A DNA stretch of 39,197 bases. Source: a virus. Below are positions 1 through 39,197 of the stretch, one piece after another (positions within the stretch are counted from its first letter, which is position 1; every line of letters starts with the position of its first letter). The position numbers were made by a program, and so were the translations under genes. Under the pieces are notes generated by a model, which saw only the letters and a list, made by a program, of their open reading frames with translations, was not told the DNA's origin and did no database searches. The DNA lies in IMG/VR virus record IMGVR_UViG_3300027944_000097. One strand, written 5' to 3'.

Positions 1-123
1 GACGCCAAGGGCAACGTCCTGGCAGCGGCCAAGGGCAAGAGCAAAGAAGGTCTCGCCGAACTGATCCGCCTCAAGCTGGTGCCCCTGATGGAGGGGCATG
101 GGGAGGATTCCGCGTGAGCACCA
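1..123 (+). repeat. Terminal redundancy, copy 1 (identical to 39075-39197)
   Basis: Read directly: gacgccaagggcaacgtcc...gaggattccgcgtgagcacca occurs at both ends. The repeat lies inside ORF 38817..39191 and includes the GTG start of ORF 114..356. Confidence 0.95.
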
Positions 124-356
124 CCCTGGAACAACTTCGCCGCCAGTTCGCCACGCCATGCCCGAGCCTGACCGCGGTGCGCGAGCAGTACTTCGCGCAC
201 ATCCGCACCGACCGTTATTTGCTGAGCGAAATCAAGGCCGGACGGATCAAGCTGGTGGTCAAGCGCCTGCACTGCTCGGCCCGGGCCAAGCCTGTCGTTT
301 ACCTGCACGACCTGGCCGCCTACCTCGATGCGCAAGCAACGAAGCAAGCGGCCTGA
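114..356 (+). CDS. PrtN-family (pyocin-activator-like) transcriptional activator
   Basis: 80 aa with a GTG start. The pattern YFAHIRTDRYLLSEIKAGRIKLVV...VVYLHDLAAYLDA matches my recollection of PrtN/PyocinActivator proteins (..YF.H......L.....G.I.L......V.L.DLAA.LDA). Preferred over the overlapping 98..406 frame. Confidence 0.65.
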   Translation: MSTTLEQLRRQFATPCPSLTAVREQYFAHIRTDRYLLSEIKAGRIKLVVKRLHCSARAKPVVYLHDLAAYLDAQATKQAA

Positions 357-416
357 TTCAACGGTGCCCCCTGCCGTCCAGGGGCAACAGCAATCAAACC
401 AAATGAGGCACAGCAC

Positions 417-761
417 ATGAGCAAAGCACGCCCCTTCATCGACACGCTACGGGACATCGAGGCCGGCGGGCTGCTGGACGAACTCACCGAGACCCAGCAC
501 AGCCTGATCGACGCCATTCGCCTGACCGGCAAAGGCGGCGAACTGACCATCAAGCTCACTTACAAGCCTGATGGCGGCGGCCAGATGACCGTGAAGGCAG
601 ACGTCAAATCCAAGGAGCCTGTCCTGTCCCGCGGCACGTCGCTGTTCTTCCTGACACCGGAAGGCAACATCACCCGCCGCGATCCACGACAACAGGAAAT
701 ACCGCTGCGCAGTGTGAGTGAAGACCTGCCGCCGGAGACGATGCGACAGGTCAGCCAATAA
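417..761 (+). CDS. Hypothetical early protein
   Basis: 114-aa ORF with a GAGG-type RBS context (gaggcacagcacATG), co-oriented with its neighbours. No motif recognised. Confidence 0.6.
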   Translation: MSKARPFIDTLRDIEAGGLLDELTETQHSLIDAIRLTGKGGELTIKLTYKPDGGGQMTVKADVKSKEPVLSRGTSLFFLTPEGNITRRDPRQQEIPLRSVSEDLPPETMRQVSQ

Positions 762-808
762 CCCCCACCACAAACCTCTCACCGATTTATCCCCCTGGAG
801 CACATCCA

Positions 809-1630
809 ATGCAACAAGCCATACAGCACCTGACCGCCCTGGCCCAAGCCCTCGGCAAACCGATTGATCATGAAGGCCTGGCCGCGCCAATTGCGCTGGT
901 GCCGGACGGTGTAACGCTGGAAAGCCTGGAACACTTGCTGCCCGCACCAACCCGCATCAAGCAAAAGCTGACCGTGCTCGATGCCGAGTCGTTCATCAGC
1001 TACGTAAACCGCTTTGCCACTCAAGCAACCGCGGTGTTCTGCAACGGCCCTGAAGGCCGGACTTTCTCTGCCGTCATCGACTACCACGATCCAGCCGCAC
1101 CAGCCTGGCGCGATCACGTGGCGACCTACCGCTGCCCGACCACCGTTGAGTGGGGTAACTGGAAAACCAGCGACCGCAAGCGCATGGACCAAGCCAGCTT
1201 CGCCGAATTCATCGAAGACAACGTGAAGGACATCACCCACCACCCCGAAAACGACAACACGCCAAGCGCTGCCGACATGCTGGAAATCAGCCGGACACTG
1301 GAAGCCAAGAAGAACATCACTTTCCGCCAGGGTACCCGCCTCGACAACGGCCAGGTGCAACTGACCTACAACGAGGAAATCGACGGGCGCGCCGGCGAGA
1401 CCGGGCAGCTGCGCATCCCCGAAGAGTTTTACATCGCGCTCAAGCCTTTCCTTGGCGGTGACACGTTCTGCGTGCCGGCCCGATTCCGCTACCGCATCCA
1501 AGAAGGCCGCCTGCAAATGTGGTTCGAACTGGTGCGCCCGGACAAGGTACTGGAAGAAGCCTACAACGCGGTGCGCAACAAGATTCTGGATGCCATCAAC
1601 GACGTGCCGCTCTACGAAGCCACGTTCTAA
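809..1630 (+). CDS. DUF2303 (YfdQ-like) family protein
   Basis: 273 aa. Segments such as DAESFISYVNRFA..AVFC and LEISRTLEAKKNITFRQGTRLDNGQVQLTYNEE..G..GQL.IPEEF resemble YfdQ/DUF2303 prophage proteins as I recall them. Confidence 0.6.
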   Translation: MQQAIQHLTALAQALGKPIDHEGLAAPIALVPDGVTLESLEHLLPAPTRIKQKLTVLDAESFISYVNRFATQATAVFCNGPEGRTFSAVIDYHDPAAPAWRDHVATYRCPTTVEWGNWKTSDRKRMDQASFAEFIEDNVKDITHHPENDNTPSAADMLEISRTLEAKKNITFRQGTRLDNGQVQLTYNEEIDGRAGETGQLRIPEEFYIALKPFLGGDTFCVPARFRYRIQEGRLQMWFELVRPDKVLEEAYNAVRNKILDAINDVPLYEATF

Positions 1631-1647
1631 CTAACCCCCTGCAGCAC

Positions 1648-1686
1648 CCCGTCGCCGACCTCTCACCAAAGAATCCGGGCGGCGGG
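1648..1686 (+). promoter_or_regulatory. Hairpin with the conserved loop motif CCTCTCACCAAAGAATCC inside the plus-strand early operon
   Basis: cccgtcgcc (1648-1656) pairs with ggcggcggg (1678-1686) over 9 bp, including one G-U pair. The motif occupies 1659-1676 and is identical over 18 nt to the copy downstream of cro. Confidence 0.5.
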
Positions 1687-1708
1687 CTCTAATCGAGGCA
1701 TACAGCAC

Positions 1709-2359
1709 ATGCACGCACAAAACACGATCATCTTCATAGGCTTGGCTTTCGGCTTGATCCTTCTGGGATATTACATCCGCAAGCTCATCCTCCAGGCGCT
1801 GGCACGCAGCTACAACGCGGGCTTAAACGAGCGCAACGGCCTGCACAGCCAACGCATTGCAGCGCTTAACACCGACCTCACAACCATCACAAAACTTCGC
1901 AATCAGGAAGCCCAGCAACTGGCAGACCTGCGCTTGCAAATGCATGGCATCAAGACAACCCCGTTTACCTCAACCGATTACCGGAACCTCACCGAAATCA
2001 CCCAGTTCCTGGCGCTGGCGCTCCAGACCTGGAAAGCGCTGAAAGGCACCGAAGCTAGCCAAGCGAGAGCAGAACAGCTGATCAAGATCGCCCGTGCCAT
2101 GGCGTATCGAGTTTTTCACATTGTGGAGACGGCCGGCAGCCTCAACAACCAGCCGCTGGATACTCAGCTGATCGATTGGCTCGATCAAAGCGGCACCTTC
2201 CACGCTGAGCCCAAGTTGAGTTCAATCAGTTTCCCCCACGGAGCCGAAACCGAGGGATATCCGCATTTACGTGATGCGTTGCGCGAAGCCTACGAACTGG
2301 ATCTCCGCCGGCGTACGCTGGGGCTGCCCGCCGGTAGAGCAGCCGGAGCTGCAGCATGA
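1709..2359 (+). CDS. Membrane-anchored coiled-coil protein, unknown function
   Basis: 216 aa. N-terminal hydrophobic helix (IIFIGLAFGLILLGYYI) followed by a helical/coiled region. Its stop overlaps the next start (ATGA). Confidence 0.55.
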   Translation: MHAQNTIIFIGLAFGLILLGYYIRKLILQALARSYNAGLNERNGLHSQRIAALNTDLTTITKLRNQEAQQLADLRLQMHGIKTTPFTSTDYRNLTEITQFLALALQTWKALKGTEASQARAEQLIKIARAMAYRVFHIVETAGSLNNQPLDTQLIDWLDQSGTFHAEPKLSSISFPHGAETEGYPHLRDALREAYELDLRRRTLGLPAGRAAGAAA

Positions 2360-4185
2360 CCGCCTTCCAAACGCAGCTATCAGCCGACTGTGGAGGCGCC
2401 ACGAATTTGCGCCTACGGGGATCCCGCCGCGGCTCGAAAGCCGAAAGCAAAATCTTCAACCCCACCCCAGTTACCAGCGCGGTAAACACCCAATTCGGCT
2501 TGAATCTGACAGGCGGGATTCGTGTTGATCTATTCGCTGGCGGCGGCGGCGCAACGATGGGTCAGGAGATCGCTACCGGGCTACCAGTAGACATCGCTAT
2601 CAACCACGACCCTGACGCCATCAGCATGCACAAGCGCAACCATCCAAGCGCTGAGCATTACATCACCGATGTCTATGAAGTCTGTCCGCATGTCGCCACG
2701 CGAGGCCGGCCGGTTCTGCACCTGCATGCCAGCCCTGAATGCACCCACCACAGCTTGGCGGCTGGGGGCCAGCCACGCAGCACTACCAGCCGCTCCCTGT
2801 CTTGGGTAGTCATCAAATGGGCGGGCCAGGTTCGCCCCTTGATGATCACCATGGAGAACGTCATGCAGGTGCTCCAGTGGGGCCCGCTCATCGCCAAGCG
2901 CGACCCGAAAACAGGCCGCGTAGTCTGTCGAGACCTGCGCGTCGCCGATGTCGGCGAGCGCGTCCCAGTCCAGGACCAATATCTGATCCCCGACCCTAAG
3001 CGCAAGGGCCAGACATGGCGCCGGTTCGAGTCGATATTGCGCGGTATGGGCTACGACCTTCGCCACGGAAAACTGAAAGCGAGCGACTTCGGCGCCGGCA
3101 CACTTCGCGAACGCCTATACCTGGTAGCTCGATGCGACGGCAAACCACTCCAATGGCCCGAACCCTCCCACGCCAAGGCGCCGGGAAAGGGGCAAAAACC
3201 GCAGCTCACCGCTGCCAGCAGCATCGATTGGTCCATCCCCTGCCCGAGCATATTCTTGGACAAGGAAGAAGGCCGCGCCGCCGGCGTGCGGCGTCCACTG
3301 GTCAATAAGACAATGGAACGGCTCCGGAAAGGTGCGCAGCGTTACGTCATCGATCACGCAGACCCATTCATCGTCAGCGTCAACCACTCCGGCAGCGACG
3401 ACTCACGAGTTCACTCTGTTCACCAGCCAACGAAAACCATAACGGGCTCGCATGGGTTCGCGCTGGTGACGCCGCAGTTGGCGCCATTTATCACAGAGCA
3501 CGCAAACAGCAGCGTCCAGCGCAACATGGCCGGAGATTCGCCTCTCTCCACCATCTGCGCGAACGTCAAGGGTGGACACTTTGCATTGACCGTGGCTTAC
3601 CTGGCCCAACACAACGGTGGATTCAACACCACACCCGGGCACCACCCAGTCGAGCCCATGACTGCGATCACGACAACCGGCAGCCAACAGAATGTCGTGA
3701 CAGCTCACCTCTGCACGCTCCGCAAAAACTGCGTAGGACAACCAATGGATGGCCTGGTACCGACCATCACGGCCGGCGCCGAGCACCACGCGCTAGTCGA
3801 ATACACCCTCGCGCCTGAGTATCAAGCGGGCGCCTTGCGCGTGGCGGCATTCCTCATGGGCTACTACGGCACGGACAACATCTACGACGTCCGCGAGCCG
3901 GCCGCCACCATCACGACCCGGGACCGCCTGGCGCTAGTGACCGTAACCGTAAAAGGCACTCCATACGTGATCGTCGACATCGGTATGCGCATGCTCACTC
4001 CACGCGAGCTGTACCGCGCCCAAGGCTTTCCCGATAACTACGTCATCGATTCAGGACACGACGGACGCAAGTTCAGCAAACGCGCCCAGGTGCGAATGGT
4101 CGGCAACTCGGTCTCCCCGCAGCCGATGGCTGCGCTGATACGGGCCAACCTGGACGAGCCCCACGCCGAACGGAGGGCAGCATGA
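2356..4185 (+). CDS. DNA (cytosine-5)-methyltransferase, orphan, unusually long (609 aa)
   Basis: Motif I DLFAGGGGATMG. Catalytic motif HASPECTHHS (P-x-C type). Motif VI TMENV. C-terminal RELYRAQGFPDNY and GNSVSP (motifs IX/X region). A long insert of about 250 aa sits where the target-recognition domain is expected. No restriction endonuclease gene is adjacent. Confidence 0.85.
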   Translation: MTAFQTQLSADCGGATNLRLRGSRRGSKAESKIFNPTPVTSAVNTQFGLNLTGGIRVDLFAGGGGATMGQEIATGLPVDIAINHDPDAISMHKRNHPSAEHYITDVYEVCPHVATRGRPVLHLHASPECTHHSLAAGGQPRSTTSRSLSWVVIKWAGQVRPLMITMENVMQVLQWGPLIAKRDPKTGRVVCRDLRVADVGERVPVQDQYLIPDPKRKGQTWRRFESILRGMGYDLRHGKLKASDFGAGTLRERLYLVARCDGKPLQWPEPSHAKAPGKGQKPQLTAASSIDWSIPCPSIFLDKEEGRAAGVRRPLVNKTMERLRKGAQRYVIDHADPFIVSVNHSGSDDSRVHSVHQPTKTITGSHGFALVTPQLAPFITEHANSSVQRNMAGDSPLSTICANVKGGHFALTVAYLAQHNGGFNTTPGHHPVEPMTAITTTGSQQNVVTAHLCTLRKNCVGQPMDGLVPTITAGAEHHALVEYTLAPEYQAGALRVAAFLMGYYGTDNIYDVREPAATITTRDRLALVTVTVKGTPYVIVDIGMRMLTPRELYRAQGFPDNYVIDSGHDGRKFSKRAQVRMVGNSVSPQPMAALIRANLDEPHAERRAA

Positions 4186-4229
4186 TCAGATCGAGCGAAG
4201 CAGCAATCATCCCACTCGGAGCCCATACC

Positions 4230-4466
4230 ATGGAATTCCTCAGTGAAACCCTAACTGATGACGAGCTGGCGGCGATCACAGGCTACAAAACGCCCTCCTG
4301 CCAGCGGCAATGGCTTACGCGCAACGCCTGGCAGTTCGTCCTGACGGGCGCCCAGCGCCCCGTCGTCGGGCGTGTGTACGCCCGCCTGAAGCTCGCCGGA
4401 GTCAAGCCCACAGCTACCAACGCTGTGGCCGAAACCTGGACCCTCGATTTATCGCGTGTGGGATAG
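4230..4466 (+). CDS. DUF4224 domain protein (integrase-adjacent; possible excision/directionality helper)
   Basis: The pattern FLSETLTDDELAAITGYKTPSCQRQWLTRNAW.F......RPVV is typical of DUF4224. The start was moved to the ATG at 4230, which has an upstream GGAG. The gene sits immediately 5' of int. Confidence 0.6.
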   Translation: MEFLSETLTDDELAAITGYKTPSCQRQWLTRNAWQFVLTGAQRPVVGRVYARLKLAGVKPTATNAVAETWTLDLSRVG

Positions 4467-4468
4467 CA

Positions 4469-5536
4469 ATGCGCCCGAGAAAAACCTCTAACCGGGACCT
4501 GCCGCCCCGGATGATCCGCCGCGAGCGAGAAAGAAAGAACGGCACCGTCTGGTCCAGCTACTACTACAACGGTAGAACTGCCGAGGGGAAGCGGAAAGAG
4601 ATTCCCCTCGGCAGCGACCTGGACGAAGCAAAAGTTGAATGGGCACGTCTTGACCGCAAGGCGGTACCGAAGCCGGCCCACCTGATGGGCCGGCTGTTTG
4701 ATGACTACGAAACCAAAATCATGCCGGGCCTTACCAAGGGCACGCAGGATGACTATCGCAAGGGACTGAAGCAACTGCGCAACTCGTTCGAACAGGCCCC
4801 TGTCGATGCTATGACGCCACAGGTGATCGCTCAGTACCGTGACACCAGGACGGCGAAGGTGCGGGCCAACAGGGAGATAGCCCTGCTGTCCACAATTTTC
4901 ACCCACGCCAGGGAATGGGGGTTTACCGACAAGGCAAACCCATGCTCCCGGCTGCGCCGGAACAAAGAAATCCCACGGGACTTCTACGCCGGCGAAATCG
5001 TCTGGGATGCAGTGTATGCCCAGGCACCACCTGAACTGAAAGACGCCATGGACCTGGCCTACCTGACCGGCCAGCGCCCCGCTGACGTACTGAAGGCATC
5101 CGCTGCGGATATCAACAACGGCTTCTTGCTGGTGGGCCAAGGAAAGACCCAGAAGCGTTTGCGAATTCGCCTGCATGACGGGGCCACCGCATCCAGCCTG
5201 AGCACGTTTCTCGACGAACTCCGTGAACGCAGAGCCATGGCTGGAATTAGGACCTCCAGCCTGATCACCAACAAGAACGGCTTGCGCATGAGCTACGCGA
5301 TGTTACGCAACCGCTGGGATGAAGCGCGGGAGAAGGCAGCAGTTAAGGCTGCGACCGAGGGTGACACAACGTTGAGTGCTGCCATTCGTCAGTTTCAGTT
5401 CCGTGATATTCGTCCGAAAGCAGCGAGCGAAATCGAGGACTTAACCGACGCCAGCCGTCTGCTTGGGCACTCGACTGAAGAAATGACAAAGAGGGTTTAT
5501 CGCCGAGTCGGGGAGATCGTGAAGCCGACAAAGTAA
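4469..5536 (+). CDS. int: Tyrosine recombinase / phage integrase
   Basis: 355 aa from the ATG at 4469; the track ORF starts earlier at 4310. Contains LAYLTGQRPADVL (catalytic Arg box) and C-terminal LLGHSTEEMTKRVY (H-x-x-R...Y). Followed by a terminator and a tRNA-derived att core. Confidence 0.9.
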   Translation: MRPRKTSNRDLPPRMIRRERERKNGTVWSSYYYNGRTAEGKRKEIPLGSDLDEAKVEWARLDRKAVPKPAHLMGRLFDDYETKIMPGLTKGTQDDYRKGLKQLRNSFEQAPVDAMTPQVIAQYRDTRTAKVRANREIALLSTIFTHAREWGFTDKANPCSRLRRNKEIPRDFYAGEIVWDAVYAQAPPELKDAMDLAYLTGQRPADVLKASAADINNGFLLVGQGKTQKRLRIRLHDGATASSLSTFLDELRERRAMAGIRTSSLITNKNGLRMSYAMLRNRWDEAREKAAVKAATEGDTTLSAAIRQFQFRDIRPKAASEIEDLTDASRLLGHSTEEMTKRVYRRVGEIVKPTK

Positions 5537-5600
5537 CAGCAGGTTGCGGAACACCTCTCGAAAGTTGCGGAACACATCACCTAGAAACAAGCACAAAAAA

Positions 5601-5631
5601 GCCCCGTAACTCATTGAGCTACGGGGCTTTT
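5601..5631 (+). terminator. Rho-independent terminator after int (A-tract upstream, so possibly bidirectional)
   Basis: The stem gccccgta (5601-5608) pairs with tacggggc (5620-5627). It is followed by tttt and preceded by aaaaaa. Confidence 0.8.
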
Positions 5632-5636
5632 AATAG

Positions 5637-5686
5637 TGGAGGCCGAAGTCGGAATCGAACCGGCGTAGGTGGATTTGCAATCCATC
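5637..5686 (-). other. attP core: 3' portion of a tRNA-Cys(GCA) gene (anticodon arm to CCA), not a complete tRNA
   Basis: The reverse complement reads ..atgga-ttGCAaa-tccac-ctac-gccgg-ttcgatt-ccgac-ttcggcc-t-cca. This gives an anticodon loop with GCA, a T-arm with a TTCGATT loop, the acceptor 3' strand and CCA. No matching D-arm or 5' acceptor strand (ggccgaa) follows. The outermost anticodon-stem pair and one T-stem pair are mismatched. Confidence 0.8.
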
Positions 5687-5868
5687 AACTTTACTCTGTA
5701 TTTCAATAGGTTAGCACTGGAAGCGTTCCGCAAGCTACTGATTTTTAACACGCTACAGGCCGCGTCCCGCCTGGCTCGCCTTTTCAGTTGCGGAACGCTT
5801 TTTTGGATCCAGAAGTAGGCTGATAGCAGCTCGTCGCCTCACCCTCGCCTCAACCGGGCCGCCTGAAT

Positions 5869-5888
5869 TACTGTATATGCAAACAGTA
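5869..5888. promoter_or_regulatory. LexA (SOS) box
   Basis: TACTGTATATGCAAACAGTA is a perfect CTGT-N8-ACAG core. It matches 17 of 20 positions of the classical TACTGTATATATATACAGTA consensus. It ends 20 bp before the ATG at 5908, and a TATAAG -10-like hexamer (5887-5892) overlaps its right edge. Confidence 0.75.
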
Positions 5889-5907
5889 TAAGGCAACCGT
5901 CCCTATC

Positions 5908-6663
5908 ATGAACTTTGAACAGGCCAAGGCGCTGAGGATCCAGCAATGGCGCAATACGCTCGACGACCACGACTTTCGGATGCAGAACCCCGAGGCGTAT
6001 CGGTCATGTCTGCTTTCGGCAAGTGCAAGGCTTGCCGAAGAACGGCTGATTGATCGAATCGAACAGTTCGACATGGACGAGTTGGCGAATTCCGCATATT
6101 GGTTGGCCGTGGAGGAACTGCAATCCATAGCGTGCCTGTACCACAGCTCGTCGTATTACGACCTGGTGGCGCGGGACGGCTCGCCCAACCTTGGCACGAT
6201 TCAGCAGTCGACATTTACGGAGAGAAGCGAAGGCCCCCGCATTCACCCTTACGATGGGAAGGTTTACCGCCAAGGAGAGAAGCTGAAGCTTATCTACAGC
6301 ACATCACCAACCAACGGCGTGATTGAAGGGCTTGTTCTCACCCTGGATGACGGCCGCAAGTTTGACCTGGTCGAGACGGCCCAGATGATCAACGGAGTGA
6401 TCCACACCCCCATCGAAGACCCCGACGTCTATCGTTGGCTTGTCGACGCTATGCAAATCGCAGATGAAAATCGTAACCTGAAGTTGATGGTGAAAATACG
6501 ACCTGTGCTTCAGCTCGCGCGCTTCATAAAATGCATCGAATGCGCCGATCGTTTTGGGTTGAGGGATGAATGCGCAGCATGCGATGGCCTTGGGTTTATA
6601 CACAAACCGTGCAGACCGCGCGTCCCCATTGATGTAATACGCATTGATGAGGAAACAATCTAA
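5908..6663 (+). CDS. Cargo protein with a C-terminal C4 zinc finger (CIEC...CAACDGLG, DnaJ-like CxxCxGxG), function unknown
   Basis: 251-aa ORF directly downstream of the SOS box. The C-terminus reads FIKCIECADRFGLRDECAACDGLGFIHKPC. No enzymatic motif recognised. Confidence 0.6.
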   Translation: MNFEQAKALRIQQWRNTLDDHDFRMQNPEAYRSCLLSASARLAEERLIDRIEQFDMDELANSAYWLAVEELQSIACLYHSSSYYDLVARDGSPNLGTIQQSTFTERSEGPRIHPYDGKVYRQGEKLKLIYSTSPTNGVIEGLVLTLDDGRKFDLVETAQMINGVIHTPIEDPDVYRWLVDAMQIADENRNLKLMVKIRPVLQLARFIKCIECADRFGLRDECAACDGLGFIHKPCRPRVPIDVIRIDEETI

Positions 6664-6735
6664 CAAAGCCTCATTCAGGCGAGTAAATTAGGTAACATTT
6701 ATCCCTATTGGTATCACTTCTAAATCGAGGCAGCT

Positions 6736-7488
6736 ATGCGCATAAAACTTTCCTGCATGACGTGCGGTATGGAAGAGCTAGAGGCGGCGCGCCTGATAGA
6801 TCCGAGCATAGCTAGCATTAGCGTATCGCCTCTGGAAAGCACATCCTTTGAATTAAAGGAAGAAGGCCTCTACGTATTAGAATGCGAGAAGGGTCATATC
6901 ACCTACACCCAGCTGCAAGAGCAGAAATTCCAAGTTCTTTTTGAACTCGGGGCATACGCAATTGCAGACGGCTATTACAGAGACGCTGTCGCCTCATTTA
7001 CCGCAAGCCTAGAAAGATTCTATGAATTTTTCATCAAGGCCAACCTATACGAAAAGAAGTTCAACGATAAACAAATATCAGAATTTTGGAAACAGATATC
7101 CAATAGCTCTATAAAACAAGCAGGATCATTTTCACATGCATATTTCCACACTTTCGGGGAAAACCCTCCACAGCTAAGCAATCGCAAGACAGAGTTCAGA
7201 AACGAAGTCATTCACAAAGGAATCATCCCAACCCGCCAACAGGCCATAGACTATGGAGAAGTAATAATTGATTTAATATCACCAACCCTTCAAAAAGTAC
7301 AAGAAACAATGCCAGATGGTGTATGGCAAACCATTAGAGCTCATCTTGCCAAAACAGTACTTGCCAATCTCGACAAGAATATTATAACTAGAGGCACACC
7401 AATGTTGCTTAGCCTAACCCACGCCGACAAAACGACCAGGCCAAATTTACTTGGCGCGATTGCGACCTACACAGACCGAAACAAGTAA
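6736..7488 (+). CDS. Zinc-ribbon plus HEPN-like (RNxxxH motif) protein; candidate RNase toxin / Abi-type effector
   Basis: 250 aa with an RBS (gaggcagctATG). N-terminal CMTC...CEKGH (C7, C10, C50, H54). An all-helical middle region (YYRDAVASFTASLERFYEFFIK) is followed by FRNEVIHKG at nt 7198-7215. That is the Rx4H HEPN signature with the typical Asn after Arg. This is the most AT-rich gene in the window. Confidence 0.5.
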   Translation: MRIKLSCMTCGMEELEAARLIDPSIASISVSPLESTSFELKEEGLYVLECEKGHITYTQLQEQKFQVLFELGAYAIADGYYRDAVASFTASLERFYEFFIKANLYEKKFNDKQISEFWKQISNSSIKQAGSFSHAYFHTFGENPPQLSNRKTEFRNEVIHKGIIPTRQQAIDYGEVIIDLISPTLQKVQETMPDGVWQTIRAHLAKTVLANLDKNIITRGTPMLLSLTHADKTTRPNLLGAIATYTDRNK

Positions 7489-7491
7489 AAT

Positions 7492-8691
7492 TTACCCAAC
7501 CACTCCTCCAACATCCATAATCTTAAGCGAGGCCGAAAATTTCCGAGTAGTAACAATCGACGGATCCTGAAGAGCAATAACTAGGCGCTGGCTACCCACC
7601 ACTACAAATGAAGGAGAAGAAAAATTACCGCCACTGACCAGCTCGGTGACATCTCCATTCAATAGATCTTTAATTACTATTCCACCAGTAGCCGGGGAGT
7701 ATACAGCGCTCCGCCCTGCATCAGCTAACGCCGCCCCGCCTGCGTAGGTGTGCACAGCCACGTCAGCAATGCTTATGTTGGAAAGGCAATAGCCATTCTC
7801 GACATCGACCACTACCACCCTGCTCAATCCAAGCCTCCCGCCTTCACGCATTTCCGTATACGAAACCGCTACTGTTTTTTTTGAGATCCATGCCACTTCG
7901 AATGGAACTGTATCTACCAAGCTCGCACTACCCAACTCAATGGGGAATTCCGTTTTGGTCTTAAACGCATCGGAGGTTACTACAACAGTCAGACCAAGAT
8001 GGCGCTTTTCAGCAGCTGAGTAGATGGCATAAGCCATTGCGCATCGGCCAGTCGAAGATAGGGATAACGGCGTTGAATAAGGAAAAGTCCCAGGACCGCG
8101 CCCCGCAATTTGTATAGCGTCACTCCAGCTATCTCCACCATCATCAGATACCCTAGCGACAACCTTGCGCCATTCGCCGGATGAGTACCTGCTAGCATTC
8201 TCTTGAAGCGTGTGCATCAACACTATTTTTCCGTCGTGGAGGGCGGACAACGATGCGTATGTTGATCGACCACCGTCAATTACACGAGAGGCGGCCCATT
8301 TACCTACCAACCCGGGCTGAGCAGTCCGTGCAAAATATAGGGGCGATGAATGATTGCTAAAACAAGCAATCACATGACCAGCATATTTTCCTGACGGCAC
8401 ACGCACCAGTGAGGGCGATCCATGGTCGCTAGCGCCTTCAAATTTATGCAACTTCACTGTTCTACCGACCAGCAGTTGATTATTTATTTCAGACACCAAT
8501 ACGTCGCCGGAGGAATTTATATAACCAATACAGAACCCCCCATTGACTTCAGCAACAGCCGGCCGGTTGTACCACAGGCTATACGCGTTATTAATGATAA
8601 GTGGCCGAGGCGGCATATAACGTTGAACGAGAGGGATAGAAGTAAAAGCCGCGATAATCCCTGTCGAAATCAGAAAACCCCTACGATTCAT
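7492..8691 (-). CDS. Tat-signal-bearing BNR/Asp-box (sialidase-fold-like) exported protein
   Basis: The N-terminus MNRRGFLISTGIIAAFTS fits a twin-arginine signal (RRxFL plus a hydrophobic stretch). There is one clear Asp-box, SDDGGDSW. The protein is beta-rich. ATG at 8691 is preferred over the track's TTG at 8694. The gene lies at the distal end of the late/lysis transcription unit. Confidence 0.45.
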   Translation of the reverse strand: MNRRGFLISTGIIAAFTSIPLVQRYMPPRPLIINNAYSLWYNRPAVAEVNGGFCIGYINSSGDVLVSEINNQLLVGRTVKLHKFEGASDHGSPSLVRVPSGKYAGHVIACFSNHSSPLYFARTAQPGLVGKWAASRVIDGGRSTYASLSALHDGKIVLMHTLQENASRYSSGEWRKVVARVSDDGGDSWSDAIQIAGRGPGTFPYSTPLSLSSTGRCAMAYAIYSAAEKRHLGLTVVVTSDAFKTKTEFPIELGSASLVDTVPFEVAWISKKTVAVSYTEMREGGRLGLSRVVVVDVENGYCLSNISIADVAVHTYAGGAALADAGRSAVYSPATGGIVIKDLLNGDVTELVSGGNFSSPSFVVVGSQRLVIALQDPSIVTTRKFSASLKIMDVGGVVG

Positions 8692-8762
8692 CAACTCTAC
8701 TCGCCCACTTGAAAATCTGGATTATGACACCTCCCGCACCGCCAACCACAGCTTTGCTTGGG

Positions 8763-9272
8763 TCATTTTCCTCCAATCACTGCATGGACATAGGCTTGGC
8801 AGGCCTTTAGAGCTATCAGCCCCCGATCGCCGGCGTCGGTGATGGCGACAATTCTTTGAGCATGCGCTGGGTCAAGTTGGGCTCGACGGGCTCCATGAAC
8901 CACGCCGCCGGCGCCGGCGGTGGTAGACACTGGGCTGCAACTGGCTGAATCCTCGAGGAGGACTGACAGCCGGACATCAGCAGTAGCGAGGCGATCACGT
9001 AGGCGATCCTGATCACGTTGGGCATCGGTAAGGGCTCGGTAGTGGGTTTGGTCGCTGGCCGTCAGTCGCTGTTCCAGGGCCAGTCGTTTGGCCTGCTCGG
9101 CCTTGGCCTGGTTGGCGGCCGCGCTGCTGATACTGTCCAGGTCGGTTCGGTGCAGGTTGGCCTGCTCCGCCAAACGCACGCCGTAGCGCCAGTCCTGGAC
9201 CTTCCATGTCGCGCTCATGGTGACGACAACGGCTAGGCCCGCTATCAAAAGCTTCACGGTTCCGGGCGTCAT
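8763..9272 (-). CDS. Rz-like i-spanin
   Basis: N-terminal transmembrane segment (LLIAGLAVVVTMSA) followed by a long charged coiled coil. The start overlaps the endolysin stop (ATGA). It contains an embedded lipoprotein ORF in another frame. Confidence 0.8.
   Translation of the reverse strand: MTPGTVKLLIAGLAVVVTMSATWKVQDWRYGVRLAEQANLHRTDLDSISSAAANQAKAEQAKRLALEQRLTASDQTHYRALTDAQRDQDRLRDRLATADVRLSVLLEDSASCSPVSTTAGAGGVVHGARRAQLDPAHAQRIVAITDAGDRGLIALKACQAYVHAVIGGK
8816..9025 (-). CDS. Rz1-like o-spanin (lipoprotein) embedded within Rz
   Basis: 69 aa with a signal peptide and lipobox (ASLLLMSGC). The mature part is proline-rich (CLPPPAPAAW). The ORF lies entirely inside the Rz ORF in a different frame, which is the classic embedded spanin architecture. 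Confidence 0.75.
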   Translation of the reverse strand: MPNVIRIAYVIASLLLMSGCQSSSRIQPVAAQCLPPPAPAAWFMEPVEPNLTQRMLKELSPSPTPAIGG

Positions 9273-9802
9273 GCCAGCACCTCAAGCGCCCTAGCGTATA
9301 GCTTTCGCCGATCTTCAGCGCCGTTCTGGCCGCCGTTGATCCTATGGGTGATCTTGTCGAACTCACCGGTGTCCGCCAAGCTGTTCAACCCGCGAGTTGA
9401 CCAGAACCACGCCGCCGACTTCGCGGCCCATTCTGGCTGCTCCAGCAGCTCAGGCCGGCCCAGTAGATTCAGGCCCAGGGCCTCGCCACACTCGGCGTAG
9501 TTGGCCCGCCCGGTGATTTGGATCAGGCCTCGCCCAAGGAACTTGAAGCCGTCACCCGCCAAGGTATTGCCGAGGTCTGCCCGGCCTTCGTAACGACTCT
9601 GGGCTGGCGTGGGCCCCCAAAGTTCGCGGGCGTAGCGCAACTGACCGGACTCATGACCAACCTGGGCGATGAAGGCGGCCACACGCTTGAGGCCAATGAT
9701 CTGGTAATGGCCCATAGATGTGTTGAGGGCAGGCGCAAAAACACGGGCTTTAACACCGGCGTTCGGGAGGATGAACAAAAGCTGTTGCACGGTGACAGGC
9801 AT
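9269..9802 (-). CDS. Endolysin, glycoside hydrolase family 19 (chitinase-like lysozyme)
   Basis: The segment AAFIAQVGHESGQLRYARELWG...YEGRADLGNT..GDG.KF.GRGLIQITGRANY is the GH19 core. The ATG at 9802 has ggagaaacaagt upstream; the track start is 9820. Confidence 0.85.
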   Translation of the reverse strand: MPVTVQQLLFILPNAGVKARVFAPALNTSMGHYQIIGLKRVAAFIAQVGHESGQLRYARELWGPTPAQSRYEGRADLGNTLAGDGFKFLGRGLIQITGRANYAECGEALGLNLLGRPELLEQPEWAAKSAAWFWSTRGLNSLADTGEFDKITHRINGGQNGAEDRRKLYARALEVLA

Positions 9803-9817
9803 ACTTGTTTCTCCGGA

Positions 9818-9840
9818 CAAAAAAAATCCGCTTTAGCGGA
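9818..9840 (-). terminator. Intrinsic terminator inside the late operon, just upstream of the endolysin RBS
   Basis: The minus strand reads tccgc-taaa-gcgga followed by tttttttt (plus strand aaaaaaaatccgctttagcgga). Confidence 0.65.
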
Positions 9841-9869
9841 CTTTGGTGACATCGTTGGCGCTATTCGGA

Positions 9870-10214
9870 TCATCGGGGCATTGGATAGCGCAGCTTTATT
9901 TCTGCAACCTTCGCCATCCAGACCGAATAATCCACTTCGGTTCCGGCTACCATCGCGTCGTATTCGGCCTCGTTCTTTAGCGGATCCGACTCATCGCGGT
10001 ACGCTGCCTGGCGCAGCGCTTGAATCCGCTCCGCGCTCATGGGCTCGACGATTGGCGCAACGAAGTCTGCCCCGTCATAGACCCAACCCTGCTGCACCGC
10101 AGGGCTGACTGGCAGCCACACCAGCGATGGATGGAACCTTCCATCTGGATCGTCGTTCGTTAGCTCAACCACACGCCCCTCAGCCACCCGAGCCCAAACT
10201 GATTTGCTCACCAT
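9870..10214 (-). CDS. Tail fibre assembly/chaperone-like protein
   Basis: 114 aa, located immediately 3' of the fibre genes and overlapping the upstream stop. The WVYDGADFVAP-type segment is common in fibre assembly proteins. Confidence 0.5.
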   Translation of the reverse strand: MVSKSVWARVAEGRVVELTNDDPDGRFHPSLVWLPVSPAVQQGWVYDGADFVAPIVEPMSAERIQALRQAAYRDESDPLKNEAEYDAMVAGTEVDYSVWMAKVAEIKLRYPMPR

Positions 10215-10966
10215 AAAATCACCACCGCACCAGGTGCCCCGCTTCCGCCGTTAAAAGTCGCCCGCGCACCGGCACCACCGCCACCCGGAACAGTCGAGGT
10301 GTTGCTATTACCGTCTGCACGATATGCGCGTGGCCCGCCACCACCACCGGTTCCGCCTTCTATACCTGAAGCGAAACCGCCAGCACTCCCACCCATATTG
10401 AGCGTGCCACCGAAGCCGATTCCGCCGCCGCCAGCAAGGTTCAACTGCCCACCTTCACCGCCGGTTGCGCTACAGAAGCTGCCGAAAGAAGACGATCCAC
10501 CATCAGTGCCTGCACCCTCCGAAACGGAGCGCCCGATACCGGCAGAGCCGACGGTTACACTCACTGAGGCAACCGCAGAAACATCACACAGCTCGACAAC
10601 TACACCGCCACCGCCGCCACCACCACTGCCGACACCCGGGGTATCCGATCGCCCCGCGCCGCCACCACCGCCAATTACGATTACGAAACAGCGAGTAGTG
10701 CCGGATGGCTTTGCCCAGGTACTGACGCCAGCCGTCAAATACACCTGTGAGTTCCGATAACCGCCGAACGCCCGCAATGTGTTTGCAAGCTGATTGAAAT
10801 CCCCCTTTACCAGAGGGATCCCCGCGGCCTCAATTGCCTTCGCAACGTTCTCCTGAAGGTCATTCAGCCATTCCGCTGTAACTACGGTTGCCGGTACTCC
10901 CCCGGCTGGACTTCCGTTTGTGAATTTCTTATCGACCGTAGCCGACGGGCTATCGATTCTGTGCAT
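10208..10966 (-). CDS. Tail fibre protein with a glycine-rich C-terminal domain
   Basis: The N-terminus MHRIDSPSATVDKKFTNGSPAGGVPATVVTAEWLNDLQENV is a conserved prophage tail-fibre N-terminus. The C-terminal half consists of GGGG-rich repeats. Confidence 0.65.
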   Translation of the reverse strand: MHRIDSPSATVDKKFTNGSPAGGVPATVVTAEWLNDLQENVAKAIEAAGIPLVKGDFNQLANTLRAFGGYRNSQVYLTAGVSTWAKPSGTTRCFVIVIGGGGGAGRSDTPGVGSGGGGGGGVVVELCDVSAVASVSVTVGSAGIGRSVSEGAGTDGGSSSFGSFCSATGGEGGQLNLAGGGGIGFGGTLNMGGSAGGFASGIEGGTGGGGGPRAYRADGNSNTSTVPGGGGAGARATFNGGSGAPGAVVILW

Positions 10967-10975
10967 TCTGCATTC

Positions 10976-12715
10976 TCACTGTGCGATGAGCTGCCCAATG
11001 GCCGTATAGCCTTGGACGTTCGGGTGAATACCGTCTGATTGCGTTAAGCCCGGGGACATGAAGTCATCCCCAATTTTGACCGGCTGCATGATGTCGATCG
11101 CAGCGACGACCCCAGTAAGCGTTGGCATCTGGGATGTCCACCACGATCGCATGTAGTTGCGCAGGTCCGGGCCTGGCTGGTTGTCCGCACCGGCCTGTGT
11201 TCCGTACATTGCATTCAGCAACACGACCTGACCGCCAGCTGCATTGATCGCATTGATCGTTGCCTGAATGTTCTGCGTGCGAGATGTTTGGCTTACGCCA
11301 AGCGCTTCGTCGTTGCTGCTCGCATGCAGGAACACCACACGGGGTGAGGCTCCCGTCACCTCTGCTATCCGACTCAAGATCTGCGCGCTTGTGTTCCCGC
11401 CAACGCCTTTGTTGACAATCAAGTTATTGCGCAACGCCGGGTAGATCAGCGCATGACGCTGCCACGTACTTTCATAGTCCGTGATCGAAAGCGACGGGTT
11501 AGGGCTAAAGAGCGTCTTCCCTTCGCAGATGCTGTCACCAATAGCAATGATGTTTGGTCGGCATAGGGTGAGATAGTCGAACTCAATCCACGCGCCCGCC
11601 GCCGACCCAGTTGTGGTCAGGACTTGGATATTTGGCGCTGAGAACCAGTCGCAGGCTACCCGTGCGCGGTACAGCCATGAACCATCAGCGCCCCGGGTGT
11701 ACATCGTCAGCGAAAGGAATTTACTATCAAAATGCAGCGCGAACTCCAGCCAGTTGGCTTCATAGTTGAATCCGGACAAAGCGGTCGCGCTGTTGCGAGT
11801 ATCAGCGCCGGTTGTTCCTACCAGAGTGACCTCACCCGGAGCCGCAGCAGAGGTGCCTCCCGAGCCCAACCACACTGCGACCTCTTTCGTTCCGTTAAGT
11901 AACCAGATAACACCCACCGTATCAGCGCTATAGCGAGCACGGGCCTTGCCGTAGAGGATGTAATCCTGCGCAGCAGAAGTAAAACTGATCGCTTTGGAGA
12001 TACTGGAATTTGAGCCTGCAGCAGTTTTCACTTGGCGTAGAACGCTCCCCGCCAGTGTCATGGAGGCGTTACTGGCTGTCCAACCTGCTGTGGCCGTACC
12101 CTCGTCGTTAAATGTCGCATTGTCCCCGGCAATAGCAGGCAGACCACCCGCGTAGCCCGCGCCATAAACCGCCAGCCGCTGTGCGAACCAGGTTGTGCCG
12201 GCGTCTACCGATGTGAAGCGAACCAAGGTGATACTGCCCGCCTCCGGCGAGGCGAGTGATAGCACCCCGGCCGGAAGCCTGACTGATGCAGGTGGCGCCA
12301 CCCATCGTCCACCTACCGCGTCCTGAGTGAAAATCACATTGATCTCGGTTGCCATGCCAGCAACCGCACCGGACAGGTTCAAGGTCGATATCGATGCGTT
12401 GAGCAAGACCCCCCAGTAGCGTCCAATTGAAGCGCTCAGCGTGACTGTGCCGCCCGATATTGCTGCACTGGTGTACTTGTTAAGCTTGGTGTTAGCGGCC
12501 TCCAAAACCGCCACTCGGCCAGTGAGCGCCGGGACACCACCGAGCGATGCCGCGTGCAAACGCTGCCATTCAGCGATGCTTGGAACAGATCCTGATTCCG
12601 TGCTTATGTAAGTGTTCTCGGCGCCATTAGCCACCTGCTTAAATATCTCGCTAGCGCCCTCGGCCTTGAGAGCGGCGGACTCCAACCGATCATTGATGTC
12701 TTCCGTACCACTCAT
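10976..12715 (-). CDS. Tail fibre/tailspike with a C-terminal SGNH (GDSL) hydrolase domain
   Basis: 579 aa. The C-terminal third shows all four SGNH blocks: IIAIGDSICEG (I), NKGVGGNT (II), HASSNDEA (III) and SDGIHPN (V, DxxH). The N-terminal part is Ala/Gly/Ser-rich and fibre-like. Confidence 0.75.
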   Translation of the reverse strand: MSGTEDINDRLESAALKAEGASEIFKQVANGAENTYISTESGSVPSIAEWQRLHAASLGGVPALTGRVAVLEAANTKLNKYTSAAISGGTVTLSASIGRYWGVLLNASISTLNLSGAVAGMATEINVIFTQDAVGGRWVAPPASVRLPAGVLSLASPEAGSITLVRFTSVDAGTTWFAQRLAVYGAGYAGGLPAIAGDNATFNDEGTATAGWTASNASMTLAGSVLRQVKTAAGSNSSISKAISFTSAAQDYILYGKARARYSADTVGVIWLLNGTKEVAVWLGSGGTSAAAPGEVTLVGTTGADTRNSATALSGFNYEANWLEFALHFDSKFLSLTMYTRGADGSWLYRARVACDWFSAPNIQVLTTTGSAAGAWIEFDYLTLCRPNIIAIGDSICEGKTLFSPNPSLSITDYESTWQRHALIYPALRNNLIVNKGVGGNTSAQILSRIAEVTGASPRVVFLHASSNDEALGVSQTSRTQNIQATINAINAAGGQVVLLNAMYGTQAGADNQPGPDLRNYMRSWWTSQMPTLTGVVAAIDIMQPVKIGDDFMSPGLTQSDGIHPNVQGYTAIGQLIAQ

Positions 12716-13395
12716 AACGCCTCCAGGTCATTCGGTAACTCATAGTTCGCTGCAAAGAACAGCCTGTCAGCCGCTGAAAATGTCTGCTCTGCTTCGGGGG
12801 CGCCGTATGAGAAAAGAACGTGGGTGTGTGCCGGCTTCAGTTGATTGAGCTTGCACTCCAGGGAACCATTACCCCAAGAAAGGAGCGGTTCACCGGCGCA
12901 GGATCGACCCGCACGAAAGGAAATAACTGTGGTTTCAGGAGCATTAACCCGCCACGTGAAAATCCAGTCTCCGTTTGTAAGAGGATCCCCTGCTACCGAT
13001 ACCCCAGCACGAAATGGACGGTACTCTGTGATCGTTACTTCAAAACCAAGCGCCTTGGTTATTGCAGTGAAGTAAGCGATTGACTGCCCGCCGGTACCGT
13101 TGATTTTAGAAAGCAATGCATTACGGCGCCCCTGGAGCGTGTCCTCCAGCTTGCCGTTGCACCTATCTGGTAGACCTGCGACACGCTCCCAATCAGGTAG
13201 CAGCTCATTGATGGTGGTCGGCTCCATCTCAGCGAGCAGGTCCAGGCCTCGCCCTTCGATGCGCTCGAACTCCATGGCGAGACCAGCCAAAACTCGATCA
13301 AGTTCAGGGGCAAACTCAGGGGCCCAAGCCGGGCCATGCGGAAGCAGGCTTCTAAGCTGATCAAGGTACTGCTCTGCCGTTCTCCCTAGAGCCAT
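12712..13395 (-). CDS. Mu gp48-like / DUF2313 baseplate-tail protein
   Basis: The N-terminus ..YLDQLRSLLPHGPAWAPE is typical of the YmfQ/DUF2313 family. The gene sits after the baseplate J gene. Confidence 0.65.
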   Translation of the reverse strand: MALGRTAEQYLDQLRSLLPHGPAWAPEFAPELDRVLAGLAMEFERIEGRGLDLLAEMEPTTINELLPDWERVAGLPDRCNGKLEDTLQGRRNALLSKINGTGGQSIAYFTAITKALGFEVTITEYRPFRAGVSVAGDPLTNGDWIFTWRVNAPETTVISFRAGRSCAGEPLLSWGNGSLECKLNQLKPAHTHVLFSYGAPEAEQTFSAADRLFFAANYELPNDLEAL

Positions 13396-14423
13396 GTGAT
13401 GCCCCCAAAAGTCAGCAACTGATTAGGCGCAGCCACCACATCATCGTGGGGAGCAATCAGGTCGTGATCGGTTTCGCCGGAGGAACCGCTGATTGCTTCA
13501 GCGATATGAGTCAGCAGTAGAACACCGCCCAGATCAGCCTCGCGATCGTGCAGATCGATTAACTGCGCCTGTATTGCTGCCCGCACAGCAGTGGTATCGG
13601 GCACTGCATGAATCACATACGGCACCGGCGTATTGACCGGTGCCAGAACGTACAGCTCAGCTGTGACAGGGCGCAGCGGATCGACATAGGCTTTCACCGC
13701 TGCGAGCTGGGCTGGATTTGGCACGGGCTCAGGATCGCCGTCACGCATCACAAAAAGCCCAACAGTGCCAAGGCCAAGGTAATTGGCCCTACACCAAGCA
13801 CGGGTGACCCCAGGCACCTCCAAGGCCCAGGTTTCGTAGTCATCAACCGAGCCGCCATGAGGGGTTACCCGATAGGATCGGATTACCCGGGCACGCAACG
13901 ACTCGATGCTTTCCTTGGCGATTCCGCCTGTAAGCCCAGGTGCCAAAACGGTAAAAGTGTTGGTGACACCAGCCACCGGCTGCACCAGCGTCAGCACCAG
14001 GCCCGCATCGGCGTTGCCGAGGCCGCCAGCATCTACCGCTTCCAGCGCCACGCTATTGGGTCCGGAAACGGCGGTAACATTCGTCGTAACTCGGTAAGTT
14101 CGGCCGTCAGCCGCCTGAAGCACGGTCTCAGCGTCAACCACTGCACCCGCCACCGAAATGAATGACGCCGTTCCTGAAGCGGGTTGCGCCGGTTTCCTCG
14201 GTTGGGCCAGGCGCAACAGCGCGATCCGCTCCAGCGTTTCTTCCTCGGCCCGATCGGGCAGGATCTGGTCGGCGATCCAGTCAAGGTAACCGTATAGACC
14301 ATAGGCGGTGCCAGCCAAGGTGCGAGCGAGCACCTGAGCGTCGGAACGTCGGAGCGAATCGCTGGCAAGATCGCTTTGGGTGCGATCGATCAACACCGGT
14401 AGCGAAGGCGTTTCAAACGGCAT
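13386..14423 (-). CDS. Baseplate J-like protein (Mu gp47 / P2 gpJ family)
   Basis: 345 aa, positioned between the gp46-like and gp48-like genes. The overall pattern is typical of Baseplate_J proteins. Confidence 0.7.
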   Translation of the reverse strand: MPFETPSLPVLIDRTQSDLASDSLRRSDAQVLARTLAGTAYGLYGYLDWIADQILPDRAEEETLERIALLRLAQPRKPAQPASGTASFISVAGAVVDAETVLQAADGRTYRVTTNVTAVSGPNSVALEAVDAGGLGNADAGLVLTLVQPVAGVTNTFTVLAPGLTGGIAKESIESLRARVIRSYRVTPHGGSVDDYETWALEVPGVTRAWCRANYLGLGTVGLFVMRDGDPEPVPNPAQLAAVKAYVDPLRPVTAELYVLAPVNTPVPYVIHAVPDTTAVRAAIQAQLIDLHDREADLGGVLLLTHIAEAISGSSGETDHDLIAPHDDVVAAPNQLLTFGGITWL

Positions 14424-14811
14424 AGATCACCTGCCATGAAGGGGTAGATGGAATTTCCAGGCGCCTGCCATCCTGGATGGTCAGAACCACGCCAAGGTTT
14501 AATCGATTGATGGCGGTCCGAGTGCTGTTGATGGATACGTCCAGGACGTGACCGTCATCGAGCAGCCAGCGCAACGCCTCAGCGGCGTAGAACTCGGCGT
14601 CACGCTGGGTAGCGTCGGTGAGCTTGACTCGCCGCAGCAGCCAAAGGCGCGAGCCAATGCGATCATCTGCAATGGCCGGGTAGCTATCGCCCCACCAACC
14701 ATACAATTGGTCATCGTCCACCGGGTCGTCCGTATCTGCCCGGCGCCAGGTGTAGAGGCTGATCACCACCGCACGAATCAAAGCGGACTCAATGGAAGTG
14801 TAAGTAATCAT
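14413..14811 (-). CDS. Phage GP46 family baseplate protein
   Basis: 132 aa. Contains YGWWGD...GSRLWLLRRVKLT....AE.YA.EALRWLLDDG, which is characteristic of GP46. Confidence 0.6.
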   Translation of the reverse strand: MITYTSIESALIRAVVISLYTWRRADTDDPVDDDQLYGWWGDSYPAIADDRIGSRLWLLRRVKLTDATQRDAEFYAAEALRWLLDDGHVLDVSINSTRTAINRLNLGVVLTIQDGRRLEIPSTPSWQVIYAV

Positions 14812-15317
14812 CAGCCCCCCGCGGCGGGCACACCGCTCTGACCGCTCCCCGGCTGGGTTCCTGTGTGGACGTGGCCGACCTGACTAATTCCGGCGGCCAA
14901 CTGGTCGCCACCCGAAACAATCTTGCCGGTCTGATTGATCACCGGGGTTTCGAAGTTCACCGCCGTCGAGGCCTTGATATTCAGCGTGCCGGTTTCAATA
15001 TCAATGACGCGACCGCGCTTCAAATGGATCTTGTCGCCCTCGTCGGTATAGATTGCCACTTCGCCCGGCGCCATGGACTGAATCCGGTACCGACGGTCAG
15101 CCGCGACCAACACCACGGCGTGGGACCGGTCGCCACCGATAAAAGCCGCCAGCACTTCGGCACCGGCCAGCGGGTTGCTGGTGAAGCCATAAGGCTCGAA
15201 GTGCTCGGCATTGTCCTTCAGCTCCCCGGCGGTCAGCCGCATTTGCAGGGACTGCATTTTCTTCAGGGCGTCGACGAGCACGACAGTGCCGCGGGCCAGC
15301 ATGTTTTTCACGGTCAT
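14811..15317 (-). CDS. Baseplate assembly protein V / spike (Mu gp45-like)
   Basis: The start was reset to the ATG at 15317 (MTVKNMLARG..), which overlaps the upstream stop as ATGA. The protein has a gpV-like OB-fold N-terminus and ends in a Gly-rich tip. Confidence 0.65.
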   Translation of the reverse strand: MTVKNMLARGTVVLVDALKKMQSLQMRLTAGELKDNAEHFEPYGFTSNPLAGAEVLAAFIGGDRSHAVVLVAADRRYRIQSMAPGEVAIYTDEGDKIHLKRGRVIDIETGTLNIKASTAVNFETPVINQTGKIVSGGDQLAAGISQVGHVHTGTQPGSGQSGVPAAGG

Positions 15318-16429
15318 TGTTTTGGCTCGTAGTCGGCAGGAATCAAGTATTCGAAGTTGTCGGCTTTGCCGCCCTTCTTCAACTTCCGGTTCTTGTGCGG
15401 GTCGTGCGGTTCTGGTTCGAAACTGTCTGGCGGACCGACTTCCATTTTCGTAATCATGCCCTCGTCGGTAATGGTGTAAGTCACCCGAGCGATCAGCATC
15501 CATCGGTCAAATCCGATGATCGGATCAATAACCCGCACTAGCGTGTTGTGCTTCCAGAGTGCTCCGTTGGTTTGCCGCCAGCCCTGGACGCTGTAGGTGG
15601 TCGCCAGCGCCTTGCCCATCCGGGTACCGCGCTCCCAGTTGGCCCGGGCTAGCGCAAGCTCGCTGGTCATCTGCCCCGACTCTTGGATGATCAACACCCG
15701 CTTACGGGTCGTCCGGTCATCCGCCAGTACAGCCGAAACCTCGGCAGCCGCCGCCCCAAACTCATCGTCTGTGCCAGAGCGCTGGCCGAGCACTTGGTAT
15801 TCAGAAAACACGCCGGAGAAATCCAGGGACGCGCCGCCGGTGAGGATGTTCTTGCCGACCTCCAAATGATCGAAGGCCCGCCCTTCACTGCCTGGCCGGG
15901 CCAGAACCGCCATTCCTCGCGCATCGTCTGTGGAGAACACCCGAAACAGCGTCAGCAAGCGATCAATAGATTCGAAAGCTGACTCGCCTGGCTCAATCGT
16001 ATGATCGGACAGCTTCGCCCCCTCGGGAATCTCGCTGCGCACGGATATTCCATACGGCGCCGCCAGCGCTTTGACGATGGTGAGCACGCTCTGGTTGTTC
16101 CATTGCCCAGGCTTGTTCACAGCCGCACAGTCCACCAGATCTGCCGTGAGGGAACGCCCGCTGATGGTGGTGGTAATCTGCTGGTGGTCATAACTGATCG
16201 GTGTGGAAAACACCCAGCCCGTCAGCACCAAGTCATCGCCGATTCGCACATGACACTTCGAGCCTTGACGTATGGGCAGCGCAATGTTTTGGCCCGGCCA
16301 CTGCCAGGTGATACTGAGCGTGAACGATCTTGCCTGATCCTCGAGGCCGGCAGTAACTTCAACCGATTTCCAGCCGGAATAGTCCAGACCATCAACCGTG
16401 AGGCTGACGGTATTCTGATCTTCGGTCAT
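15314..16429 (-). CDS. Baseplate hub protein (Mu gp44/gpP, late control D-like)
   Basis: 371 aa, located between the DNA-circularisation-like and gpV-like genes. The N-terminus is VSLTVDGLDYSGWKSVEVT. Confidence 0.6.
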   Translation of the reverse strand: MTEDQNTVSLTVDGLDYSGWKSVEVTAGLEDQARSFTLSITWQWPGQNIALPIRQGSKCHVRIGDDLVLTGWVFSTPISYDHQQITTTISGRSLTADLVDCAAVNKPGQWNNQSVLTIVKALAAPYGISVRSEIPEGAKLSDHTIEPGESAFESIDRLLTLFRVFSTDDARGMAVLARPGSEGRAFDHLEVGKNILTGGASLDFSGVFSEYQVLGQRSGTDDEFGAAAAEVSAVLADDRTTRKRVLIIQESGQMTSELALARANWERGTRMGKALATTYSVQGWRQTNGALWKHNTLVRVIDPIIGFDRWMLIARVTYTITDEGMITKMEVGPPDSFEPEPHDPHKNRKLKKGGKADNFEYLIPADYEPKQ

Positions 16430-16432
16430 GGA

Positions 16433-17689
16433 TTACCTCTGGGCGATTTTGATCGACGTCGGTGGGACAAAGCCTGGATGACGAATGCGATTGCGCTGCA
16501 CAACTTCAGCTGAGCGTGTCGCATCACCGAAGCGCTGGTAGGCCAACACCAGTGCCGACATGGTTTCAGGTGGCGTGATGTCAACCAAACGCACGCCAGA
16601 TTCAGCAACGGCTGTGAGGTGTTTCACCAGCGCCTGGCGCAGCGAATTCATCACGACATAATGAGCGGGATCCGCTTTGAGCGATGCTTCGAAGATCGCA
16701 TCGCTGAGACTGTCGCGAAGCTTCAACACATCGTCGGCCACCGGAACTTCGGGCCGGACATCCGGCAAGATGGCCTGTTGCTCGACGCTCGGCGTCGAAC
16801 CGCCGGAGACGGGCTGTGAGGCGATCGGCATTTCACTGATGATCAGCGCCACCTGGACTAACAACGCATCCTGAACAAGATTTGCGGCCGCTTGGGCGGC
16901 GGCTTCCGAGTCAATACCGCCTGAAGGCACCACGGTATTGATGGAGGTCACCGCCCCGACCTGCTGGGTGATGGTAGCCACCGCGTTTTTGTAGCTCGAA
17001 CTGGTGTCGGCGAAAGCACTGTCCTGCAACGAAAACTCGCCGAAGTAACTGGAGAACAGCGACGACAGCGCCCCGGGTGAGTTCATCAGCGATTGAGCGA
17101 ACCCCACCAGATTGGTGAACACTCCAACAAATGGGGCGAACTGCTGCTGGATGACCGAGTAGACATTCGAAAGGCTATTGCGCAATCGAAGCAGCCCCAG
17201 CCGTGCTTGGTCTACCTTCGCCATTGCCAACTTGTATCGGCCCAACGCCGACGTCAGCATGCTATCCGACGCTTTCACCACCTGCTGCTGGCTGTTGACC
17301 TTGGCCGTCGGGAAGGTCAGCGGCTTGTCTGGGTAGAACGTCAGGTCAAAGCTGACCATGCCGCCGGCGGTCAGCTCGTGGGACACCTTGCAATCGCCCA
17401 CCTTGACCTGCATGCGGCCAAGCCAGGGGTGGACCAACTCGCCAGGGCCTGGGGTCTGCAATGCCTCAAGCAGCTTGTCGCGCCGCTCGAAGCAGTCATC
17501 ACCGATGACCCAGGCCGTCATCGTGTGGACCTGGGCCTGTTTGCCGAGCTGCTCGAAGAACGGCTCGTTCCGCTGCGGGTATTCGTGCAGCTGTCCTTTC
17601 TGGCCGACCGGCACCGACGTCTGAGGGATCAAAAAACTGATCCCACGGAACGCCGCCGGCAACAGGTCATCGCGCCACGTCCGTGCCAT
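16433..17689 (-). CDS. DNA circularisation protein N-terminal domain family (Mu gp43-like tail protein)
   Basis: The N-terminus W..DLLPAAFRGISF.......G.KGQLHEYPQRNEPFFEQLGK matches the family signature as I recall it. The gene follows the tape measure gene. Confidence 0.7.
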   Translation of the reverse strand: MARTWRDDLLPAAFRGISFLIPQTSVPVGQKGQLHEYPQRNEPFFEQLGKQAQVHTMTAWVIGDDCFERRDKLLEALQTPGPGELVHPWLGRMQVKVGDCKVSHELTAGGMVSFDLTFYPDKPLTFPTAKVNSQQQVVKASDSMLTSALGRYKLAMAKVDQARLGLLRLRNSLSNVYSVIQQQFAPFVGVFTNLVGFAQSLMNSPGALSSLFSSYFGEFSLQDSAFADTSSSYKNAVATITQQVGAVTSINTVVPSGGIDSEAAAQAAANLVQDALLVQVALIISEMPIASQPVSGGSTPSVEQQAILPDVRPEVPVADDVLKLRDSLSDAIFEASLKADPAHYVVMNSLRQALVKHLTAVAESGVRLVDITPPETMSALVLAYQRFGDATRSAEVVQRNRIRHPGFVPPTSIKIAQR

Positions 17690-17692
17690 GTT

Positions 17693-19708
17693 TTACCCCT
17701 TCATCACGCCAACGGTACGGGTACCGACGTTGGGCTTGATATTCAGCCCTGGCTGGTTGGTTTTCGGTCGCTCGATGGTCGTGCCAGGCGGCGCGCCGTT
17801 CAGGTTGATGTTCAGCTCACCGTTGAGCTTTTGCGCGTTGTTGGCCGCCGTCTGCTGTAGCAGCTGGTTGTTGTTGATGCCAAACGCCTCATTGTTCATC
17901 GCCTGGCGCGCCGCGGCAGATTGGGCCGCGCCGGCCAACAACAACTCTCCAGTACCACCGCCGGCACCCGCGTTGCGTTTTTGCTGGGCTTCGGTGAAAG
18001 CGTTCACCTTGTCCGTCGCGCTCTGGATGATGCCATCGCCACCATCCCCACCGCCGAACCACTTCATGATCGGCTCGATGATCGGCCGCAGCTTTTCCCA
18101 GAGTTGCTGGAACCAGGCTGTGATGGGGGCCCAGTTGTTGATGATCATGCCCAGCGGGGACCAGTCGAACATGGTCTTTAGGTAATCCATCACGGGGGTT
18201 GAAAGGGCCATAACCAAGTTCCAAGTGGCAGCGAAGAGCTTCGTCAGCGGCTCCCAGTTTTCCCTTATCAGCCCGATAGGCCCCCAATTTGCGAAGGCCT
18301 TCATCAACCCCCAAGCCGCGAGCACGGGCCCCTGGATCAGTTGCCAAACACGCTGAAAGTACGGCGCGACCGTAGACCAGTTGGCGATCAGCAAGCCAGC
18401 AGCCAACGCGATACCCTGGACTATGAGACCCACCACGGATTTTTTTGCGACACCATCAAATAACCTCATGGCAAAGATGGACGCAGTGACTGCCACTCGC
18501 AGTACCCCATAAGCCAGGGCAGCCCCCAAAACTCCCTTGATCAAACCTGGGTGCGCAGCTACAAGCGATGACAGCCCAGAAACCAGCGGGCCTACCAGGG
18601 TCATGAACTCATTGAACGGAGGCAGCAGCGCTGCCCCCACCTCAACTCCCAGGCGTGTGACTTTGTTGGTCAGCAGCTGCATGGAATTAGCAGTGGTCTT
18701 GGAGCGCGCAGCAAATTCTGTCTCCATGGAGCCAGCGAACTTGCCTCCGGCACCGACTGCGTCGAAGCTCTTTTTCAATAAATCCAGGTTGGTAAGCAAT
18801 GGCGCAATTGCCGATACCGACTCTGTACCGAACAACTCCGTCAGCAGGCCGGCCTGCTTGGCAGGGTCCACCTTTGCAATACGCTCAAGCACATCTTCAA
18901 TCGTGCCCTGGGCATCCTTCTGCATACTTTTGGCGACCTGCTTCACATCCAGGCGCAGTGACTTGAAGGCCTGAGCTTGTTGCTTGGTTGCTGCGCCGCC
19001 TTTTGTCAGCGCCAGCATGAAGTTTTTCATGCCGGTCGCCGCGACCTCACTGGGTACGCCAACGCCTGCCAGGGTTGCGCCCATCGCGGCGATCTGCCCG
19101 GAGGCCAGGCCCGCAATTGCGCCAAGTGGGCCGATGCGGGTCACAATGTCGGAGATCTGTGCCGCCGAGGACGGACCCACGTTGCTCAGGTAATTGATCT
19201 TATCGGCAAGGGCCACCACTTCTGGCTGGGTCAGTTTGAACGACGTACGCCACTTAGCCATCATGTCGCCCGACTGCTCGGCGGTCTGATCGAACGCGAT
19301 ACCCATCTTTACCGCGTCTTCGGCGAATTGCTTCAGCTCGCCCGCGGCGAAACCTGCCTGGCCGCCAGCGGCGACGATGGCCGCAATCCCTGTCGCTGCC
19401 ATCGGCAGCCGCTCAGACATGTCCAAGACGTCCTGGCCCATCTGCTCGAATTGCTTGGGCGTCTCAAAGGTGACAACTTTGCGAACGTCGGCCATGGCCG
19501 TTTCGAATTCCATCGCCGCTTTTGCGCCGGCAATGAATGGCGCGGCAAATGCCCCGCCCTGGACCAGATCCTTGAACCCGATGTTGCCCAGGCCTGAGCT
19601 GTTCATCTGCTTGCGGAAACCCGCAACGTTTTTGCGAATGCCCGCCAGCGTCGGCGACAGCTTGTCGACGCCGGTGATCAACGCCTTGAGCTGGAACTTA
19701 TCCGCCAT
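17693..19708 (-). CDS. Tail tape measure protein
   Basis: About 671 aa, Ala/Gly-rich and helical with hydrophobic segments. It lies 3' of the frameshifting chaperone pair. ATG at 19708 is preferred over GTG at 19711. Confidence 0.8.
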   Translation of the reverse strand: MADKFQLKALITGVDKLSPTLAGIRKNVAGFRKQMNSSGLGNIGFKDLVQGGAFAAPFIAGAKAAMEFETAMADVRKVVTFETPKQFEQMGQDVLDMSERLPMAATGIAAIVAAGGQAGFAAGELKQFAEDAVKMGIAFDQTAEQSGDMMAKWRTSFKLTQPEVVALADKINYLSNVGPSSAAQISDIVTRIGPLGAIAGLASGQIAAMGATLAGVGVPSEVAATGMKNFMLALTKGGAATKQQAQAFKSLRLDVKQVAKSMQKDAQGTIEDVLERIAKVDPAKQAGLLTELFGTESVSAIAPLLTNLDLLKKSFDAVGAGGKFAGSMETEFAARSKTTANSMQLLTNKVTRLGVEVGAALLPPFNEFMTLVGPLVSGLSSLVAAHPGLIKGVLGAALAYGVLRVAVTASIFAMRLFDGVAKKSVVGLIVQGIALAAGLLIANWSTVAPYFQRVWQLIQGPVLAAWGLMKAFANWGPIGLIRENWEPLTKLFAATWNLVMALSTPVMDYLKTMFDWSPLGMIINNWAPITAWFQQLWEKLRPIIEPIMKWFGGGDGGDGIIQSATDKVNAFTEAQQKRNAGAGGGTGELLLAGAAQSAAARQAMNNEAFGINNNQLLQQTAANNAQKLNGELNINLNGAPPGTTIERPKTNQPGLNIKPNVGTRTVGVMKG

Positions 19709-20135
19709 CACTGCACCTGCTGGGCTGCGTTAATTCGTTGGGCGTGCTCCAGGGATTCACAGAGCACATCCAGTGGCCTGGCCATCATCTGTTCGGGGTC
19801 AACCTTCCAGAACCAGGCCAGGTCATAGGCGGCTGCAATCAGGTCGCCGATGGCTGCGACGCCGCACTCATGAAAAAACCGGCGACGGCCCAGCTCAAGG
19901 CGTTCAGGTCGGACAGGTCCAACTGGTTGACCGAGGACGGCGGGATGCAGGCGCAGACTGCGATGTATTTCGCGGCGACGTCCATGTCCAGGCTGACTTC
20001 CTCGTTTTTGTCGATCTTGTACGGCAGCGCCTTGATGGCCCGCACTTCCTGCACCGTGGGCCGGCGCATGGTGAGTTCAGTGATCGGCTCGCCGTGAGCC
20101 TCAATCGCGACCTGAAGCTTCTGAACGTGACTCAT
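19708..20135 (-). CDS. Tail assembly chaperone, -1 frameshift fusion product (gpE+E'-like)
   Basis: The slippery site T TTT TTC is at 19878..19872 on the minus strand, in the X_XXY_YYZ register. The -1 frame is then open for 55 codons (HECGVAAIGDLIAAAYDLAWFWKVDPEQMMARPLDVLCESLEHAQRINAAQQVQ). It stops at a TGA (19708-19710) that overlaps the tape measure ATG. Confidence 0.7.
19839..20135 (-). CDS. Tail assembly chaperone (P2 gpE / Mu gp41-like), zero-frame product
   Basis: 98 aa, located between the tube and tape measure genes. It contains the slippery heptamer T_TTT_TTC near its 3' end. Confidence 0.75.
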   Translation of the reverse strand: MSHVQKLQVAIEAHGEPITELTMRRPTVQEVRAIKALPYKIDKNEEVSLDMDVAAKYIAVCACIPPSSVNQLDLSDLNALSWAVAGFFMSAASQPSAT

Positions 20136-20479
20136 TGCCAGCTCCCTTTGATGCCGTCGAATTGCAGTTCAACGGTGCCGTCGTCGCCTTTCGAGGTCGG
20201 CTCGTCTACCAGGTAGGCACCGGCCAGGACGTAGACCGAACCGTTGCTGAATTCGCAGGTGACGGTCATATCGCGACCGTTGGTGAGCGCCTTGATGGGG
20301 AAGTTCGGGGTATGCACAGCGGTCATCTTCAGGTAGGCCGCCAGCTCCTCCTCCTTGAAGTAGCCGGGGTATATCGTTTCCCGTTTCTTATCCATCAGTG
20401 GGGCTTCGGCGCCACCGGTGATGATCAGCTGTTCGCCGTCGACTTTGACGTAGACGGTGCCCGCTACTTTTTGACCCAT
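20132..20479 (-). CDS. Contractile tail tube protein
   Basis: 115 aa, located directly after the sheath gene. The stop overlaps the chaperone start. The sequence is typical of Mu-type tube proteins. Confidence 0.7.
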   Translation of the reverse strand: MGQKVAGTVYVKVDGEQLIITGGAEAPLMDKKRETIYPGYFKEEELAAYLKMTAVHTPNFPIKALTNGRDMTVTCEFSNGSVYVLAGAYLVDEPTSKGDDGTVELQFDGIKGSWQ

Positions 20480-20497
20480 GGTCTGTGTCTCCAGAAT

Positions 20498-20520
20498 GAA
20501 AAAGCCCGCACAGGGCGGGC
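20498..20520 (-). terminator. Terminator-like hairpin between the sheath and tube genes
   Basis: The minus strand reads gcccgc-cctgt-gcgggc followed by tttttc. Confidence 0.55.
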
Positions 20521-20539
20521 GGGGTGTCGTGGGTCGGGG

Positions 20540-22042
20540 TTACGCCGCTTCGTCGTATTGCAGGCGGAACTGATTGAGCAGCGCGAAGATGCGCAGGCCA
20601 TTGATGTAGTCCGGCGGGAACAGCACGTTGACCCGGCTAGGGTCCTGCGTGTCGCGCTCGACCACCAGGTGCTGCGCGAACAGCTCGGCATTTTCCACGT
20701 GCCCTTCCAGCTCGAGCTTGGCGTACTGCGCGATCAGCTCACCGCGGATAACCGCCGGGGTGACGATCGGCTGGCCGGCGCCGAACGCAGTGCCGTCGCT
20801 CGCCAGCTTGTGGCGACCGTACTTGCTGGTGATCACGCTGCGCATCCGGCGAATGATAAACGCCGACTGGTGCATGGTTTCGCTGTCCAGGTAGGAGTTG
20901 TCTGCCTGGCCGTAGGGATTCTTCTGATAGGTGGTGATCGAGCGCTGAATGCGCACGTAACCACCCTCGTAATACGCCGTGGCGATACCGTAGGTCAGCA
21001 AAGACTGACGCTCAGTCAGGGTGAACCGTTCACTGGCCGGCGCTGGGTCCAGGCCTGGCAGGCTCCCGCTCTGGGTGGGCCGGCTTGCATCCGCCGAGAT
21101 GAACACGGCCGTGCGCCCAGCCAATGCGGCCGCCTGCTCCCACACCGGCTGCGGAACGCCCGTCTCGACAGCCTGGATGGTGACGTGCTGGTCGTTGCGT
21201 GTCTGGCCTGCCGCCACCAGGGTACCGATGGTGCCGCGCTTGGCGCTGTAGACATGGCCGAAAAGCTGCTTGGCCCAGGACCAACGCCCGGTGTTGTCGT
21301 CCATCGTGTCCTTCCAGACATTCAGGCTGGTCGTGTCGGTCCATGGCATACAGATGAATTCGAACGGCTCATCACCCAGGGCCGCCGCGGCGTCCACCTG
21401 ATCAGGCACGCCGACGCCACCAGCCATTACTGTGGTGACGACGGTCAGGCCCGCCGGGGTCATTTCGCCGTTTGACTTGCCCAGGCGGTTCATGGCGATG
21501 GAGATGTCGTTACCACTTTCGCCTGTCCACTTGCAGGACAACGTCACCACACCGGCAACCGCCGCAGCCGTGACAGGTAAGTCTGGCGTTGCGTTGATTT
21601 TCACCGCCAGGGCAGCAGCGGCTACCGTTGGGGTTGCTGCGGAAGGCACAACGGACTGAACCCGGGTGCCACCGACGTACAAGTTCAGCAGGCCGGCCTC
21701 GGTCGCAGCGCCGGTGATGGTGATGGTGATGGTCGATGTCGCCACGGCGCCCGTGTCGTTCTGCAACGGCATGCACCAGATCTCGCCGATGGGGTCGACC
21801 TTACGCCAGGTTTCGTACATCGCGGCGAGCATGGAGCCCTGGCCGCCGATTTCTTTCGCCAGTGCCACGCTGGACACCAGAACCAGCTGGCCGATGCTTT
21901 CGCTGGTCGCGTTGTCGTTGACCTGGCCGACGATCAACCGGCGCATGGCCGACGATGCGCTGTTGGCCGCCGAGTTGTCCATCTCCGCATAGAACAACGG
22001 CACACGGATATCGGCCGGGATGTTGCTGAATCCGATAGCCAT
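20540..22042 (-). CDS. Contractile tail sheath protein
   Basis: 500 aa. The N-terminus MAIGFSNIPADIRVPLFYAEMDNS is typical of Mu/P2-type sheath proteins. The position also fits. Confidence 0.8.
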   Translation of the reverse strand: MAIGFSNIPADIRVPLFYAEMDNSAANSASSAMRRLIVGQVNDNATSESIGQLVLVSSVALAKEIGGQGSMLAAMYETWRKVDPIGEIWCMPLQNDTGAVATSTITITITGAATEAGLLNLYVGGTRVQSVVPSAATPTVAAAALAVKINATPDLPVTAAAVAGVVTLSCKWTGESGNDISIAMNRLGKSNGEMTPAGLTVVTTVMAGGVGVPDQVDAAAALGDEPFEFICMPWTDTTSLNVWKDTMDDNTGRWSWAKQLFGHVYSAKRGTIGTLVAAGQTRNDQHVTIQAVETGVPQPVWEQAAALAGRTAVFISADASRPTQSGSLPGLDPAPASERFTLTERQSLLTYGIATAYYEGGYVRIQRSITTYQKNPYGQADNSYLDSETMHQSAFIIRRMRSVITSKYGRHKLASDGTAFGAGQPIVTPAVIRGELIAQYAKLELEGHVENAELFAQHLVVERDTQDPSRVNVLFPPDYINGLRIFALLNQFRLQYDEAA

Positions 22043-22248
22043 TATTGCGCTTCCTCAGATTTCGCCGGCGCGCCAGCTTTGGTGGATGGGGCCTTATCGG
22101 CTTTCAGGGTCACGTCGCCATCGGCCTGACGGCGGCGCCACCAGGCGTTGTCCGGAACCTCTCGGCCTTCCTTGGGCAACAGGTCGCCGGCCTCCGGGTC
22201 GGGCACAGAACGGCCAGAGGCCGGCACCACAGTGATGCGATTGGTCAT
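22042..22248 (-). CDS. DUF2635-like small protein (Mu gp38-like)
   Basis: 68 aa, located immediately 5' of the sheath gene. The stop and start overlap the neighbouring genes. Confidence 0.5.
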   Translation of the reverse strand: MTNRITVVPASGRSVPDPEAGDLLPKEGREVPDNAWWRRRQADGDVTLKADKAPSTKAGAPAKSEEAQ

Positions 22249-22835
22249 GGTGTTACGTCTCCAGTGAATTGCGCTTCGATGCGCCCGTCCGGGCCAGGTC
22301 GTTTCAGGTTGGGGTCTGCTGGGTCGATGCAGTCCATGTTAAAGTTCGCGCCGGTGAAGCCCGGCAGGCCGTCCAACTCGGCTTCCTGCCAAGTCTCCGG
22401 CGGGTCGCTCGCGCGGTTTCGGCCAAGCTGGAATTCCGAGAAGAAGGTAAACTGATAAACGACCCGAGCGCGGCTGATGTGCAGCAACGCGCCCTTGCCG
22501 TATTCGATGCGGGTGTACTCCGGCCCAGGCACCCAGCCGACCAGCGACCGCCACAGCTCGGCGCGGATGTCGTGCAACAGGTCATTGTCTTCTTGTCCGC
22601 GCTCGTCGGAAGTAGCCAGGACAATCACGACGTTGAATTGGTCCGTGATGTTCTGAAGAACCATGTTCTGGGCTTTGCTGGGTGTTGCCGCGTCCGCCGT
22701 AGCAATGACGTAGGCGGCCGGCAAGGCGAGCTGGGCGCTATCGACGACGGCATCCCAGTCGATGCCGCCAGTCACCCGATCGGCAAAGGTTGGGCACGTC
22801 AGCCGCAGATGGGCAACGATGGGGTTCAGTTTCAT
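22245..22835 (-). CDS. Tail completion / neck protein (Mu gp37-like)
   Basis: The start was reset to the ATG at 22835 (MKLNPIVAHLR..). The gene lies between the head-completion genes and the sheath module. Confidence 0.4.
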   Translation of the reverse strand: MKLNPIVAHLRLTCPTFADRVTGGIDWDAVVDSAQLALPAAYVIATADAATPSKAQNMVLQNITDQFNVVIVLATSDERGQEDNDLLHDIRAELWRSLVGWVPGPEYTRIEYGKGALLHISRARVVYQFTFFSEFQLGRNRASDPPETWQEAELDGLPGFTGANFNMDCIDPADPNLKRPGPDGRIEAQFTGDVTP

Positions 22836-22858
22836 GCTTGAGTCCGTTGGGGCAGTGA

Positions 22859-23380
22859 TCAGCCCAGTGCGGCGGCGAATGCTGCCGAGAGAATCGATTG
22901 AACCTGCGACGCTGAGTCCTGCAGGGCATCGGCCATGTAGTTGTCGCGGGGCTGAATGCGCCACTCACCCGCAGCGCGCTCCGCCATGAGGCGGGCCCGA
23001 ACACCGGCGGCGCGCCGGTTCTTCCTGCCCTTCCCCTTGCCCGGCGCGAGCTTGCCGGGCCTCCGCCCTTGCTTGACGCCATAGTGAAGGTAGGCCGGGT
23101 AGAACTCTTCCATTGCCGAGGTTTTTGTCGGCGATATCCGCACTAGAAATCCCGAGCGGGACACCTTGAAGGTGACCGATTCGACTGTCGCGCCCGTTCT
23201 GTTAACGGGGTAACCGTCCTGGCCCTTTCCCAGCACCAGGTTCATCTGGGCGCGCTGAGTGACAAGCAAGCCGACCTTTCTCATGCCGGCCCGGATTTTC
23301 CTCTTGTCAAAAGCGTCACGCTCAAACTTGTCGAACCCTTCGAAGTGCAGATAACCCTCAACCGAGGCCGAGTTAGACAT
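22859..23380 (-). CDS. HK97 gp10-family head-tail joining protein
   Basis: The start was reset to the ATG at 23380 (MSNSASVEG..), which overlaps the upstream stop by 8 nt. Position and size fit the gp10-like family. Confidence 0.5.
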   Translation of the reverse strand: MSNSASVEGYLHFEGFDKFERDAFDKRKIRAGMRKVGLLVTQRAQMNLVLGKGQDGYPVNRTGATVESVTFKVSRSGFLVRISPTKTSAMEEFYPAYLHYGVKQGRRPGKLAPGKGKGRKNRRAAGVRARLMAERAAGEWRIQPRDNYMADALQDSASQVQSILSAAFAAALG

Positions 23381-23753
23381 AAATTCCGCCCTCCGCTTGC
23401 ACCGGCCCCAGCTCTTCCACTTCAAGAACGGTGAACCGTCGATCTCCATTCATATCCGTCACCCGCCGCACTCTGTACAGCGTCGTGCCGTGCAGTACTT
23501 CGTGGGCGTCGCTGATGCCTTTGAGGAAGTAGAAAGTTATCCGGTGAGTGATCTTGGAATCGGTCTGTACTCCGGCGCTATAGACGGCTGTTCCAACGGG
23601 TTGAATCCGGGCCCACCGCTCTTTCTGATCCACGAAAATCGGGGCGAGCCCCATATCACTTGCCGGTGCATCCTGCCTAAGCCTGATAGTAATGCGCCGG
23701 TTAAGTTCCGAAGCGCCGGGCTCCCTGACCATTCCCTGCTCACGCATGACCAT
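23373..23753 (-). CDS. Head-tail adaptor / head closure protein
   Basis: 126 aa. The pattern LNRRITI......W A.IQP.......G......THRITF.......L....LYRV..V.D is typical of phage head-tail joining proteins. Confidence 0.6.
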   Translation of the reverse strand: MVMREQGMVREPGASELNRRITIRLRQDAPASDMGLAPIFVDQKERWARIQPVGTAVYSAGVQTDSKITHRITFYFLKGISDAHEVLHGTTLYRVRRVTDMNGDRRFTVLEVEELGPVQAEGGIYV

Positions 23754-23755
23754 AA

Positions 23756-24307
23756 TCAGAACCTCGGCGGAACGGTGATATCGGCCACCAGGTGCTCCAG
23801 GAAGTGCGACGGGAGCTCAACGAGCGCCTGGCCGACGACAAATACCTCAGCATGGCGCACCGCAGTCGCAGCTGCCATCAGCAGCCAATTGCGGACACTT
23901 GGATAGGCTTCAAGGTCGGCTTGCGCCTTGTATCGAAGACGCAACACCCCGGATGGGCGCCCGGCGGGGAAAAACAAACAGCTCTCTCGCTGACCCTGCC
24001 GGAGCTCGAACGGCCCAGTTTGTTCCACCCAGCTCCCATCAGGTTGCTGCGCGGCGATAGAGAGGATTTCGTTCGCTTGACCAATGTCCAAGGGCCGCCC
24101 CGCTTCGAAGTGCATCGGCCACTCCTCTTCGTAAATCGCCCCGCGGATTGCAGCGCCTGTTTTCGATTCGCACTGACCCGTCACACCTGGGATAACGATT
24201 TGCTCGATCAACTCAGGTTGCATATCTTCCGGCTCCATCCGACATTGATATGCAACCTGAGCCAGTGTCAGGACGGGATCGCCGAAGTACTCGATTCGAC
24301 GGGCCAT
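23756..24307 (-). CDS. gp6-like head-tail connector protein
   Basis: 183 aa. The N-terminus ..LTLAQVAYQCRMEPED...ELIEQIVIPGV is typical of this family. The gene lies downstream of the capsid gene. Confidence 0.55.
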   Translation of the reverse strand: MARRIEYFGDPVLTLAQVAYQCRMEPEDMQPELIEQIVIPGVTGQCESKTGAAIRGAIYEEEWPMHFEAGRPLDIGQANEILSIAAQQPDGSWVEQTGPFELRQGQRESCLFFPAGRPSGVLRLRYKAQADLEAYPSVRNWLLMAAATAVRHAEVFVVGQALVELPSHFLEHLVADITVPPRF

Positions 24308-24310
24308 GGC

Positions 24311-24679
24311 TTAGGGCTTCTCGTCGGGTTCTTCGGGATCAACCGGGTCAACCGGGTCAACCGGGTCAACTGGGTCAACCGGGTCTACTGGGTCTACTGG
24401 GTCAACCGGGTCTACTGGGTCTACTGGGTCTACTGGGTCAACTGGACCTACTGAATTAACTGGATCTACCGGGTCAGTCGATTTACCGCCTTTCTTCCCT
24501 GCTGTTTTCTTCGCACCACTAGCTACAGGTGCCTTATCAGGCCCGCCAGGGGCTACATAAGCTGTTGCGCGTCCCGACTTGATCAGCGAGGCGGCAGCAT
24601 CGCTATCGAAACCCGCGATTTCCCCAATGGCATAACCACGCCATTCCTTTTTGAAGGTGACAATCTTCGTGTCGGTCAT
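24311..24679 (-). CDS. Small head-module protein with a C-terminal (Pro-Val-Asp)n repeat tail
   Basis: 122 aa from the ATG at 24679 ([11 protein letters not shown]..). The C-terminus is [22 protein letters not shown]...PEEPDEKP, encoded by 9-bp tandem repeats. Confidence 0.55.
24335..24476. repeat. 9-bp tandem repeat array (about 16 units; variants cgggtcaac and tgggtctac)
   Basis: Read directly: gggatcaac cgggtcaac cgggtcaac cgggtcaac tgggtcaac cgggtctac tgggtctac ... The array is in frame with ORF 24311..24679 and encodes PVD/DPV repeats. Confidence 0.9.
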
Positions 24680-24701
24680 GATGCTACCTGTATAGGAAAT
24701 T

Positions 24702-24723
24702 GGCTCCGCACACGGGCGGAGCC
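24702..24723 (-). terminator. Hairpin after the major capsid gene (attenuator or RNA-stability element)
   Basis: ggctccgc (24702-24709) pairs with gcggagcc (24716-24723). Only a weak U-tract follows on the minus strand (aatttcc). Confidence 0.4.
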
Positions 24724-24729
24724 TAGGGA

Positions 24730-26040
24730 TTACATACCGGCGCCCCAAGTGATGCCGGTACCCACAGAGATCGACTCGACGTGACGCGGGCCAAAGTCGT
24801 GCTTGCTGATCACGCGGATCAGTGTCTGGTCGCGCTGGAACGCGCTGACCGTATTGCCGGCGCCGTCCTTGTAAGACGCCTCGGTGCTGATCGCAATCGC
24901 CAACGTGGTGTCTTCACCGATGTAGCAATCGGCGAAGTTCACGAAGTAAATCTCCGACTCGTTACCACCAACGCCCAGGTTGACCGGAACCTGAGTCGTA
25001 AGAGCCACTGGATAGCCCTTCAACATGCCACCGTCGATTTCCGGGTAGGCCTTGTTGCCGTTGCCGTCGCGCAACGATTGCAGCCAGCGAATGGTGCGTG
25101 GCGCCATGATCCAGCCGCACCCGGCCAGATCCACGTTGGCAGCTTCCAGACGCAGCATCATTCCGCCCAGGTACAGGTCAACGATGGTAAGCGTTGCGCC
25201 CGCAGGCGCACCCATCACGTTCCCGGGCAAAGCCCAGTAGCGCAGCCCTTTTGGCAACGACCCGGTACCAGCACCGCGGATGAAATGAAGATCTTCCGAC
25301 AAGCCCATGCTGACCGCTAGATCGCTGCTGACCTGGGCGTCGATGCGCGGATTGACGCCCGCATAAGCCAACAGGTCATTGGAGATCGGCACGATCGCGG
25401 CGGCTTTCTTGGCGGAAAGCTTGAGATCGCCGAACTGCATTTCAGTGATCGCAATGTCCTCTTCGGTACCCAGGTAGGTCACCTGAGTGTTGCCCAGGAC
25501 ACGGGGCATGGTCAGGTTGCCGTTATTCAACGGCAGGCTGATTGCGCCCATCTTGCGCACTACAGACTTCGGCCGCAGCGATTCGATGACACTGGTGCTG
25601 AAGTTCTCTGGCACCAACACACCGCCGGATCCAGGGGTAACAGTAGAAAGCGCCATGTGCACATCGGCACCGTATCCGCCCGTCTTGGCCATCTCGGCAG
25701 CGACCTGCTGATTGCCGCCGGCCTGGACCATCAGACGCACCATTTGCGCCATCGCCACACCAGGCTTCGTAGGTTCGCTATGGGTGCTGATGTGCGTGGG
25801 GGAGCCTTTATTGCCCTGCGCACTTTCCTCGACAGGCACCGCCGTTGCCGCCGCGATACGCTCTGCACTTTCTGCGCGAGTAATCTTCGCGGTCATTTCG
25901 TTGATCTGGTTTTCCAGTTGCGCAAACTGCGCAAGCTGCTCGACGGTGAGGCTAGCGCCACCTGCCTCGATCTGGGCTAATGCCTGGACCTGGGTCACGA
26001 GCTGGGCGCGTTCGCTACGCATTTGAAGTACAAGGGACAT
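24730..26040 (-). CDS. Major capsid protein, HK97 family, with an N-terminal delta (scaffold-like) domain
   Basis: 436 aa. An N-terminal coiled coil of about 100 aa is followed by a typical HK97-fold sequence. The gene follows the prohead protease gene. Confidence 0.85.
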   Translation of the reverse strand: MSLVLQMRSERAQLVTQVQALAQIEAGGASLTVEQLAQFAQLENQINEMTAKITRAESAERIAAATAVPVEESAQGNKGSPTHISTHSEPTKPGVAMAQMVRLMVQAGGNQQVAAEMAKTGGYGADVHMALSTVTPGSGGVLVPENFSTSVIESLRPKSVVRKMGAISLPLNNGNLTMPRVLGNTQVTYLGTEEDIAITEMQFGDLKLSAKKAAAIVPISNDLLAYAGVNPRIDAQVSSDLAVSMGLSEDLHFIRGAGTGSLPKGLRYWALPGNVMGAPAGATLTIVDLYLGGMMLRLEAANVDLAGCGWIMAPRTIRWLQSLRDGNGNKAYPEIDGGMLKGYPVALTTQVPVNLGVGGNESEIYFVNFADCYIGEDTTLAIAISTEASYKDGAGNTVSAFQRDQTLIRVISKHDFGPRHVESISVGTGITWGAGM

Positions 26041-26056
26041 GGTGCCTCCTGGGCAT

Positions 26057-26079
26057 TAAAAAACCCGCACATGGCGGGC
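26057..26079 (-). terminator. Terminator-like hairpin between the protease and capsid genes
   Basis: The minus strand reads gcccgc-catgt-gcgggt followed by tttttt. Confidence 0.5.
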
Positions 26080-26102
26080 TTCGACGAGTGCCGCGAACGC
26101 GG

Positions 26103-27047
26103 TCAGCTCAGTGTTTGAAGATTCAGTGCAGCGGCACGGACCGCGATGCGACCGCCCTGGCGATTTGCCCGGCTCAACGCAACGGAGTGGGAAAGGTCAT
26201 CAACCGCCTGTTGCGGGCTCTGCATGCGGTCAGCCAGGCCGGCGCTGATGCCCGCCTGCCCACGATATAGCCCCGCCTCCGTCGCCACGACCTGCTGTAC
26301 AGACAGCCCCCGGTACTCAGCAACCGCATTTACGAAGAGCTGATAGCTCTCTTGCACGACGTCGTTGAGGTATTTAAGCGACTGATCGCTCAAGGGTTCG
26401 TGGGGACTGAGGTCGTTTTTGTGAGCACCGGCAAACACCGTGGTCACCTTGACTCCCATCCCCTCCTCCATCTTGGACCGGTCCATGTGGCTAGCGGTGA
26501 CGCCGATGGAGCCGACACCGCTGGTCTGGCTCACCACCAGTTCACTACAGGCCGATCCCAGCAGGTAGCCGCCACTGTAGGCCATGAAGTTCACGATGCC
26601 GGTGATCGGCTTCTGCTGGGCCATTGCGCGGATATCTGCCGCCAACTCAAACGCCCCCACGGCAGAACCGCCGGGACTGTCGATGTCCAGCACTATCCGC
26701 TCGACCATGGGATCAGCAACGGCGTTTCGGATTTGCCCCCGCAACTGCTCGTAGCTGGTCATCGTTTCGCACATACCGATATGGCTTCCGCGACTGACCA
26801 GTACACCGCTAACGGGGATCACCTCGATACCGGTGCGAGCGATCGCGGTGCGGCGTTCCTCTTCACGCTGGGCGATGCGGTCCATACCATCGTCCGACCA
26901 AAGGCCCGCAGCTCCCGTGGCGCCGATGTTGACGATGTTCAGACTCATAACCTGGTTGGCCCAGCGAACGCCCAGATCCAACATATCGGGCATCACCAGC
27001 AGCGGCTGATTGAACAGTAGACTTGAGGCTCTCAAGTAGTTTTTCAT
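26103..27047 (-). CDS. Prohead maturation protease, S49 (SppA/ClpP-like) family
   Basis: Contains IVLDIDSPGGSAVGAFELAD and FMAYSGGYLLGSA (serine nucleophile region). The gene lies between the portal and capsid genes. Confidence 0.8.
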   Translation of the reverse strand: MKNYLRASSLLFNQPLLVMPDMLDLGVRWANQVMSLNIVNIGATGAAGLWSDDGMDRIAQREEERRTAIARTGIEVIPVSGVLVSRGSHIGMCETMTSYEQLRGQIRNAVADPMVERIVLDIDSPGGSAVGAFELAADIRAMAQQKPITGIVNFMAYSGGYLLGSACSELVVSQTSGVGSIGVTASHMDRSKMEEGMGVKVTTVFAGAHKNDLSPHEPLSDQSLKYLNDVVQESYQLFVNAVAEYRGLSVQQVVATEAGLYRGQAGISAGLADRMQSPQQAVDDLSHSVALSRANRQGGRIAVRAAALNLQTLS

Positions 27048-28315
27048 TGCGCCAGAATCCTCTCGATTTCCGCGTGCTGCATTTCAAGTTGAGCGCGCAC
27101 AGCGGGATTAGTCAGGTCGGCACCGGATTTACCCGCATCCACCATGTTGAGTGGTTGCAAGTAAATTTCGCCACCAGATACCGGCGGCATGTTTTCCAGG
27201 CGCCGGATGTCGTTGACGCTGAGCCAGCCCCATTGCCGTCCGATGGCATAGGCTTCGTAGCGGCTCTTTTGATCGCCACGCAACAACCCGGAGAGGTTGA
27301 ATTCGATGAAGTAGTTGCGCCGGTCAGCAGGCAACAAGAAATCGCGCATCATCGACTGTTCGTGACGCTTGACCCACGGCAACAACGCGAACACCACGAA
27401 CTGAATCATCAGTTGCTCTAAGGTGTTGTAGTTGGACTTCTCAAGGTCGTTGACCATGGGCAATGGGATCTTGTAGATCCGGGCGATATCGGTACCGGTG
27501 GTTTTAAGGATCCCCAGCACCTCGGCATCGACGTTGTTCATGGAGACAGGTTTGAAGGTCATCCCCTCTTGCAACAACGCAACCTTCTTGGCGTTGTCCA
27601 TACCACCGAACTTTTGGCCCCACTGGTCGACGATTTTGTCGATGCTGCTCTGGTCCTTGATAGCGGGCGATTCCCGCGGGCGCTCGATTACTCCGGAAAC
27701 CGTCACGCCGTTGGCGAAGCTCTTGCCCGTGTATTGCCTGACGGCCTGAGCAAGCCCCAGGGATTCGGCGTGCACCTCAATCGGCGACAGGCCCACGTAG
27801 TGGTTCGTACTAAACCACCGCACGTGGTGGACCAGGCGCATCGGCAGCGCCTCGCCGCCTCCGACTCGATAGTACGGCAGCATGTCGCCGCCCTTAAGAA
27901 CCTGCACTTTGTCATTGCACAGCGGCCAGAGCGCCACAATATTGCCGTCGTCCCGCCGGTCGATGAAGCTGTAACCATTGCCACGCAATCCGGCGGCGCC
28001 CTGCATGCATTCCATGAATTCGTACGGAGTCTGAAATCCGTTCGGCTGGTACCGGAGCACGTCATAGGCCGGATGGTTGATCGCGGCTTCCCGCTGGCCG
28101 TTGCCTAACCGTTTGTACATATCACAAGGCAGTTGCCCCATCGTCTCGGCCAGCAGCGTGACACAGTTCTGCAGGATCGGCAGGCCTAAGGCTGACTCCG
28201 GTGTGACCTTCACCCCTGAGCTGTTTCGCCCGCTACCAATCAGCCCGCGCCAAAAACCGCTCTTCGTTTCTGTGAGGTTGCCGCGCCCATCGCCAAGCAC
28301 GCTTGAAAAGAACAT
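27044..28315 (-). CDS. Portal protein, HK97 family
   Basis: About 423 aa. The ATG at 28315 is preceded by aaaggagg with a 6-nt spacer; the track's TTG is at 28321. The gene follows terminase. Confidence 0.85.
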   Translation of the reverse strand: MFFSSVLGDGRGNLTETKSGFWRGLIGSGRNSSGVKVTPESALGLPILQNCVTLLAETMGQLPCDMYKRLGNGQREAAINHPAYDVLRYQPNGFQTPYEFMECMQGAAGLRGNGYSFIDRRDDGNIVALWPLCNDKVQVLKGGDMLPYYRVGGGEALPMRLVHHVRWFSTNHYVGLSPIEVHAESLGLAQAVRQYTGKSFANGVTVSGVIERPRESPAIKDQSSIDKIVDQWGQKFGGMDNAKKVALLQEGMTFKPVSMNNVDAEVLGILKTTGTDIARIYKIPLPMVNDLEKSNYNTLEQLMIQFVVFALLPWVKRHEQSMMRDFLLPADRRNYFIEFNLSGLLRGDQKSRYEAYAIGRQWGWLSVNDIRRLENMPPVSGGEIYLQPLNMVDAGKSGADLTNPAVRAQLEMQHAEIERILAQ

Positions 28316-28317
28316 GC

Positions 28318-28497
28318 TCAACCTCCTTTGGGTTTAGGTTTCAGCGCAGCGGCGGCACGATCCGCCAGTCGGGACCAGGCCATTAACCCAACACCCGCAA
28401 CAACACACGCGGCAGGAACGTGAACCATTGCCACACCGCCGACCAACAGGCCAAAGCCCAGCAGCCCTGCCACCCAGGACAGGATGACCAACTTCAT
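28318..28497 (-). CDS. Small two-helix membrane protein (59 aa; below the ORF-track length cut-off)
   Basis: Hand translation gives MKLVILSWVAGLLGFGLLVGGVAMVHVPAACVVAGVGLMAWSRLADRAAAALKPKPKGG. The ATG overlaps the TerL stop region and the stop lies 2 nt before the portal ATG. The listed 28334..28516 frame looks spurious by comparison. Confidence 0.45.
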   Translation of the reverse strand: MKLVILSWVAGLLGFGLLVGGVAMVHVPAACVVAGVGLMAWSRLADRAAAALKPKPKGG

Positions 28498-30332
28498 ATG
28501 CCAACCCCTTCGTCATAGACAGATGTGCCGCCGCCCACCGCGGCCTTGCCGCTGATGCCGGTAGCCATGATTGCGGCGACGATGCCGTCGATACGGCCGG
28601 TCGCCTTTGCCTTGTCGGCCTTGCGGTTGCTGGCTGGGTCAGAAACGATCACCGCGTTGCCGGCGTTCCAGGTCATCACCGGGTTGCCGTCATGTCGGAG
28701 GGTTTCGACTGTCTCGCTTTCGATCAGCTCCCACTCGCCGGGATCCAGGTCAATAACGTCGTCGCCCTTGGCCTGAGGAGAAAGGCCCAGCAGGCGCCGC
28801 TCAAACTCATCGACGGCGGGCCCCATGTCTTTGAACCCTTGGCCGAACCCCACCATTTCGGGCAGCGTAATGTCGTATTCCGACATCAGTTGCAGCAGGT
28901 CTTCGATCCGCCAGCGGTCGTACGCGATACGCTCTACGCCGAAATACGCCGTGATCGTGACAAGACGGCGCAACACATGGAGTTTGCTGATAGCCCGCCC
29001 AGGTGTTGTTTCGAGGTGACCGGCCTTGACCCACATTGCATAAGGCACCTTGTCGCGATCTTCCCGGCCTTGCAGGTCGTCGTCCGGGATCCAGAAGTAC
29101 GGCAAGATTCTCCAGTGCGGATCGTGCGCCGCCGGCCAAAACAACAGAACGAACGCCGTCAAGTCCGTTGTACTTGCGAGGTCGAGCCCGCCGACGCAAC
29201 GACGATTGCGCAACATCCGCATCGGCACACGCTCTTCCGCCTGCTTCCAAACCGCCCAGGAAATCCATGGGGCGTCCGCCTGAGTCCACTCACAGAAGTT
29301 CAGGCGCCGCACTACCGACTCTTGAGCCGGCAGCCCTCGGGCGGCCTTGACCTGTTCACGCAGGTACTTGCGCCCGGGGATGCCATCAGTCTGGCCGGCG
29401 GCGATGTGGTCGAGCGAGGGGTTGACCTTCGCCCAGCAGCTTTCGTCCTTGAACGGATCGTCGCCTTCGTCGAGCGAACAGATGAAAGCGAAGAAGCTGT
29501 CGTCATCTTCGATGCCCGCGCAGATGCGCACGCCCAGATCGTGATACTGGCCGCATACCGTTTTCTTGTCGGAGCCGCTGTTGGTGATCATCACCACCAT
29601 AGCCTTGCGGCGGTTCTTGGTACCGGCACGCATCATGTTCACGGTGGCGGCGGTTTTGTGCTCGTGCACCTCATCAAGCAAACCGATGTGTGGCCGCGGG
29701 CCTGACTTTCCTTCGTCGGCACTGATCGGCCGGAAGAACGAATTGGTATTGGGGTAAAACAGGTTCCATACCTTTTCGTCGCGCCCCGACTGCACCAGGC
29801 GTGAGCGGAGCTTCTTGGACATGTCGACCATCGACACGGCGTCACGAAACAGGATCATCGCCTGGTCACGTTTGGTCGCAGCGGCATAGATCTCGGCGCG
29901 CTGTTCGCCATCAGACACGAGGCCATACAGACCAATACCGGCCACTAGCGGGCTTTTGCCGGAGCCCTTTCCGGTTTCGATGTAACCCAACCGGAACCGG
30001 CGAAACCCGTCTACCGTCATCCAGCCGAACAAACTGCCGATGACGAACGCTTGCCACGGGGCCAGTAGGAAGGGCATGCCTTCGTAGTCGCCGCCGTTGA
30101 GGCATAGCACCTCTTCGAAAAAGCCGATGGCTCGGTTGGCTTTGGCAAGATCCCAGATTAGACCGCGAGACGGCCCGTGTTGCAGGTCCTGCAAATGCCG
30201 CTTGCAGGCATTGCGGACATCGGGCCCGGCGACTAGCTCGCCGGCCAGCACCCTAAGGGCGAACGCGCTGACACGATCATCAGTTGAAGTACTTGTCTGC
30301 GGCGTCTCGTTGCTCATTTGGGAATAGCTCAC
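28494..30332 (-). CDS. terL: Terminase large subunit
   Basis: 612 aa with a Walker-A-like GYIETGKGSGKSPL and a Walker-B-like IGLLDEVHE. The C-terminal part is nuclease-like. The gene is flanked by TerS and portal. Confidence 0.9.
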   Translation of the reverse strand: MSYSQMSNETPQTSTSTDDRVSAFALRVLAGELVAGPDVRNACKRHLQDLQHGPSRGLIWDLAKANRAIGFFEEVLCLNGGDYEGMPFLLAPWQAFVIGSLFGWMTVDGFRRFRLGYIETGKGSGKSPLVAGIGLYGLVSDGEQRAEIYAAATKRDQAMILFRDAVSMVDMSKKLRSRLVQSGRDEKVWNLFYPNTNSFFRPISADEGKSGPRPHIGLLDEVHEHKTAATVNMMRAGTKNRRKAMVVMITNSGSDKKTVCGQYHDLGVRICAGIEDDDSFFAFICSLDEGDDPFKDESCWAKVNPSLDHIAAGQTDGIPGRKYLREQVKAARGLPAQESVVRRLNFCEWTQADAPWISWAVWKQAEERVPMRMLRNRRCVGGLDLASTTDLTAFVLLFWPAAHDPHWRILPYFWIPDDDLQGREDRDKVPYAMWVKAGHLETTPGRAISKLHVLRRLVTITAYFGVERIAYDRWRIEDLLQLMSEYDITLPEMVGFGQGFKDMGPAVDEFERRLLGLSPQAKGDDVIDLDPGEWELIESETVETLRHDGNPVMTWNAGNAVIVSDPASNRKADKAKATGRIDGIVAAIMATGISGKAAVGGGTSVYDEGVGI

Positions 30333-30813
30333 CTTGCGGCGCCGGCGACGTTTTCAGATTGCGCCGTGACATAGGCGACAGGCCAAACTGGGCGCCGGCG
30401 GTGTTGGCGCGCTTTTCGGCGTCATTCGCAAGCTGGCGAAGGACGTGCATTTGCTGCGCGCCGGTTTTGAAGGTCTGGATGTCGCCGCCCAGGTCATCAT
30501 CGGAAGCTTGGTTGCGCTTCGTGATTAGCCGCTGGTACCGCCTCCAATCAGCGGTCGCCTGGCAGTAGGTCGCCAACGCCATCGAGTCCAACTTAGAAAC
30601 GATGCCCAGCGAGATCAGCGCCGGTACCAGTTGTTCCCACTCCGCGACTGCATCAGCCGAAAGGACATCCGGCATCGGCGGTGCGCCAACTGGGACCAAC
30701 GGCGCCGCGACTTCGGCCAGCAGATCGCTGACATTTTCGCGACCACGGTTTCCTTGCAATAATTTCAGCGCCGCCGGCGTTCCGGGGCGACCTGAGTTTC
30801 CGTTTCCGGCCAT
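30280..30813 (-). CDS. terS: Terminase small subunit, P27 family
   Basis: From the ATG at 30813, the sequence MAGNGNSGRPGTPAALKLLQGNRGR is the typical P27-family N-terminus. Confidence 0.8.
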   Translation of the reverse strand: MAGNGNSGRPGTPAALKLLQGNRGRENVSDLLAEVAAPLVPVGAPPMPDVLSADAVAEWEQLVPALISLGIVSKLDSMALATYCQATADWRRYQRLITKRNQASDDDLGGDIQTFKTGAQQMHVLRQLANDAEKRANTAGAQFGLSPMSRRNLKTSPAPQGELFPNEQRDAADKYFN

Positions 30814-30966
30814 AAAACAACCCCTTACCTGTTGATACCCCCCCTCCCTCATTTTTCCCGACTTTGCGTAAAGAGGGGGGCGAGCGGTCTAGAAGGAAGT
30901 CCAAACGAAAGTTTTTCACCCCCCCTCCCCTCAGGGTGCGCTTTTTTGGTGCGTTTTCGACTGAGG
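30814..30966. other. Candidate cos / packaging-recognition region between HNH and terS
   Basis: 153-bp non-coding gap. Direct repeats ccccccctccctca (30838-30851) and ccccccctcccctca (30920-30934). An inverted gaggggggc at 30873-30881. A duplicated ggtgcg(c)tttt with T/A tracts at 30935-30958. Confidence 0.45.
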
Positions 30967-31335
30967 TCATCGATTCCAGTGGTGCCCGGGGTCCACCGGG
31001 CGACCGTCAGCGTTGCAGCCAGGGACCGAACCAGTCCGCTCCATCCGTTGCTTCGTCGAGTCGTGGCAGAACTTACAGAGGCTCGCCCAGTTCTTCGGGT
31101 TCCAGAACAGCTTCCACGCAGCCTTGAGCTGCGCCGGATCACCGCTATCCTTGGCATCCTTCAGCTTGGGGGCAATCTTGTGGTCGACGACAGTTGCCGC
31201 CACAGGCCGAAGGTCAGTCGAACACATCGTGCAATACGGGTTCTCACGCAGGTGTCCATCGCGAGACTTCTGCCACTTGTACCCATAGCCGCGTTCGGTG
31301 CTGCTCCCTCTGCGCTCATCTGATACCCGGCTCAT
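30967..31335 (-). CDS. HNH endonuclease (packaging-associated)
   Basis: From the ATG at 31335, the sequence is MSRVSDERRGSSTERGYGYKWQKSRDGHLRENPYCTMC....VDHK......N..SLCKFCHDSK. It carries Cys pairs and HNH His/Asn residues. Its position next to terS/terL is as in HK97-type cos phages. Confidence 0.8.
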   Translation of the reverse strand: MSRVSDERRGSSTERGYGYKWQKSRDGHLRENPYCTMCSTDLRPVAATVVDHKIAPKLKDAKDSGDPAQLKAAWKLFWNPKNWASLCKFCHDSTKQRMERTGSVPGCNADGRPVDPGHHWNR

Positions 31336-31625
31336 TAACCCATCTTCCAAACACGCGCCAGATTCCCTGCACTCTGGCAGACCGAACCTACGAACACGGC
31401 CAGCAACAGAACCAACGGCCAAGAATTTGCAGGCATCACCAACAGCCCCTTGCCGATGTACACCACGGCAGACCCGGCGGCGACCATCACCAACCAGGCG
31501 AGACAGCTCATGTCCCGACGGAACCGGGCACCACGACGACGGAACGTGAACAAGCGGACGAACAAAGCAACGCACAGCCAGAACGTGGCCTGCGTCATGA
31601 TTTGCGGTACCAGAGGACTATCCAT
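31335..31625 (-). CDS. Holin-like small membrane protein (second of a pair)
   Basis: 96 aa from the ATG at 31625, with 3 hydrophobic segments. The start overlaps the upstream stop by 8 nt, and the stop overlaps the HNH start (TAATG). Confidence 0.45.
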   Translation of the reverse strand: MDSPLVPQIMTQATFWLCVALFVRLFTFRRRGARFRRDMSCLAWLVMVAAGSAVVYIGKGLLVMPANSWPLVLLLAVFVGSVCQSAGNLARVWKMG

Positions 31626-31971
31626 CCTGCCTCCCTTGCTGTTCAGCAATGAGGCCGCGCCGCTTGATGACAGCCAGCGCGACAGTAACCACCACAACCG
31701 ACGCACCAAACGCGGCCGGCCCGGTGTACTTGAATGGCCTGGTACCGAACAGCTCAACTTCAGCCATACCAGGGGCGAACATGTAGCCCATCACGAAGGA
31801 AACCAGCAAGAACAGAACGCGCTTCCAGACAGGCAACTCTTCCGTGGTGGTGAAGAACACCAGCGAGCCAGCCAATGCACCAATAACGGCGAGCATGTCG
31901 ACACCCGCCAACAGGCCAGTTGCAGCCAGCCCTACACCACCGGCCACGACAACAGTTGCCGGCTCACTCAT
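31618..31971 (-). CDS. Holin-like membrane protein (first late gene)
   Basis: 117 aa from the ATG at 31971, which has ggagtaatcagc upstream. It has 3-4 hydrophobic helices and a charged C-terminus (KRRGLIAEQQGRQDG). It is the first ORF after the post-Q terminator. Confidence 0.45.
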   Translation of the reverse strand: MSEPATVVVAGGVGLAATGLLAGVDMLAVIGALAGSLVFFTTTEELPVWKRVLFLLVSFVMGYMFAPGMAEVELFGTRPFKYTGPAAFGASVVVVTVALAVIKRRGLIAEQQGRQDG

Positions 31972-32005
31972 GCTGATTACTCCATCGCAGACACCCAAGG
32001 GGCCG

Positions 32006-32033
32006 AAAATAAAAACCCCGCCGAAGCGGGGTT
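32006..32033 (-). terminator. Strong intrinsic terminator between the Q-like gene and the late operon (tR'-like)
   Basis: The minus strand reads aaccccgc-ttcg-gcggggtt followed by tttttatttt. Confidence 0.85.
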
Positions 32034-32230
32034 AGGTGACCGGCCCAGGGTGGCCGGGTGAAGCTGCACAGCACGTGCGAGGGAAGCGCCGGGGCGCAAA
32101 TTCCATATCTTGGGGACTTTTTACCTGTCTCCGGAAAAACCGAAAAGGGGTAGTTTTCGGTTGGTTAACTCGACGCAACTTTGACGCACTTTGAGGCGGA
32201 CATGAGGCAACAAGGCCAGACGAACGGCAG

Positions 32231-32719
32231 CTAGCAAGTCCTGACCCGCGCAACGCTGGAAGCCCTCGTAAGATCAGTCTCCGCCGACTTCAAGCGCCGG
32301 TTCCGTGCCCGCGGCGGCGCACTTCGCGCAGTCAGGATCACCAGAACCTGCTGATGCAGGGCGTGAACCCAGTTTCGATACGTCCGATCCGCATCCTCGC
32401 CCAGGCCCAACAGTGGCAACTGAGATCGGACCGACCAGGCCGGGCGAGGCAGGTAACGATTACGAGCAAGGACAACAAGCAGTGCTCCCTTCTCCGATTG
32501 GCGCTCAAGTTGTGCCAGGGCGGCGGCGACTTCAAGCGCCGCGTGGTCCATTCCTCTCCCAGACGCCATCAGCAAATCGCGAGATCCCGGGGTGGCACGC
32601 GGGGCACAGCCGCCCCACTCCATGATCGTTGCCATCGGGCTACCCAGCCCGCCACCTTCACCTACCTGATTGCATTGGTTGCCCCAATGCAGCAGCAGAT
32701 CTTCGACTCCCTCAATCAT
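32231..32719 (-). CDS. Antitermination protein Q-like late regulator
   Basis: 162 aa. The N-terminus LLHWGNQ...MEWGG and the central EVAAALAQL.....ALLVVLARNRYL resemble Phage_antitermQ proteins as I recall them (LERWGAW.., ..LLVDYYV..). The position is directly upstream of a leader-plus-terminator and the late genes. Confidence 0.5.
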   Translation of the reverse strand: MIEGVEDLLLHWGNQCNQVGEGGGLGSPMATIMEWGGCAPRATPGSRDLLMASGRGMDHAALEVAAALAQLERQSEKGALLVVLARNRYLPRPAWSVRSQLPLLGLGEDADRTYRNWVHALHQQVLVILTARSAPPRARNRRLKSAETDLTRASSVARVRTC

Positions 32720-32764
32720 CGCCCTTCCCCCTGAAAAACCAAACCCGACACAAAAAACACTCTA

Positions 32765-33032
32765 CCCAACACAAACCCAACACACCCAAAGGCCTTTAAA
32801 TTCAATGGCTTTAAATAAGATGTGTTGAGTGTGTTGGGTGTGTTGGGTTGAATGGTCCTCGCATAAGAAAAAAACATCTCTGTCGTGGCTTCTAATAACG
32901 TCGCCCATGCGCGTGCGCGACGCCAAACCCAACACACCCAACACACAGGCCGCAAAGCCCCGGAATAGAACGCCTTAAACTGTGTGGGGTATCGAAAACC
33001 AACCCAACACACACCCAACACACCCAACACAC
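32765..33032. repeat. Iteron cluster (CCCAACAC(A), at least 9 copies in both orientations) with an AT-rich patch; putative replication origin
   Basis: Direct copies start at 32765, 32776, 32928, 32937, 33003, 33014 and 33023. Inverted copies (gtgttggg) lie within 32821-32850, and a degenerate copy is near 32980. AT-rich stretches occur at 32790-32820 (tttaaattcaatggctttaaataag) and 32866-32880. Confidence 0.6.
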
Positions 33033-33044
33033 TTTTGGACGGAT

Positions 33045-35741
33045 TCATGCTGCAGCTGCCTTGATGTGGTCCCAGTTGTCGACGTTCCAGCCCGCCAGGC
33101 GCGCAGCGGCCCGCCAAGCAACCACCGCCTTGCCCAGATCGGCCGAACTGAGTGATGGGGGCTGGGAAGCCTGCTCATCGCGAGGAAAGAAGAACGCCCC
33201 AAACTTGCGATTACTGCCATCGGTCCAGGGTATGGCGCGAGTCTTGTCTACCTCCGAACTGATGAACAATGAAAACTTCGTCTGGCTCATCACATGCTCT
33301 TTGTTGCGATGGCACCACTCCAGGAACATCGCGTAGAGGTCTGTCGACAAACAGGCGCCCCACATATCGCGTCCCAGCTCGCCGTATTGCCATAGGAACA
33401 GGAACGTTTGCCAACTCGCCCGACTCAGTGCCACCAACCGCTCTCGCGCATCGGTGCTCGGCGGTCGTGTTCGCTGATCGAAGTCGCCCAGGTCAATGGA
33501 CAACAACCACGCATACAGCGCCGCAACACCACCGTTCGCCAGCTCTCTGCCGATAGCCTTCTGACGGTCTACCGGTAGCGTCTCCATGGGCCACAGCACC
33601 AGCATCCGGCGGTCGCTCGGGGCAATCGGCCACGGCATAATCTCGTTGCTCAGGAACACGGCGTTCATGTGGTTGGCTTCCTCCCAACCGTTGATGAACT
33701 TCGACTCCATGCGTACCGTCTTGCCCGTGACCAGATGCTTGATCTTCCCCACCTGGTTGTAACGCTGGTCACGACTCACGACCTCTTCGAACACCGCCCA
33801 AAGCTTGCGGCTTTGCCAGGCGTTGAAGTTGCTTTCCAGCTGCGTCTGCCCAACCGTGGCCGCGTACTGGCCGTAGAGCATCCCGAAGGCGTCAGCGAAC
33901 AACAGGCTTTTGCCGGATCCTTCCATAGTCGAATGAGCCAGCACTGCCGTGTCCATTTTTGCGCCCAGGTGCTGCAACGGGTACGCCAACCACCGTATCA
34001 ACCAAGCGCTGGATGACTGATCGTGGTTGCACAGGAAAGAAATCAGCCACCGCAGGTTTTCGCAGGCGCCGTCATCGCGGGCGGGCTCCATGGGGAGCCC
34101 GTCAAAGGTATTGATATAGACGTTGGGATCCTTGGTCATCGTCGGGTCAAATACGATGTTCTCGACGTCGACCACCCGCCGCTCCGGGCTGTTCAACCAC
34201 ATGCCGTACATGTCGCCCAAGGCCATTTTGACTGCGCCCTCAGCCACGCGCCGTTTCTTCTCGCGGTCCCAAACATCTTTGGTGCCATCGATGTAGACGT
34301 ACCGCTCAATGGGTTCAAGGTTCAGCGCACCGCCCTTCTTACCCGCCATCTTGCGGGCCTGCTCGATCTCCTTAACCTTGTCATCCGAGATCAGCTTTTT
34401 GAGCGTGTCATCCATCCACTGTTTCGCCAGCGGCTTGCCAACCCTCGCCTCAAACGCGGTTTTCTTCATCACCCGCGCCTTGTCGAGGTCCCACACGTGT
34501 GTGGTGCCTTCAACAAGCACATAACGCCTGAGCACTTGCTCATACGTCAGCTCTTCCCCCGCACCCCCGTCAGCAGCTGGAGCGGCCTCACCGGGAGCCG
34601 AGCCGGAGTCCTGCCCGCCATCATTCGAAGATGGGGCTGGGGGAAGATCGCCTGGGTCTGGCCGCGCCGAGTGCTGCATGCCCAGCATACGCGCCGCGTC
34701 CTTCACCGCTTTCGATTGGTCCCCGTCGTGCTCGAGCAAACAGAACACCTCGAACGCATCGTTCTGGTGACCGTTTGCCAACGGGTCTGCCGCATGATGC
34801 GAATACACCTTGCCGTCGTCGCTGACTGTGACGCCGGGCAGGCCCGTGCTGCTCTGGGGGTACAACCACTTGGCGCCGCGTTTGATGTAACCATGAGCGC
34901 GCAGCAGCTCTTCAACATGGTGAGACCGATTGAACTCATCAATGACGGAAGGGGGTTTGCCAGCGGCCGGTGGCGGCCGTTTTATGACTTTCGCTGGTGG
35001 TCGCTTTGGCTTTGGTGCCCACGGGCACGCCGCCTCGGCATCCCGCTTGAAGATGTCCCAGTTCTGCCAGATCGCCAACAGATCGGCAGGCAATACGGGC
35101 AAGCCCTCCGTAGCGTTCGGCGGAGTCCGCCACGCGTACGGCTTGCCGGTTCCAGGATGGATAGACGGTGGCAGAACATCCTGCACCAGGCCGGCGCGCA
35201 GTTCGAGCACGGTAAAGCGCTTGTACTGCTCCGACTCGACCTTGGCCGCCGCCTCCCCTTCAACGTCACCCGCCGCTTTTGCGGCCCTGGCCTTCGCCGT
35301 TAACGCTTTGTAGATTGTCCCGTCCGGGTCGTTTTCGTTCGGCCAGGCAAGCGAATGCCGGTTCAGCTCAACGCCTTCTGGTACTTGAAACAAGACACGA
35401 AACCGCGCCGGGTTACCGACGACAGTTGGGAACACCAACGCCATTGCATCCAGGTCCAAGCCCAACAGCTCGTACAGAACGTGTCTGGTCCATTGGACGT
35501 CATCAACATCCAACGAACAGATGCGGCTCGGCCCCAGGACGACGCCGAGGTTGTGGTGAGGGTGTGTTTGCCAGAAAGCTTCAGCAGTGTCCGCCGAAGT
35601 TAAGTAACCACCCGGCTTGTTCCAGCCCATGCCCTTCGGCGCTTTTTCACCCGGCTCAATCGAGACGAGAGCCAGGCCAAAGGTTTCAATGTATCGACGC
35701 GCCCACGCCGCCGTGGGCGCTGTGTTTATCGATTCACTCAT
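33045..35741 (-). CDS. Bifunctional primase-polymerase (AEP/prim-pol N-terminal domain) fused to a D5/P4-type SF3 helicase
   Basis: 898 aa. The N-terminus has VSIEPGEKAPKG.GWNK...HNLGVVLG...SLDVDD (prim-pol DxD). The C-terminal domain has Walker A STMEGSGKSLL and downstream SF3-like motifs. Confidence 0.8.
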   Translation of the reverse strand: MSESINTAPTAAWARRYIETFGLALVSIEPGEKAPKGMGWNKPGGYLTSADTAEAFWQTHPHHNLGVVLGPSRICSLDVDDVQWTRHVLYELLGLDLDAMALVFPTVVGNPARFRVLFQVPEGVELNRHSLAWPNENDPDGTIYKALTAKARAAKAAGDVEGEAAAKVESEQYKRFTVLELRAGLVQDVLPPSIHPGTGKPYAWRTPPNATEGLPVLPADLLAIWQNWDIFKRDAEAACPWAPKPKRPPAKVIKRPPPAAGKPPSVIDEFNRSHHVEELLRAHGYIKRGAKWLYPQSSTGLPGVTVSDDGKVYSHHAADPLANGHQNDAFEVFCLLEHDGDQSKAVKDAARMLGMQHSARPDPGDLPPAPSSNDGGQDSGSAPGEAAPAADGGAGEELTYEQVLRRYVLVEGTTHVWDLDKARVMKKTAFEARVGKPLAKQWMDDTLKKLISDDKVKEIEQARKMAGKKGGALNLEPIERYVYIDGTKDVWDREKKRRVAEGAVKMALGDMYGMWLNSPERRVVDVENIVFDPTMTKDPNVYINTFDGLPMEPARDDGACENLRWLISFLCNHDQSSSAWLIRWLAYPLQHLGAKMDTAVLAHSTMEGSGKSLLFADAFGMLYGQYAATVGQTQLESNFNAWQSRKLWAVFEEVVSRDQRYNQVGKIKHLVTGKTVRMESKFINGWEEANHMNAVFLSNEIMPWPIAPSDRRMLVLWPMETLPVDRQKAIGRELANGGVAALYAWLLSIDLGDFDQRTRPPSTDARERLVALSRASWQTFLFLWQYGELGRDMWGACLSTDLYAMFLEWCHRNKEHVMSQTKFSLFISSEVDKTRAIPWTDGSNRKFGAFFFPRDEQASQPPSLSSADLGKAVVAWRAAARLAGWNVDNWDHIKAAAA

Positions 35742-35944
35742 CTACGCCGCTCCCGGAACCCCTGGCAACTGACACAGGTTTCGCAACCCTCGATAGTCTG
35801 CTGACGAAGTAACGGGATGGGTTCATCGCAGTCTTCGCAAAACTGCGCGCTGACACGGGACCGGGGAACGTGTCGATTCCGATGCAAAGCGACGTCAAGA
35901 AGGTACTGGGCCTGGTCATTGGCGCGATCGATGTCATCAGCCAT
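35738..35944 (-). CDS. TraR/DksA-family C4 zinc-finger protein
   Basis: From the ATG at 35944, the sequence is MADDIDRANDQAQYLLDVAL...CEDCDEPIP..R......CETCVSCQ. Confidence 0.7.
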   Translation of the reverse strand: MADDIDRANDQAQYLLDVALHRNRHVPRSRVSAQFCEDCDEPIPLLRQQTIEGCETCVSCQGFRERRR

Positions 35945-36425
35945 TTTCGCGATCCTCCATCGCCTGGCGCGCACCAGCCATAATGCCCAGCACCGCACGA
36001 ATCACATCGATGCCATGCTTTTCCAGCAGCGCGACTTCGTGGGGCTCCCACACGTTGTCGGCGGCACCTTCGTGCATGCTCGATACAAACTCACCGGTTT
36101 CATGCAACAAGCGCCCTACCGACTTCAACGCCTCTTTAGTGGGCGCTGCGGGCTCTGGCTTGTACCAGACCATCCCCGCAGGCCTCATCAGCGCATCCAG
36201 CAGCGCGGGATTACAGGTCAGCCGAATGACCTCTTCCAGTTCATCCGGATCGAGCCAGCGGCGTTCTTCATCGTGTTTGAGTTTCTTCTGAAGGGTGTCG
36301 TAATCGATCACCATGTCCAGGGCCAGAGCCGTGACGCCACCCTTGTAATCGTGGCCGGCCCGATACAGCGCTTTGCGAAGCGAAAGAACCGGCCCAAAGG
36401 CCGGTGAATGGTTCGAAGTGCTCAT
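35937..36425 (-). CDS. Phage regulatory protein CII (CP76/186-CII-like)
   Basis: 162 aa. The segment DYDTLQKKLKHDEERRWLDPDELEEVIRLTCNPALLDAL parallels the 186 CII segment TLRNKLNPEQPHQFTPPELWLLTDLTEDSTLVDGF, from memory. The gene lies second in the PR-like operon after cro. Confidence 0.5.
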   Translation of the reverse strand: MSTSNHSPAFGPVLSLRKALYRAGHDYKGGVTALALDMVIDYDTLQKKLKHDEERRWLDPDELEEVIRLTCNPALLDALMRPAGMVWYKPEPAAPTKEALKSVGRLLHETGEFVSSMHEGAADNVWEPHEVALLEKHGIDVIRAVLGIMAGARQAMEDRENG

Positions 36426-36518
36426 AACCGTAAATTCCCCATTTACGGCCTAGCCTTAGGAACGGGCACGCCCTATCCTACGACCACGACCGATATGCAT
36501 GTGCTGTGTGTCGTCGTA

Positions 36519-36559
36519 GCCGGGCTGGGGGATTCTTTGGTGAGAGGCCCCAGTCCGGC
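36519..36559 (-). promoter_or_regulatory. Hairpin with the conserved loop motif CCTCTCACCAAAGAATCC, between cro and the cII-like gene (nutR-like position)
   Basis: On the minus strand, gccggactgggg pairs with ccccagcccggc (11 of 12 bp) around a 17-nt loop. The loop holds the motif, which is the reverse complement of 36530-36547. Confidence 0.5.
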
Positions 36560-36563
36560 ACCC

Positions 36564-36773
36564 TTACGCTGCCATTTGTTTTCGGCGGCTACCTACCGGA
36601 CGGATCTCAACGCCAGATAGCTTCCCATCGGCGTCTTTGATCACGCGGATATCTCGACCACTGAGGATCATTTGAGAAACCGCACTTTGGGTCACGCCCA
36701 GGAGCGCCGCCATTTCGAGCTGACTCCTATCCTTTGCGAACTCACGCAAAGGCACTCCAAATTCAACTGTCAT
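36564..36773 (-). CDS. cro: Cro-like HTH repressor
   Basis: 69 aa from the ATG at 36773, which has AGGA 8 nt upstream. The HTH is QLEMAALLGVTQSAVSQMILSG. The gene is divergent from the CI-like gene. Confidence 0.75.
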   Translation of the reverse strand: MTVEFGVPLREFAKDRSQLEMAALLGVTQSAVSQMILSGRDIRVIKDADGKLSGVEIRPVGSRRKQMAA

Positions 36774-36804
36774 TCTCAATTCCTCGGAACGGATGCAGAG
36801 CCAA

Positions 36805-36833
36805 ACATTAGCTCAGCTCATAATCCGTTGCAA
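36805..36833 (-). promoter_or_regulatory. Candidate PR promoter (TTGCAA - 17 nt - TAATGT on the minus strand)
   Basis: -35 at 36828-36833 and -10 as the complement of 36805-36810, about 30 nt upstream of the cro ATG. Confidence 0.45.
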
Positions 36834-36889
36834 GAAAAAACAACCGCTACTCTTTGGGCAGCATAAGTGATGCTTATAGAATTGCTGCC

Positions 36890-37612
36890 ATGACAAAAAA
36901 GCCGACCTACATCGCCGAAGAAGCCGCCCGCCTCAAAGGCATTTACAAAACTCGCAAATCGGAAGACCCGAGCCTGAATCAGGACAAGGTCGCCGAAGCA
37001 TGCGGCTGGTCAGGCCAAAGTGCCGTAAGTCAATACATGACAGGGAAGATCGCCCTGAACCTACCTGCGTTATTAAGCCTGAGTCGCGCCCTTCGTTTCG
37101 CGCCCGAGAGCGTCAGCCCTCGCCTCGCGGAAACGATGGCTCTGGCAAATAATGTTTCGGCATCGAACGCCCCGTCACAAGGGGACGTCTACCGAAACAC
37201 CACGGAGATGGGATCGGCGGGGAGGCTGTTACCTGTGATTGGATATATGAAAGCGGCTGCTTACCATGCAGGACGCGGGGACTTTGAGCCCGGTGACGCT
37301 CAAGAATGGGTCGAAGCTGGGGGGCCAGCAGGACCACGCGCGTTTATCCTACGGGTCGAAGGCAGAAGCATGGAACCGGACTTCATGCCAGGGGACAAGG
37401 TAGTAATCGACCCTGATATGGTCTGGAAATCTGGTGACTTCGTAGTTGCAAAACGTCAAAACGACAAGGCCGTCACCCTTCGACAGCTCACCGAGGAAGG
37501 GGGCGATATGTTTCTTCATGCAACCAACCCGAACTGGCCCGACCGGGTCATTAAGATGAATGACGAATGGGTCGTATACGGTAGAGCACGACGGAAAATC
37601 GTCGATCTGTGA
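36890..37612 (+). CDS. cI: CI-like repressor: XRE-type HTH plus S24 (LexA-like) autopeptidase domain
   Basis: HTH: QDKVAEACGWSGQSAVSQYMTGK. Ala-Gly candidate cleavage site: YHAGRG. S24 serine: VEGRSMEPDF. Lysine: FVVAKRQ. ATG at 36890 is preferred over the track's TTG at 36854. Confidence 0.85.
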   Translation: MTKKPTYIAEEAARLKGIYKTRKSEDPSLNQDKVAEACGWSGQSAVSQYMTGKIALNLPALLSLSRALRFAPESVSPRLAETMALANNVSASNAPSQGDVYRNTTEMGSAGRLLPVIGYMKAAAYHAGRGDFEPGDAQEWVEAGGPAGPRAFILRVEGRSMEPDFMPGDKVVIDPDMVWKSGDFVVAKRQNDKAVTLRQLTEEGGDMFLHATNPNWPDRVIKMNDEWVVYGRARRKIVDL

Positions 37613-37631
37613 CACAGTGACCATACCAAAC

Positions 37632-37661
37632 GAAACCCGCCATTCGAGCGGGTTTCTTTTT
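37632..37661 (+). terminator. Rho-independent terminator after cI
   Basis: gaaacccgc (37632-37640) pairs with gcgggtttc (37648-37656). The hairpin is followed by tttttgg. Confidence 0.85.
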
Positions 37662-37699
37662 GGTCGCCGATAAAAAACAAGCAAATATCAGTAACACTA

Positions 37700-37728
37700 T
37701 TGACTTAAGAAACAACGAATACTAATTT
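37700..37728 (+). promoter_or_regulatory. Candidate PL-like early promoter (TTGACT - 17 nt - TAATTT)
   Basis: -35 at 37700-37705 and -10 at 37723-37728, located between the cI terminator and the first plus-strand early ORF. Confidence 0.5.
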
Positions 37729-37729
37729 T

Positions 37730-37762
37730 GTCTCGTATCCCTCTCACCAAAGAGTACGAGAC
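37730..37762 (+). promoter_or_regulatory. Inverted repeat/hairpin carrying CCTCTCACCAAAGA, abutting the ATG of the first early gene (nutL-like or operator position)
   Basis: gtctcgta (37730-37737) pairs with tacgagac (37755-37762). The motif lies in the loop at 37740-37753. The ATG is at 37763. Confidence 0.5.
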
Positions 37763-37963
37763 ATGCAGACAACACAGCACAGCCCCACCCGCTGCCCGGT
37801 CTATCTGCACCCGGCAGCCTGCACCAGCCCGAAGGCCGTTGAAGCGATCCAGAATCGCACCGGCCTGCTGGTGATCGTCAACACTGGCCGCGTCGCCCCC
37901 ACCCTTCCCGCTCGCGCTGTAAAGGCAGATGACTTGGGCCCATGGGGAGGTGATGCAGCATGA
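37763..37963 (+). CDS. Hypothetical small early protein
   Basis: 66 aa. It is the first ORF after the PL-like promoter, and its stop overlaps the next start (gcagcATGA). Confidence 0.45.
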   Translation: MQTTQHSPTRCPVYLHPAACTSPKAVEAIQNRTGLLVIVNTGRVAPTLPARAVKADDLGPWGGDAA

Positions 37964-38535
37964 AGCCGATACTGATTGGCCTCGCCGGCCCGGCCCGCTC
38001 GGGCAAATCAACTGCCGCCGATCACCTGGTGCGCAACCACTTGCTGGAACACTACGCGTTCGCCGACCCGCTGCGTTCCGGGCTGATGGAAATCTTCAAC
38101 CTCGACCCGGACGACTTTGAAGGGGCCAGCAAGGAACAGCCAGTGGAATGGCTGGGCCGGTCACCGCGAGAACTCATGCAGTCGATGGGCACCGAGTGGG
38201 CGCGCCAACTGGTGCACCCAGACGTATGGGTAAAGATCGCCGAACAGAACCTCAACTACCTGCAAAACACCCTTTCGAGCGTGGTCGGTTTTGTTGTCAG
38301 CGACGTTCGCTTCGAGAATGAAGCGCAATTCATTCGCCAACGCGGCGGCACCATCGTCCACATCGTGCGGCCCGATGCACCGGCAGTGAATCCACATGTC
38401 AGCGAGGCGGGGATCCAGCACCAACCCGGCGACATCACCGTTTACAACTCCCGGTCCATCGAATCCCTTCGGTGTCAGCTGGACGGCTGTGTCATTGCCG
38501 TTCGACGGGGCACGAAGGCCCAGTCGGCAGCCTGA
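37960..38535 (+). CDS. P-loop kinase, deoxynucleotide monophosphate kinase-like
   Basis: The N-terminus ILIGLAGPARSGKSTAADHL is a Walker A motif. The size and the pattern ..YAFADPLR......F resemble phage dNMP kinase family proteins. Confidence 0.55.
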   Translation: MKPILIGLAGPARSGKSTAADHLVRNHLLEHYAFADPLRSGLMEIFNLDPDDFEGASKEQPVEWLGRSPRELMQSMGTEWARQLVHPDVWVKIAEQNLNYLQNTLSSVVGFVVSDVRFENEAQFIRQRGGTIVHIVRPDAPAVNPHVSEAGIQHQPGDITVYNSRSIESLRCQLDGCVIAVRRGTKAQSAA

Positions 38536-38544
38536 GGTAACGCC

Positions 38545-38820
38545 ATGAACCGCACCCTGGATCAAACCGCCGCCCTATTGGGCCTTAAGCCCCGCGCCTT
38601 TCGTACCAGGCTCCGGGAACTCGGCGTTCTGAACTCTTCCGGTGACCTGGCCAGCGCGCACCGTGAACGCGGCTATCTCTTCTCGGACCCGCGTGTGCGC
38701 TGGAACCCCACCACCGGCAAGCCCGTGCACTACGCCGTCGTGATGGTGAAGGAAGCGGGCGTCGCGTGGATTGCCAAGAAGCTGGATATCACCATCACCA
38801 AAAAGGACGCTGCAGCATGA
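38545..38820 (+). CDS. KilA-C / antirepressor C-terminal-like DNA-binding protein
   Basis: The sequence AALLGLKPRAFRTRLRELGVL.......A......GYLF...........G.......VMVKEAGVAWIAKKL follows the KilAC pattern as I recall it. Confidence 0.5.
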   Translation: MNRTLDQTAALLGLKPRAFRTRLRELGVLNSSGDLASAHRERGYLFSDPRVRWNPTTGKPVHYAVVMVKEAGVAWIAKKLDITITKKDAAA

Positions 38821-39191
38821 AACCCAACGCCATCAATTCCGCTGTAGGCGCCCTGAAGCTGGTGCCCATGTACCTCAATCACCCGACGGTGATCAGCCGA
38901 GCCACGCTTATCGGCGCCTCTGCCGAAGCTGTTCAATTGCTGGAGGCCTTGCCCTGCGTCTCTGTTGAACTGGCGGAAGTGTTCCGCTGTGTCGACGCGG
39001 TGATCGGTGATGGCCATGTTGCCTACGTTACCCCCGTCAACTGCCCGGAATACCCCTATGGCGCCGTCGTTTCAGACGCCAAGGGCAACGTCCTGGCAGC
39101 GGCCAAGGGCAAGAGCAAAGAAGGTCTCGCCGAACTGATCCGCCTCAAGCTGGTGCCCCTGATGGAGGGGCATGGGGAGGATTCCGCGTGA
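38817..39191 (+). CDS. Hypothetical early protein (spans the circular junction repeat)
   Basis: 124 aa from the ATG at 38817, which overlaps the upstream stop (gcagcATGA). Its 3' end lies in the 123-bp terminal redundancy, and its stop (39189-39191) overlaps the GTG start of the PrtN-like gene, which begins at 39188 in the end copy of the repeat (114 in the start copy), by 4 nt (GTGA). Confidence 0.5.
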   Translation: MKPNAINSAVGALKLVPMYLNHPTVISRATLIGASAEAVQLLEALPCVSVELAEVFRCVDAVIGDGHVAYVTPVNCPEYPYGAVVSDAKGNVLAAAKGKSKEGLAELIRLKLVPLMEGHGEDSA

Positions 39192-39197
39192 GCACCA
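39075..39197 (+). repeat. Terminal redundancy, copy 2 (identical to 1-123)
   Basis: Same 123 nt as the window start. Consistent with a circular assembly overlap or a circularly permuted unit of 39,074 bp. Confidence 0.95.

Follow-up and report, generated by a model that had tools for sequence, protein, structure and literature searches.

A variable slot beside the lysis genes

The window analysed here, a 39,197-nucleotide stretch of viral DNA (IMG/VR record IMGVR_UViG_3300027944_000097), carries three open reading frames at the places that a sequence-only reading had given them: ORF1 (5908–6663, plus strand), ORF2 (6736–7488, plus strand) and ORF3 (7492–8694, minus strand). To their left lies a region (5537–5801) that we take to be attP. 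It holds four copies of the arm-type repeat TTGCGGAAC, at 5544, 5565, 5725 (minus strand) and 5788, against 0.54 expected; these are confined to 5544–5796, and there are none elsewhere in the window. A perfect hairpin (5597–5631), terminator-like on the minus strand, stands just past the stop of the integrase gene, and a degenerate tRNA-Cys(GCA) fragment was recognised on the minus strand at 5641–5707 by relaxed ARAGORN, default ARAGORN and Rfam giving no complete tRNA. Positions 5595–5749 are 85% identical to the equivalent sites in two other loci (L015 and L017). The tRNA-Cys fragment, the four repeats, and the integrase and excisionase genes just upstream of them bear out the att-proximal location that had been proposed. 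To the right of the three genes is a lysis cassette on the minus strand, comprising an Rz spanin gene (8763–9272; PF03245), an Rz1 lipoprotein gene with an LMSGC lipobox embedded in it (8816–9025) and a GH19-type endolysin gene (9269–9820).

ORF1 (251 aa) matches phrog_19595 (E 7e-68) and has 125 homologues, nearly all in Pseudomonas. It has three parts, a helical bundle at the N-terminus, then a β domain, and a CxxC-x9-CxxCxGxGF zinc knuckle at the C-terminus, and its AF2 model (pLDDT 79) found no fold match in PDB or BFVD. The LexA (SOS) box TACTGTATATGCAAACAGTA (5869–5888, plus strand), a perfect TACTGT-N8-ACAGTA with 0.02 occurrences expected by chance, ends 20 nt before the ORF1 start codon, and a CTG-N10-CAG box lies at about −35 to −41 of the ORF1 start in 32 of 32 ORF1 loci, with varying flanks. 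The SOS box that had been noticed before the two plus-strand genes is thus confirmed, and we predict that ORF1 is LexA-controlled. The gene itself is present in all 32 related loci examined (30 IMG/VR loci and phages Meadow and LPPA36), and its GC3 (0.643) is backbone-like, the lowering of its overall GC (0.536) being due to GC2. Because of this universal presence and backbone-like composition, which the sequence-only reading had itself named as marks of the phage backbone, ORF1 is a conserved backbone gene of the prophage lineage and not the cargo that it had been called. Only its last ~20 residues are unique to this phage, and they mark a recombination junction.

The drop in GC that had been counted by hand is real: over twelve 60-nt lines in 6736–7488 GC ranges from 0.33 to 0.57 (mean 0.43), whereas lines of the same length in 13000–30000 average 0.60 (sd 0.06), with 0.7% of them at or below 0.45. 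ORF2 as a whole (GC 0.434) lies at z = −7.2 relative to 750-nt windows outside the island (mean 0.595, sd 0.022), a dip far beyond the window's own variation, and ORF3 has a GC of 0.50 against a backbone of 0.59. Codon usage separates the same genes, GC3 being 0.450 in ORF2 and 0.451 in ORF3 compared with a mean of 0.673 (sd 0.075, minimum 0.53) in 34 backbone ORFs, so that the proposed compositional shift holds for these two and not for ORF1. The left border had been set at 5690, which is too far out: the DNA match to related prophages spans ORF1 up to ~6582 and restarts at 8753–8791, at the Rz gene, and no DNA homology to any related prophage was found inside 6583–8752. The compositional and variable island (GC 0.47 over 6600–8760) therefore extends over ~6.6–8.76 kb and consists of two genes, ORF2 and ORF3, rather than three.

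What occupies the slot between ORF1 and Rz differs from one relative to the next. The distance from ORF1 to the lysis genes varies from 0.5 to 4.2 kb among 24 related prophages and two P. aeruginosa phages, and the content is often made up of low-GC genes. The usual cargo is an SRAP (YedK-like) gene and Dam (SRAP and the D12 methylase were verified by Pfam), plus assorted low-GC genes, and in one relative the slot holds PD-T7-3, a validated defence gene (E 9e-27). ORF2 and ORF3 were found in none of 30 IMG/VR prophage loci, nor in the two P. aeruginosa phages. This syntenic comparison upholds the suggestion of a variable hotspot with alternative cargo, and of the three genes described as att-proximal accessory cargo, ORF2 and ORF3 answer to that description.

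The two cargo genes

ORF2 encodes a protein of 250 aa in which a HEPN domain is preceded by a predicted N-terminal zinc ribbon. Zinc would be bound by C7, C10, C50 and H54 (CCCH), and residues 11–44 form a hypervariable insert. The HEPN motif, R155-N156-x3-H160, is invariant in the family alignment, as are C50 and H54, and C10 is at least 90% conserved; conservation is lowest in the zinc-ribbon insert (0.26 vs 0.81 for the HEPN core). In the confident AF2 model (pLDDT 92.5) a small β hairpin leads into a bundle of helices; in the PDB this fold is matched best by 2q00 (probability 0.99, TMt 0.69), with AbiV among the weak matches. The family comprises 1,999 clusters at 50% identity, nearly all of 230–270 aa, and has no entry in Pfam or PADLOC; no significant match to Pfam HEPN families came from any member, and no solved structure related to ORF2 by sequence was found. 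The PADLOC Csx1/Csm6 CARF+HEPN model was matched by 16 of 45 members (best E 7.5e-9), while ORF2 itself reached only E 0.011–0.015 against HEPN models, its residues 61–180 corresponding to positions 217–330 of 357 in that of Csx1/Csm6. Judged by its sequence, ORF2 is a stand-alone zinc-ribbon–HEPN protein of a large undescribed family.

ORF2 begins 72 nt past the ORF1 stop, with a GAGG ribosome-binding site 5 nt before its ATG. Neither a terminator between the two genes nor a separate promoter for ORF2 was predicted, and transcription of ORF2 probably starts at the LexA-repressed promoter of ORF1; its expression would therefore be basal in the lysogen and strong in the SOS response or prophage induction. 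One would expect the lysogen to express a defence gene, whereas ORF2 stands behind a LexA-repressed promoter with no recognised promoter of its own; this arrangement suits a role in the induction phase no less than one in defence.

Relatives of ORF2 occur in 159 species genomes of many phyla, 40 IMG/VR contigs and nine plasmids, and in 78 genomic loci they share no conserved neighbour, although known defence genes often lie beside them. Within two genes of them we found type I/II restriction–modification, a CBASS cyclase with a 2TM effector, Old/GajA, PifA/QatA, PD-T7-4, PDC-S13, PDC-S20, PD-T4-2_A and NsnA, as well as integrases and IS110 transposases, enrichment in defence genes being judged here without a matched genomic background. 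Of 27 viral contigs no shorter than 20 kb, 12 have the gene within 4 kb of one of their ends, where 22% would be expected (p = 0.008). Relatives also recur in the same slot in two other phage fragments that have no ORF3. In one (L126), the homologue adjoins att and Rz, without ORF1, and is preceded by a small ORF; in the other (L125), a distant ORF1 homologue (32% identity) lies 13 nt upstream of it. In two genomes (L049, L073) a RAZR-like gene directly follows the ORF2 relative.

ORF3 (399–400 aa, likely start ATG at 8691) encodes a BNR/sialidase-like β-propeller and is co-oriented with Rz, 68 nt downstream of it. Its twin-arginine N-terminus, MNRRGFL, has R4 and R5 at least 90% conserved in the family alignment, and its Asp-box, SDDGGDSWS (SxDxGxTW-like), is also conserved in the family. 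It matches BNR_4 below the Pfam cut-off (E 6e-4; 19.7 bits, cut-off 27.3 bits), and its family profile matches sialidase chains in PDB (E ~1e-5). These features support the earlier description of an exported BNR-like protein. Five of six contexts in which homologues were found are Pseudomonas O-antigen/LPS clusters with WbpL/WbpM-type genes, Acyl_transf_3–SGNH, C5-epimerase, rmlBDAC or Wzy. The sixth is a prophage (L122) in which tail fibre, endolysin, Rz and BNR genes are followed by host DNA. Since one chromosomal homologue has an Rz remnant just upstream and another is flanked by a duplicated comEA-like fragment, some chromosomal copies may be relics of prophage ends, and the O-antigen link may be partly positional. 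The tail fibre of the window phage has an SGNH/GDSL esterase domain, which suggests that a surface polysaccharide is what the phage recognises. The place of ORF3, downstream of the late lysis genes and co-oriented with them, suits late as well as lysogenic expression.

Proposed roles and alternatives

We interpret the locus as the accessory slot of a temperate Pseudomonas phage, bordered by attP and the SOS-controlled ORF1 on the left and by the lysis cassette on the right, in which two single-gene cargos, each mobile on its own, would have taken the place of the SRAP/low-GC/Dam cargo of most relatives. As a best guess, ORF2 is an abortive-infection RNase. We infer that its variable zinc-ribbon module would sense a phage-derived trigger, which would activate a composite R-N-x3-H site built by HEPN dimers or oligomers; the activated protein would then cut tRNA, rRNA or mRNA, halting translation in the infected cell. 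ORF3 is probably a surface-polysaccharide-modifying conversion gene, whose product would be exported by Tat and act in the periplasm on O-antigen or another surface polysaccharide and thereby alter the receptor for this phage and its relatives, leading to lysogenic conversion or superinfection exclusion. Composition, borders, slot variability, conservation of ORF1 and its LexA box, domain architectures and genomic distributions were established directly; the explanation built on them, a variable slot carrying these two functions, is one that we favour with some reservation.

Adjacency of the three genes could suggest a single undescribed multi-gene system on one cargo island (e.g. sensor, effector and exported component), and ORF1 and ORF2 lie on the same strand, are probably transcribed from one promoter and have homologues side by side in L125. 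Such a joint system is extremely improbable and is largely refuted by gene distributions: in 32 related loci ORF1 is present but ORF2 and ORF3 are not, no ORF1-like or ORF3-like gene lies near ORF2 relatives in the 78 genomic loci, the ORF2 homologue of L126 has neither companion, and ORF3 relatives sit at a prophage terminus or in O-antigen loci without ORF2, in addition to which GC3 is backbone-like in ORF1 and not in the other two. The three genes are not parts of a single system, ORF2 and ORF3 being unrelated and separately acquired, and the undescribed system that had been surmised for the island is plausible only for ORF2, as a single-gene candidate. That ORF2 is the toxin of a HepT/MntA-like toxin–antitoxin pair with an overlooked antitoxin is also very unlikely. 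HEPN RNases are common toxins of type VII systems (PMC13000451), and the small ORF in L126 could be read in this way, but there is no conserved neighbour in the 78 loci and no recurrent nucleotidyltransferase among the top Pfam families of 149 neighbours, and the gene upstream here is ORF1, found in 30 relatives without ORF2. An unlikely reading, though one with more in its favour, has ORF2 serving the lytic programme of the phage or counter-defence instead of host immunity, either as an SOS/induction-phase RNase that silences expression of the host or of rival phages or as a HEPN nuclease that destroys cyclic-oligonucleotide immune signals. The position directly 3' of LexA-controlled ORF1, with no predicted intervening terminator or promoter, would suit this role, as would the presence of family members in lytic-capable phages (e.g. 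SPbetaL4, SPbetaL6). The closest known HEPN family is Csx1/Csm6, and some Csm6 HEPN domains also degrade cyclic oligoadenylate. However, ORF2 has no CARF or other ligand-binding domain, its family is mostly chromosomal, in very diverse bacteria, flanked by housekeeping genes or next to defence genes rather than in phages, and the hypervariable zinc-ribbon insert looks more like an arms-race sensor than part of a housekeeping phage function.

For ORF3 the alternative, which we consider rather unlikely, is a late egress factor: an exported receptor-destroying or polysaccharide-degrading enzyme made with the lysis genes, which strips O-antigen or exopolysaccharide and frees progeny virions from debris. 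The gene does stand at the end of the late operon, an order that prophage L122 retains and of which L120/L121 show a scar, and both the sialidase-like fold class and the characterised BNR_4 proteins, which are polysaccharide lyases of families PL25 and PL42 (PMC13193363, PMC8377490), are compatible with such an activity. Against this, chromosomal copies persist in O-antigen clusters without lysis genes, and the protein would therefore be useful to the cell outside lysis; moreover, Tat export needs time and an energised membrane, which would poorly fit expression minutes before lysis.

Comparison with known systems

The ORF1–Rz slot resembles the P2/P4 hotspots (PMC9122126) in being a fixed site between conserved phage genes near att, with variable content that includes anti-phage systems. 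It belongs to a different lineage, that of a Pseudomonas phage one relative of which (L122) has Mu-like baseplate genes, and differs in carrying SRAP and Dam in most members, a surface-modifying gene here and a LexA-controlled left border.

In architecture ORF2 resembles RAZR (PD-T7-4), the ring-activated zinc-finger RNase; specificity in RAZR is set by its variable zinc-finger domain (PMC13017515), and the ORF2 insert parallels this variability. Each is a single-gene protein of ~220–250 aa with a zinc ribbon at the N-terminus as its most variable part; a linker connects this ribbon to a helical HEPN-type domain at the C-terminus, which has the catalytic Arg and His. RAZR is likewise widespread across phyla, often near integrases or on mobile elements (PMC9519451). 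The catalytic spacing differs (R-x4-H with RN in ORF2, R146...H154 in RAZR), as does the zinc site (CCCH versus Cys4). The PADLOC PD-T7-4 model matched none of 45 ORF2 family members, though it detected two neighbours, DUF4145 was not among the Pfam families matched by any of 35 members, and hhalign against two RAZR-like sequences gave a probability of 0.3%. The two are not detectably homologous.

The only known family with significant similarity to that of ORF2 is the HEPN of Csx1/Csm6, ancillary RNases of type III CRISPR, the matches falling in the C-terminal HEPN part of the model and R-N-x3-H being common to both. Unlike these, ORF2 has neither CARF nor a CRISPR neighbourhood, and the zinc ribbon replaces the ligand-sensing domain. 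The proposed role also recalls ApeA, a single-protein HEPN anticodon nuclease (bioRxiv 10.64898/2026.01.26.701840), and the DUF4145 protein BxaP (PMC10799925), both stand-alone HEPN defences that act by abortive infection with no antitoxin. One ORF2 relative carries the UniRef label 'Apea-like HEPN', and one of 35 family members matched Pfam HEPN_Apea, at E 0.046 only; PADLOC ApeA matched none of 45. ApeA differs in its size (~580 aa) and three domains, the HEPN part being residues 335–583 in Ec2ApeA.

ORF3 shares its Asp-box, weak BNR_4 match and sialidase-chain profile matches with BNR_4 (PF15892) PL25/PL42 lyases and sialidase β-propellers. Characterised BNR_4 enzymes cleave rhamnose–uronate linkages (PMC8377490, PMC13193363), and ORF3 relatives adjoin rmlBDAC and C5-epimerase genes. 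It departs from these lyases in its sub-cut-off score, its Tat signal and its setting, which is Pseudomonas O-antigen loci and prophages rather than marine polysaccharide-utilisation loci. Phage seroconversion modules include iap/wzyβ/oac of P. aeruginosa phage D3 and the enterobacterial gtrABC. Although these have no sequence family in common with ORF3, which would be a soluble exported propeller and not a membrane glycosyl- or acetyltransferase or polymerase inhibitor, they too are prophage cargo near att for which changes to O-antigen and a block to superinfection are predicted.

The accessory slot between a putative attP and the lysis genes

GC content in the backbone of this temperate phage is about 0.59–0.62, and it dips from near 6.5 kb to a minimum of 0.38 at 7000-7199 before the dip ends near 8.75 kb. 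The sequence-only reading had described a three-gene, AT-richer cargo island at 5690-8750, and all three genes are present as it described them: ORF1 (5908-6663, plus strand, 251 aa), ORF2 (6736-7488, plus strand, 250 aa) and ORF3 (7492-8694, minus strand, 399–400 aa). The compositional shift is real. The 60-nt lines of 6736-7488 (n = 12) range from 0.33 to 0.57 GC with a mean of 0.43, against a mean of 0.60 (sd 0.06) in the structural region, where just 0.7% of lines are at or below 0.45; overall, ORF2 (0.434) lies 7.2 sd under 750-nt windows outside the island. Third-position GC is 0.450 in ORF2 and 0.451 in ORF3 versus a mean of 0.673 (sd 0.075) across 34 backbone ORFs, and the ORF1 value, 0.643, is an ordinary backbone one. 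The left boundary, however, has to be moved. DNA homology between the window and its relatives spans 5826 to about 6122 (up to 6582 in one case) and restarts at 8753-8791, and alignment shows the C-terminal tail of ORF1, beyond its zinc knuckle, to be peculiar to the window phage; because homology is interrupted there and the tail is unique, we place the true island at about 6.6–8.76 kb, containing ORF2 and ORF3. These two, neither conserved with the backbone nor like it in composition, keep their standing as hotspot cargo, while ORF1 is backbone and loses it. Nor do the three genes form one system, an idea rejected on their separate distributions among loci: ORF2 and ORF3 are two cargo genes, each recurring without the other. 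Scanned directly, none of the three proteins had a significant match in Pfam, NCBIfam or PADLOC, the only direct repeats or insertion scars found flanking the island were short repeats at chance level, and near-identical DNA in GenBank phages was confined to 200 nt within the integrase gene (4527-4728).

To the left, directly downstream of the excisionase and integrase genes, is an attP-like region (5544-5796) with four copies of TTGCGGAAC, three direct and one inverted, that occur nowhere else in the window. The copies flank a degenerate tRNA-Cys(GCA) fragment (5641-5707), called by ARAGORN at relaxed threshold only, and a perfect 17-bp hairpin (5597-5631) separates this fragment from the integrase stop. 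The region looks like an attP whose arm-type integrase sites surround a core mimicking the 3' part of a tRNA. An Rfam scan of 5400-9000 gave no credible match. Upstream of the excisionase gene lies a C5 cytosine methyltransferase-like gene (2356-4185, plus strand, 609 aa), and phage Meadow carries a related methylase at the same relative position.

Between the attP-like region and ORF1 lies a LexA box, TACTGTATATGCAAACAGTA (5869-5888), a perfect TACTGT-N8-ACAGTA for which 0.02 chance matches are expected. It has the features of a LexA (SOS) regulon operator, namely the γ-proteobacterial consensus and conservation at orthologous promoters: in all 32 loci compared (30 IMG/VR prophage loci encoding ORF1, and the Pseudomonas aeruginosa phages Meadow and LPPA36) a CTG-N10-CAG box stands 35–41 nt before the ORF1 start amid variable surroundings. 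ORF1 is thus predicted to be LexA-controlled. Its family is phrog_19595 (125 matches, nearly all from Pseudomonas). From the N-terminus, the protein consists of a helical bundle, a β-rich middle domain and a pair of helices, with an invariant CxxC-x9-CxxCxGxGF motif towards the C-terminus. The AlphaFold2 model (pLDDT 79) found no meaningful fold match in PDB or BFVD; just the N-terminal bundle of about 70 residues resembles small uncharacterised phage proteins and ribosomal protein S20, which is uninformative. Control by LexA and a position at the end of the prophage would suit an antirepressor, such as Tum of coliphage 186. Nothing was found in support of such a role for ORF1, which would also be unnecessary because the phage's own CI repressor bears an S24 self-cleavage domain. 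The pairing of ORF1 with an SRAP gene in most relatives hints at a DNA-damage-related accessory role, and a putative SOS-controlled ORF1–SRAP operon of Pseudomonas prophages may merit its own study.

Among the IMG/VR loci, 24 have an Rz homologue convergent with ORF1 and 0.5–4.2 kb downstream of it, and the usual order of the slot between them is an SRAP/YedK-like gene (PF02586, E 2e-45), zero to three low-GC genes and a D12 Dam methylase (in prophage locus L010, for example, SRAP and Dam lie at L010:4648-5340 and L010:5931-6734; the SRAP gene of L009 is broken into two parts). The low-GC genes vary by locus and include a PD-T7-3 (PADLOC E 9e-27), a gene with a GAF domain and one weakly matching Csx28; a relative of ORF2 or ORF3 is encoded in none of the 32 ORF1 loci. 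SRAP and Dam, which adjoin ORF1 and Rz, respectively, in most relatives, are both absent from the window. Low-GC slot segments (0.42–0.44) of three relatives (L009:5905-6126, L010:5369-5695, L011:9474-9800) can be read as ORFs in which a MHDFHFSCNKHF... motif recurs internally, but may be repetitive non-coding DNA rather than genes. On the right, all on the minus strand, the slot is bounded by Rz, with an Rz1-type lipoprotein gene (8816-9025) embedded out of frame and encoding a signal sequence that ends LLLMSGC, and then by a GH19 endolysin; farther on, a glycine-rich protein (PF21722; 10208-10966, minus strand) adjoins the tail fibre. Fixed flanks, variable content, foreign composition and a known defence alternative make this a prophage defence/moron hotspot. 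Such att-proximal slots are a well-known kind of feature (PMC9122126), and current concepts of them stand; with the stretch from LexA box to Rz as an anchor, prophages of the Pseudomonas fluorescens/putida group can be mined for accessory and defence genes.

ORF3, prophage termini and O-antigen clusters

The ORF3 family (45 members) is almost exclusive to Pseudomonas. The N-terminus of ORF3, MNRRGFLISTGIIAAFTSIPLV, combines a twin-arginine motif with a hydrophobic segment, a Tat-export signature from which export is predicted; across 26 homologues conservation of both R4 and R5 is 90% or higher, with a family N-terminus of MNRRxFL. The protein also carries an Asp-box, SDDGGDSWS, of which D185, G186, G187 and W190 are invariant. 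Its match to BNR_4 (PF15892) scores 19.7 bits (E 6e-4), under the Pfam cut-off of 27.3, and many homologues have precomputed PF15892 matches, flagged weak where contexts were displayed; the family profile matches solved sialidase chains, with E-values from 1e-5 to 4e-4. Those BNR_4 proteins that have been characterised act as polysaccharide lyases and belong to families PL25 and PL42 (PMC13193363, PMC8377490).

Of six genomic contexts examined for homologues, five are O-antigen/LPS clusters on chromosomes, with WbpL- and WbpM-type genes, Acyl_transf_3-SGNH acyltransferases, a C5-epimerase, rmlBDAC and Wzy. The sixth is a prophage (L122) with the gene order of the window (SGNH tail fibre, two small genes, endolysin, Rz, BNR gene) and host genes directly after the BNR gene; it shares 71% DNA identity with window 7736-9276. 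Three IMG/VR contigs have an ORF3 relative near the contig end, one of them with C5-epimerase and acyltransferase neighbours as well. In L120/L121 (L120:7820-7921, L121:4838-4939) a 34-residue remnant of the Rz C-terminus (59% identity, E 4e-8) lies just upstream of a chromosomal homologue inside an O-antigen cluster with WbpL, WbpM and Acyl_transf_3-SGNH, a scar that suggests gene flow from a phage terminus into the O-antigen locus. In a further locus (L116:7058-9422) the homologue sits between a 111-aa comEA-like HHH_3 gene and a 49-aa HHH_3 fragment, a bracketing that resembles the target duplication left by site-specific insertion. Given the Rz remnant and the comEA-like flanks, at least some of the O-antigen-locus copies look phage-derived.

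These contexts and motifs are best read as those of an exported carbohydrate-active enzyme: ORF3 would alter O-antigen or LPS, and thereby might bring about lysogenic conversion or superinfection exclusion. The tail-fibre-like protein of the window (10976-12715, minus strand, 579 aa; 70% identical to that of the L122 prophage) has a C-terminal SGNH/GDSL esterase domain (PF13472, E 2e-15), which we take as a sign that the phage recognises an acylated surface polysaccharide, perhaps its receptor. A serious rival, given the position of the gene at the end of the late operon, is that ORF3 is a late-expressed egress or receptor-destroying factor. By tying prophage termini to O-antigen clusters, ORF3 suggests a phage route for seeding surface-polysaccharide diversity, and it may represent a new, enzymatic form of seroconversion. 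The traffic of BNR genes between phage termini and O-antigen loci is the lesser point of interest here.

ORF2, a mobile zinc-ribbon–HEPN family

We infer the functions of ORF2 and ORF3 from sequence and genomic context, with a predicted structure as a further basis for ORF2 alone. Its homologues, of about 230–270 aa, are spread over very many lineages; a profile search of 1.84 billion cluster representatives (clusters at 50% identity) returned 1,999 clusters at E ≤ 1e-3, of which 1,303 also pass E ≤ 1e-30; almost all share the same length. R155, N156 and H160 are invariant in alignments of 35 and 45 sequences and make up a HEPN R-x4-6-H motif; among the zinc ligands C50 and H54 are invariant, C10 is kept in 90% or more of the sequences and most members have C7, and SLERFYEF and SERQLG are further conserved blocks. 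In the AlphaFold2 model (pLDDT 92.5, pTM 0.88) an N-terminal β hairpin joins the CxxC and CxxxH ligands and is followed by an all-α bundle, residues 64–210 being helical. The best fold match in PDB, 2q00, which we take to be a HEPN protein, has a probability of 0.99 and a TMt of 0.69 but an E-value of 0.24; AbiV is among the weak matches, every one with E above 0.1. The PADLOC Csx1/Csm6 CARF+HEPN model is matched over its C-terminal part by 16 of 45 family members (best E 7.5e-9), and three each match CARF_HEPN_mCpol and Cas13a, ORF2 itself reaching only E 0.011–0.015 against HEPN models. No Pfam family, HEPN included, was significantly matched by any of 35 members, and the family profile found no chain among PDB sequences even at E 10. 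Taken together, motif, fold and profile matches place ORF2 as a predicted member of the HEPN superfamily, closest to Csx1/Csm6-type domains.

With one genome taken per species, a scan found relatives of ORF2 at 159 loci, their hosts belonging to Proteobacteria, Bacteroidota, Cyanobacteria, Nitrospirota, Actinomycetota and others. Relatives were also found on nine plasmids, on 40 IMG/VR contigs and in the Bacillus phages SPbetaL4 and SPbetaL6, for whose homologue we found no published function (the paper describing these phages treats Gad1 and Gad2, which lie elsewhere). Single-sequence pattern scans of IMG/VR found no match for either ORF2 or ORF3, whereas alignment-based scans did find loci. 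In 12 of 27 IMG/VR contigs of at least 20 kb the relative lies within 4 kb of a contig end (22% expected, p = 0.008). Of the 159 loci, 80 were kept and neighbours were clustered all-against-all in 78; none was conserved, the largest neighbour cluster occurring in six loci. Genes within two positions (149 genes, 57 loci) fall into 126 Pfam families, many of them housekeeping, others including integrases, IS110 transposases, KAP NTPases, DUF4145 and SMODS/SLATT. PADLOC matches among the neighbours comprise type I and II restriction-modification components, a CBASS cyclase with 2TM effector, Old/GajA, PifA/QatA, PD-T7-4 (twice), PDC-S13, PDC-S20, PD-T4-2_A and NsnA. Given the lack of a shared neighbour across the 78 loci we reject a conserved partner or antitoxin, and a HepT/MntA type VII toxin–antitoxin is likewise rejected, no nucleotidyltransferase recurring among the top families of the 149 neighbours. 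The closest relatives (51–53% identity) occupy the same phage slot in two phage fragments, one ordered HTH gene, distant ORF1 homologue, 13 nt, HEPN gene, Dam (L125), the other att fragment, 61-aa ORF, HEPN gene, Rz (L126). From these contexts ORF2 emerges as a self-contained, horizontally mobile single-gene module that the slot has repeatedly captured independently of ORF3.

ORF2 starts 72 nt past ORF1 behind a GAGG ribosome-binding site. Since a scan found neither a terminator-like site between the two genes nor a promoter belonging to ORF2, and the corresponding gap in L125 is 13 nt, ORF2 is likely co-transcribed with ORF1 from the LexA-repressed promoter. The stop codons of ORF2 and ORF3 converge 3 nt apart (7486-7494) with no intergenic terminator, and the sole terminator-like hairpin downstream of ORF3 (7360-7377, minus strand) falls within the ORF2 coding sequence on the opposite strand, such that transcription of either gene would read antisense into the other. 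The predicted co-transcription from a LexA-repressed promoter is what most strains a simple defence reading of ORF2, and it leaves room for an induction-phase or counter-defence function.

Joint reading and comparison with RAZR and ApeA

A joint reading, which we offer tentatively and would sooner doubt than assert, is that the ORF2 family are single-protein immune sensors in which the RAZR design was reached independently, and that ORF3 is a new conversion factor. A hypervariable zinc-ribbon sensor would be fused to a HEPN RNase in a family spanning many phyla, and in this phage ORF2 would be wired into a LexA-controlled prophage operon, boosting immunity during SOS or induction. ORF3 would be a Tat-exported propeller enzyme, possibly a lyase, trimming O-antigen. 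Its gene would also have passed from phage termini to O-antigen clusters in chromosomes, a move suggested by the Rz scar.

In RAZR an N-terminal zinc ribbon binds ring-shaped phage proteins and sets specificity, R146 and H154 belong to a HEPN-like RNase domain (DUF4145) at the C-terminus, and the protein acts through abortive infection (PMC13017515). As in RAZR (PD-T7-4), a zinc ribbon at the N-terminus of ORF2 precedes a HEPN-like domain, both within one stand-alone protein of about 220–250 aa; the resemblance is one of architecture only. In ORF2, C7/C10 and C50/H54 flank the β hairpin ahead of the helical domain, and the lowest conservation in the family falls in an insert within the zinc ribbon (majority fraction 0.26, against 0.81 in the first HEPN helices), a parallel to the variable zinc-finger domain of RAZR. 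Catalytic spacing differs, being R-x4-H in ORF2 (FRNEVIHKG) but R146...H154 in RAZR and R-x7-H (GNxGAH-like) in RAZR-like neighbours. The PD-T7-4 model matches none of 45 family members, yet it does match two of their neighbours (E 2.5e-13); DUF4145 is absent from the Pfam families matched by any of 35 members; and hhalign of the family against the two RAZR-like neighbours gives a probability of 0.3%. Membership of ORF2 in RAZR or DUF4145 is therefore rejected. The two neighbours, with a Cys4 zinc ribbon and an R-x7-H GNxGAH motif, directly follow ORF2-family genes in Oceanobacter kriegii (L049:8001-9595) and Pseudorhodoferax soli (L073:8001-9323), and these loci are tandem pairs of two unrelated zinc-ribbon–HEPN proteins. 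ApeA, whose roughly 580 aa form three domains including HEPN_Apea (bioRxiv 10.64898/2026.01.26.701840), is also rejected: ORF2 has 250 aa, HEPN_Apea is matched by one of 35 members at E 0.046, and there is no PADLOC ApeA match.

If ORF2 is an anti-phage RNase, it would represent a widespread single-gene system missed by current detectors (PADLOC, Pfam), and the combination of zinc-ribbon sensor and HEPN effector, recently solved for RAZR, would have arisen more than once and so would be a general design, not a single case. With small, soluble and well-modelled proteins, the family lends itself to testing. ORF2 probably works like RAZR or ApeA though a member of neither, and what is noteworthy is that it belongs to a large, unannotated zinc-ribbon–HEPN family in which the RAZR design recurs although no homology to RAZR can be detected.

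Follow-up and report, generated by a model that had tools for sequence, protein, structure and literature searches.

The question raised by this locus is whether two adjacent phage genes standing behind what looks like a LexA-binding site form a dedicated unit, and what LexA control would mean for them. The window (the whole stretch of 39,197 bp that was analysed) is the complete circular genome of a temperate Pseudomonas phage. A sequence-only reading had described the two genes, referred to here as ORF1 and ORF2, as a dedicated two-gene toxin or defence cassette. We believe, with moderate confidence, that the region is rather a LexA-repressed accessory operon near attP (an "SOS slot"), in which a captured gene for a HEPN RNase would be kept silent by LexA.

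The predicted SOS (LexA) box, TACTGTATATGCAAACAGTA, occupies positions 5869..5888 (plus strand, 20 bp) and has the core CTGT-N8-ACAG. It agrees with the gammaproteobacterial consensus TACTGTATATATATACAGTA, which has TA flanks, at 17 of 20 positions. The sequence-only reading had given this same box, core and degree of match, had found no second such box in the intergenic regions it scanned and had regarded the genes as LexA-regulated; the first two points are confirmed and can be extended. The core occurs once in 39,197 bp on both strands (0.34 occurrences are expected by chance), and no other site in the window matches the consensus with three or fewer mismatches. A box of equal quality was obtained in none of 100 dinucleotide-preserving shuffles.

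The claim of LexA regulation, which stays a prediction, gains most from the related loci. An equivalent box, CTG-N10-CAG with TA flanks, precedes the first start codon in all 32 of them, each having a distinct 60-mer context around the box. Its end lies 15-24 nt from the start codon (34 nt in locus L030). The information content is 1.56 bits per position within the 20-mer and 0.5-0.7 in the flanks (32 loci), and the position of the box is kept despite divergent flanks and an ORF1 protein identity of 23-77%. The prophages among the 32 loci differ in integration site and in repressor, which fits a host factor and not a phage-specific one. One could object that the box is a chance palindrome or the site of some other regulator (a phage repressor, or a PrtR-like one), so that the ORFs are not SOS-regulated at all; LexA binding is judged here from sequence, and a simple consensus scan called no full sigma-70 promoter at the site. 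The outcome of the shuffles, the core and flanks retained at every locus, and their persistence where integration sites and repressors differ make this objection very hard to sustain. LexA control of the slot is thus supported by a strong phylogenetic footprint together with the consensus match.

The hexamer TATAAG, noted earlier as overlapping the box ahead of the ORF1 start codon, is indeed seen at 5887..5892 on the plus strand, across the 3' end of the box, and may serve as a -10 element. The short distance between the box and the ATG and the absence of a Shine-Dalgarno sequence before ORF1 suggest a very short leader.

The slot lies at the prophage edge. The attP core (5638..5685, minus strand) is located about 190 bp upstream of the cassette and is an exact copy of the 48 nt at the 3' end of tRNA-Cys(GCA), anticodon arm through CCA; it aligns with the full tRNA-Cys gene in locus L017 and with the same fragment at the start of locus L038. 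No complete tRNA was found in the window by ARAGORN. Among the integrated loci, the closest relative has a host gene 148 bp upstream of the slot, and tRNA genes are found 0.5-1.6 kb upstream in several related loci. Directly after int there is a GC-rich terminator-like hairpin with a 16-pair stem (5597..5631), scored on the minus strand; it is palindromic, and TTTTAA follows it on the plus strand. This hairpin insulates the SOS promoter from the int operon. No RNA family was found anywhere in the window (Rfam), and no near-identical DNA was found among GenBank phages for positions 5500-7800.

ORF1 (5908..6663, plus strand) encodes 251 amino acids and is the conserved first gene of the slot. 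It belongs to phrog_19595 (PHROG E 7e-68) and has 125-130 homologues, all from Pseudomonas, including P. aeruginosa prophages, and all annotated as "hypothetical". In the predicted structure (pLDDT 81.5) a bundle of helices at the N-terminus is followed by a middle domain rich in beta structure, then by a hairpin of helices and, at the C-terminus, by a C4 zinc knuckle, C209-IE-C212-x9-C222-AA-C225-D-G-L-G (nt 6532-6597). The C4 finger proposed by the sequence-only reading stands: all four cysteines are invariant in 35 homologues, as are G227, G229 and F230. Its assignment to the DnaJ type is borderline; in profile comparison the DnaJ Cys-rich domain 1exk is matched with E 0.031 (anti-TRAP with E 0.23), and only the second CxxC motif conforms to CxxCxGxG, the first being CxxCxD. 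Foldseek gave no credible PDB match for the model, nothing significant was found in Pfam or NCBIfam and nothing in PADLOC, and a profile built from diverse ORF1 sequences retrieved nothing but hypothetical proteins from Pseudomonas, none of them an annotated distant relative. ORF1 belongs to an uncharacterised prophage family restricted to Pseudomonas and is the constant first gene of the slot.

ORF1 is separated from ORF2 by a spacer of 72 bp (6664..6735, plus strand; 40% GC), which carries GAGG at 6727-6730 and forms the left edge of a low-GC foreign block. The gap, the ribosome-binding site before ORF2 and the lack of a terminator had all been reported and are confirmed; a simple scan of the plus strand called neither a terminator-like nor a promoter-like site between the genes. 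A single transcript for both, as proposed earlier, is plausible.

ORF2 (6736..7488, plus strand; 250 aa, phrog_19381) has a GC content of 43% and a GC3 of 0.45, the latter against 0.64 in ORF1; owing to this low GC and GC3 we consider it foreign and probably acquired horizontally. The convergent gene for 400 amino acids (7492..8694, minus strand) lies in the same low-GC block. It is a neighbour whose functional tie to ORF2 is unsupported: a twin-arginine signal (MNRRGFLIS...) and a weak match of the BNR/sialidase type were seen in the protein, and the gene was found neither in L035 and L038 nor in any other locus, so that we rejected the idea of an ORF2-linked tail fibre.

The sequence-only reading had assigned to ORF2 an N-terminal CxxC...CxxxH ribbon and the Rx4H signature of HEPN RNases, and both assignments hold. 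The ribbon comprises C7 and C10 (C7xxC10) and C50 and H54 (C50xxxH54; nt 6754-6897), and is followed by a helical domain covering about residues 64-210 (nt 6925-7365) with the motif F-R155-N-E-V-I-H160-K-G (nt 7198-7215). In 45 homologues C50, H54, R155, N156 and H160 are invariant, and so are two acidic residues, E93 and E97, of the long helix 81-106 that precedes the motif. The structure prediction that had been suggested as a check returned a HEPN-like helical bundle (AlphaFold, pLDDT 92.9), with the motif in helix 149-161 followed by a loop (162-166). Its top Foldseek match is 2q00 (probability 0.99, TM-target 0.69, but E 0.17), which has been classed as a HEPN-T protein (PMC3710099). PADLOC profiles of Csx1/Csm6 (CARF+HEPN) match 15 of the 45 family members over the HEPN part, the best with E 7.5e-9; ORF2 of the window taken alone gives marginal values (E 0.011-0.015). 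No Pfam HEPN model reached its threshold for ORF2 and nothing significant was found in Pfam or NCBIfam; Foldseek found no match to the model in BFVD, and the family profile retrieved only designed helical repeats from PDB sequences. An SRAP identity is also not indicated, as ORF2 has no PF02586 match, starts with MRIKLS and lacks the N-terminal Cys2. Taken together, the motifs, their conservation and the model support ORF2 as a zinc-ribbon and HEPN protein, a predicted RNase with an intact Rx4H motif.

Do the two genes belong together? The sequence-only reading answered in the affirmative: ORF1 and ORF2 would be a dedicated defence or toxin/antitoxin-like pair, in which ORF1 senses or neutralises and ORF2 kills. 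The genes are indeed adjacent, on one strand and behind one SOS box, and locus L035 repeats their order, with an ORF1-like gene (32% identity) 12 nt before an ORF2-like gene (51% identity). The wider distribution does not agree with this proposal. ORF1 is accompanied by a gene for SRAP/YedK in 20 of 27 genomes (the partner in these loci matches PF02586 with E 5e-47 and starts with MCGR) and elsewhere by unrelated cargo, such as degenerate SRAP fragments or, in the phages LPPA36 and Meadow, a GAF protein and small ORFs, respectively. The relatives of ORF2 are solitary genes, found in about 133 other loci without ORF1 and without a conserved neighbour (the latter was checked in 49 viral contigs). 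In L038 the SOS box and an ORF2 relative are present and a 61-aa ORF stands in ORF1's place. Among the loci examined, relatives of both genes occur together in the window and in L035 only, and the pairing in L035 is explained equally well by a single capture into that slot, after which the loci diverged. A dedicated pair is thus unsupported, and we consider it improbable. The second position of the slot is exchangeable cargo, ancestrally SRAP/YedK and here ORF2.

If ORF2 came to the slot as cargo, its SOS linkage should be viewed against the family as a whole. At the other loci of the family (49 + 80 + 4) neither a functional SOS box nor ORF1 was found; an SOS-like match at position -542 upstream of a distant relative, L113, falls within coding sequence in a genome rich in AT and was dismissed as chance. 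In the subclade to which ORF2 belongs (three known members), an SOS box precedes the gene in 3 of 3 loci, two of these members coming from contigs of 1.4-2.4 kb. The upstream arrangements differ in all three: ORF1 alone in the window, an HTH gene and an ORF1-like gene in L035, and the short ORF in L038. The SOS linkage is, hence, restricted to this HEPN subclade and recurrent there. No further close relatives of ORF2 were found in viral contigs, and its metagenome relatives all have at most 47% identity. The residues E126-R127, near-invariant elsewhere in the family, are missing from the SOS-gated subclade; such a loss could mean an altered or lost activity.

The remaining question about ORF1 concerns the repressor. 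The phage encodes a CI-like protein with an HTH and a Peptidase_S24 domain (36854..37612, plus strand), which provides the regulatory context of the slot, and the sequence-only reading had argued from its S24 self-cleavage that an antirepressor would be out of place here. The Peptidase_S24 domain is present; the inferred self-cleavage does not hold up. Ser172 is kept, but the catalytic Lys is replaced by Arg210 and the Ala-Gly cleavage site by Ala134-Ala135; the closest characterised relative, the Meadow repressor (41% identity), retains both the Lys and the Ala-Gly. The CI of the window thus appears to have lost its self-cleavage residues; a phage with such a repressor probably needs another induction route, and for this phage the antirepressor question is reopened.

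On such a reading ORF1 would be a LexA-controlled antirepressor or inducer like Tum of phage 186 or GfoA/GftA of the Gifsy phages, and ORF2 hitch-hiking cargo. The proposal concerns ORF1 and is compatible with what we believe about ORF2. Apart from the repressor itself, it is favoured by a layout like that in Gifsy, 186 and N15 (PMC3121763), with a terminator, a box, ORF1 and then the SOS-associated SRAP, and by the weak likeness of the ORF1 knuckle to the DnaJ Cys-rich domain and to anti-TRAP, a protein-binding anti-regulator. However, the box and ORF1 are also found in phages LPPA36 and Meadow, whose repressors are canonical (Ala-Gly, Ser, Lys), so that we rejected a general rule tying ORF1 to non-cleavable repressors. 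No similarity to Tum, GfoA, AntC or the Ant/KilA families was detected for ORF1; neither it nor its relatives match an antirepressor family in Pfam, PHROG or NCBIfam, and its length of about 240 aa far exceeds that of known SOS antirepressors. The window has, moreover, a weak KilAC/ANT-like ORF at another place (38545-38820). We regard an antirepressor role of ORF1 as rather unlikely.

Returning to the LexA-repressed accessory operon as the preferred account, we presume the following course of events. In the lysogen, host LexA would sit on the box, which overlaps the promoter/start region, and ORF1 and ORF2 would be silent. Upon DNA damage, activated RecA (RecA*) would promote the self-cleavage of LexA, and both genes would be expressed on one message. 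ORF1 would be the resident zinc-knuckle protein of the slot; at the second position, the ancestral SRAP/YedK abasic-site protein would have been replaced by an acquired, self-contained zinc-ribbon-HEPN endoribonuclease. The latter would act without a partner protein, the gating by LexA keeping the lysogen unharmed. Under SOS, ORF2 would be made at prophage induction and cleave RNA, most likely causing growth arrest or abortive killing, or acting against competitors. An RNase that appears while the phage itself is being induced could be harmful to it, which makes the role uncertain.

A rival reading places ORF2 in the lytic programme of the phage (shut-off of host mRNA or tRNA, nucleotide scavenging or counter-defence) and not among toxins or defence effectors, LexA merely timing its expression to the onset of induction. 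The family is common in phages, occurring in 49 IMG/VR contigs and in SPbeta-like phages, and in 37 of the 49 contigs the gene and the phage gene upstream of it share a strand, so that it often lies within a phage operon and not as an opposite-strand moron; the usual cargo, SRAP, plausibly aids replication in a DNA-damaged cell (PMC3765255). Against this, some members take classic accessory or defence positions: one is inserted on the opposite strand between terminase and holin in a P. shahriarae prophage, and in Klebsiella a P4-like satellite has one at its cargo end. Among the solitary HEPN proteins of mobile elements, most of those that have been characterised are Abi/defence effectors (PMC3710099). 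We consider a lytic role doubtful on balance.

A bolder version would unite these threads in a modular LexA-gated slot at attP: ORF1, representing a new fold as well as a new family, would act as the SOS inducer or antirepressor of a phage whose CI does not cleave itself, the antitoxin-less HEPN protein would use LexA as its sole "antitoxin", and control of the nuclease would have passed from the post-translational to the purely transcriptional level, a change marked by the missing E126-R127 of the subclade. We offer it as speculation that would be unlikely to hold in full.

The LexA-repressed accessory operon is of interest even in its plainer form. It would be a newly described and widely conserved LexA-regulated module of Pseudomonas prophages, P. 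aeruginosa included, and, being conserved in prophages, would extend the SOS regulon of a lysogen past the chromosomal core set. It provides a first handle on the ORF1 family (phrog_19595), the regulation of which can now be predicted. One HEPN lineage seems to have exchanged a solitary constitutive arrangement for SOS gating, host LexA being a candidate safety catch for a toxin that has no antitoxin. The window phage, with a CI seemingly lacking self-cleavage residues, may be a compact system in which DNA damage is relayed both to induction and to RNA-targeting effectors.

It remains to compare the slot with known systems. A link between DNA damage and defence was reported for the WYL-type regulator DdaA of Moraxellaceae, where damage raises the expression of nucleic-acid-targeting defence genes as a signal of an imminent phage outbreak (PMC12392091). 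DdaA is an activator and acts on chromosomal R-M and CRISPR genes, whereas here the repression by LexA of a phage-borne HEPN gene is predicted and the defence role is putative. The RNA-repair genes of Gifsy-1 were considered as a precedent for an SOS-linked prophage HEPN gene and set aside, since deletion of the HEPN-containing gene left the phenotype unaffected (PMC9879122). The presence of SRAP/YedK (PF02586) in prophages and its association with SOS were noted by Aravind and colleagues (PMC3765255); the gene neighbourhoods described there do not include its pairing with ORF1 under a LexA box in Pseudomonas prophages. In the slot, SRAP/YedK was the original occupant of the second position, where ORF2, which has no match to the SRAP family, stands now.

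Solitary HEPN effectors on mobile elements include the lactococcal AbiD/F/J/U2/V, prophage ABC-HEPN proteins and the HEPN domain of Csm6/Csx1 (PMC3710099). ORF2 resembles them in its helical domain, the invariant Rx4H at a helix end, the profile similarity to Csx1/Csm6 and the occurrence of its relatives as single genes in prophages and satellites. It differs in having a zinc ribbon and a beta module at the N-terminus and not a CARF, ABC or AbiJ N-terminal domain. The other solitary HEPN proteins are constitutive and triggered post-translationally, whereas the ORF2 subclade is predicted to be gated at transcription by SOS. RNase toxins induced by SOS are known in E. coli (dinJ-yafQ, yafNO, symE/symR) and in Caulobacter (higBA). 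With these the slot would share an RNA-cleaving effector under LexA, the latter predicted here, and thereby the coupling of RNA degradation to DNA damage. Those toxins have the RelE, YafO or SymE folds and a cognate antitoxin protein or antisense RNA; for ORF2, a phage-borne HEPN protein, no antitoxin could be detected, and its only brake appears to be LexA.

The closest likeness is to the operons through which the Gifsy phages, 186 and N15 are induced: these are LexA-controlled, lie away from the immunity region, have a terminator before them and are combined with an SOS-modulating gene, dinI (PMC3121763). Like dinI-antirepressor-irsA of Gifsy-1/2/3, tum of 186 and antC of N15, the slot is a small operon outside the immunity region with a LexA box and a terminator before it. 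Its derepression is likewise predicted to be timed to induction, and a phage-specific gene is combined with an SOS-associated gene of host type (dinI there, SRAP here). It differs from them in its location at the att-proximal end of the prophage, in an ORF1 that does not resemble Tum, GfoA or AntC, and in a second position that is exchangeable and now holds a HEPN RNase gene. The slot with its conserved ORF1 and captured HEPN gene is thus a variant of the known prophage SOS operons, and not a toxin-antitoxin pair.

A conserved SOS box opens an operon at the prophage end, in which the first gene is constant and the second exchangeable. In the window, the box (5869-5888) lies upstream of ORF1 (5908-6663, plus strand, 251 aa) and, across a 72-bp spacer, ORF2 (6736-7488, plus strand, 250 aa). 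The sequence-only reading had described the box, the ORFs, the spacer and the motifs, and on re-checking all of its statements proved correct: the box agrees with the LexA consensus at 17 of 20 positions and is the sole such site in the window, none being produced by shuffling; the RBS ahead of ORF2 is a GAGG in the spacer, five nucleotides before the ATG; and a plus-strand scan between the ORFs found no terminator-like or promoter-like site. The cysteine/histidine motifs and FRNEVIHKG are present and conserved among homologues.

The loci compared comprise 27 genomic ones, two GenBank phages (Meadow and LPPA36) and two metagenomic ones with close ORF2 relatives (L035 and L038). A CTG-N10-CAG box with TA flanks is found in 32 of 32 loci, its end lying 15-24 nt ahead of the first start codon (in L030, the P. 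guariconensis locus, 34 nt), and it is kept although protein identity drops to 23-32% and the surrounding intergenic DNA differs; the information content is 1.56 bits per position over the 20-mer versus 0.5-0.7 in the flanks. Considering that the integration sites of these prophages vary (tRNA-Ser, tRNA-Leu, tRNA-Cys, or none nearby) and that their repressors differ, the common factor recognising the box would most simply be host LexA, whose binding we infer from established SOS biology. No Shine-Dalgarno sequence precedes the ORF1 ATG, either at 5893-5907 in the window or in the equivalent region of loci L004-L030; the box stands close to the ATG in nearly all loci, and in many of them a conserved TTGTACAGCGAA lies between the two. 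Together these features point to an mRNA with a very short leader or none, or to an additional regulatory element.

The position of the operon follows from the genome layout. Nucleotides 1-123 exactly repeat 39075-39197; the window (GC about 59%) is therefore a complete, circularly closed phage genome of ~39.07 kb, and the plus-strand operon starting at CI runs through coordinate 1 to int. The lambda-like immunity region holds a CI-like repressor with HTH and S24 domains (36854-37612, plus strand) and, on the minus strand, a Cro-like gene (36564-36779), CII (35937-36425) and a primase (33045-35741); late and lysis genes, among them Rz (8763-9272) and a GH19 endolysin (9269-9820), are also on the minus strand. 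The tyrosine integrase gene int (4310-5536) is directly followed by a strong hairpin (5597-5631), and the minus-strand segment 5638-5685 is identical to the 3' 48 nt of tRNA-Cys(GCA). Since ARAGORN found no complete tRNA in the window, we take this segment to be the attP of a temperate phage that is free or circularised. The region with the box, ORF1 and ORF2 lies ~190 bp beyond it and would occupy the very end of the integrated element. The host is almost certainly Pseudomonas, because every ORF1 homologue comes from this genus.

Clustering the neighbours of ORF1 across the 27 genomes showed that in 20 of them the next same-strand gene encodes a ~230-aa protein beginning with MCGRLSQY, a member of the SRAP/YedK family (PF02586, E 5e-47). 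Degenerate SRAP fragments are carried by locus L005 and by the locus of the closest ORF1 relative (77% identical), LPPA36 carries a GAF-domain protein and a 140-aa ORF, Meadow has small ORFs, and some loci have nothing on the same strand; the opposite-strand phage lysis cassette comes after the slot. The closest integrated relative has a host hydrolase gene upstream of ORF1, its end 148 bp away. The unit thus consists of a terminator or prophage edge, the SOS box, ORF1 and a variable cargo, which in the window is ORF2. The cargo position appears to turn over rapidly. SRAP genes are frameshifted or truncated in four loci (L010, L021, L005 and L040), and in L030 two of them (3950-4660 and 6708-7373) flank the ORF1 homologue. 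Two loci carry labels outside Pseudomonas. In a chromosome with the label Leclercia tamurae (L031, ~5965-6140), the SOS box ATACTGTAGATCCTGACAGAT is followed by a frameshifted ORF1 remnant, intact for no more than roughly its first 27 codons, and a contig labelled Gordonia sp. (L016) has the whole box-ORF1-SRAP module of the Pseudomonas type. Mislabelling, contamination or transfer may lie behind these cases.

ORF1 belongs to phrog_19595 (E 7e-68) and has 125-130 homologues, all annotated as "hypothetical". In its model (pLDDT 81.5), a helical bundle at the N-terminus is followed by a middle domain rich in beta structure, a helical hairpin and, at the C-terminus, a C4 knuckle; a Foldseek search of the PDB gave no credible relative. 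The DnaJ-type finger that had been read in ORF1 is a borderline case: the profile of the knuckle matches the DnaJ cysteine-rich domain at E 0.031 (anti-TRAP is weaker), and of the two CxxC motifs the second alone conforms to CxxCxGxG.

The cargo of this phage is a partner-less zinc-ribbon-HEPN protein. By its composition (GC 43%, GC3 0.45, compared with a GC3 of 0.64 in ORF1 and 0.68 in int) ORF2 is a foreign gene. It belongs to phrog_19381 (E 1e-58), a family with 146 detected members in Gammaproteobacteria, Flavobacterium and Bacillus SPbeta-like phages, one of them named "Apea-like HEPN domain-containing" in UniRef. Residues C50, H54, D78, Y80, R82, E93, R94, E97, S125, G130, R155, N156, H160 and G162 are invariant. 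In the confident AlphaFold model (pLDDT 92.9, pTM 0.88), a helical bundle comes after a small beta and zinc module; Rx4H closes helix 149-161, with a loop directly after it. Its top PDB match is 2q00 (probability 0.99, TM 0.69 on target, E 0.17), listed as a HEPN-T structure in the HEPN survey (PMC3710099); AbiV ranks lower. The HEPN part of the PADLOC Csx1/Csm6 model is matched by 15 of 45 family members (best E 7.5e-9; ~0.01 for ORF2 of the window alone), and no Pfam HEPN model reaches threshold. The HEPN assignment made earlier is thus well supported by the invariant R155/H160, the predicted fold and the Csx1/Csm6 matches, and the protein would presumably act as an RNase.

Next to ORF2, within the same low-GC block (GC3 0.45), is a convergent 400-aa gene (7492-8694, minus strand; 3 bp between the stop codons) with a twin-arginine signal (MNRRGFLIS...) and a weak BNR/sialidase-like match. 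It has no counterpart in any related locus and is probably a second, independent foreign cargo rather than a tail fibre. Two minus-strand terminator-like hairpins lie within the ORF2 coding region (7360-7377, ~115 nt downstream of the stop of this gene, and 6930-6950); they could stop late-operon transcription entering ORF2 antisense.

Elsewhere the ORF2 family is solitary. In 49 IMG/VR contigs with the family, the biggest adjacent-gene cluster spans three loci, ORF1 is absent from all 49, and no SOS box lies within 1.5 kb; neither was found in 80 metagenomic loci, where a single SOS-like match falls within a coding region and was dismissed as chance. Four contexts inspected singly agree: a P. 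shahriarae prophage (insert between terminase and holin), a Klebsiella P4-like satellite (gene at its cargo end), a Pseudoalteromonas chromosome and SPbetaL4. The only relatives above 50% identity, P0122 and P0123, both stand behind SOS boxes. In L035 the box is followed by a 121-aa HTH-like ORF, next by an ORF1-like gene (32% identity, E 1.5e-36) and lastly by an ORF2-like gene. In L038 a tRNA-Cys attachment fragment as in the window precedes the box, after which come a 61-aa ORF and the ORF2-like gene; ORF1 is absent there. The SOS linkage is restricted to this HEPN subclade (3 of 3 versus 0 of ~133 elsewhere), and its three upstream arrangements differ, which argues for selection keeping the lineage under LexA. 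The same facts speak against ORF1 and ORF2 forming a dedicated pair, whether toxin-antitoxin or sensor-effector. All three subclade proteins have also lost the otherwise near-invariant E126-R127 (SERQ became SIKQ, SVMQ or SLKQ); ER is kept in 72 of 80 further relatives.

An antirepressor role had been doubted since CI carries an S24 domain. The domain is present and keeps the nucleophile Ser172, but an alignment with lambda CI, LexA and three Pseudomonas phage repressors places Arg210 where all of these have the catalytic Lys, and Ala134-Ala135 where all have the Ala-Gly cleavage site, so that the window CI probably self-cleaves poorly or not at all. Both positions are canonical in the Meadow repressor, at 41% identity the closest of the relatives compared. 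It is tempting to propose that ORF1 itself is a LexA-controlled antirepressor, which would be compatible with our conclusion on ORF2: Gifsy, 186 and N15 respond to damage via LexA-controlled antirepressor operons with terminators ahead, combined with the SOS gene dinI (PMC3121763), a layout analogous to that of the slot. We consider this unlikely: a general antirepressor role of ORF1 is contradicted by LPPA36 and Meadow, which combine the box and ORF1 with canonical repressors, and ORF1 does not resemble any known antirepressor. The repressor might alternatively be inactivated by the product of a 91-aa ORF that follows CI on its strand (38545-38820, plus) and has a weak KilAC/ANT antirepressor-domain match (E 0.0012). 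The Meadow record (PQ533659.1, a 78.8-kb "complete genome"; L172, 18000-60000) itself seems to combine two phages: inserted behind the head-stabilisation gene of a lambdoid phage is a Mu-like transposable one, with a repressor, a transposase and Mu-type morphogenesis genes of its own.

We presume that LexA occludes the promoter in the lysogen, that RecA*-stimulated LexA cleavage would derepress the bicistronic mRNA, and that ORF2 would then cut RNA. LexA repression may serve as its safety catch, because ORF2 has no antitoxin-like partner. The possible pay-offs are abortive or competitor-directed killing, an SOS-coupled growth arrest as with known SOS-induced RNase toxins, or support for the phage's own lytic programme; up-regulation of defence genes by DNA damage has a precedent in Moraxellaceae (PMC12392091).

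We believe that the finding is clearly real and testable, moderately surprising and not category-breaking. LexA-controlled prophage operons, SOS-induced RNase toxins, prophage SRAP genes and solitary HEPN effectors are already known; what is new is the conserved box-ORF1 slot of Pseudomonas prophages, the uncharacterised ORF1 family, and a HEPN lineage that appears to be under SOS gating without any partner.

Follow-up and report, generated by a model that had tools for sequence, protein, structure and literature searches.

The stretch of viral DNA analyzed here (the window, 39,197 nt) carries a 14-mer, CCTCTCACCAAAGA, in three exact copies, at 1659-1672 (+), 36534-36547 (-) and 37740-37753 (+). 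All three follow the direction of local transcription, each within a sense-strand hairpin. As the initial annotation had described, one copy (b) is flanked by genes for Cro and a CP76-type CII, another (c) stands behind a PL-like promoter, and the third (a) lies downstream of a DUF2303 gene. With up to two mismatches allowed, 0.26 matches to the 14-mer are expected per window by chance, and three were reached in 1 of 100 shuffles. The three hairpins recognized at the outset are joined by a linear fourth copy and a decayed fifth, and a second, shorter box recurs near them:

392-419 (+), fifth copy, decayed (..AUCAAACCAAAUGAGG; copy at about 392-408), continuing into a Shine-Dalgarno sequence, CACAGCAC, and the ATG at 417
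775-784 (+), fourth copy, linear, CCUCUCACCG (also given as CCTCTCACCG), without a hairpin, 25 nt 5' of the DUF2303 ATG
1648-1686 (+), hairpin (a), 3' of the DUF2303 stop codon, motif in the loop, covariance-model score 23.9 bits
36519-36559 (-), R hairpin (b), between the cro stop codon and cII, stem GCCGGACUGGGG / CCCCAGCCCGGC, covariance-model score 38.7 bits
37729-37763 (+), L hairpin (c) (core 37730-37762), at the 5' end of the PL transcript, motif in the loop
36500-36507 (-), second box ACAGCACA, downstream of the R hairpin
1702-1709 (+), 37774-37781 (+) and 410-417 (+), further copies of the second box, beside starts of early genes or mini-ORFs

The hairpins have the dimensions first reported for them. 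Eleven of the 12 stem positions of the R hairpin are paired, with one A.C mismatch, around a 17-nt loop, CCUCUCACCAAAGAAUC; the L stem, (U)GUCUCGUA / UACGAGAC(A), has 8 bp and the (a) stem, CCCGUCGCC / GGCGGCGGG, has 9 bp, one of which is G.U. Copies (a) and (b) are indeed identical over 18 nt, CCTCTCACCAAAGAATCC. The 3' arm of the L hairpin abuts the ATG (37763) of the first PL gene, where a good Shine-Dalgarno sequence is absent, and the (a) hairpin is followed by CUCUAAUCGAGG (Shine-Dalgarno), ACAGCAC and then the ATG at 1709 of a membrane-protein gene. The fourth copy sits in a G-poor gap of 47 nt between phrog_204 (417-761) and DUF2303 (809-1630), and at the position of the decayed fifth copy relatives carry CUCACCAAUGAGGCACAGCACAUG, as seen in L108. 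In both early operons, every untranslated gap of at least 40 nt holds one of the five copies; the late genes, equipped with a terminator of their own and a candidate Q-like switch, hold none. A covariance model of the hairpin, run on the window, matched only the three hairpins. The second box, (AC)ACAGCAC(A), lies 10-20 nt 3' of each hairpin; the window has 5 matches to it versus 1.3 expected, 4 of the 5 within the early operons, and it recurs across all site classes in relatives. Rfam 15 gave no match in the window at the gathering score and only chance-level eukaryotic families at E values up to 10, and a search for tRNA and tmRNA found none.

We retrieved the corresponding loci of relatives through their cII or DUF2303 proteins, independently of the motif, and the element was present at matching positions in nearly all of them. 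The cII-anchored set comprises 74 distinct cro-cII gaps with 122 motif sites. A perfect stem of at least 6 bp encloses 108 of these 122 sites, versus 4.3% of random positions, and the element exceeds chance by far. Homologous R hairpins, one to five in tandem, are found in all 74 distinct cII-anchored loci; among distinct DUF2303-anchored loci the core occupies the (a) position in 63 of 68 and the equivalent of the linear copy at 775-784 in 49 of 59. The element occurs in prophages of about 45 Pseudomonas species representatives as well as in P. aeruginosa phages that are currently being isolated for research, and the exact long form of the motif is almost restricted to Pseudomonas prophages. 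A conserved motif of 14-18 nt, as originally proposed, is exact in the window, but what is invariant across relatives is shorter, namely CCUCUCACCA among close relatives and overall a core of about 7 nt, CUCUCAC.

Loops of 8-21 nt containing this core are closed by stems of 7-12 bp that are wholly unlike between site classes. The stems were aligned by covariance model, a MAFFT alignment anchored on the loop being useless for them. Among 47 distinct sequences, 92.5% of cells pair, compared with 72% in shuffles and 40-62% in slid controls, and 6 of 7 pairs are altered on both sides. The suggestion that unrelated stems are under selection for pairing is thus upheld, and alignment by covariance model, a kind of model proposed earlier as a check, showed compensatory stem changes in related phages. 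A longer outer L stem that would sequester the ATG was rejected, covariation beyond 7 bp being weak.

The several hundred copies in relatives are all oriented along transcription. Motifs of the L, type-4, type-5 and (a) classes stand 15-50 nt 5' of a real ATG, and the A-rich tail of linear copies passes directly into a Shine-Dalgarno sequence. The (a) cassette, consisting of the hairpin, a Shine-Dalgarno sequence, ACACAGCAC and ATG, is kept ahead of differing genes. R hairpins lie 100-330 nt from cII and not beside start codons. The PL gaps are strongly C-rich and G-poor (C/G 1.8-5.8), and therefore unstructured, whereas the R gap has a C/G of 0.91. The positions had been compared to those of nut and put sites. 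Two copies do lie at such positions, but others fill every untranslated early gap, those of the PL operon beside start codons, and one copy per gap is more than a processive antiterminator would need.

Related phages carry CUCUGAC, CUCUAC or CUUACCA in their loops in place of CUCUCAC, and within each genome the variant is uniform across all 4-9 sites. CUCUGAC stands at L, type-5, type-4, (a) and five R hairpins of L351 and is shared by L359 and L353; L364 shows CUUACCA at L, at (a) and in both of its listed R hairpins, and LPPA56 shows CCUCUAC at five sites. CUCUCAC is found in L352, L354, L355, L356, Lodos, Meadow and Turba. The CUCUGAC and CUUACCA phages have no close relatives among deposited phages. 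Identity between sites extends over about 12 nt, and in the window (a) and R share 18 nt. Against a genome's own R loops the identity runs to 11.7 nt versus 11.0 nt against foreign ones, a small excess (Wilcoxon p = 1.6e-11). Loop variants do not follow the DUF2303 phylogeny, and two occur among the phages of a single host species, P. aeruginosa. Despite 94-100% identity in cII, TraR, primase, PrtN and kinase, phages LPPA56 and Meadow differ in loop variant; the segments that bear the sites are what differs between them, and the mosaic borders lie beside the sites. Genome-wide sharing of variants, together with the occurrence of two in P. aeruginosa phages, argues against a partner that is supplied by the host alone or acts like put, since such a pattern is not what conserved host machinery would enforce. 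The earlier option of a cis-acting or host-factor-dependent element is not supported. Our search of the literature returned nothing relevant on the element sequence or on nut-like elements of Pseudomonas. These observations point to the early-operon loop word as a previously undescribed, phage-specific regulatory code in a large group of Pseudomonas temperate phages. Among the options first put forward, a phage RNA-binding partner fits best.

The early genes were searched for such a partner. As had been remarked at the outset, no arginine-rich or N-like protein is evident among them, and they include no antiterminator identifiable by Pfam or PHROG. The product of the first PL gene (gp1, phrog_13491) is not basic (pI 8.8, 6 K+R in 66 aa) and has no PDB relative; it was rejected as the partner because it shows no partition by variant and is missing from L096 and L117, which retain all hairpins. 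No group-specific columns were found in cII, gp1, phrog_5689, phrog_8889, phrog_1300, phrog_204 or DUF2303, and of all conserved early proteins amenable to comparison, not one follows the loop variant. The specificity determinant may lie beyond the compared regions, in a late or virion protein or in Cro or CI. An arginine-rich mini-ORF after R (MHIGRGRRIG..) was also rejected as an N-like peptide, for lack of third-position bias: its substitutions, 128, 118 and 84 by codon position, bear no coding signature, and in other classes the frame differs or the ORF is absent. Most R hairpins precede an ATG, at a frequency within chance.

Complements of the motif on sense strands are no more frequent than chance in the window and occupy no conserved place in variant phages. 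This rules out a c4-like sense-strand regulator and means that only antisense copies of the sites could pair with them. Two kinds of mimicry were also set aside: resemblance to the 16S 3' tail (UCACCUCC in short-loop variants) was judged an accident of GGGA/UCCC closing pairs, and resemblance to the tRNA 3' end (CACCA) is absent as a conserved feature in P. aeruginosa phages.

Four further features flank the R and L hairpins:

36388-36405 (-), GC hairpin and U-rich tail, ACCGGCC-UUUG-GGCCGGU UCUUUCGCUU, terminator-like, in codons 7-17 of cII
36426-36518 (-), conserved cII leader with predicted alternative RNA helices
36428-36479 (+), putative CII-dependent promoter, antisense to the cII leader and reading leftward toward cI, predicted start at about 36486
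37700-37728 (+), predicted PL-like promoter, read from the sequence: TTGACT (37700-37705), 17-nt spacer, TAATTT (37723-37728)

The predicted PL start (about 37735) is located within the 5' arm of the L stem, a caveat that had accompanied copy (c) from the beginning and that stands; the PL transcript would accordingly retain only about 3-5 bp of the L stem. The same geometry of promoter and hairpin is found in dozens of relatives with different operators. In the cII leader, CUACGACGA may pair with UCGUGGUCGUAG or, alternatively, GGUCGUGGUCGUAGGAUAGGG with CCCGUU..GGCUAGGCC, the second helix being rich in G.U pairs on the sense strand; a further hairpin, CCGUAAA-UGGGGAA-UUUACGG, contains the cII Shine-Dalgarno sequence in its loop. 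The candidate antisense promoter consists of an inverted repeat, CCGTAAA-n7-TTTACGG (36428-36448), followed after 25 nt by TATCCT (36474-36479). In 62 of 62 distinct leaders this -10-like hexamer, TAT[CTA][CTA]T, keeps T1, A2, T3 and T6 while positions 4-5 vary, and its spacing from the inverted repeat is constant at 25 nt. A consensus promoter scan gave no match at this site; we infer the promoter and its dependence on CII from the likeness to lambda PRE, which starts beside cII and transcribes antisense through cro. The hexamer could instead be kept as part of a sense-strand RNA helix. About 150 nt downstream of the R hairpin, the terminator-like hairpin in cII is conserved, with compensatory variants (CCGGCC/GGCCGG, CCGGG/CCCGG and CCGGAC/GUCCGG) that alter the encoded amino acids. 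No intrinsic terminator was seen in the PL operon.

Our preferred reading, to which we assign a probability of about one in three (0.35), is that the copies are RNA operator sites on early transcripts and that their phage-specific partner, which has to correspond to the loop word, is an antisense RNA from the cro-cII gap. Opposite-strand transcription of one or more R hairpins would begin at a leftward promoter beside the start of cII that, as with lambda PRE, probably needs CII for its activation; a transcript starting at about 36486 would comprise the complement of the R hairpin, antisense cro and then cI. Folded into hairpins, this RNA would present loops (..GGUGAGAGG..) that complement each sense copy exactly. 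The loops would kiss the copies of the PL transcript beside the starts of the first PL gene, phrog_204, DUF2303 and the membrane-protein gene, and the RNA would also pair along its full length with the PR transcript. The expected outcome is that early lytic messages would be blocked in translation or decay once CII fires. The R copies, which are tandem (1-5) and far from real start codons, would be the source of the regulator, and the PL copies its targets.

The R hairpins pair better as antisense than as sense RNA (87 A.C versus 33 G.U juxtapositions; 53 hairpins versus 20). This strand bias, in which common descent is uncorrected for, could be due in part to base composition, and the L and (a) hairpins show no such preference. 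Counting against the antisense model, the R hairpins are well formed and covarying on the sense strand too. The second box, ACACAGCAC, falls outside its explanation, and the spread of a new loop variant to 4-9 sites is unaccounted for by every model, this one included. More tentatively still, the loop word may define RNA "compatibility groups" among Pseudomonas lambdoid phages, enforced by a CII-switched antisense leader RNA, with the tandem cro-cII hairpins as its template, that kisses matching loops at the starts of early-left cistrons. There is precedent in the c4 RNA of P1/P7 and the CI RNA of P4, where loop changes of one or two bases set specificity groups and the targets change in step. 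If true, this would add a second, RNA-based layer to the lysis-lysogeny switch, a post-transcriptional shutdown of the lytic early program, whose specificity evolves through concerted change of one loop base.

A phage-encoded protein could instead read the loops and modify RNA polymerase as N does at boxB, letting the enzyme read through Rho-dependent sites in the gaps and through the terminator-like hairpin early in cII; we consider this rather unlikely. It would suit the nutL- and nutR-like positions of the L and R copies, the two-part signal of hairpin and linear box, the conserved terminator-like hairpin some 150 nt 3' of R, and the confinement of copies to early operons, the late genes having signals of their own. 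Hairpins with a phage-specific loop code also recall boxB, which falls into distinct classes in lambda, P22 and phi21. However, the early genes offer no arginine-rich or N-like candidate, the product of the first PL gene being non-basic, without known relatives and dispensable in L096 and L117, and no conserved early protein open to comparison follows the variant. Moreover, boxA is absent, some copies lack any hairpin, and a processive system requires one site per operon, where these phages have one per gap.

A role in translation, with the motif as operator or enhancer of early cistrons, appears doubtful in both of its versions. As an operator, the motif would bind a phage protein that represses early messages beside their start codons, like T4 RegA; as an enhancer, it would be a single-stranded, pyrimidine-rich word that recruits ribosomes to mini-ORFs and to starts with weak Shine-Dalgarno sequences and that shields the gaps from Rho. 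The distance of 15-50 nt to real ATGs in the L, type-4, type-5 and (a) classes, the linear tails that meet Shine-Dalgarno sequences, the first PL gene without a proper one, the unstructured PL gaps, the preservation of the (a) cassette before different genes and the ATG after most R hairpins are all in keeping with such a role. Yet those last ATGs are no commoner than chance, the R1 mini-ORF is non-coding, and the R hairpins lie 100-330 nt away from cII. A ribosomal partner would leave differing loop variants in one host species unexplained, and no repressor candidate follows the variant.

Improbable, too, is an action through host machinery alone, by way of put-like elements as in HK022, Rho-utilization or anti-Rho sites, or hairpins that serve as RNase entry points or stabilizers. 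The L element begins at about +1 of the PL transcript, like putL, no candidate phage protein was found, the word is C-rich with CA-rich boxes similar to rut sites, and the exact long motif is almost confined to Pseudomonas prophages. These points are outweighed by the concerted, genome-specific variants, two of them among P. aeruginosa phages, by the several copies per operon, and by the form of the element, a single short hairpin or none versus a two-stem fold of about 70 nt. The rut-site reading in particular was rejected since the PL gaps are C-rich and the R gap overall is not (C/G 0.91), and stems of 8-12 bp are below RNase III length.

Least probable is that the copies work as DNA, whether as an origin or priming signal read by the phage primase-helicase, as an operator, or as a linker for recombination where modules meet: the orientation of the copies would also suit strand-specific DNA hairpins around the immunity region, the core resembles the P4 alpha iteron, TGTTCACC, and the LPPA56/Meadow mosaic borders adjoin sites, but stems are independent of immunity type, several hundred copies all track the direction of transcription, conserved linear copies lie within single-strand-prone, G-poor RNA gaps, and linkers for exchange between phages should be universal rather than genome-specific. 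Priming, including primase recognition or ssi sites, is largely refuted, since L359 and L351 share CUCUGAC and have unrelated replicases (PriCT_2 + Toprim + VapE versus Prim-Pol + DUF5906), while the primases of LPPA56 and Meadow are 100% identical and their variants differ.

Regulation in temperate Pseudomonas phages is poorly known relative to lambda. If a short, programmable loop word does coordinate the whole set of early cistrons, compatibility between phages would have a new determinant, and the differing words of otherwise near-identical phages would help account for the borders of mosaic genomes. A protein partner, if that is what it proves to be, would supply the N or RegA analogue missing from these phages. 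Loop words could also supply compact, orthogonal RNA switches for Pseudomonas engineering.

As in the nutL/nutR and N system of lambda (and of P22 and phi21), the sites described here lie after PL and between cro and cII, combine a linear box with an RNA hairpin in which specificity resides in the loop, and have loop words that differ between phages and are consistent inside each genome. Unlike that system, they are accompanied by neither an N-like protein nor boxA (CGCUCUUA / UGCUCUUUAACA); the pattern YGCTCTTWA, with up to one mismatch, gave 14 matches versus 16.6 expected, none of them near the sites. Lambda boxB has a conserved 5-bp stem and a GNRA-like pentaloop, whereas the loops here measure 8-21 nt and the stems differ between sites. 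There are also 4-9 copies per genome, some inside the PL operon by start codons and some without a hairpin.

In HK022, putL begins at +2/+3 of the PL transcript, and put is a fold of about 70 nt with two stem-loops that acts alone in cis on the host RNA polymerase (PMC9378689). The two positions, the start at the 5' end of the PL transcript and the lack of an N-like factor are shared with our phages; the conserved unit here, in contrast, is a single hairpin or a linear word, and there are extra copies. Since put binds the host polymerase, one conserved sequence per host would be predicted for such an element, not genome-specific variants. T4 RegA offers another parallel, in that one element recurs beside many early start codons and is absent from late genes. 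RegA sites are, however, loosely conserved, AU-rich and overlap the AUG, whereas the word described here is strictly conserved, stands upstream of the start and is often displayed in a hairpin loop.

Control by antisense RNA operates in P1/P7 (c4), P4 (CI RNA) and N15-type phages, and in the copy control of ColE1 and R1 it proceeds by loop-loop kissing. In the P1/P4-type systems, as in these phages, a short loop matches several targets at ribosome-binding regions of an operon, and changes of one or two bases, concerted at all sites, found new specificity groups. The Pseudomonas phages differ in having a classical CI/Cro/CII switch as well. They differ also in the origin of the regulator, which in P1 and P4 bears the complement and comes, by processing, from the same strand; with no sense-strand complement here, the regulator would be an antisense transcript of the sites themselves.

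The window is a lambda-like temperate phage. Its ends overlap (1 to ~113 repeats ~39085-39197, ..CTGGTGCCCCTGATGGAGGGGCATGGGGAGGATTC..), so that it probably represents a complete genome, circular or terminally redundant, and the PL operon spans the junction of the two ends. The features of the early region, with the copies of the motif (a short word with the core CUCUCAC), are as follows.

Features of the early region
36854-37612, plus strand: S24-type CI and its terminator, upstream of the PL promoter
After the CI terminator, plus strand: predicted PL promoter, TTGACT-17-TAATTT
37730-37762, plus strand: hairpin of copy (c), termed L, 8 bp
37763-37963, plus strand: gp1, a 66-aa protein (phrog_13491), first after the PL promoter
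After gp1, plus strand: dNMP kinase, then phrog_5689, phrog_8889, phrog_1300 and phrog_204, PL operon
~392-408: decayed fifth copy, running into the phrog_204 Shine-Dalgarno sequence
775-784: fourth copy, CCTCTCACCG, no hairpin, 25 nt upstream of the DUF2303 start
809-1630, plus strand: DUF2303, PL operon
1648-1686, plus strand: hairpin of copy (a), 9 bp including one G.U
1709-2359, plus strand: membrane protein, then C5 methylase, excisionase and integrase
36564-36779, minus strand: Cro, PR operon
36519-36559, minus strand: hairpin of copy (b), termed R, 11 of 12 positions paired, 17-nt loop
35937-36425, minus strand: CP76-type CII, PR operon
After CII, minus strand: TraR/DksA-like protein, PR operon
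33045-35741, minus strand: Prim-Pol/DUF5906 primase-helicase, PR operon
After the primase-helicase, minus strand: two small proteins without assigned role, PR operon
32033-32014, minus strand: strong terminator after the PR operon; then holin, HNH, terminase and the remaining late genes

An ORF at 98-406 is probably spurious, the real gene being 114-356 (phrog_1300, excisionase/PrtN-like). The small conserved gp1 protein (MQTTQHSNTRCPVYLHP..AVEAIQRRTGLLVI..PFGGDAA) is also encoded in ~100 relatives and matches nothing in Pfam or PDB; in the relatives L096 and L117 it is deleted, leaving the hairpin and the five initial codons fused to the kinase gene. The terminator that ends the PR operon is intrinsic (AACCCCGC-UUCG-GCGGGGUU, then a U run); it follows phrog_4300 (32231-32719) and precedes the holin gene, immediately ahead of the lysis and late genes. 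Since this layout resembles lambda Q-PR'-tR', the 162-aa phrog_4300 protein, or the preceding 133-aa ORF, is a candidate late antiterminator.

The initial annotation had described exact copies of CCTCTCACCAAAGA in hairpin loops between DUF2303 and the membrane/methylase/integrase block (1659-1672, plus strand), between cro and cII (36534-36547, minus strand) and after PL (37740-37753, plus strand), the first two being the same over 18 nt. Sequences, placement and hairpins were all borne out, the hairpins by sequence reading and by folding; with up to 2 mismatches, 0.26 chance matches are expected in the window. Within the loop, CUCU is able to pair with AGAG on folding, which places CACCAA at the tip. 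The five places with copies are every untranslated gap of at least 40 nt in both early operons, and an unfiltered covariance-model search of the 39 kb found no further hairpins. A second box, ACAGCACA, lies 10-20 nt 3' of each hairpin or adjoins the next ATG (5 matches against 1.3 expected, 4 of the 5 in the early operons).

A scan of viral contigs with the 14-mer yielded ~45 genuine relatives, and in most of them L and R form a divergent pair ~1.2 kb apart. Independently of the motif, we retrieved 80 loci via the CII protein (74 distinct cro-cII gaps) and 80 via DUF2303. All 74 distinct gaps hold 1-3 hairpins with YCUCACC in the loop, and a perfect stem of at least 6 bp surrounds 108 of the 122 motif sites in them, versus 4.3% of random positions. 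Among distinct DUF2303-anchored cases, 49 of 59 have the linear copy upstream, and 63 of 68 have the (a) hairpin on the downstream side. The suggestion that selection acts on stem pairing, to be checked with a covariance model applied to related phages, is supported: the loop word is kept and stem changes are compensatory. In the covariation alignment (105 hits, 47 distinct), which is model-fitted and whose fit to structure favours pairing, 92.5% of cells pair versus 72.4% in shuffles (0 of 500 reach the observed value), and both sides have changed in 6 of 7 stem pairs, with slid controls at 40-62%. Independent support comes from the L, R and (a) classes, whose stems have unrelated sequences.

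The long form of the motif is almost confined to Pseudomonas: of the 68 genome loci with it, species of that genus account for ~56, and the remainder is close to the estimated chance level. Two typical members of the prophage family with C-type sites are L203, on a contig labelled Janthinobacterium sp., and L207, in a Pseudomonadota MAG. L203 has 58% G+C, as in Pseudomonas members, and could be due to transfer or to mislabelling or contamination of the assembly.

Each class of site has its own anatomy. In the L class the 5' arm starts directly 3' of the -10 hexamer and the predicted start is the C of CGUAC, as an earlier caveat on copy (c) had anticipated; the PL transcript would therefore keep ~5 bp of the stem. 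Covariation is weak outside the 7-bp CUCGUAC/GUACGAG helix, and the 3' arm stops 1-2 nt short of the first gene's ATG; this gene lacks a proper Shine-Dalgarno sequence. The R class consists of 1-5 tandem units of ~80 nt in which a hairpin is combined with a CA-rich box; the strongly conserved cII leader follows. The largest array seen, in L351 (5916-6160, minus strand), has five hairpins in one cro-cII gap, with CUCUGAC in every loop and every stem different. A small Arg-rich ORF downstream of the R hairpin is non-coding: substitutions at its three codon positions number 128, 118 and 84, and other classes have other frames. In the (a) class a conserved cassette (hairpin, GGGCUCUAaCGAGG, ACACAGCAC, AUG) precedes a gene that varies among phages. 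Linear copies lie in G-poor gaps (C/G ratios 1.8-5.8), and their A-rich tail runs into the following Shine-Dalgarno sequence.

More distant relatives, fetched with 10-kb flanks, and P. aeruginosa phages each carry one core variant at every copy, including the type-4 and type-5 copies that precede start codons within the PL operon.

Core variant by genome
L351: CUCUGAC at L, type-5, type-4, (a) and five R hairpins
L359, L353: CUCUGAC at all sites seen
L364: CUUACCA at L, (a) and two R hairpins
L352, L354, L355, L356: CUCUCAC at all sites seen
LPPA56 (P. aeruginosa phage): CCUCUAC at all five sites
Lodos, Meadow, Turba (P. aeruginosa phages): CUCUCAC at all sites

The variant does not follow DUF2303 phylogeny: L351 and L352 are 93% identical but differ in variant, whereas L359 and L351 share one at only 70% identity. 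Different words within one host species, P. aeruginosa, cannot be explained by a conserved host machine (polymerase, ribosome, Rho, Nus factors) and contradict the host-factor dependence that the initial annotation had allowed for. Gene conversion between unrelated stems over a stretch of 7 nt is improbable. It follows that the copies must match either a specific partner belonging to the phage or one another.

No alignment column in cII, gp1, phrog_5689, phrog_8889, phrog_1300, phrog_204 or DUF2303 separates CUCUGAC from CUCUCAC phages. Between LPPA56 and Meadow, cII, TraR, primase, PrtN-like protein, kinase and neighbouring genes are 94-100% identical despite the different variants; the differences are the immunity module (gp1 5' end, L, cI, cro, R) and a DUF2303-like module, the very segments carrying the sites. 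These two separate blocks have their borders within the gp1 5' end, at ACGACGACACAGCAC after R and at ACACAGCACATG after (a), so that the sites coincide with mosaic junctions. As a partner, gp1 was rejected, as it shows no partition by variant and is missing from L096 and L117, which retain all hairpins. CI and Cro are unlikely because one variant is common to many unrelated immunity types. Recognition by the primase-helicase, considered by analogy with P4 iterons and RSF1010 ssi sites, fails because unrelated replicases share one variant (PriCT_2/Toprim/VapE in L359, Prim-Pol in L351). The complement of the motif is on no sense strand of the window or the variant phages. After these comparisons of early proteins, replicases and sense strands, the option left is that the copies match one another via an antisense transcript.

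R hairpins contain 87 A.C versus 33 G.U juxtapositions, and 53 versus 20 pair better antisense, counts uncorrected for shared ancestry; L and (a) hairpins are neutral in this respect. PL copies adjoin start codons, while R copies do not and are tandemly amplified. Copy-to-copy identity is ~12 nt, slightly longer with the genome's own R loops. On its antisense strand the cII leader has an inverted repeat, CCGTAAA-n7-TTTACGG, with a hexamer exactly 25 nt beyond; T1, A2, T3 and T6 are kept in 62 of 62 leaders and positions 4-5 vary, which is, to judge from the sequence, the pattern of a -10 element. In lambda, PRE gives a CII-dependent transcript and offers an analogy for an antisense run toward cI. 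On these grounds we propose, with a probability of about 0.35, that a CII-triggered antisense transcript shuts down early lytic expression. Like that from PRE, it would start on the plus strand, near 36486 in the window, just before the complement of the R hairpin, and run through anti-R and anti-cro into cI; its loops would kiss the PL copies, it would pair with the PR message, and early lytic expression would cease when CII acts. The hairpins, where they lie, the loop code and the exclusions above are results; promoter, pairing and shutdown are inferred.

The cII leader itself (36426-36518, minus strand) is conserved as far as the P. aeruginosa phages LPPA56, Meadow, Presto, Lodos and Turba. 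Its RNA is predicted to form alternative helices, GGUCGUGGUCGUAG pairing with upstream CUACGACGA or downstream CUAUGGCUAGACC, which may amount to a switch. A CCGUAAA..UUUACGG hairpin is predicted to hold the cII Shine-Dalgarno sequence in its loop; it has a compensated form, CCGUUAA..UUAACGG, in distant relatives. Within cII codons 7-17, a GC hairpin (36388-36405, minus strand) followed by UCUUUCGCUU is conserved in relatives; its compensatory stems (CCGGCC/GGCCGG, CCGGG/CCCGG, CCGGAC/GUCCGG) change the encoded amino acids, and it looks like an attenuator or tR1 analogue.

This terminator-like hairpin in the first 50 nt of cII, together with the positions of the sites and the loop code, would fit a phage RNA-binding protein acting like N; such a protein has no candidate and would not need a site in every gap, and we regard it as unlikely. 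A translational operator or enhancer would account for the association with start codons but not for the R copies, and the loop code is at odds with a ribosomal partner, which makes it somewhat harder still to credit. Host-only mechanisms (put-like action, rut or anti-Rho elements, RNase sites) are contradicted by the loop code and seem improbable. Roles at the DNA level are largely excluded and very improbable.

We rate the element as a group of cis RNA operators carried by early phage transcripts. Rfam has no family matching the hairpin, and the motif sequence is absent from the literature searched. The element is closest to nut sites in position and in its phage-specific loop, and closest to the targets of P1/P7 c4 or P4 CI in its need for one short word common to several sites. 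It is nevertheless outside these families and that of put: it lacks the boxA, boxB and N of lambda nut, the put fold, and the sense-strand regulator of c4 and P4 CI. Its unusual features are the concerted single-base loop code and the possible use of the sites as templates for their own regulator.
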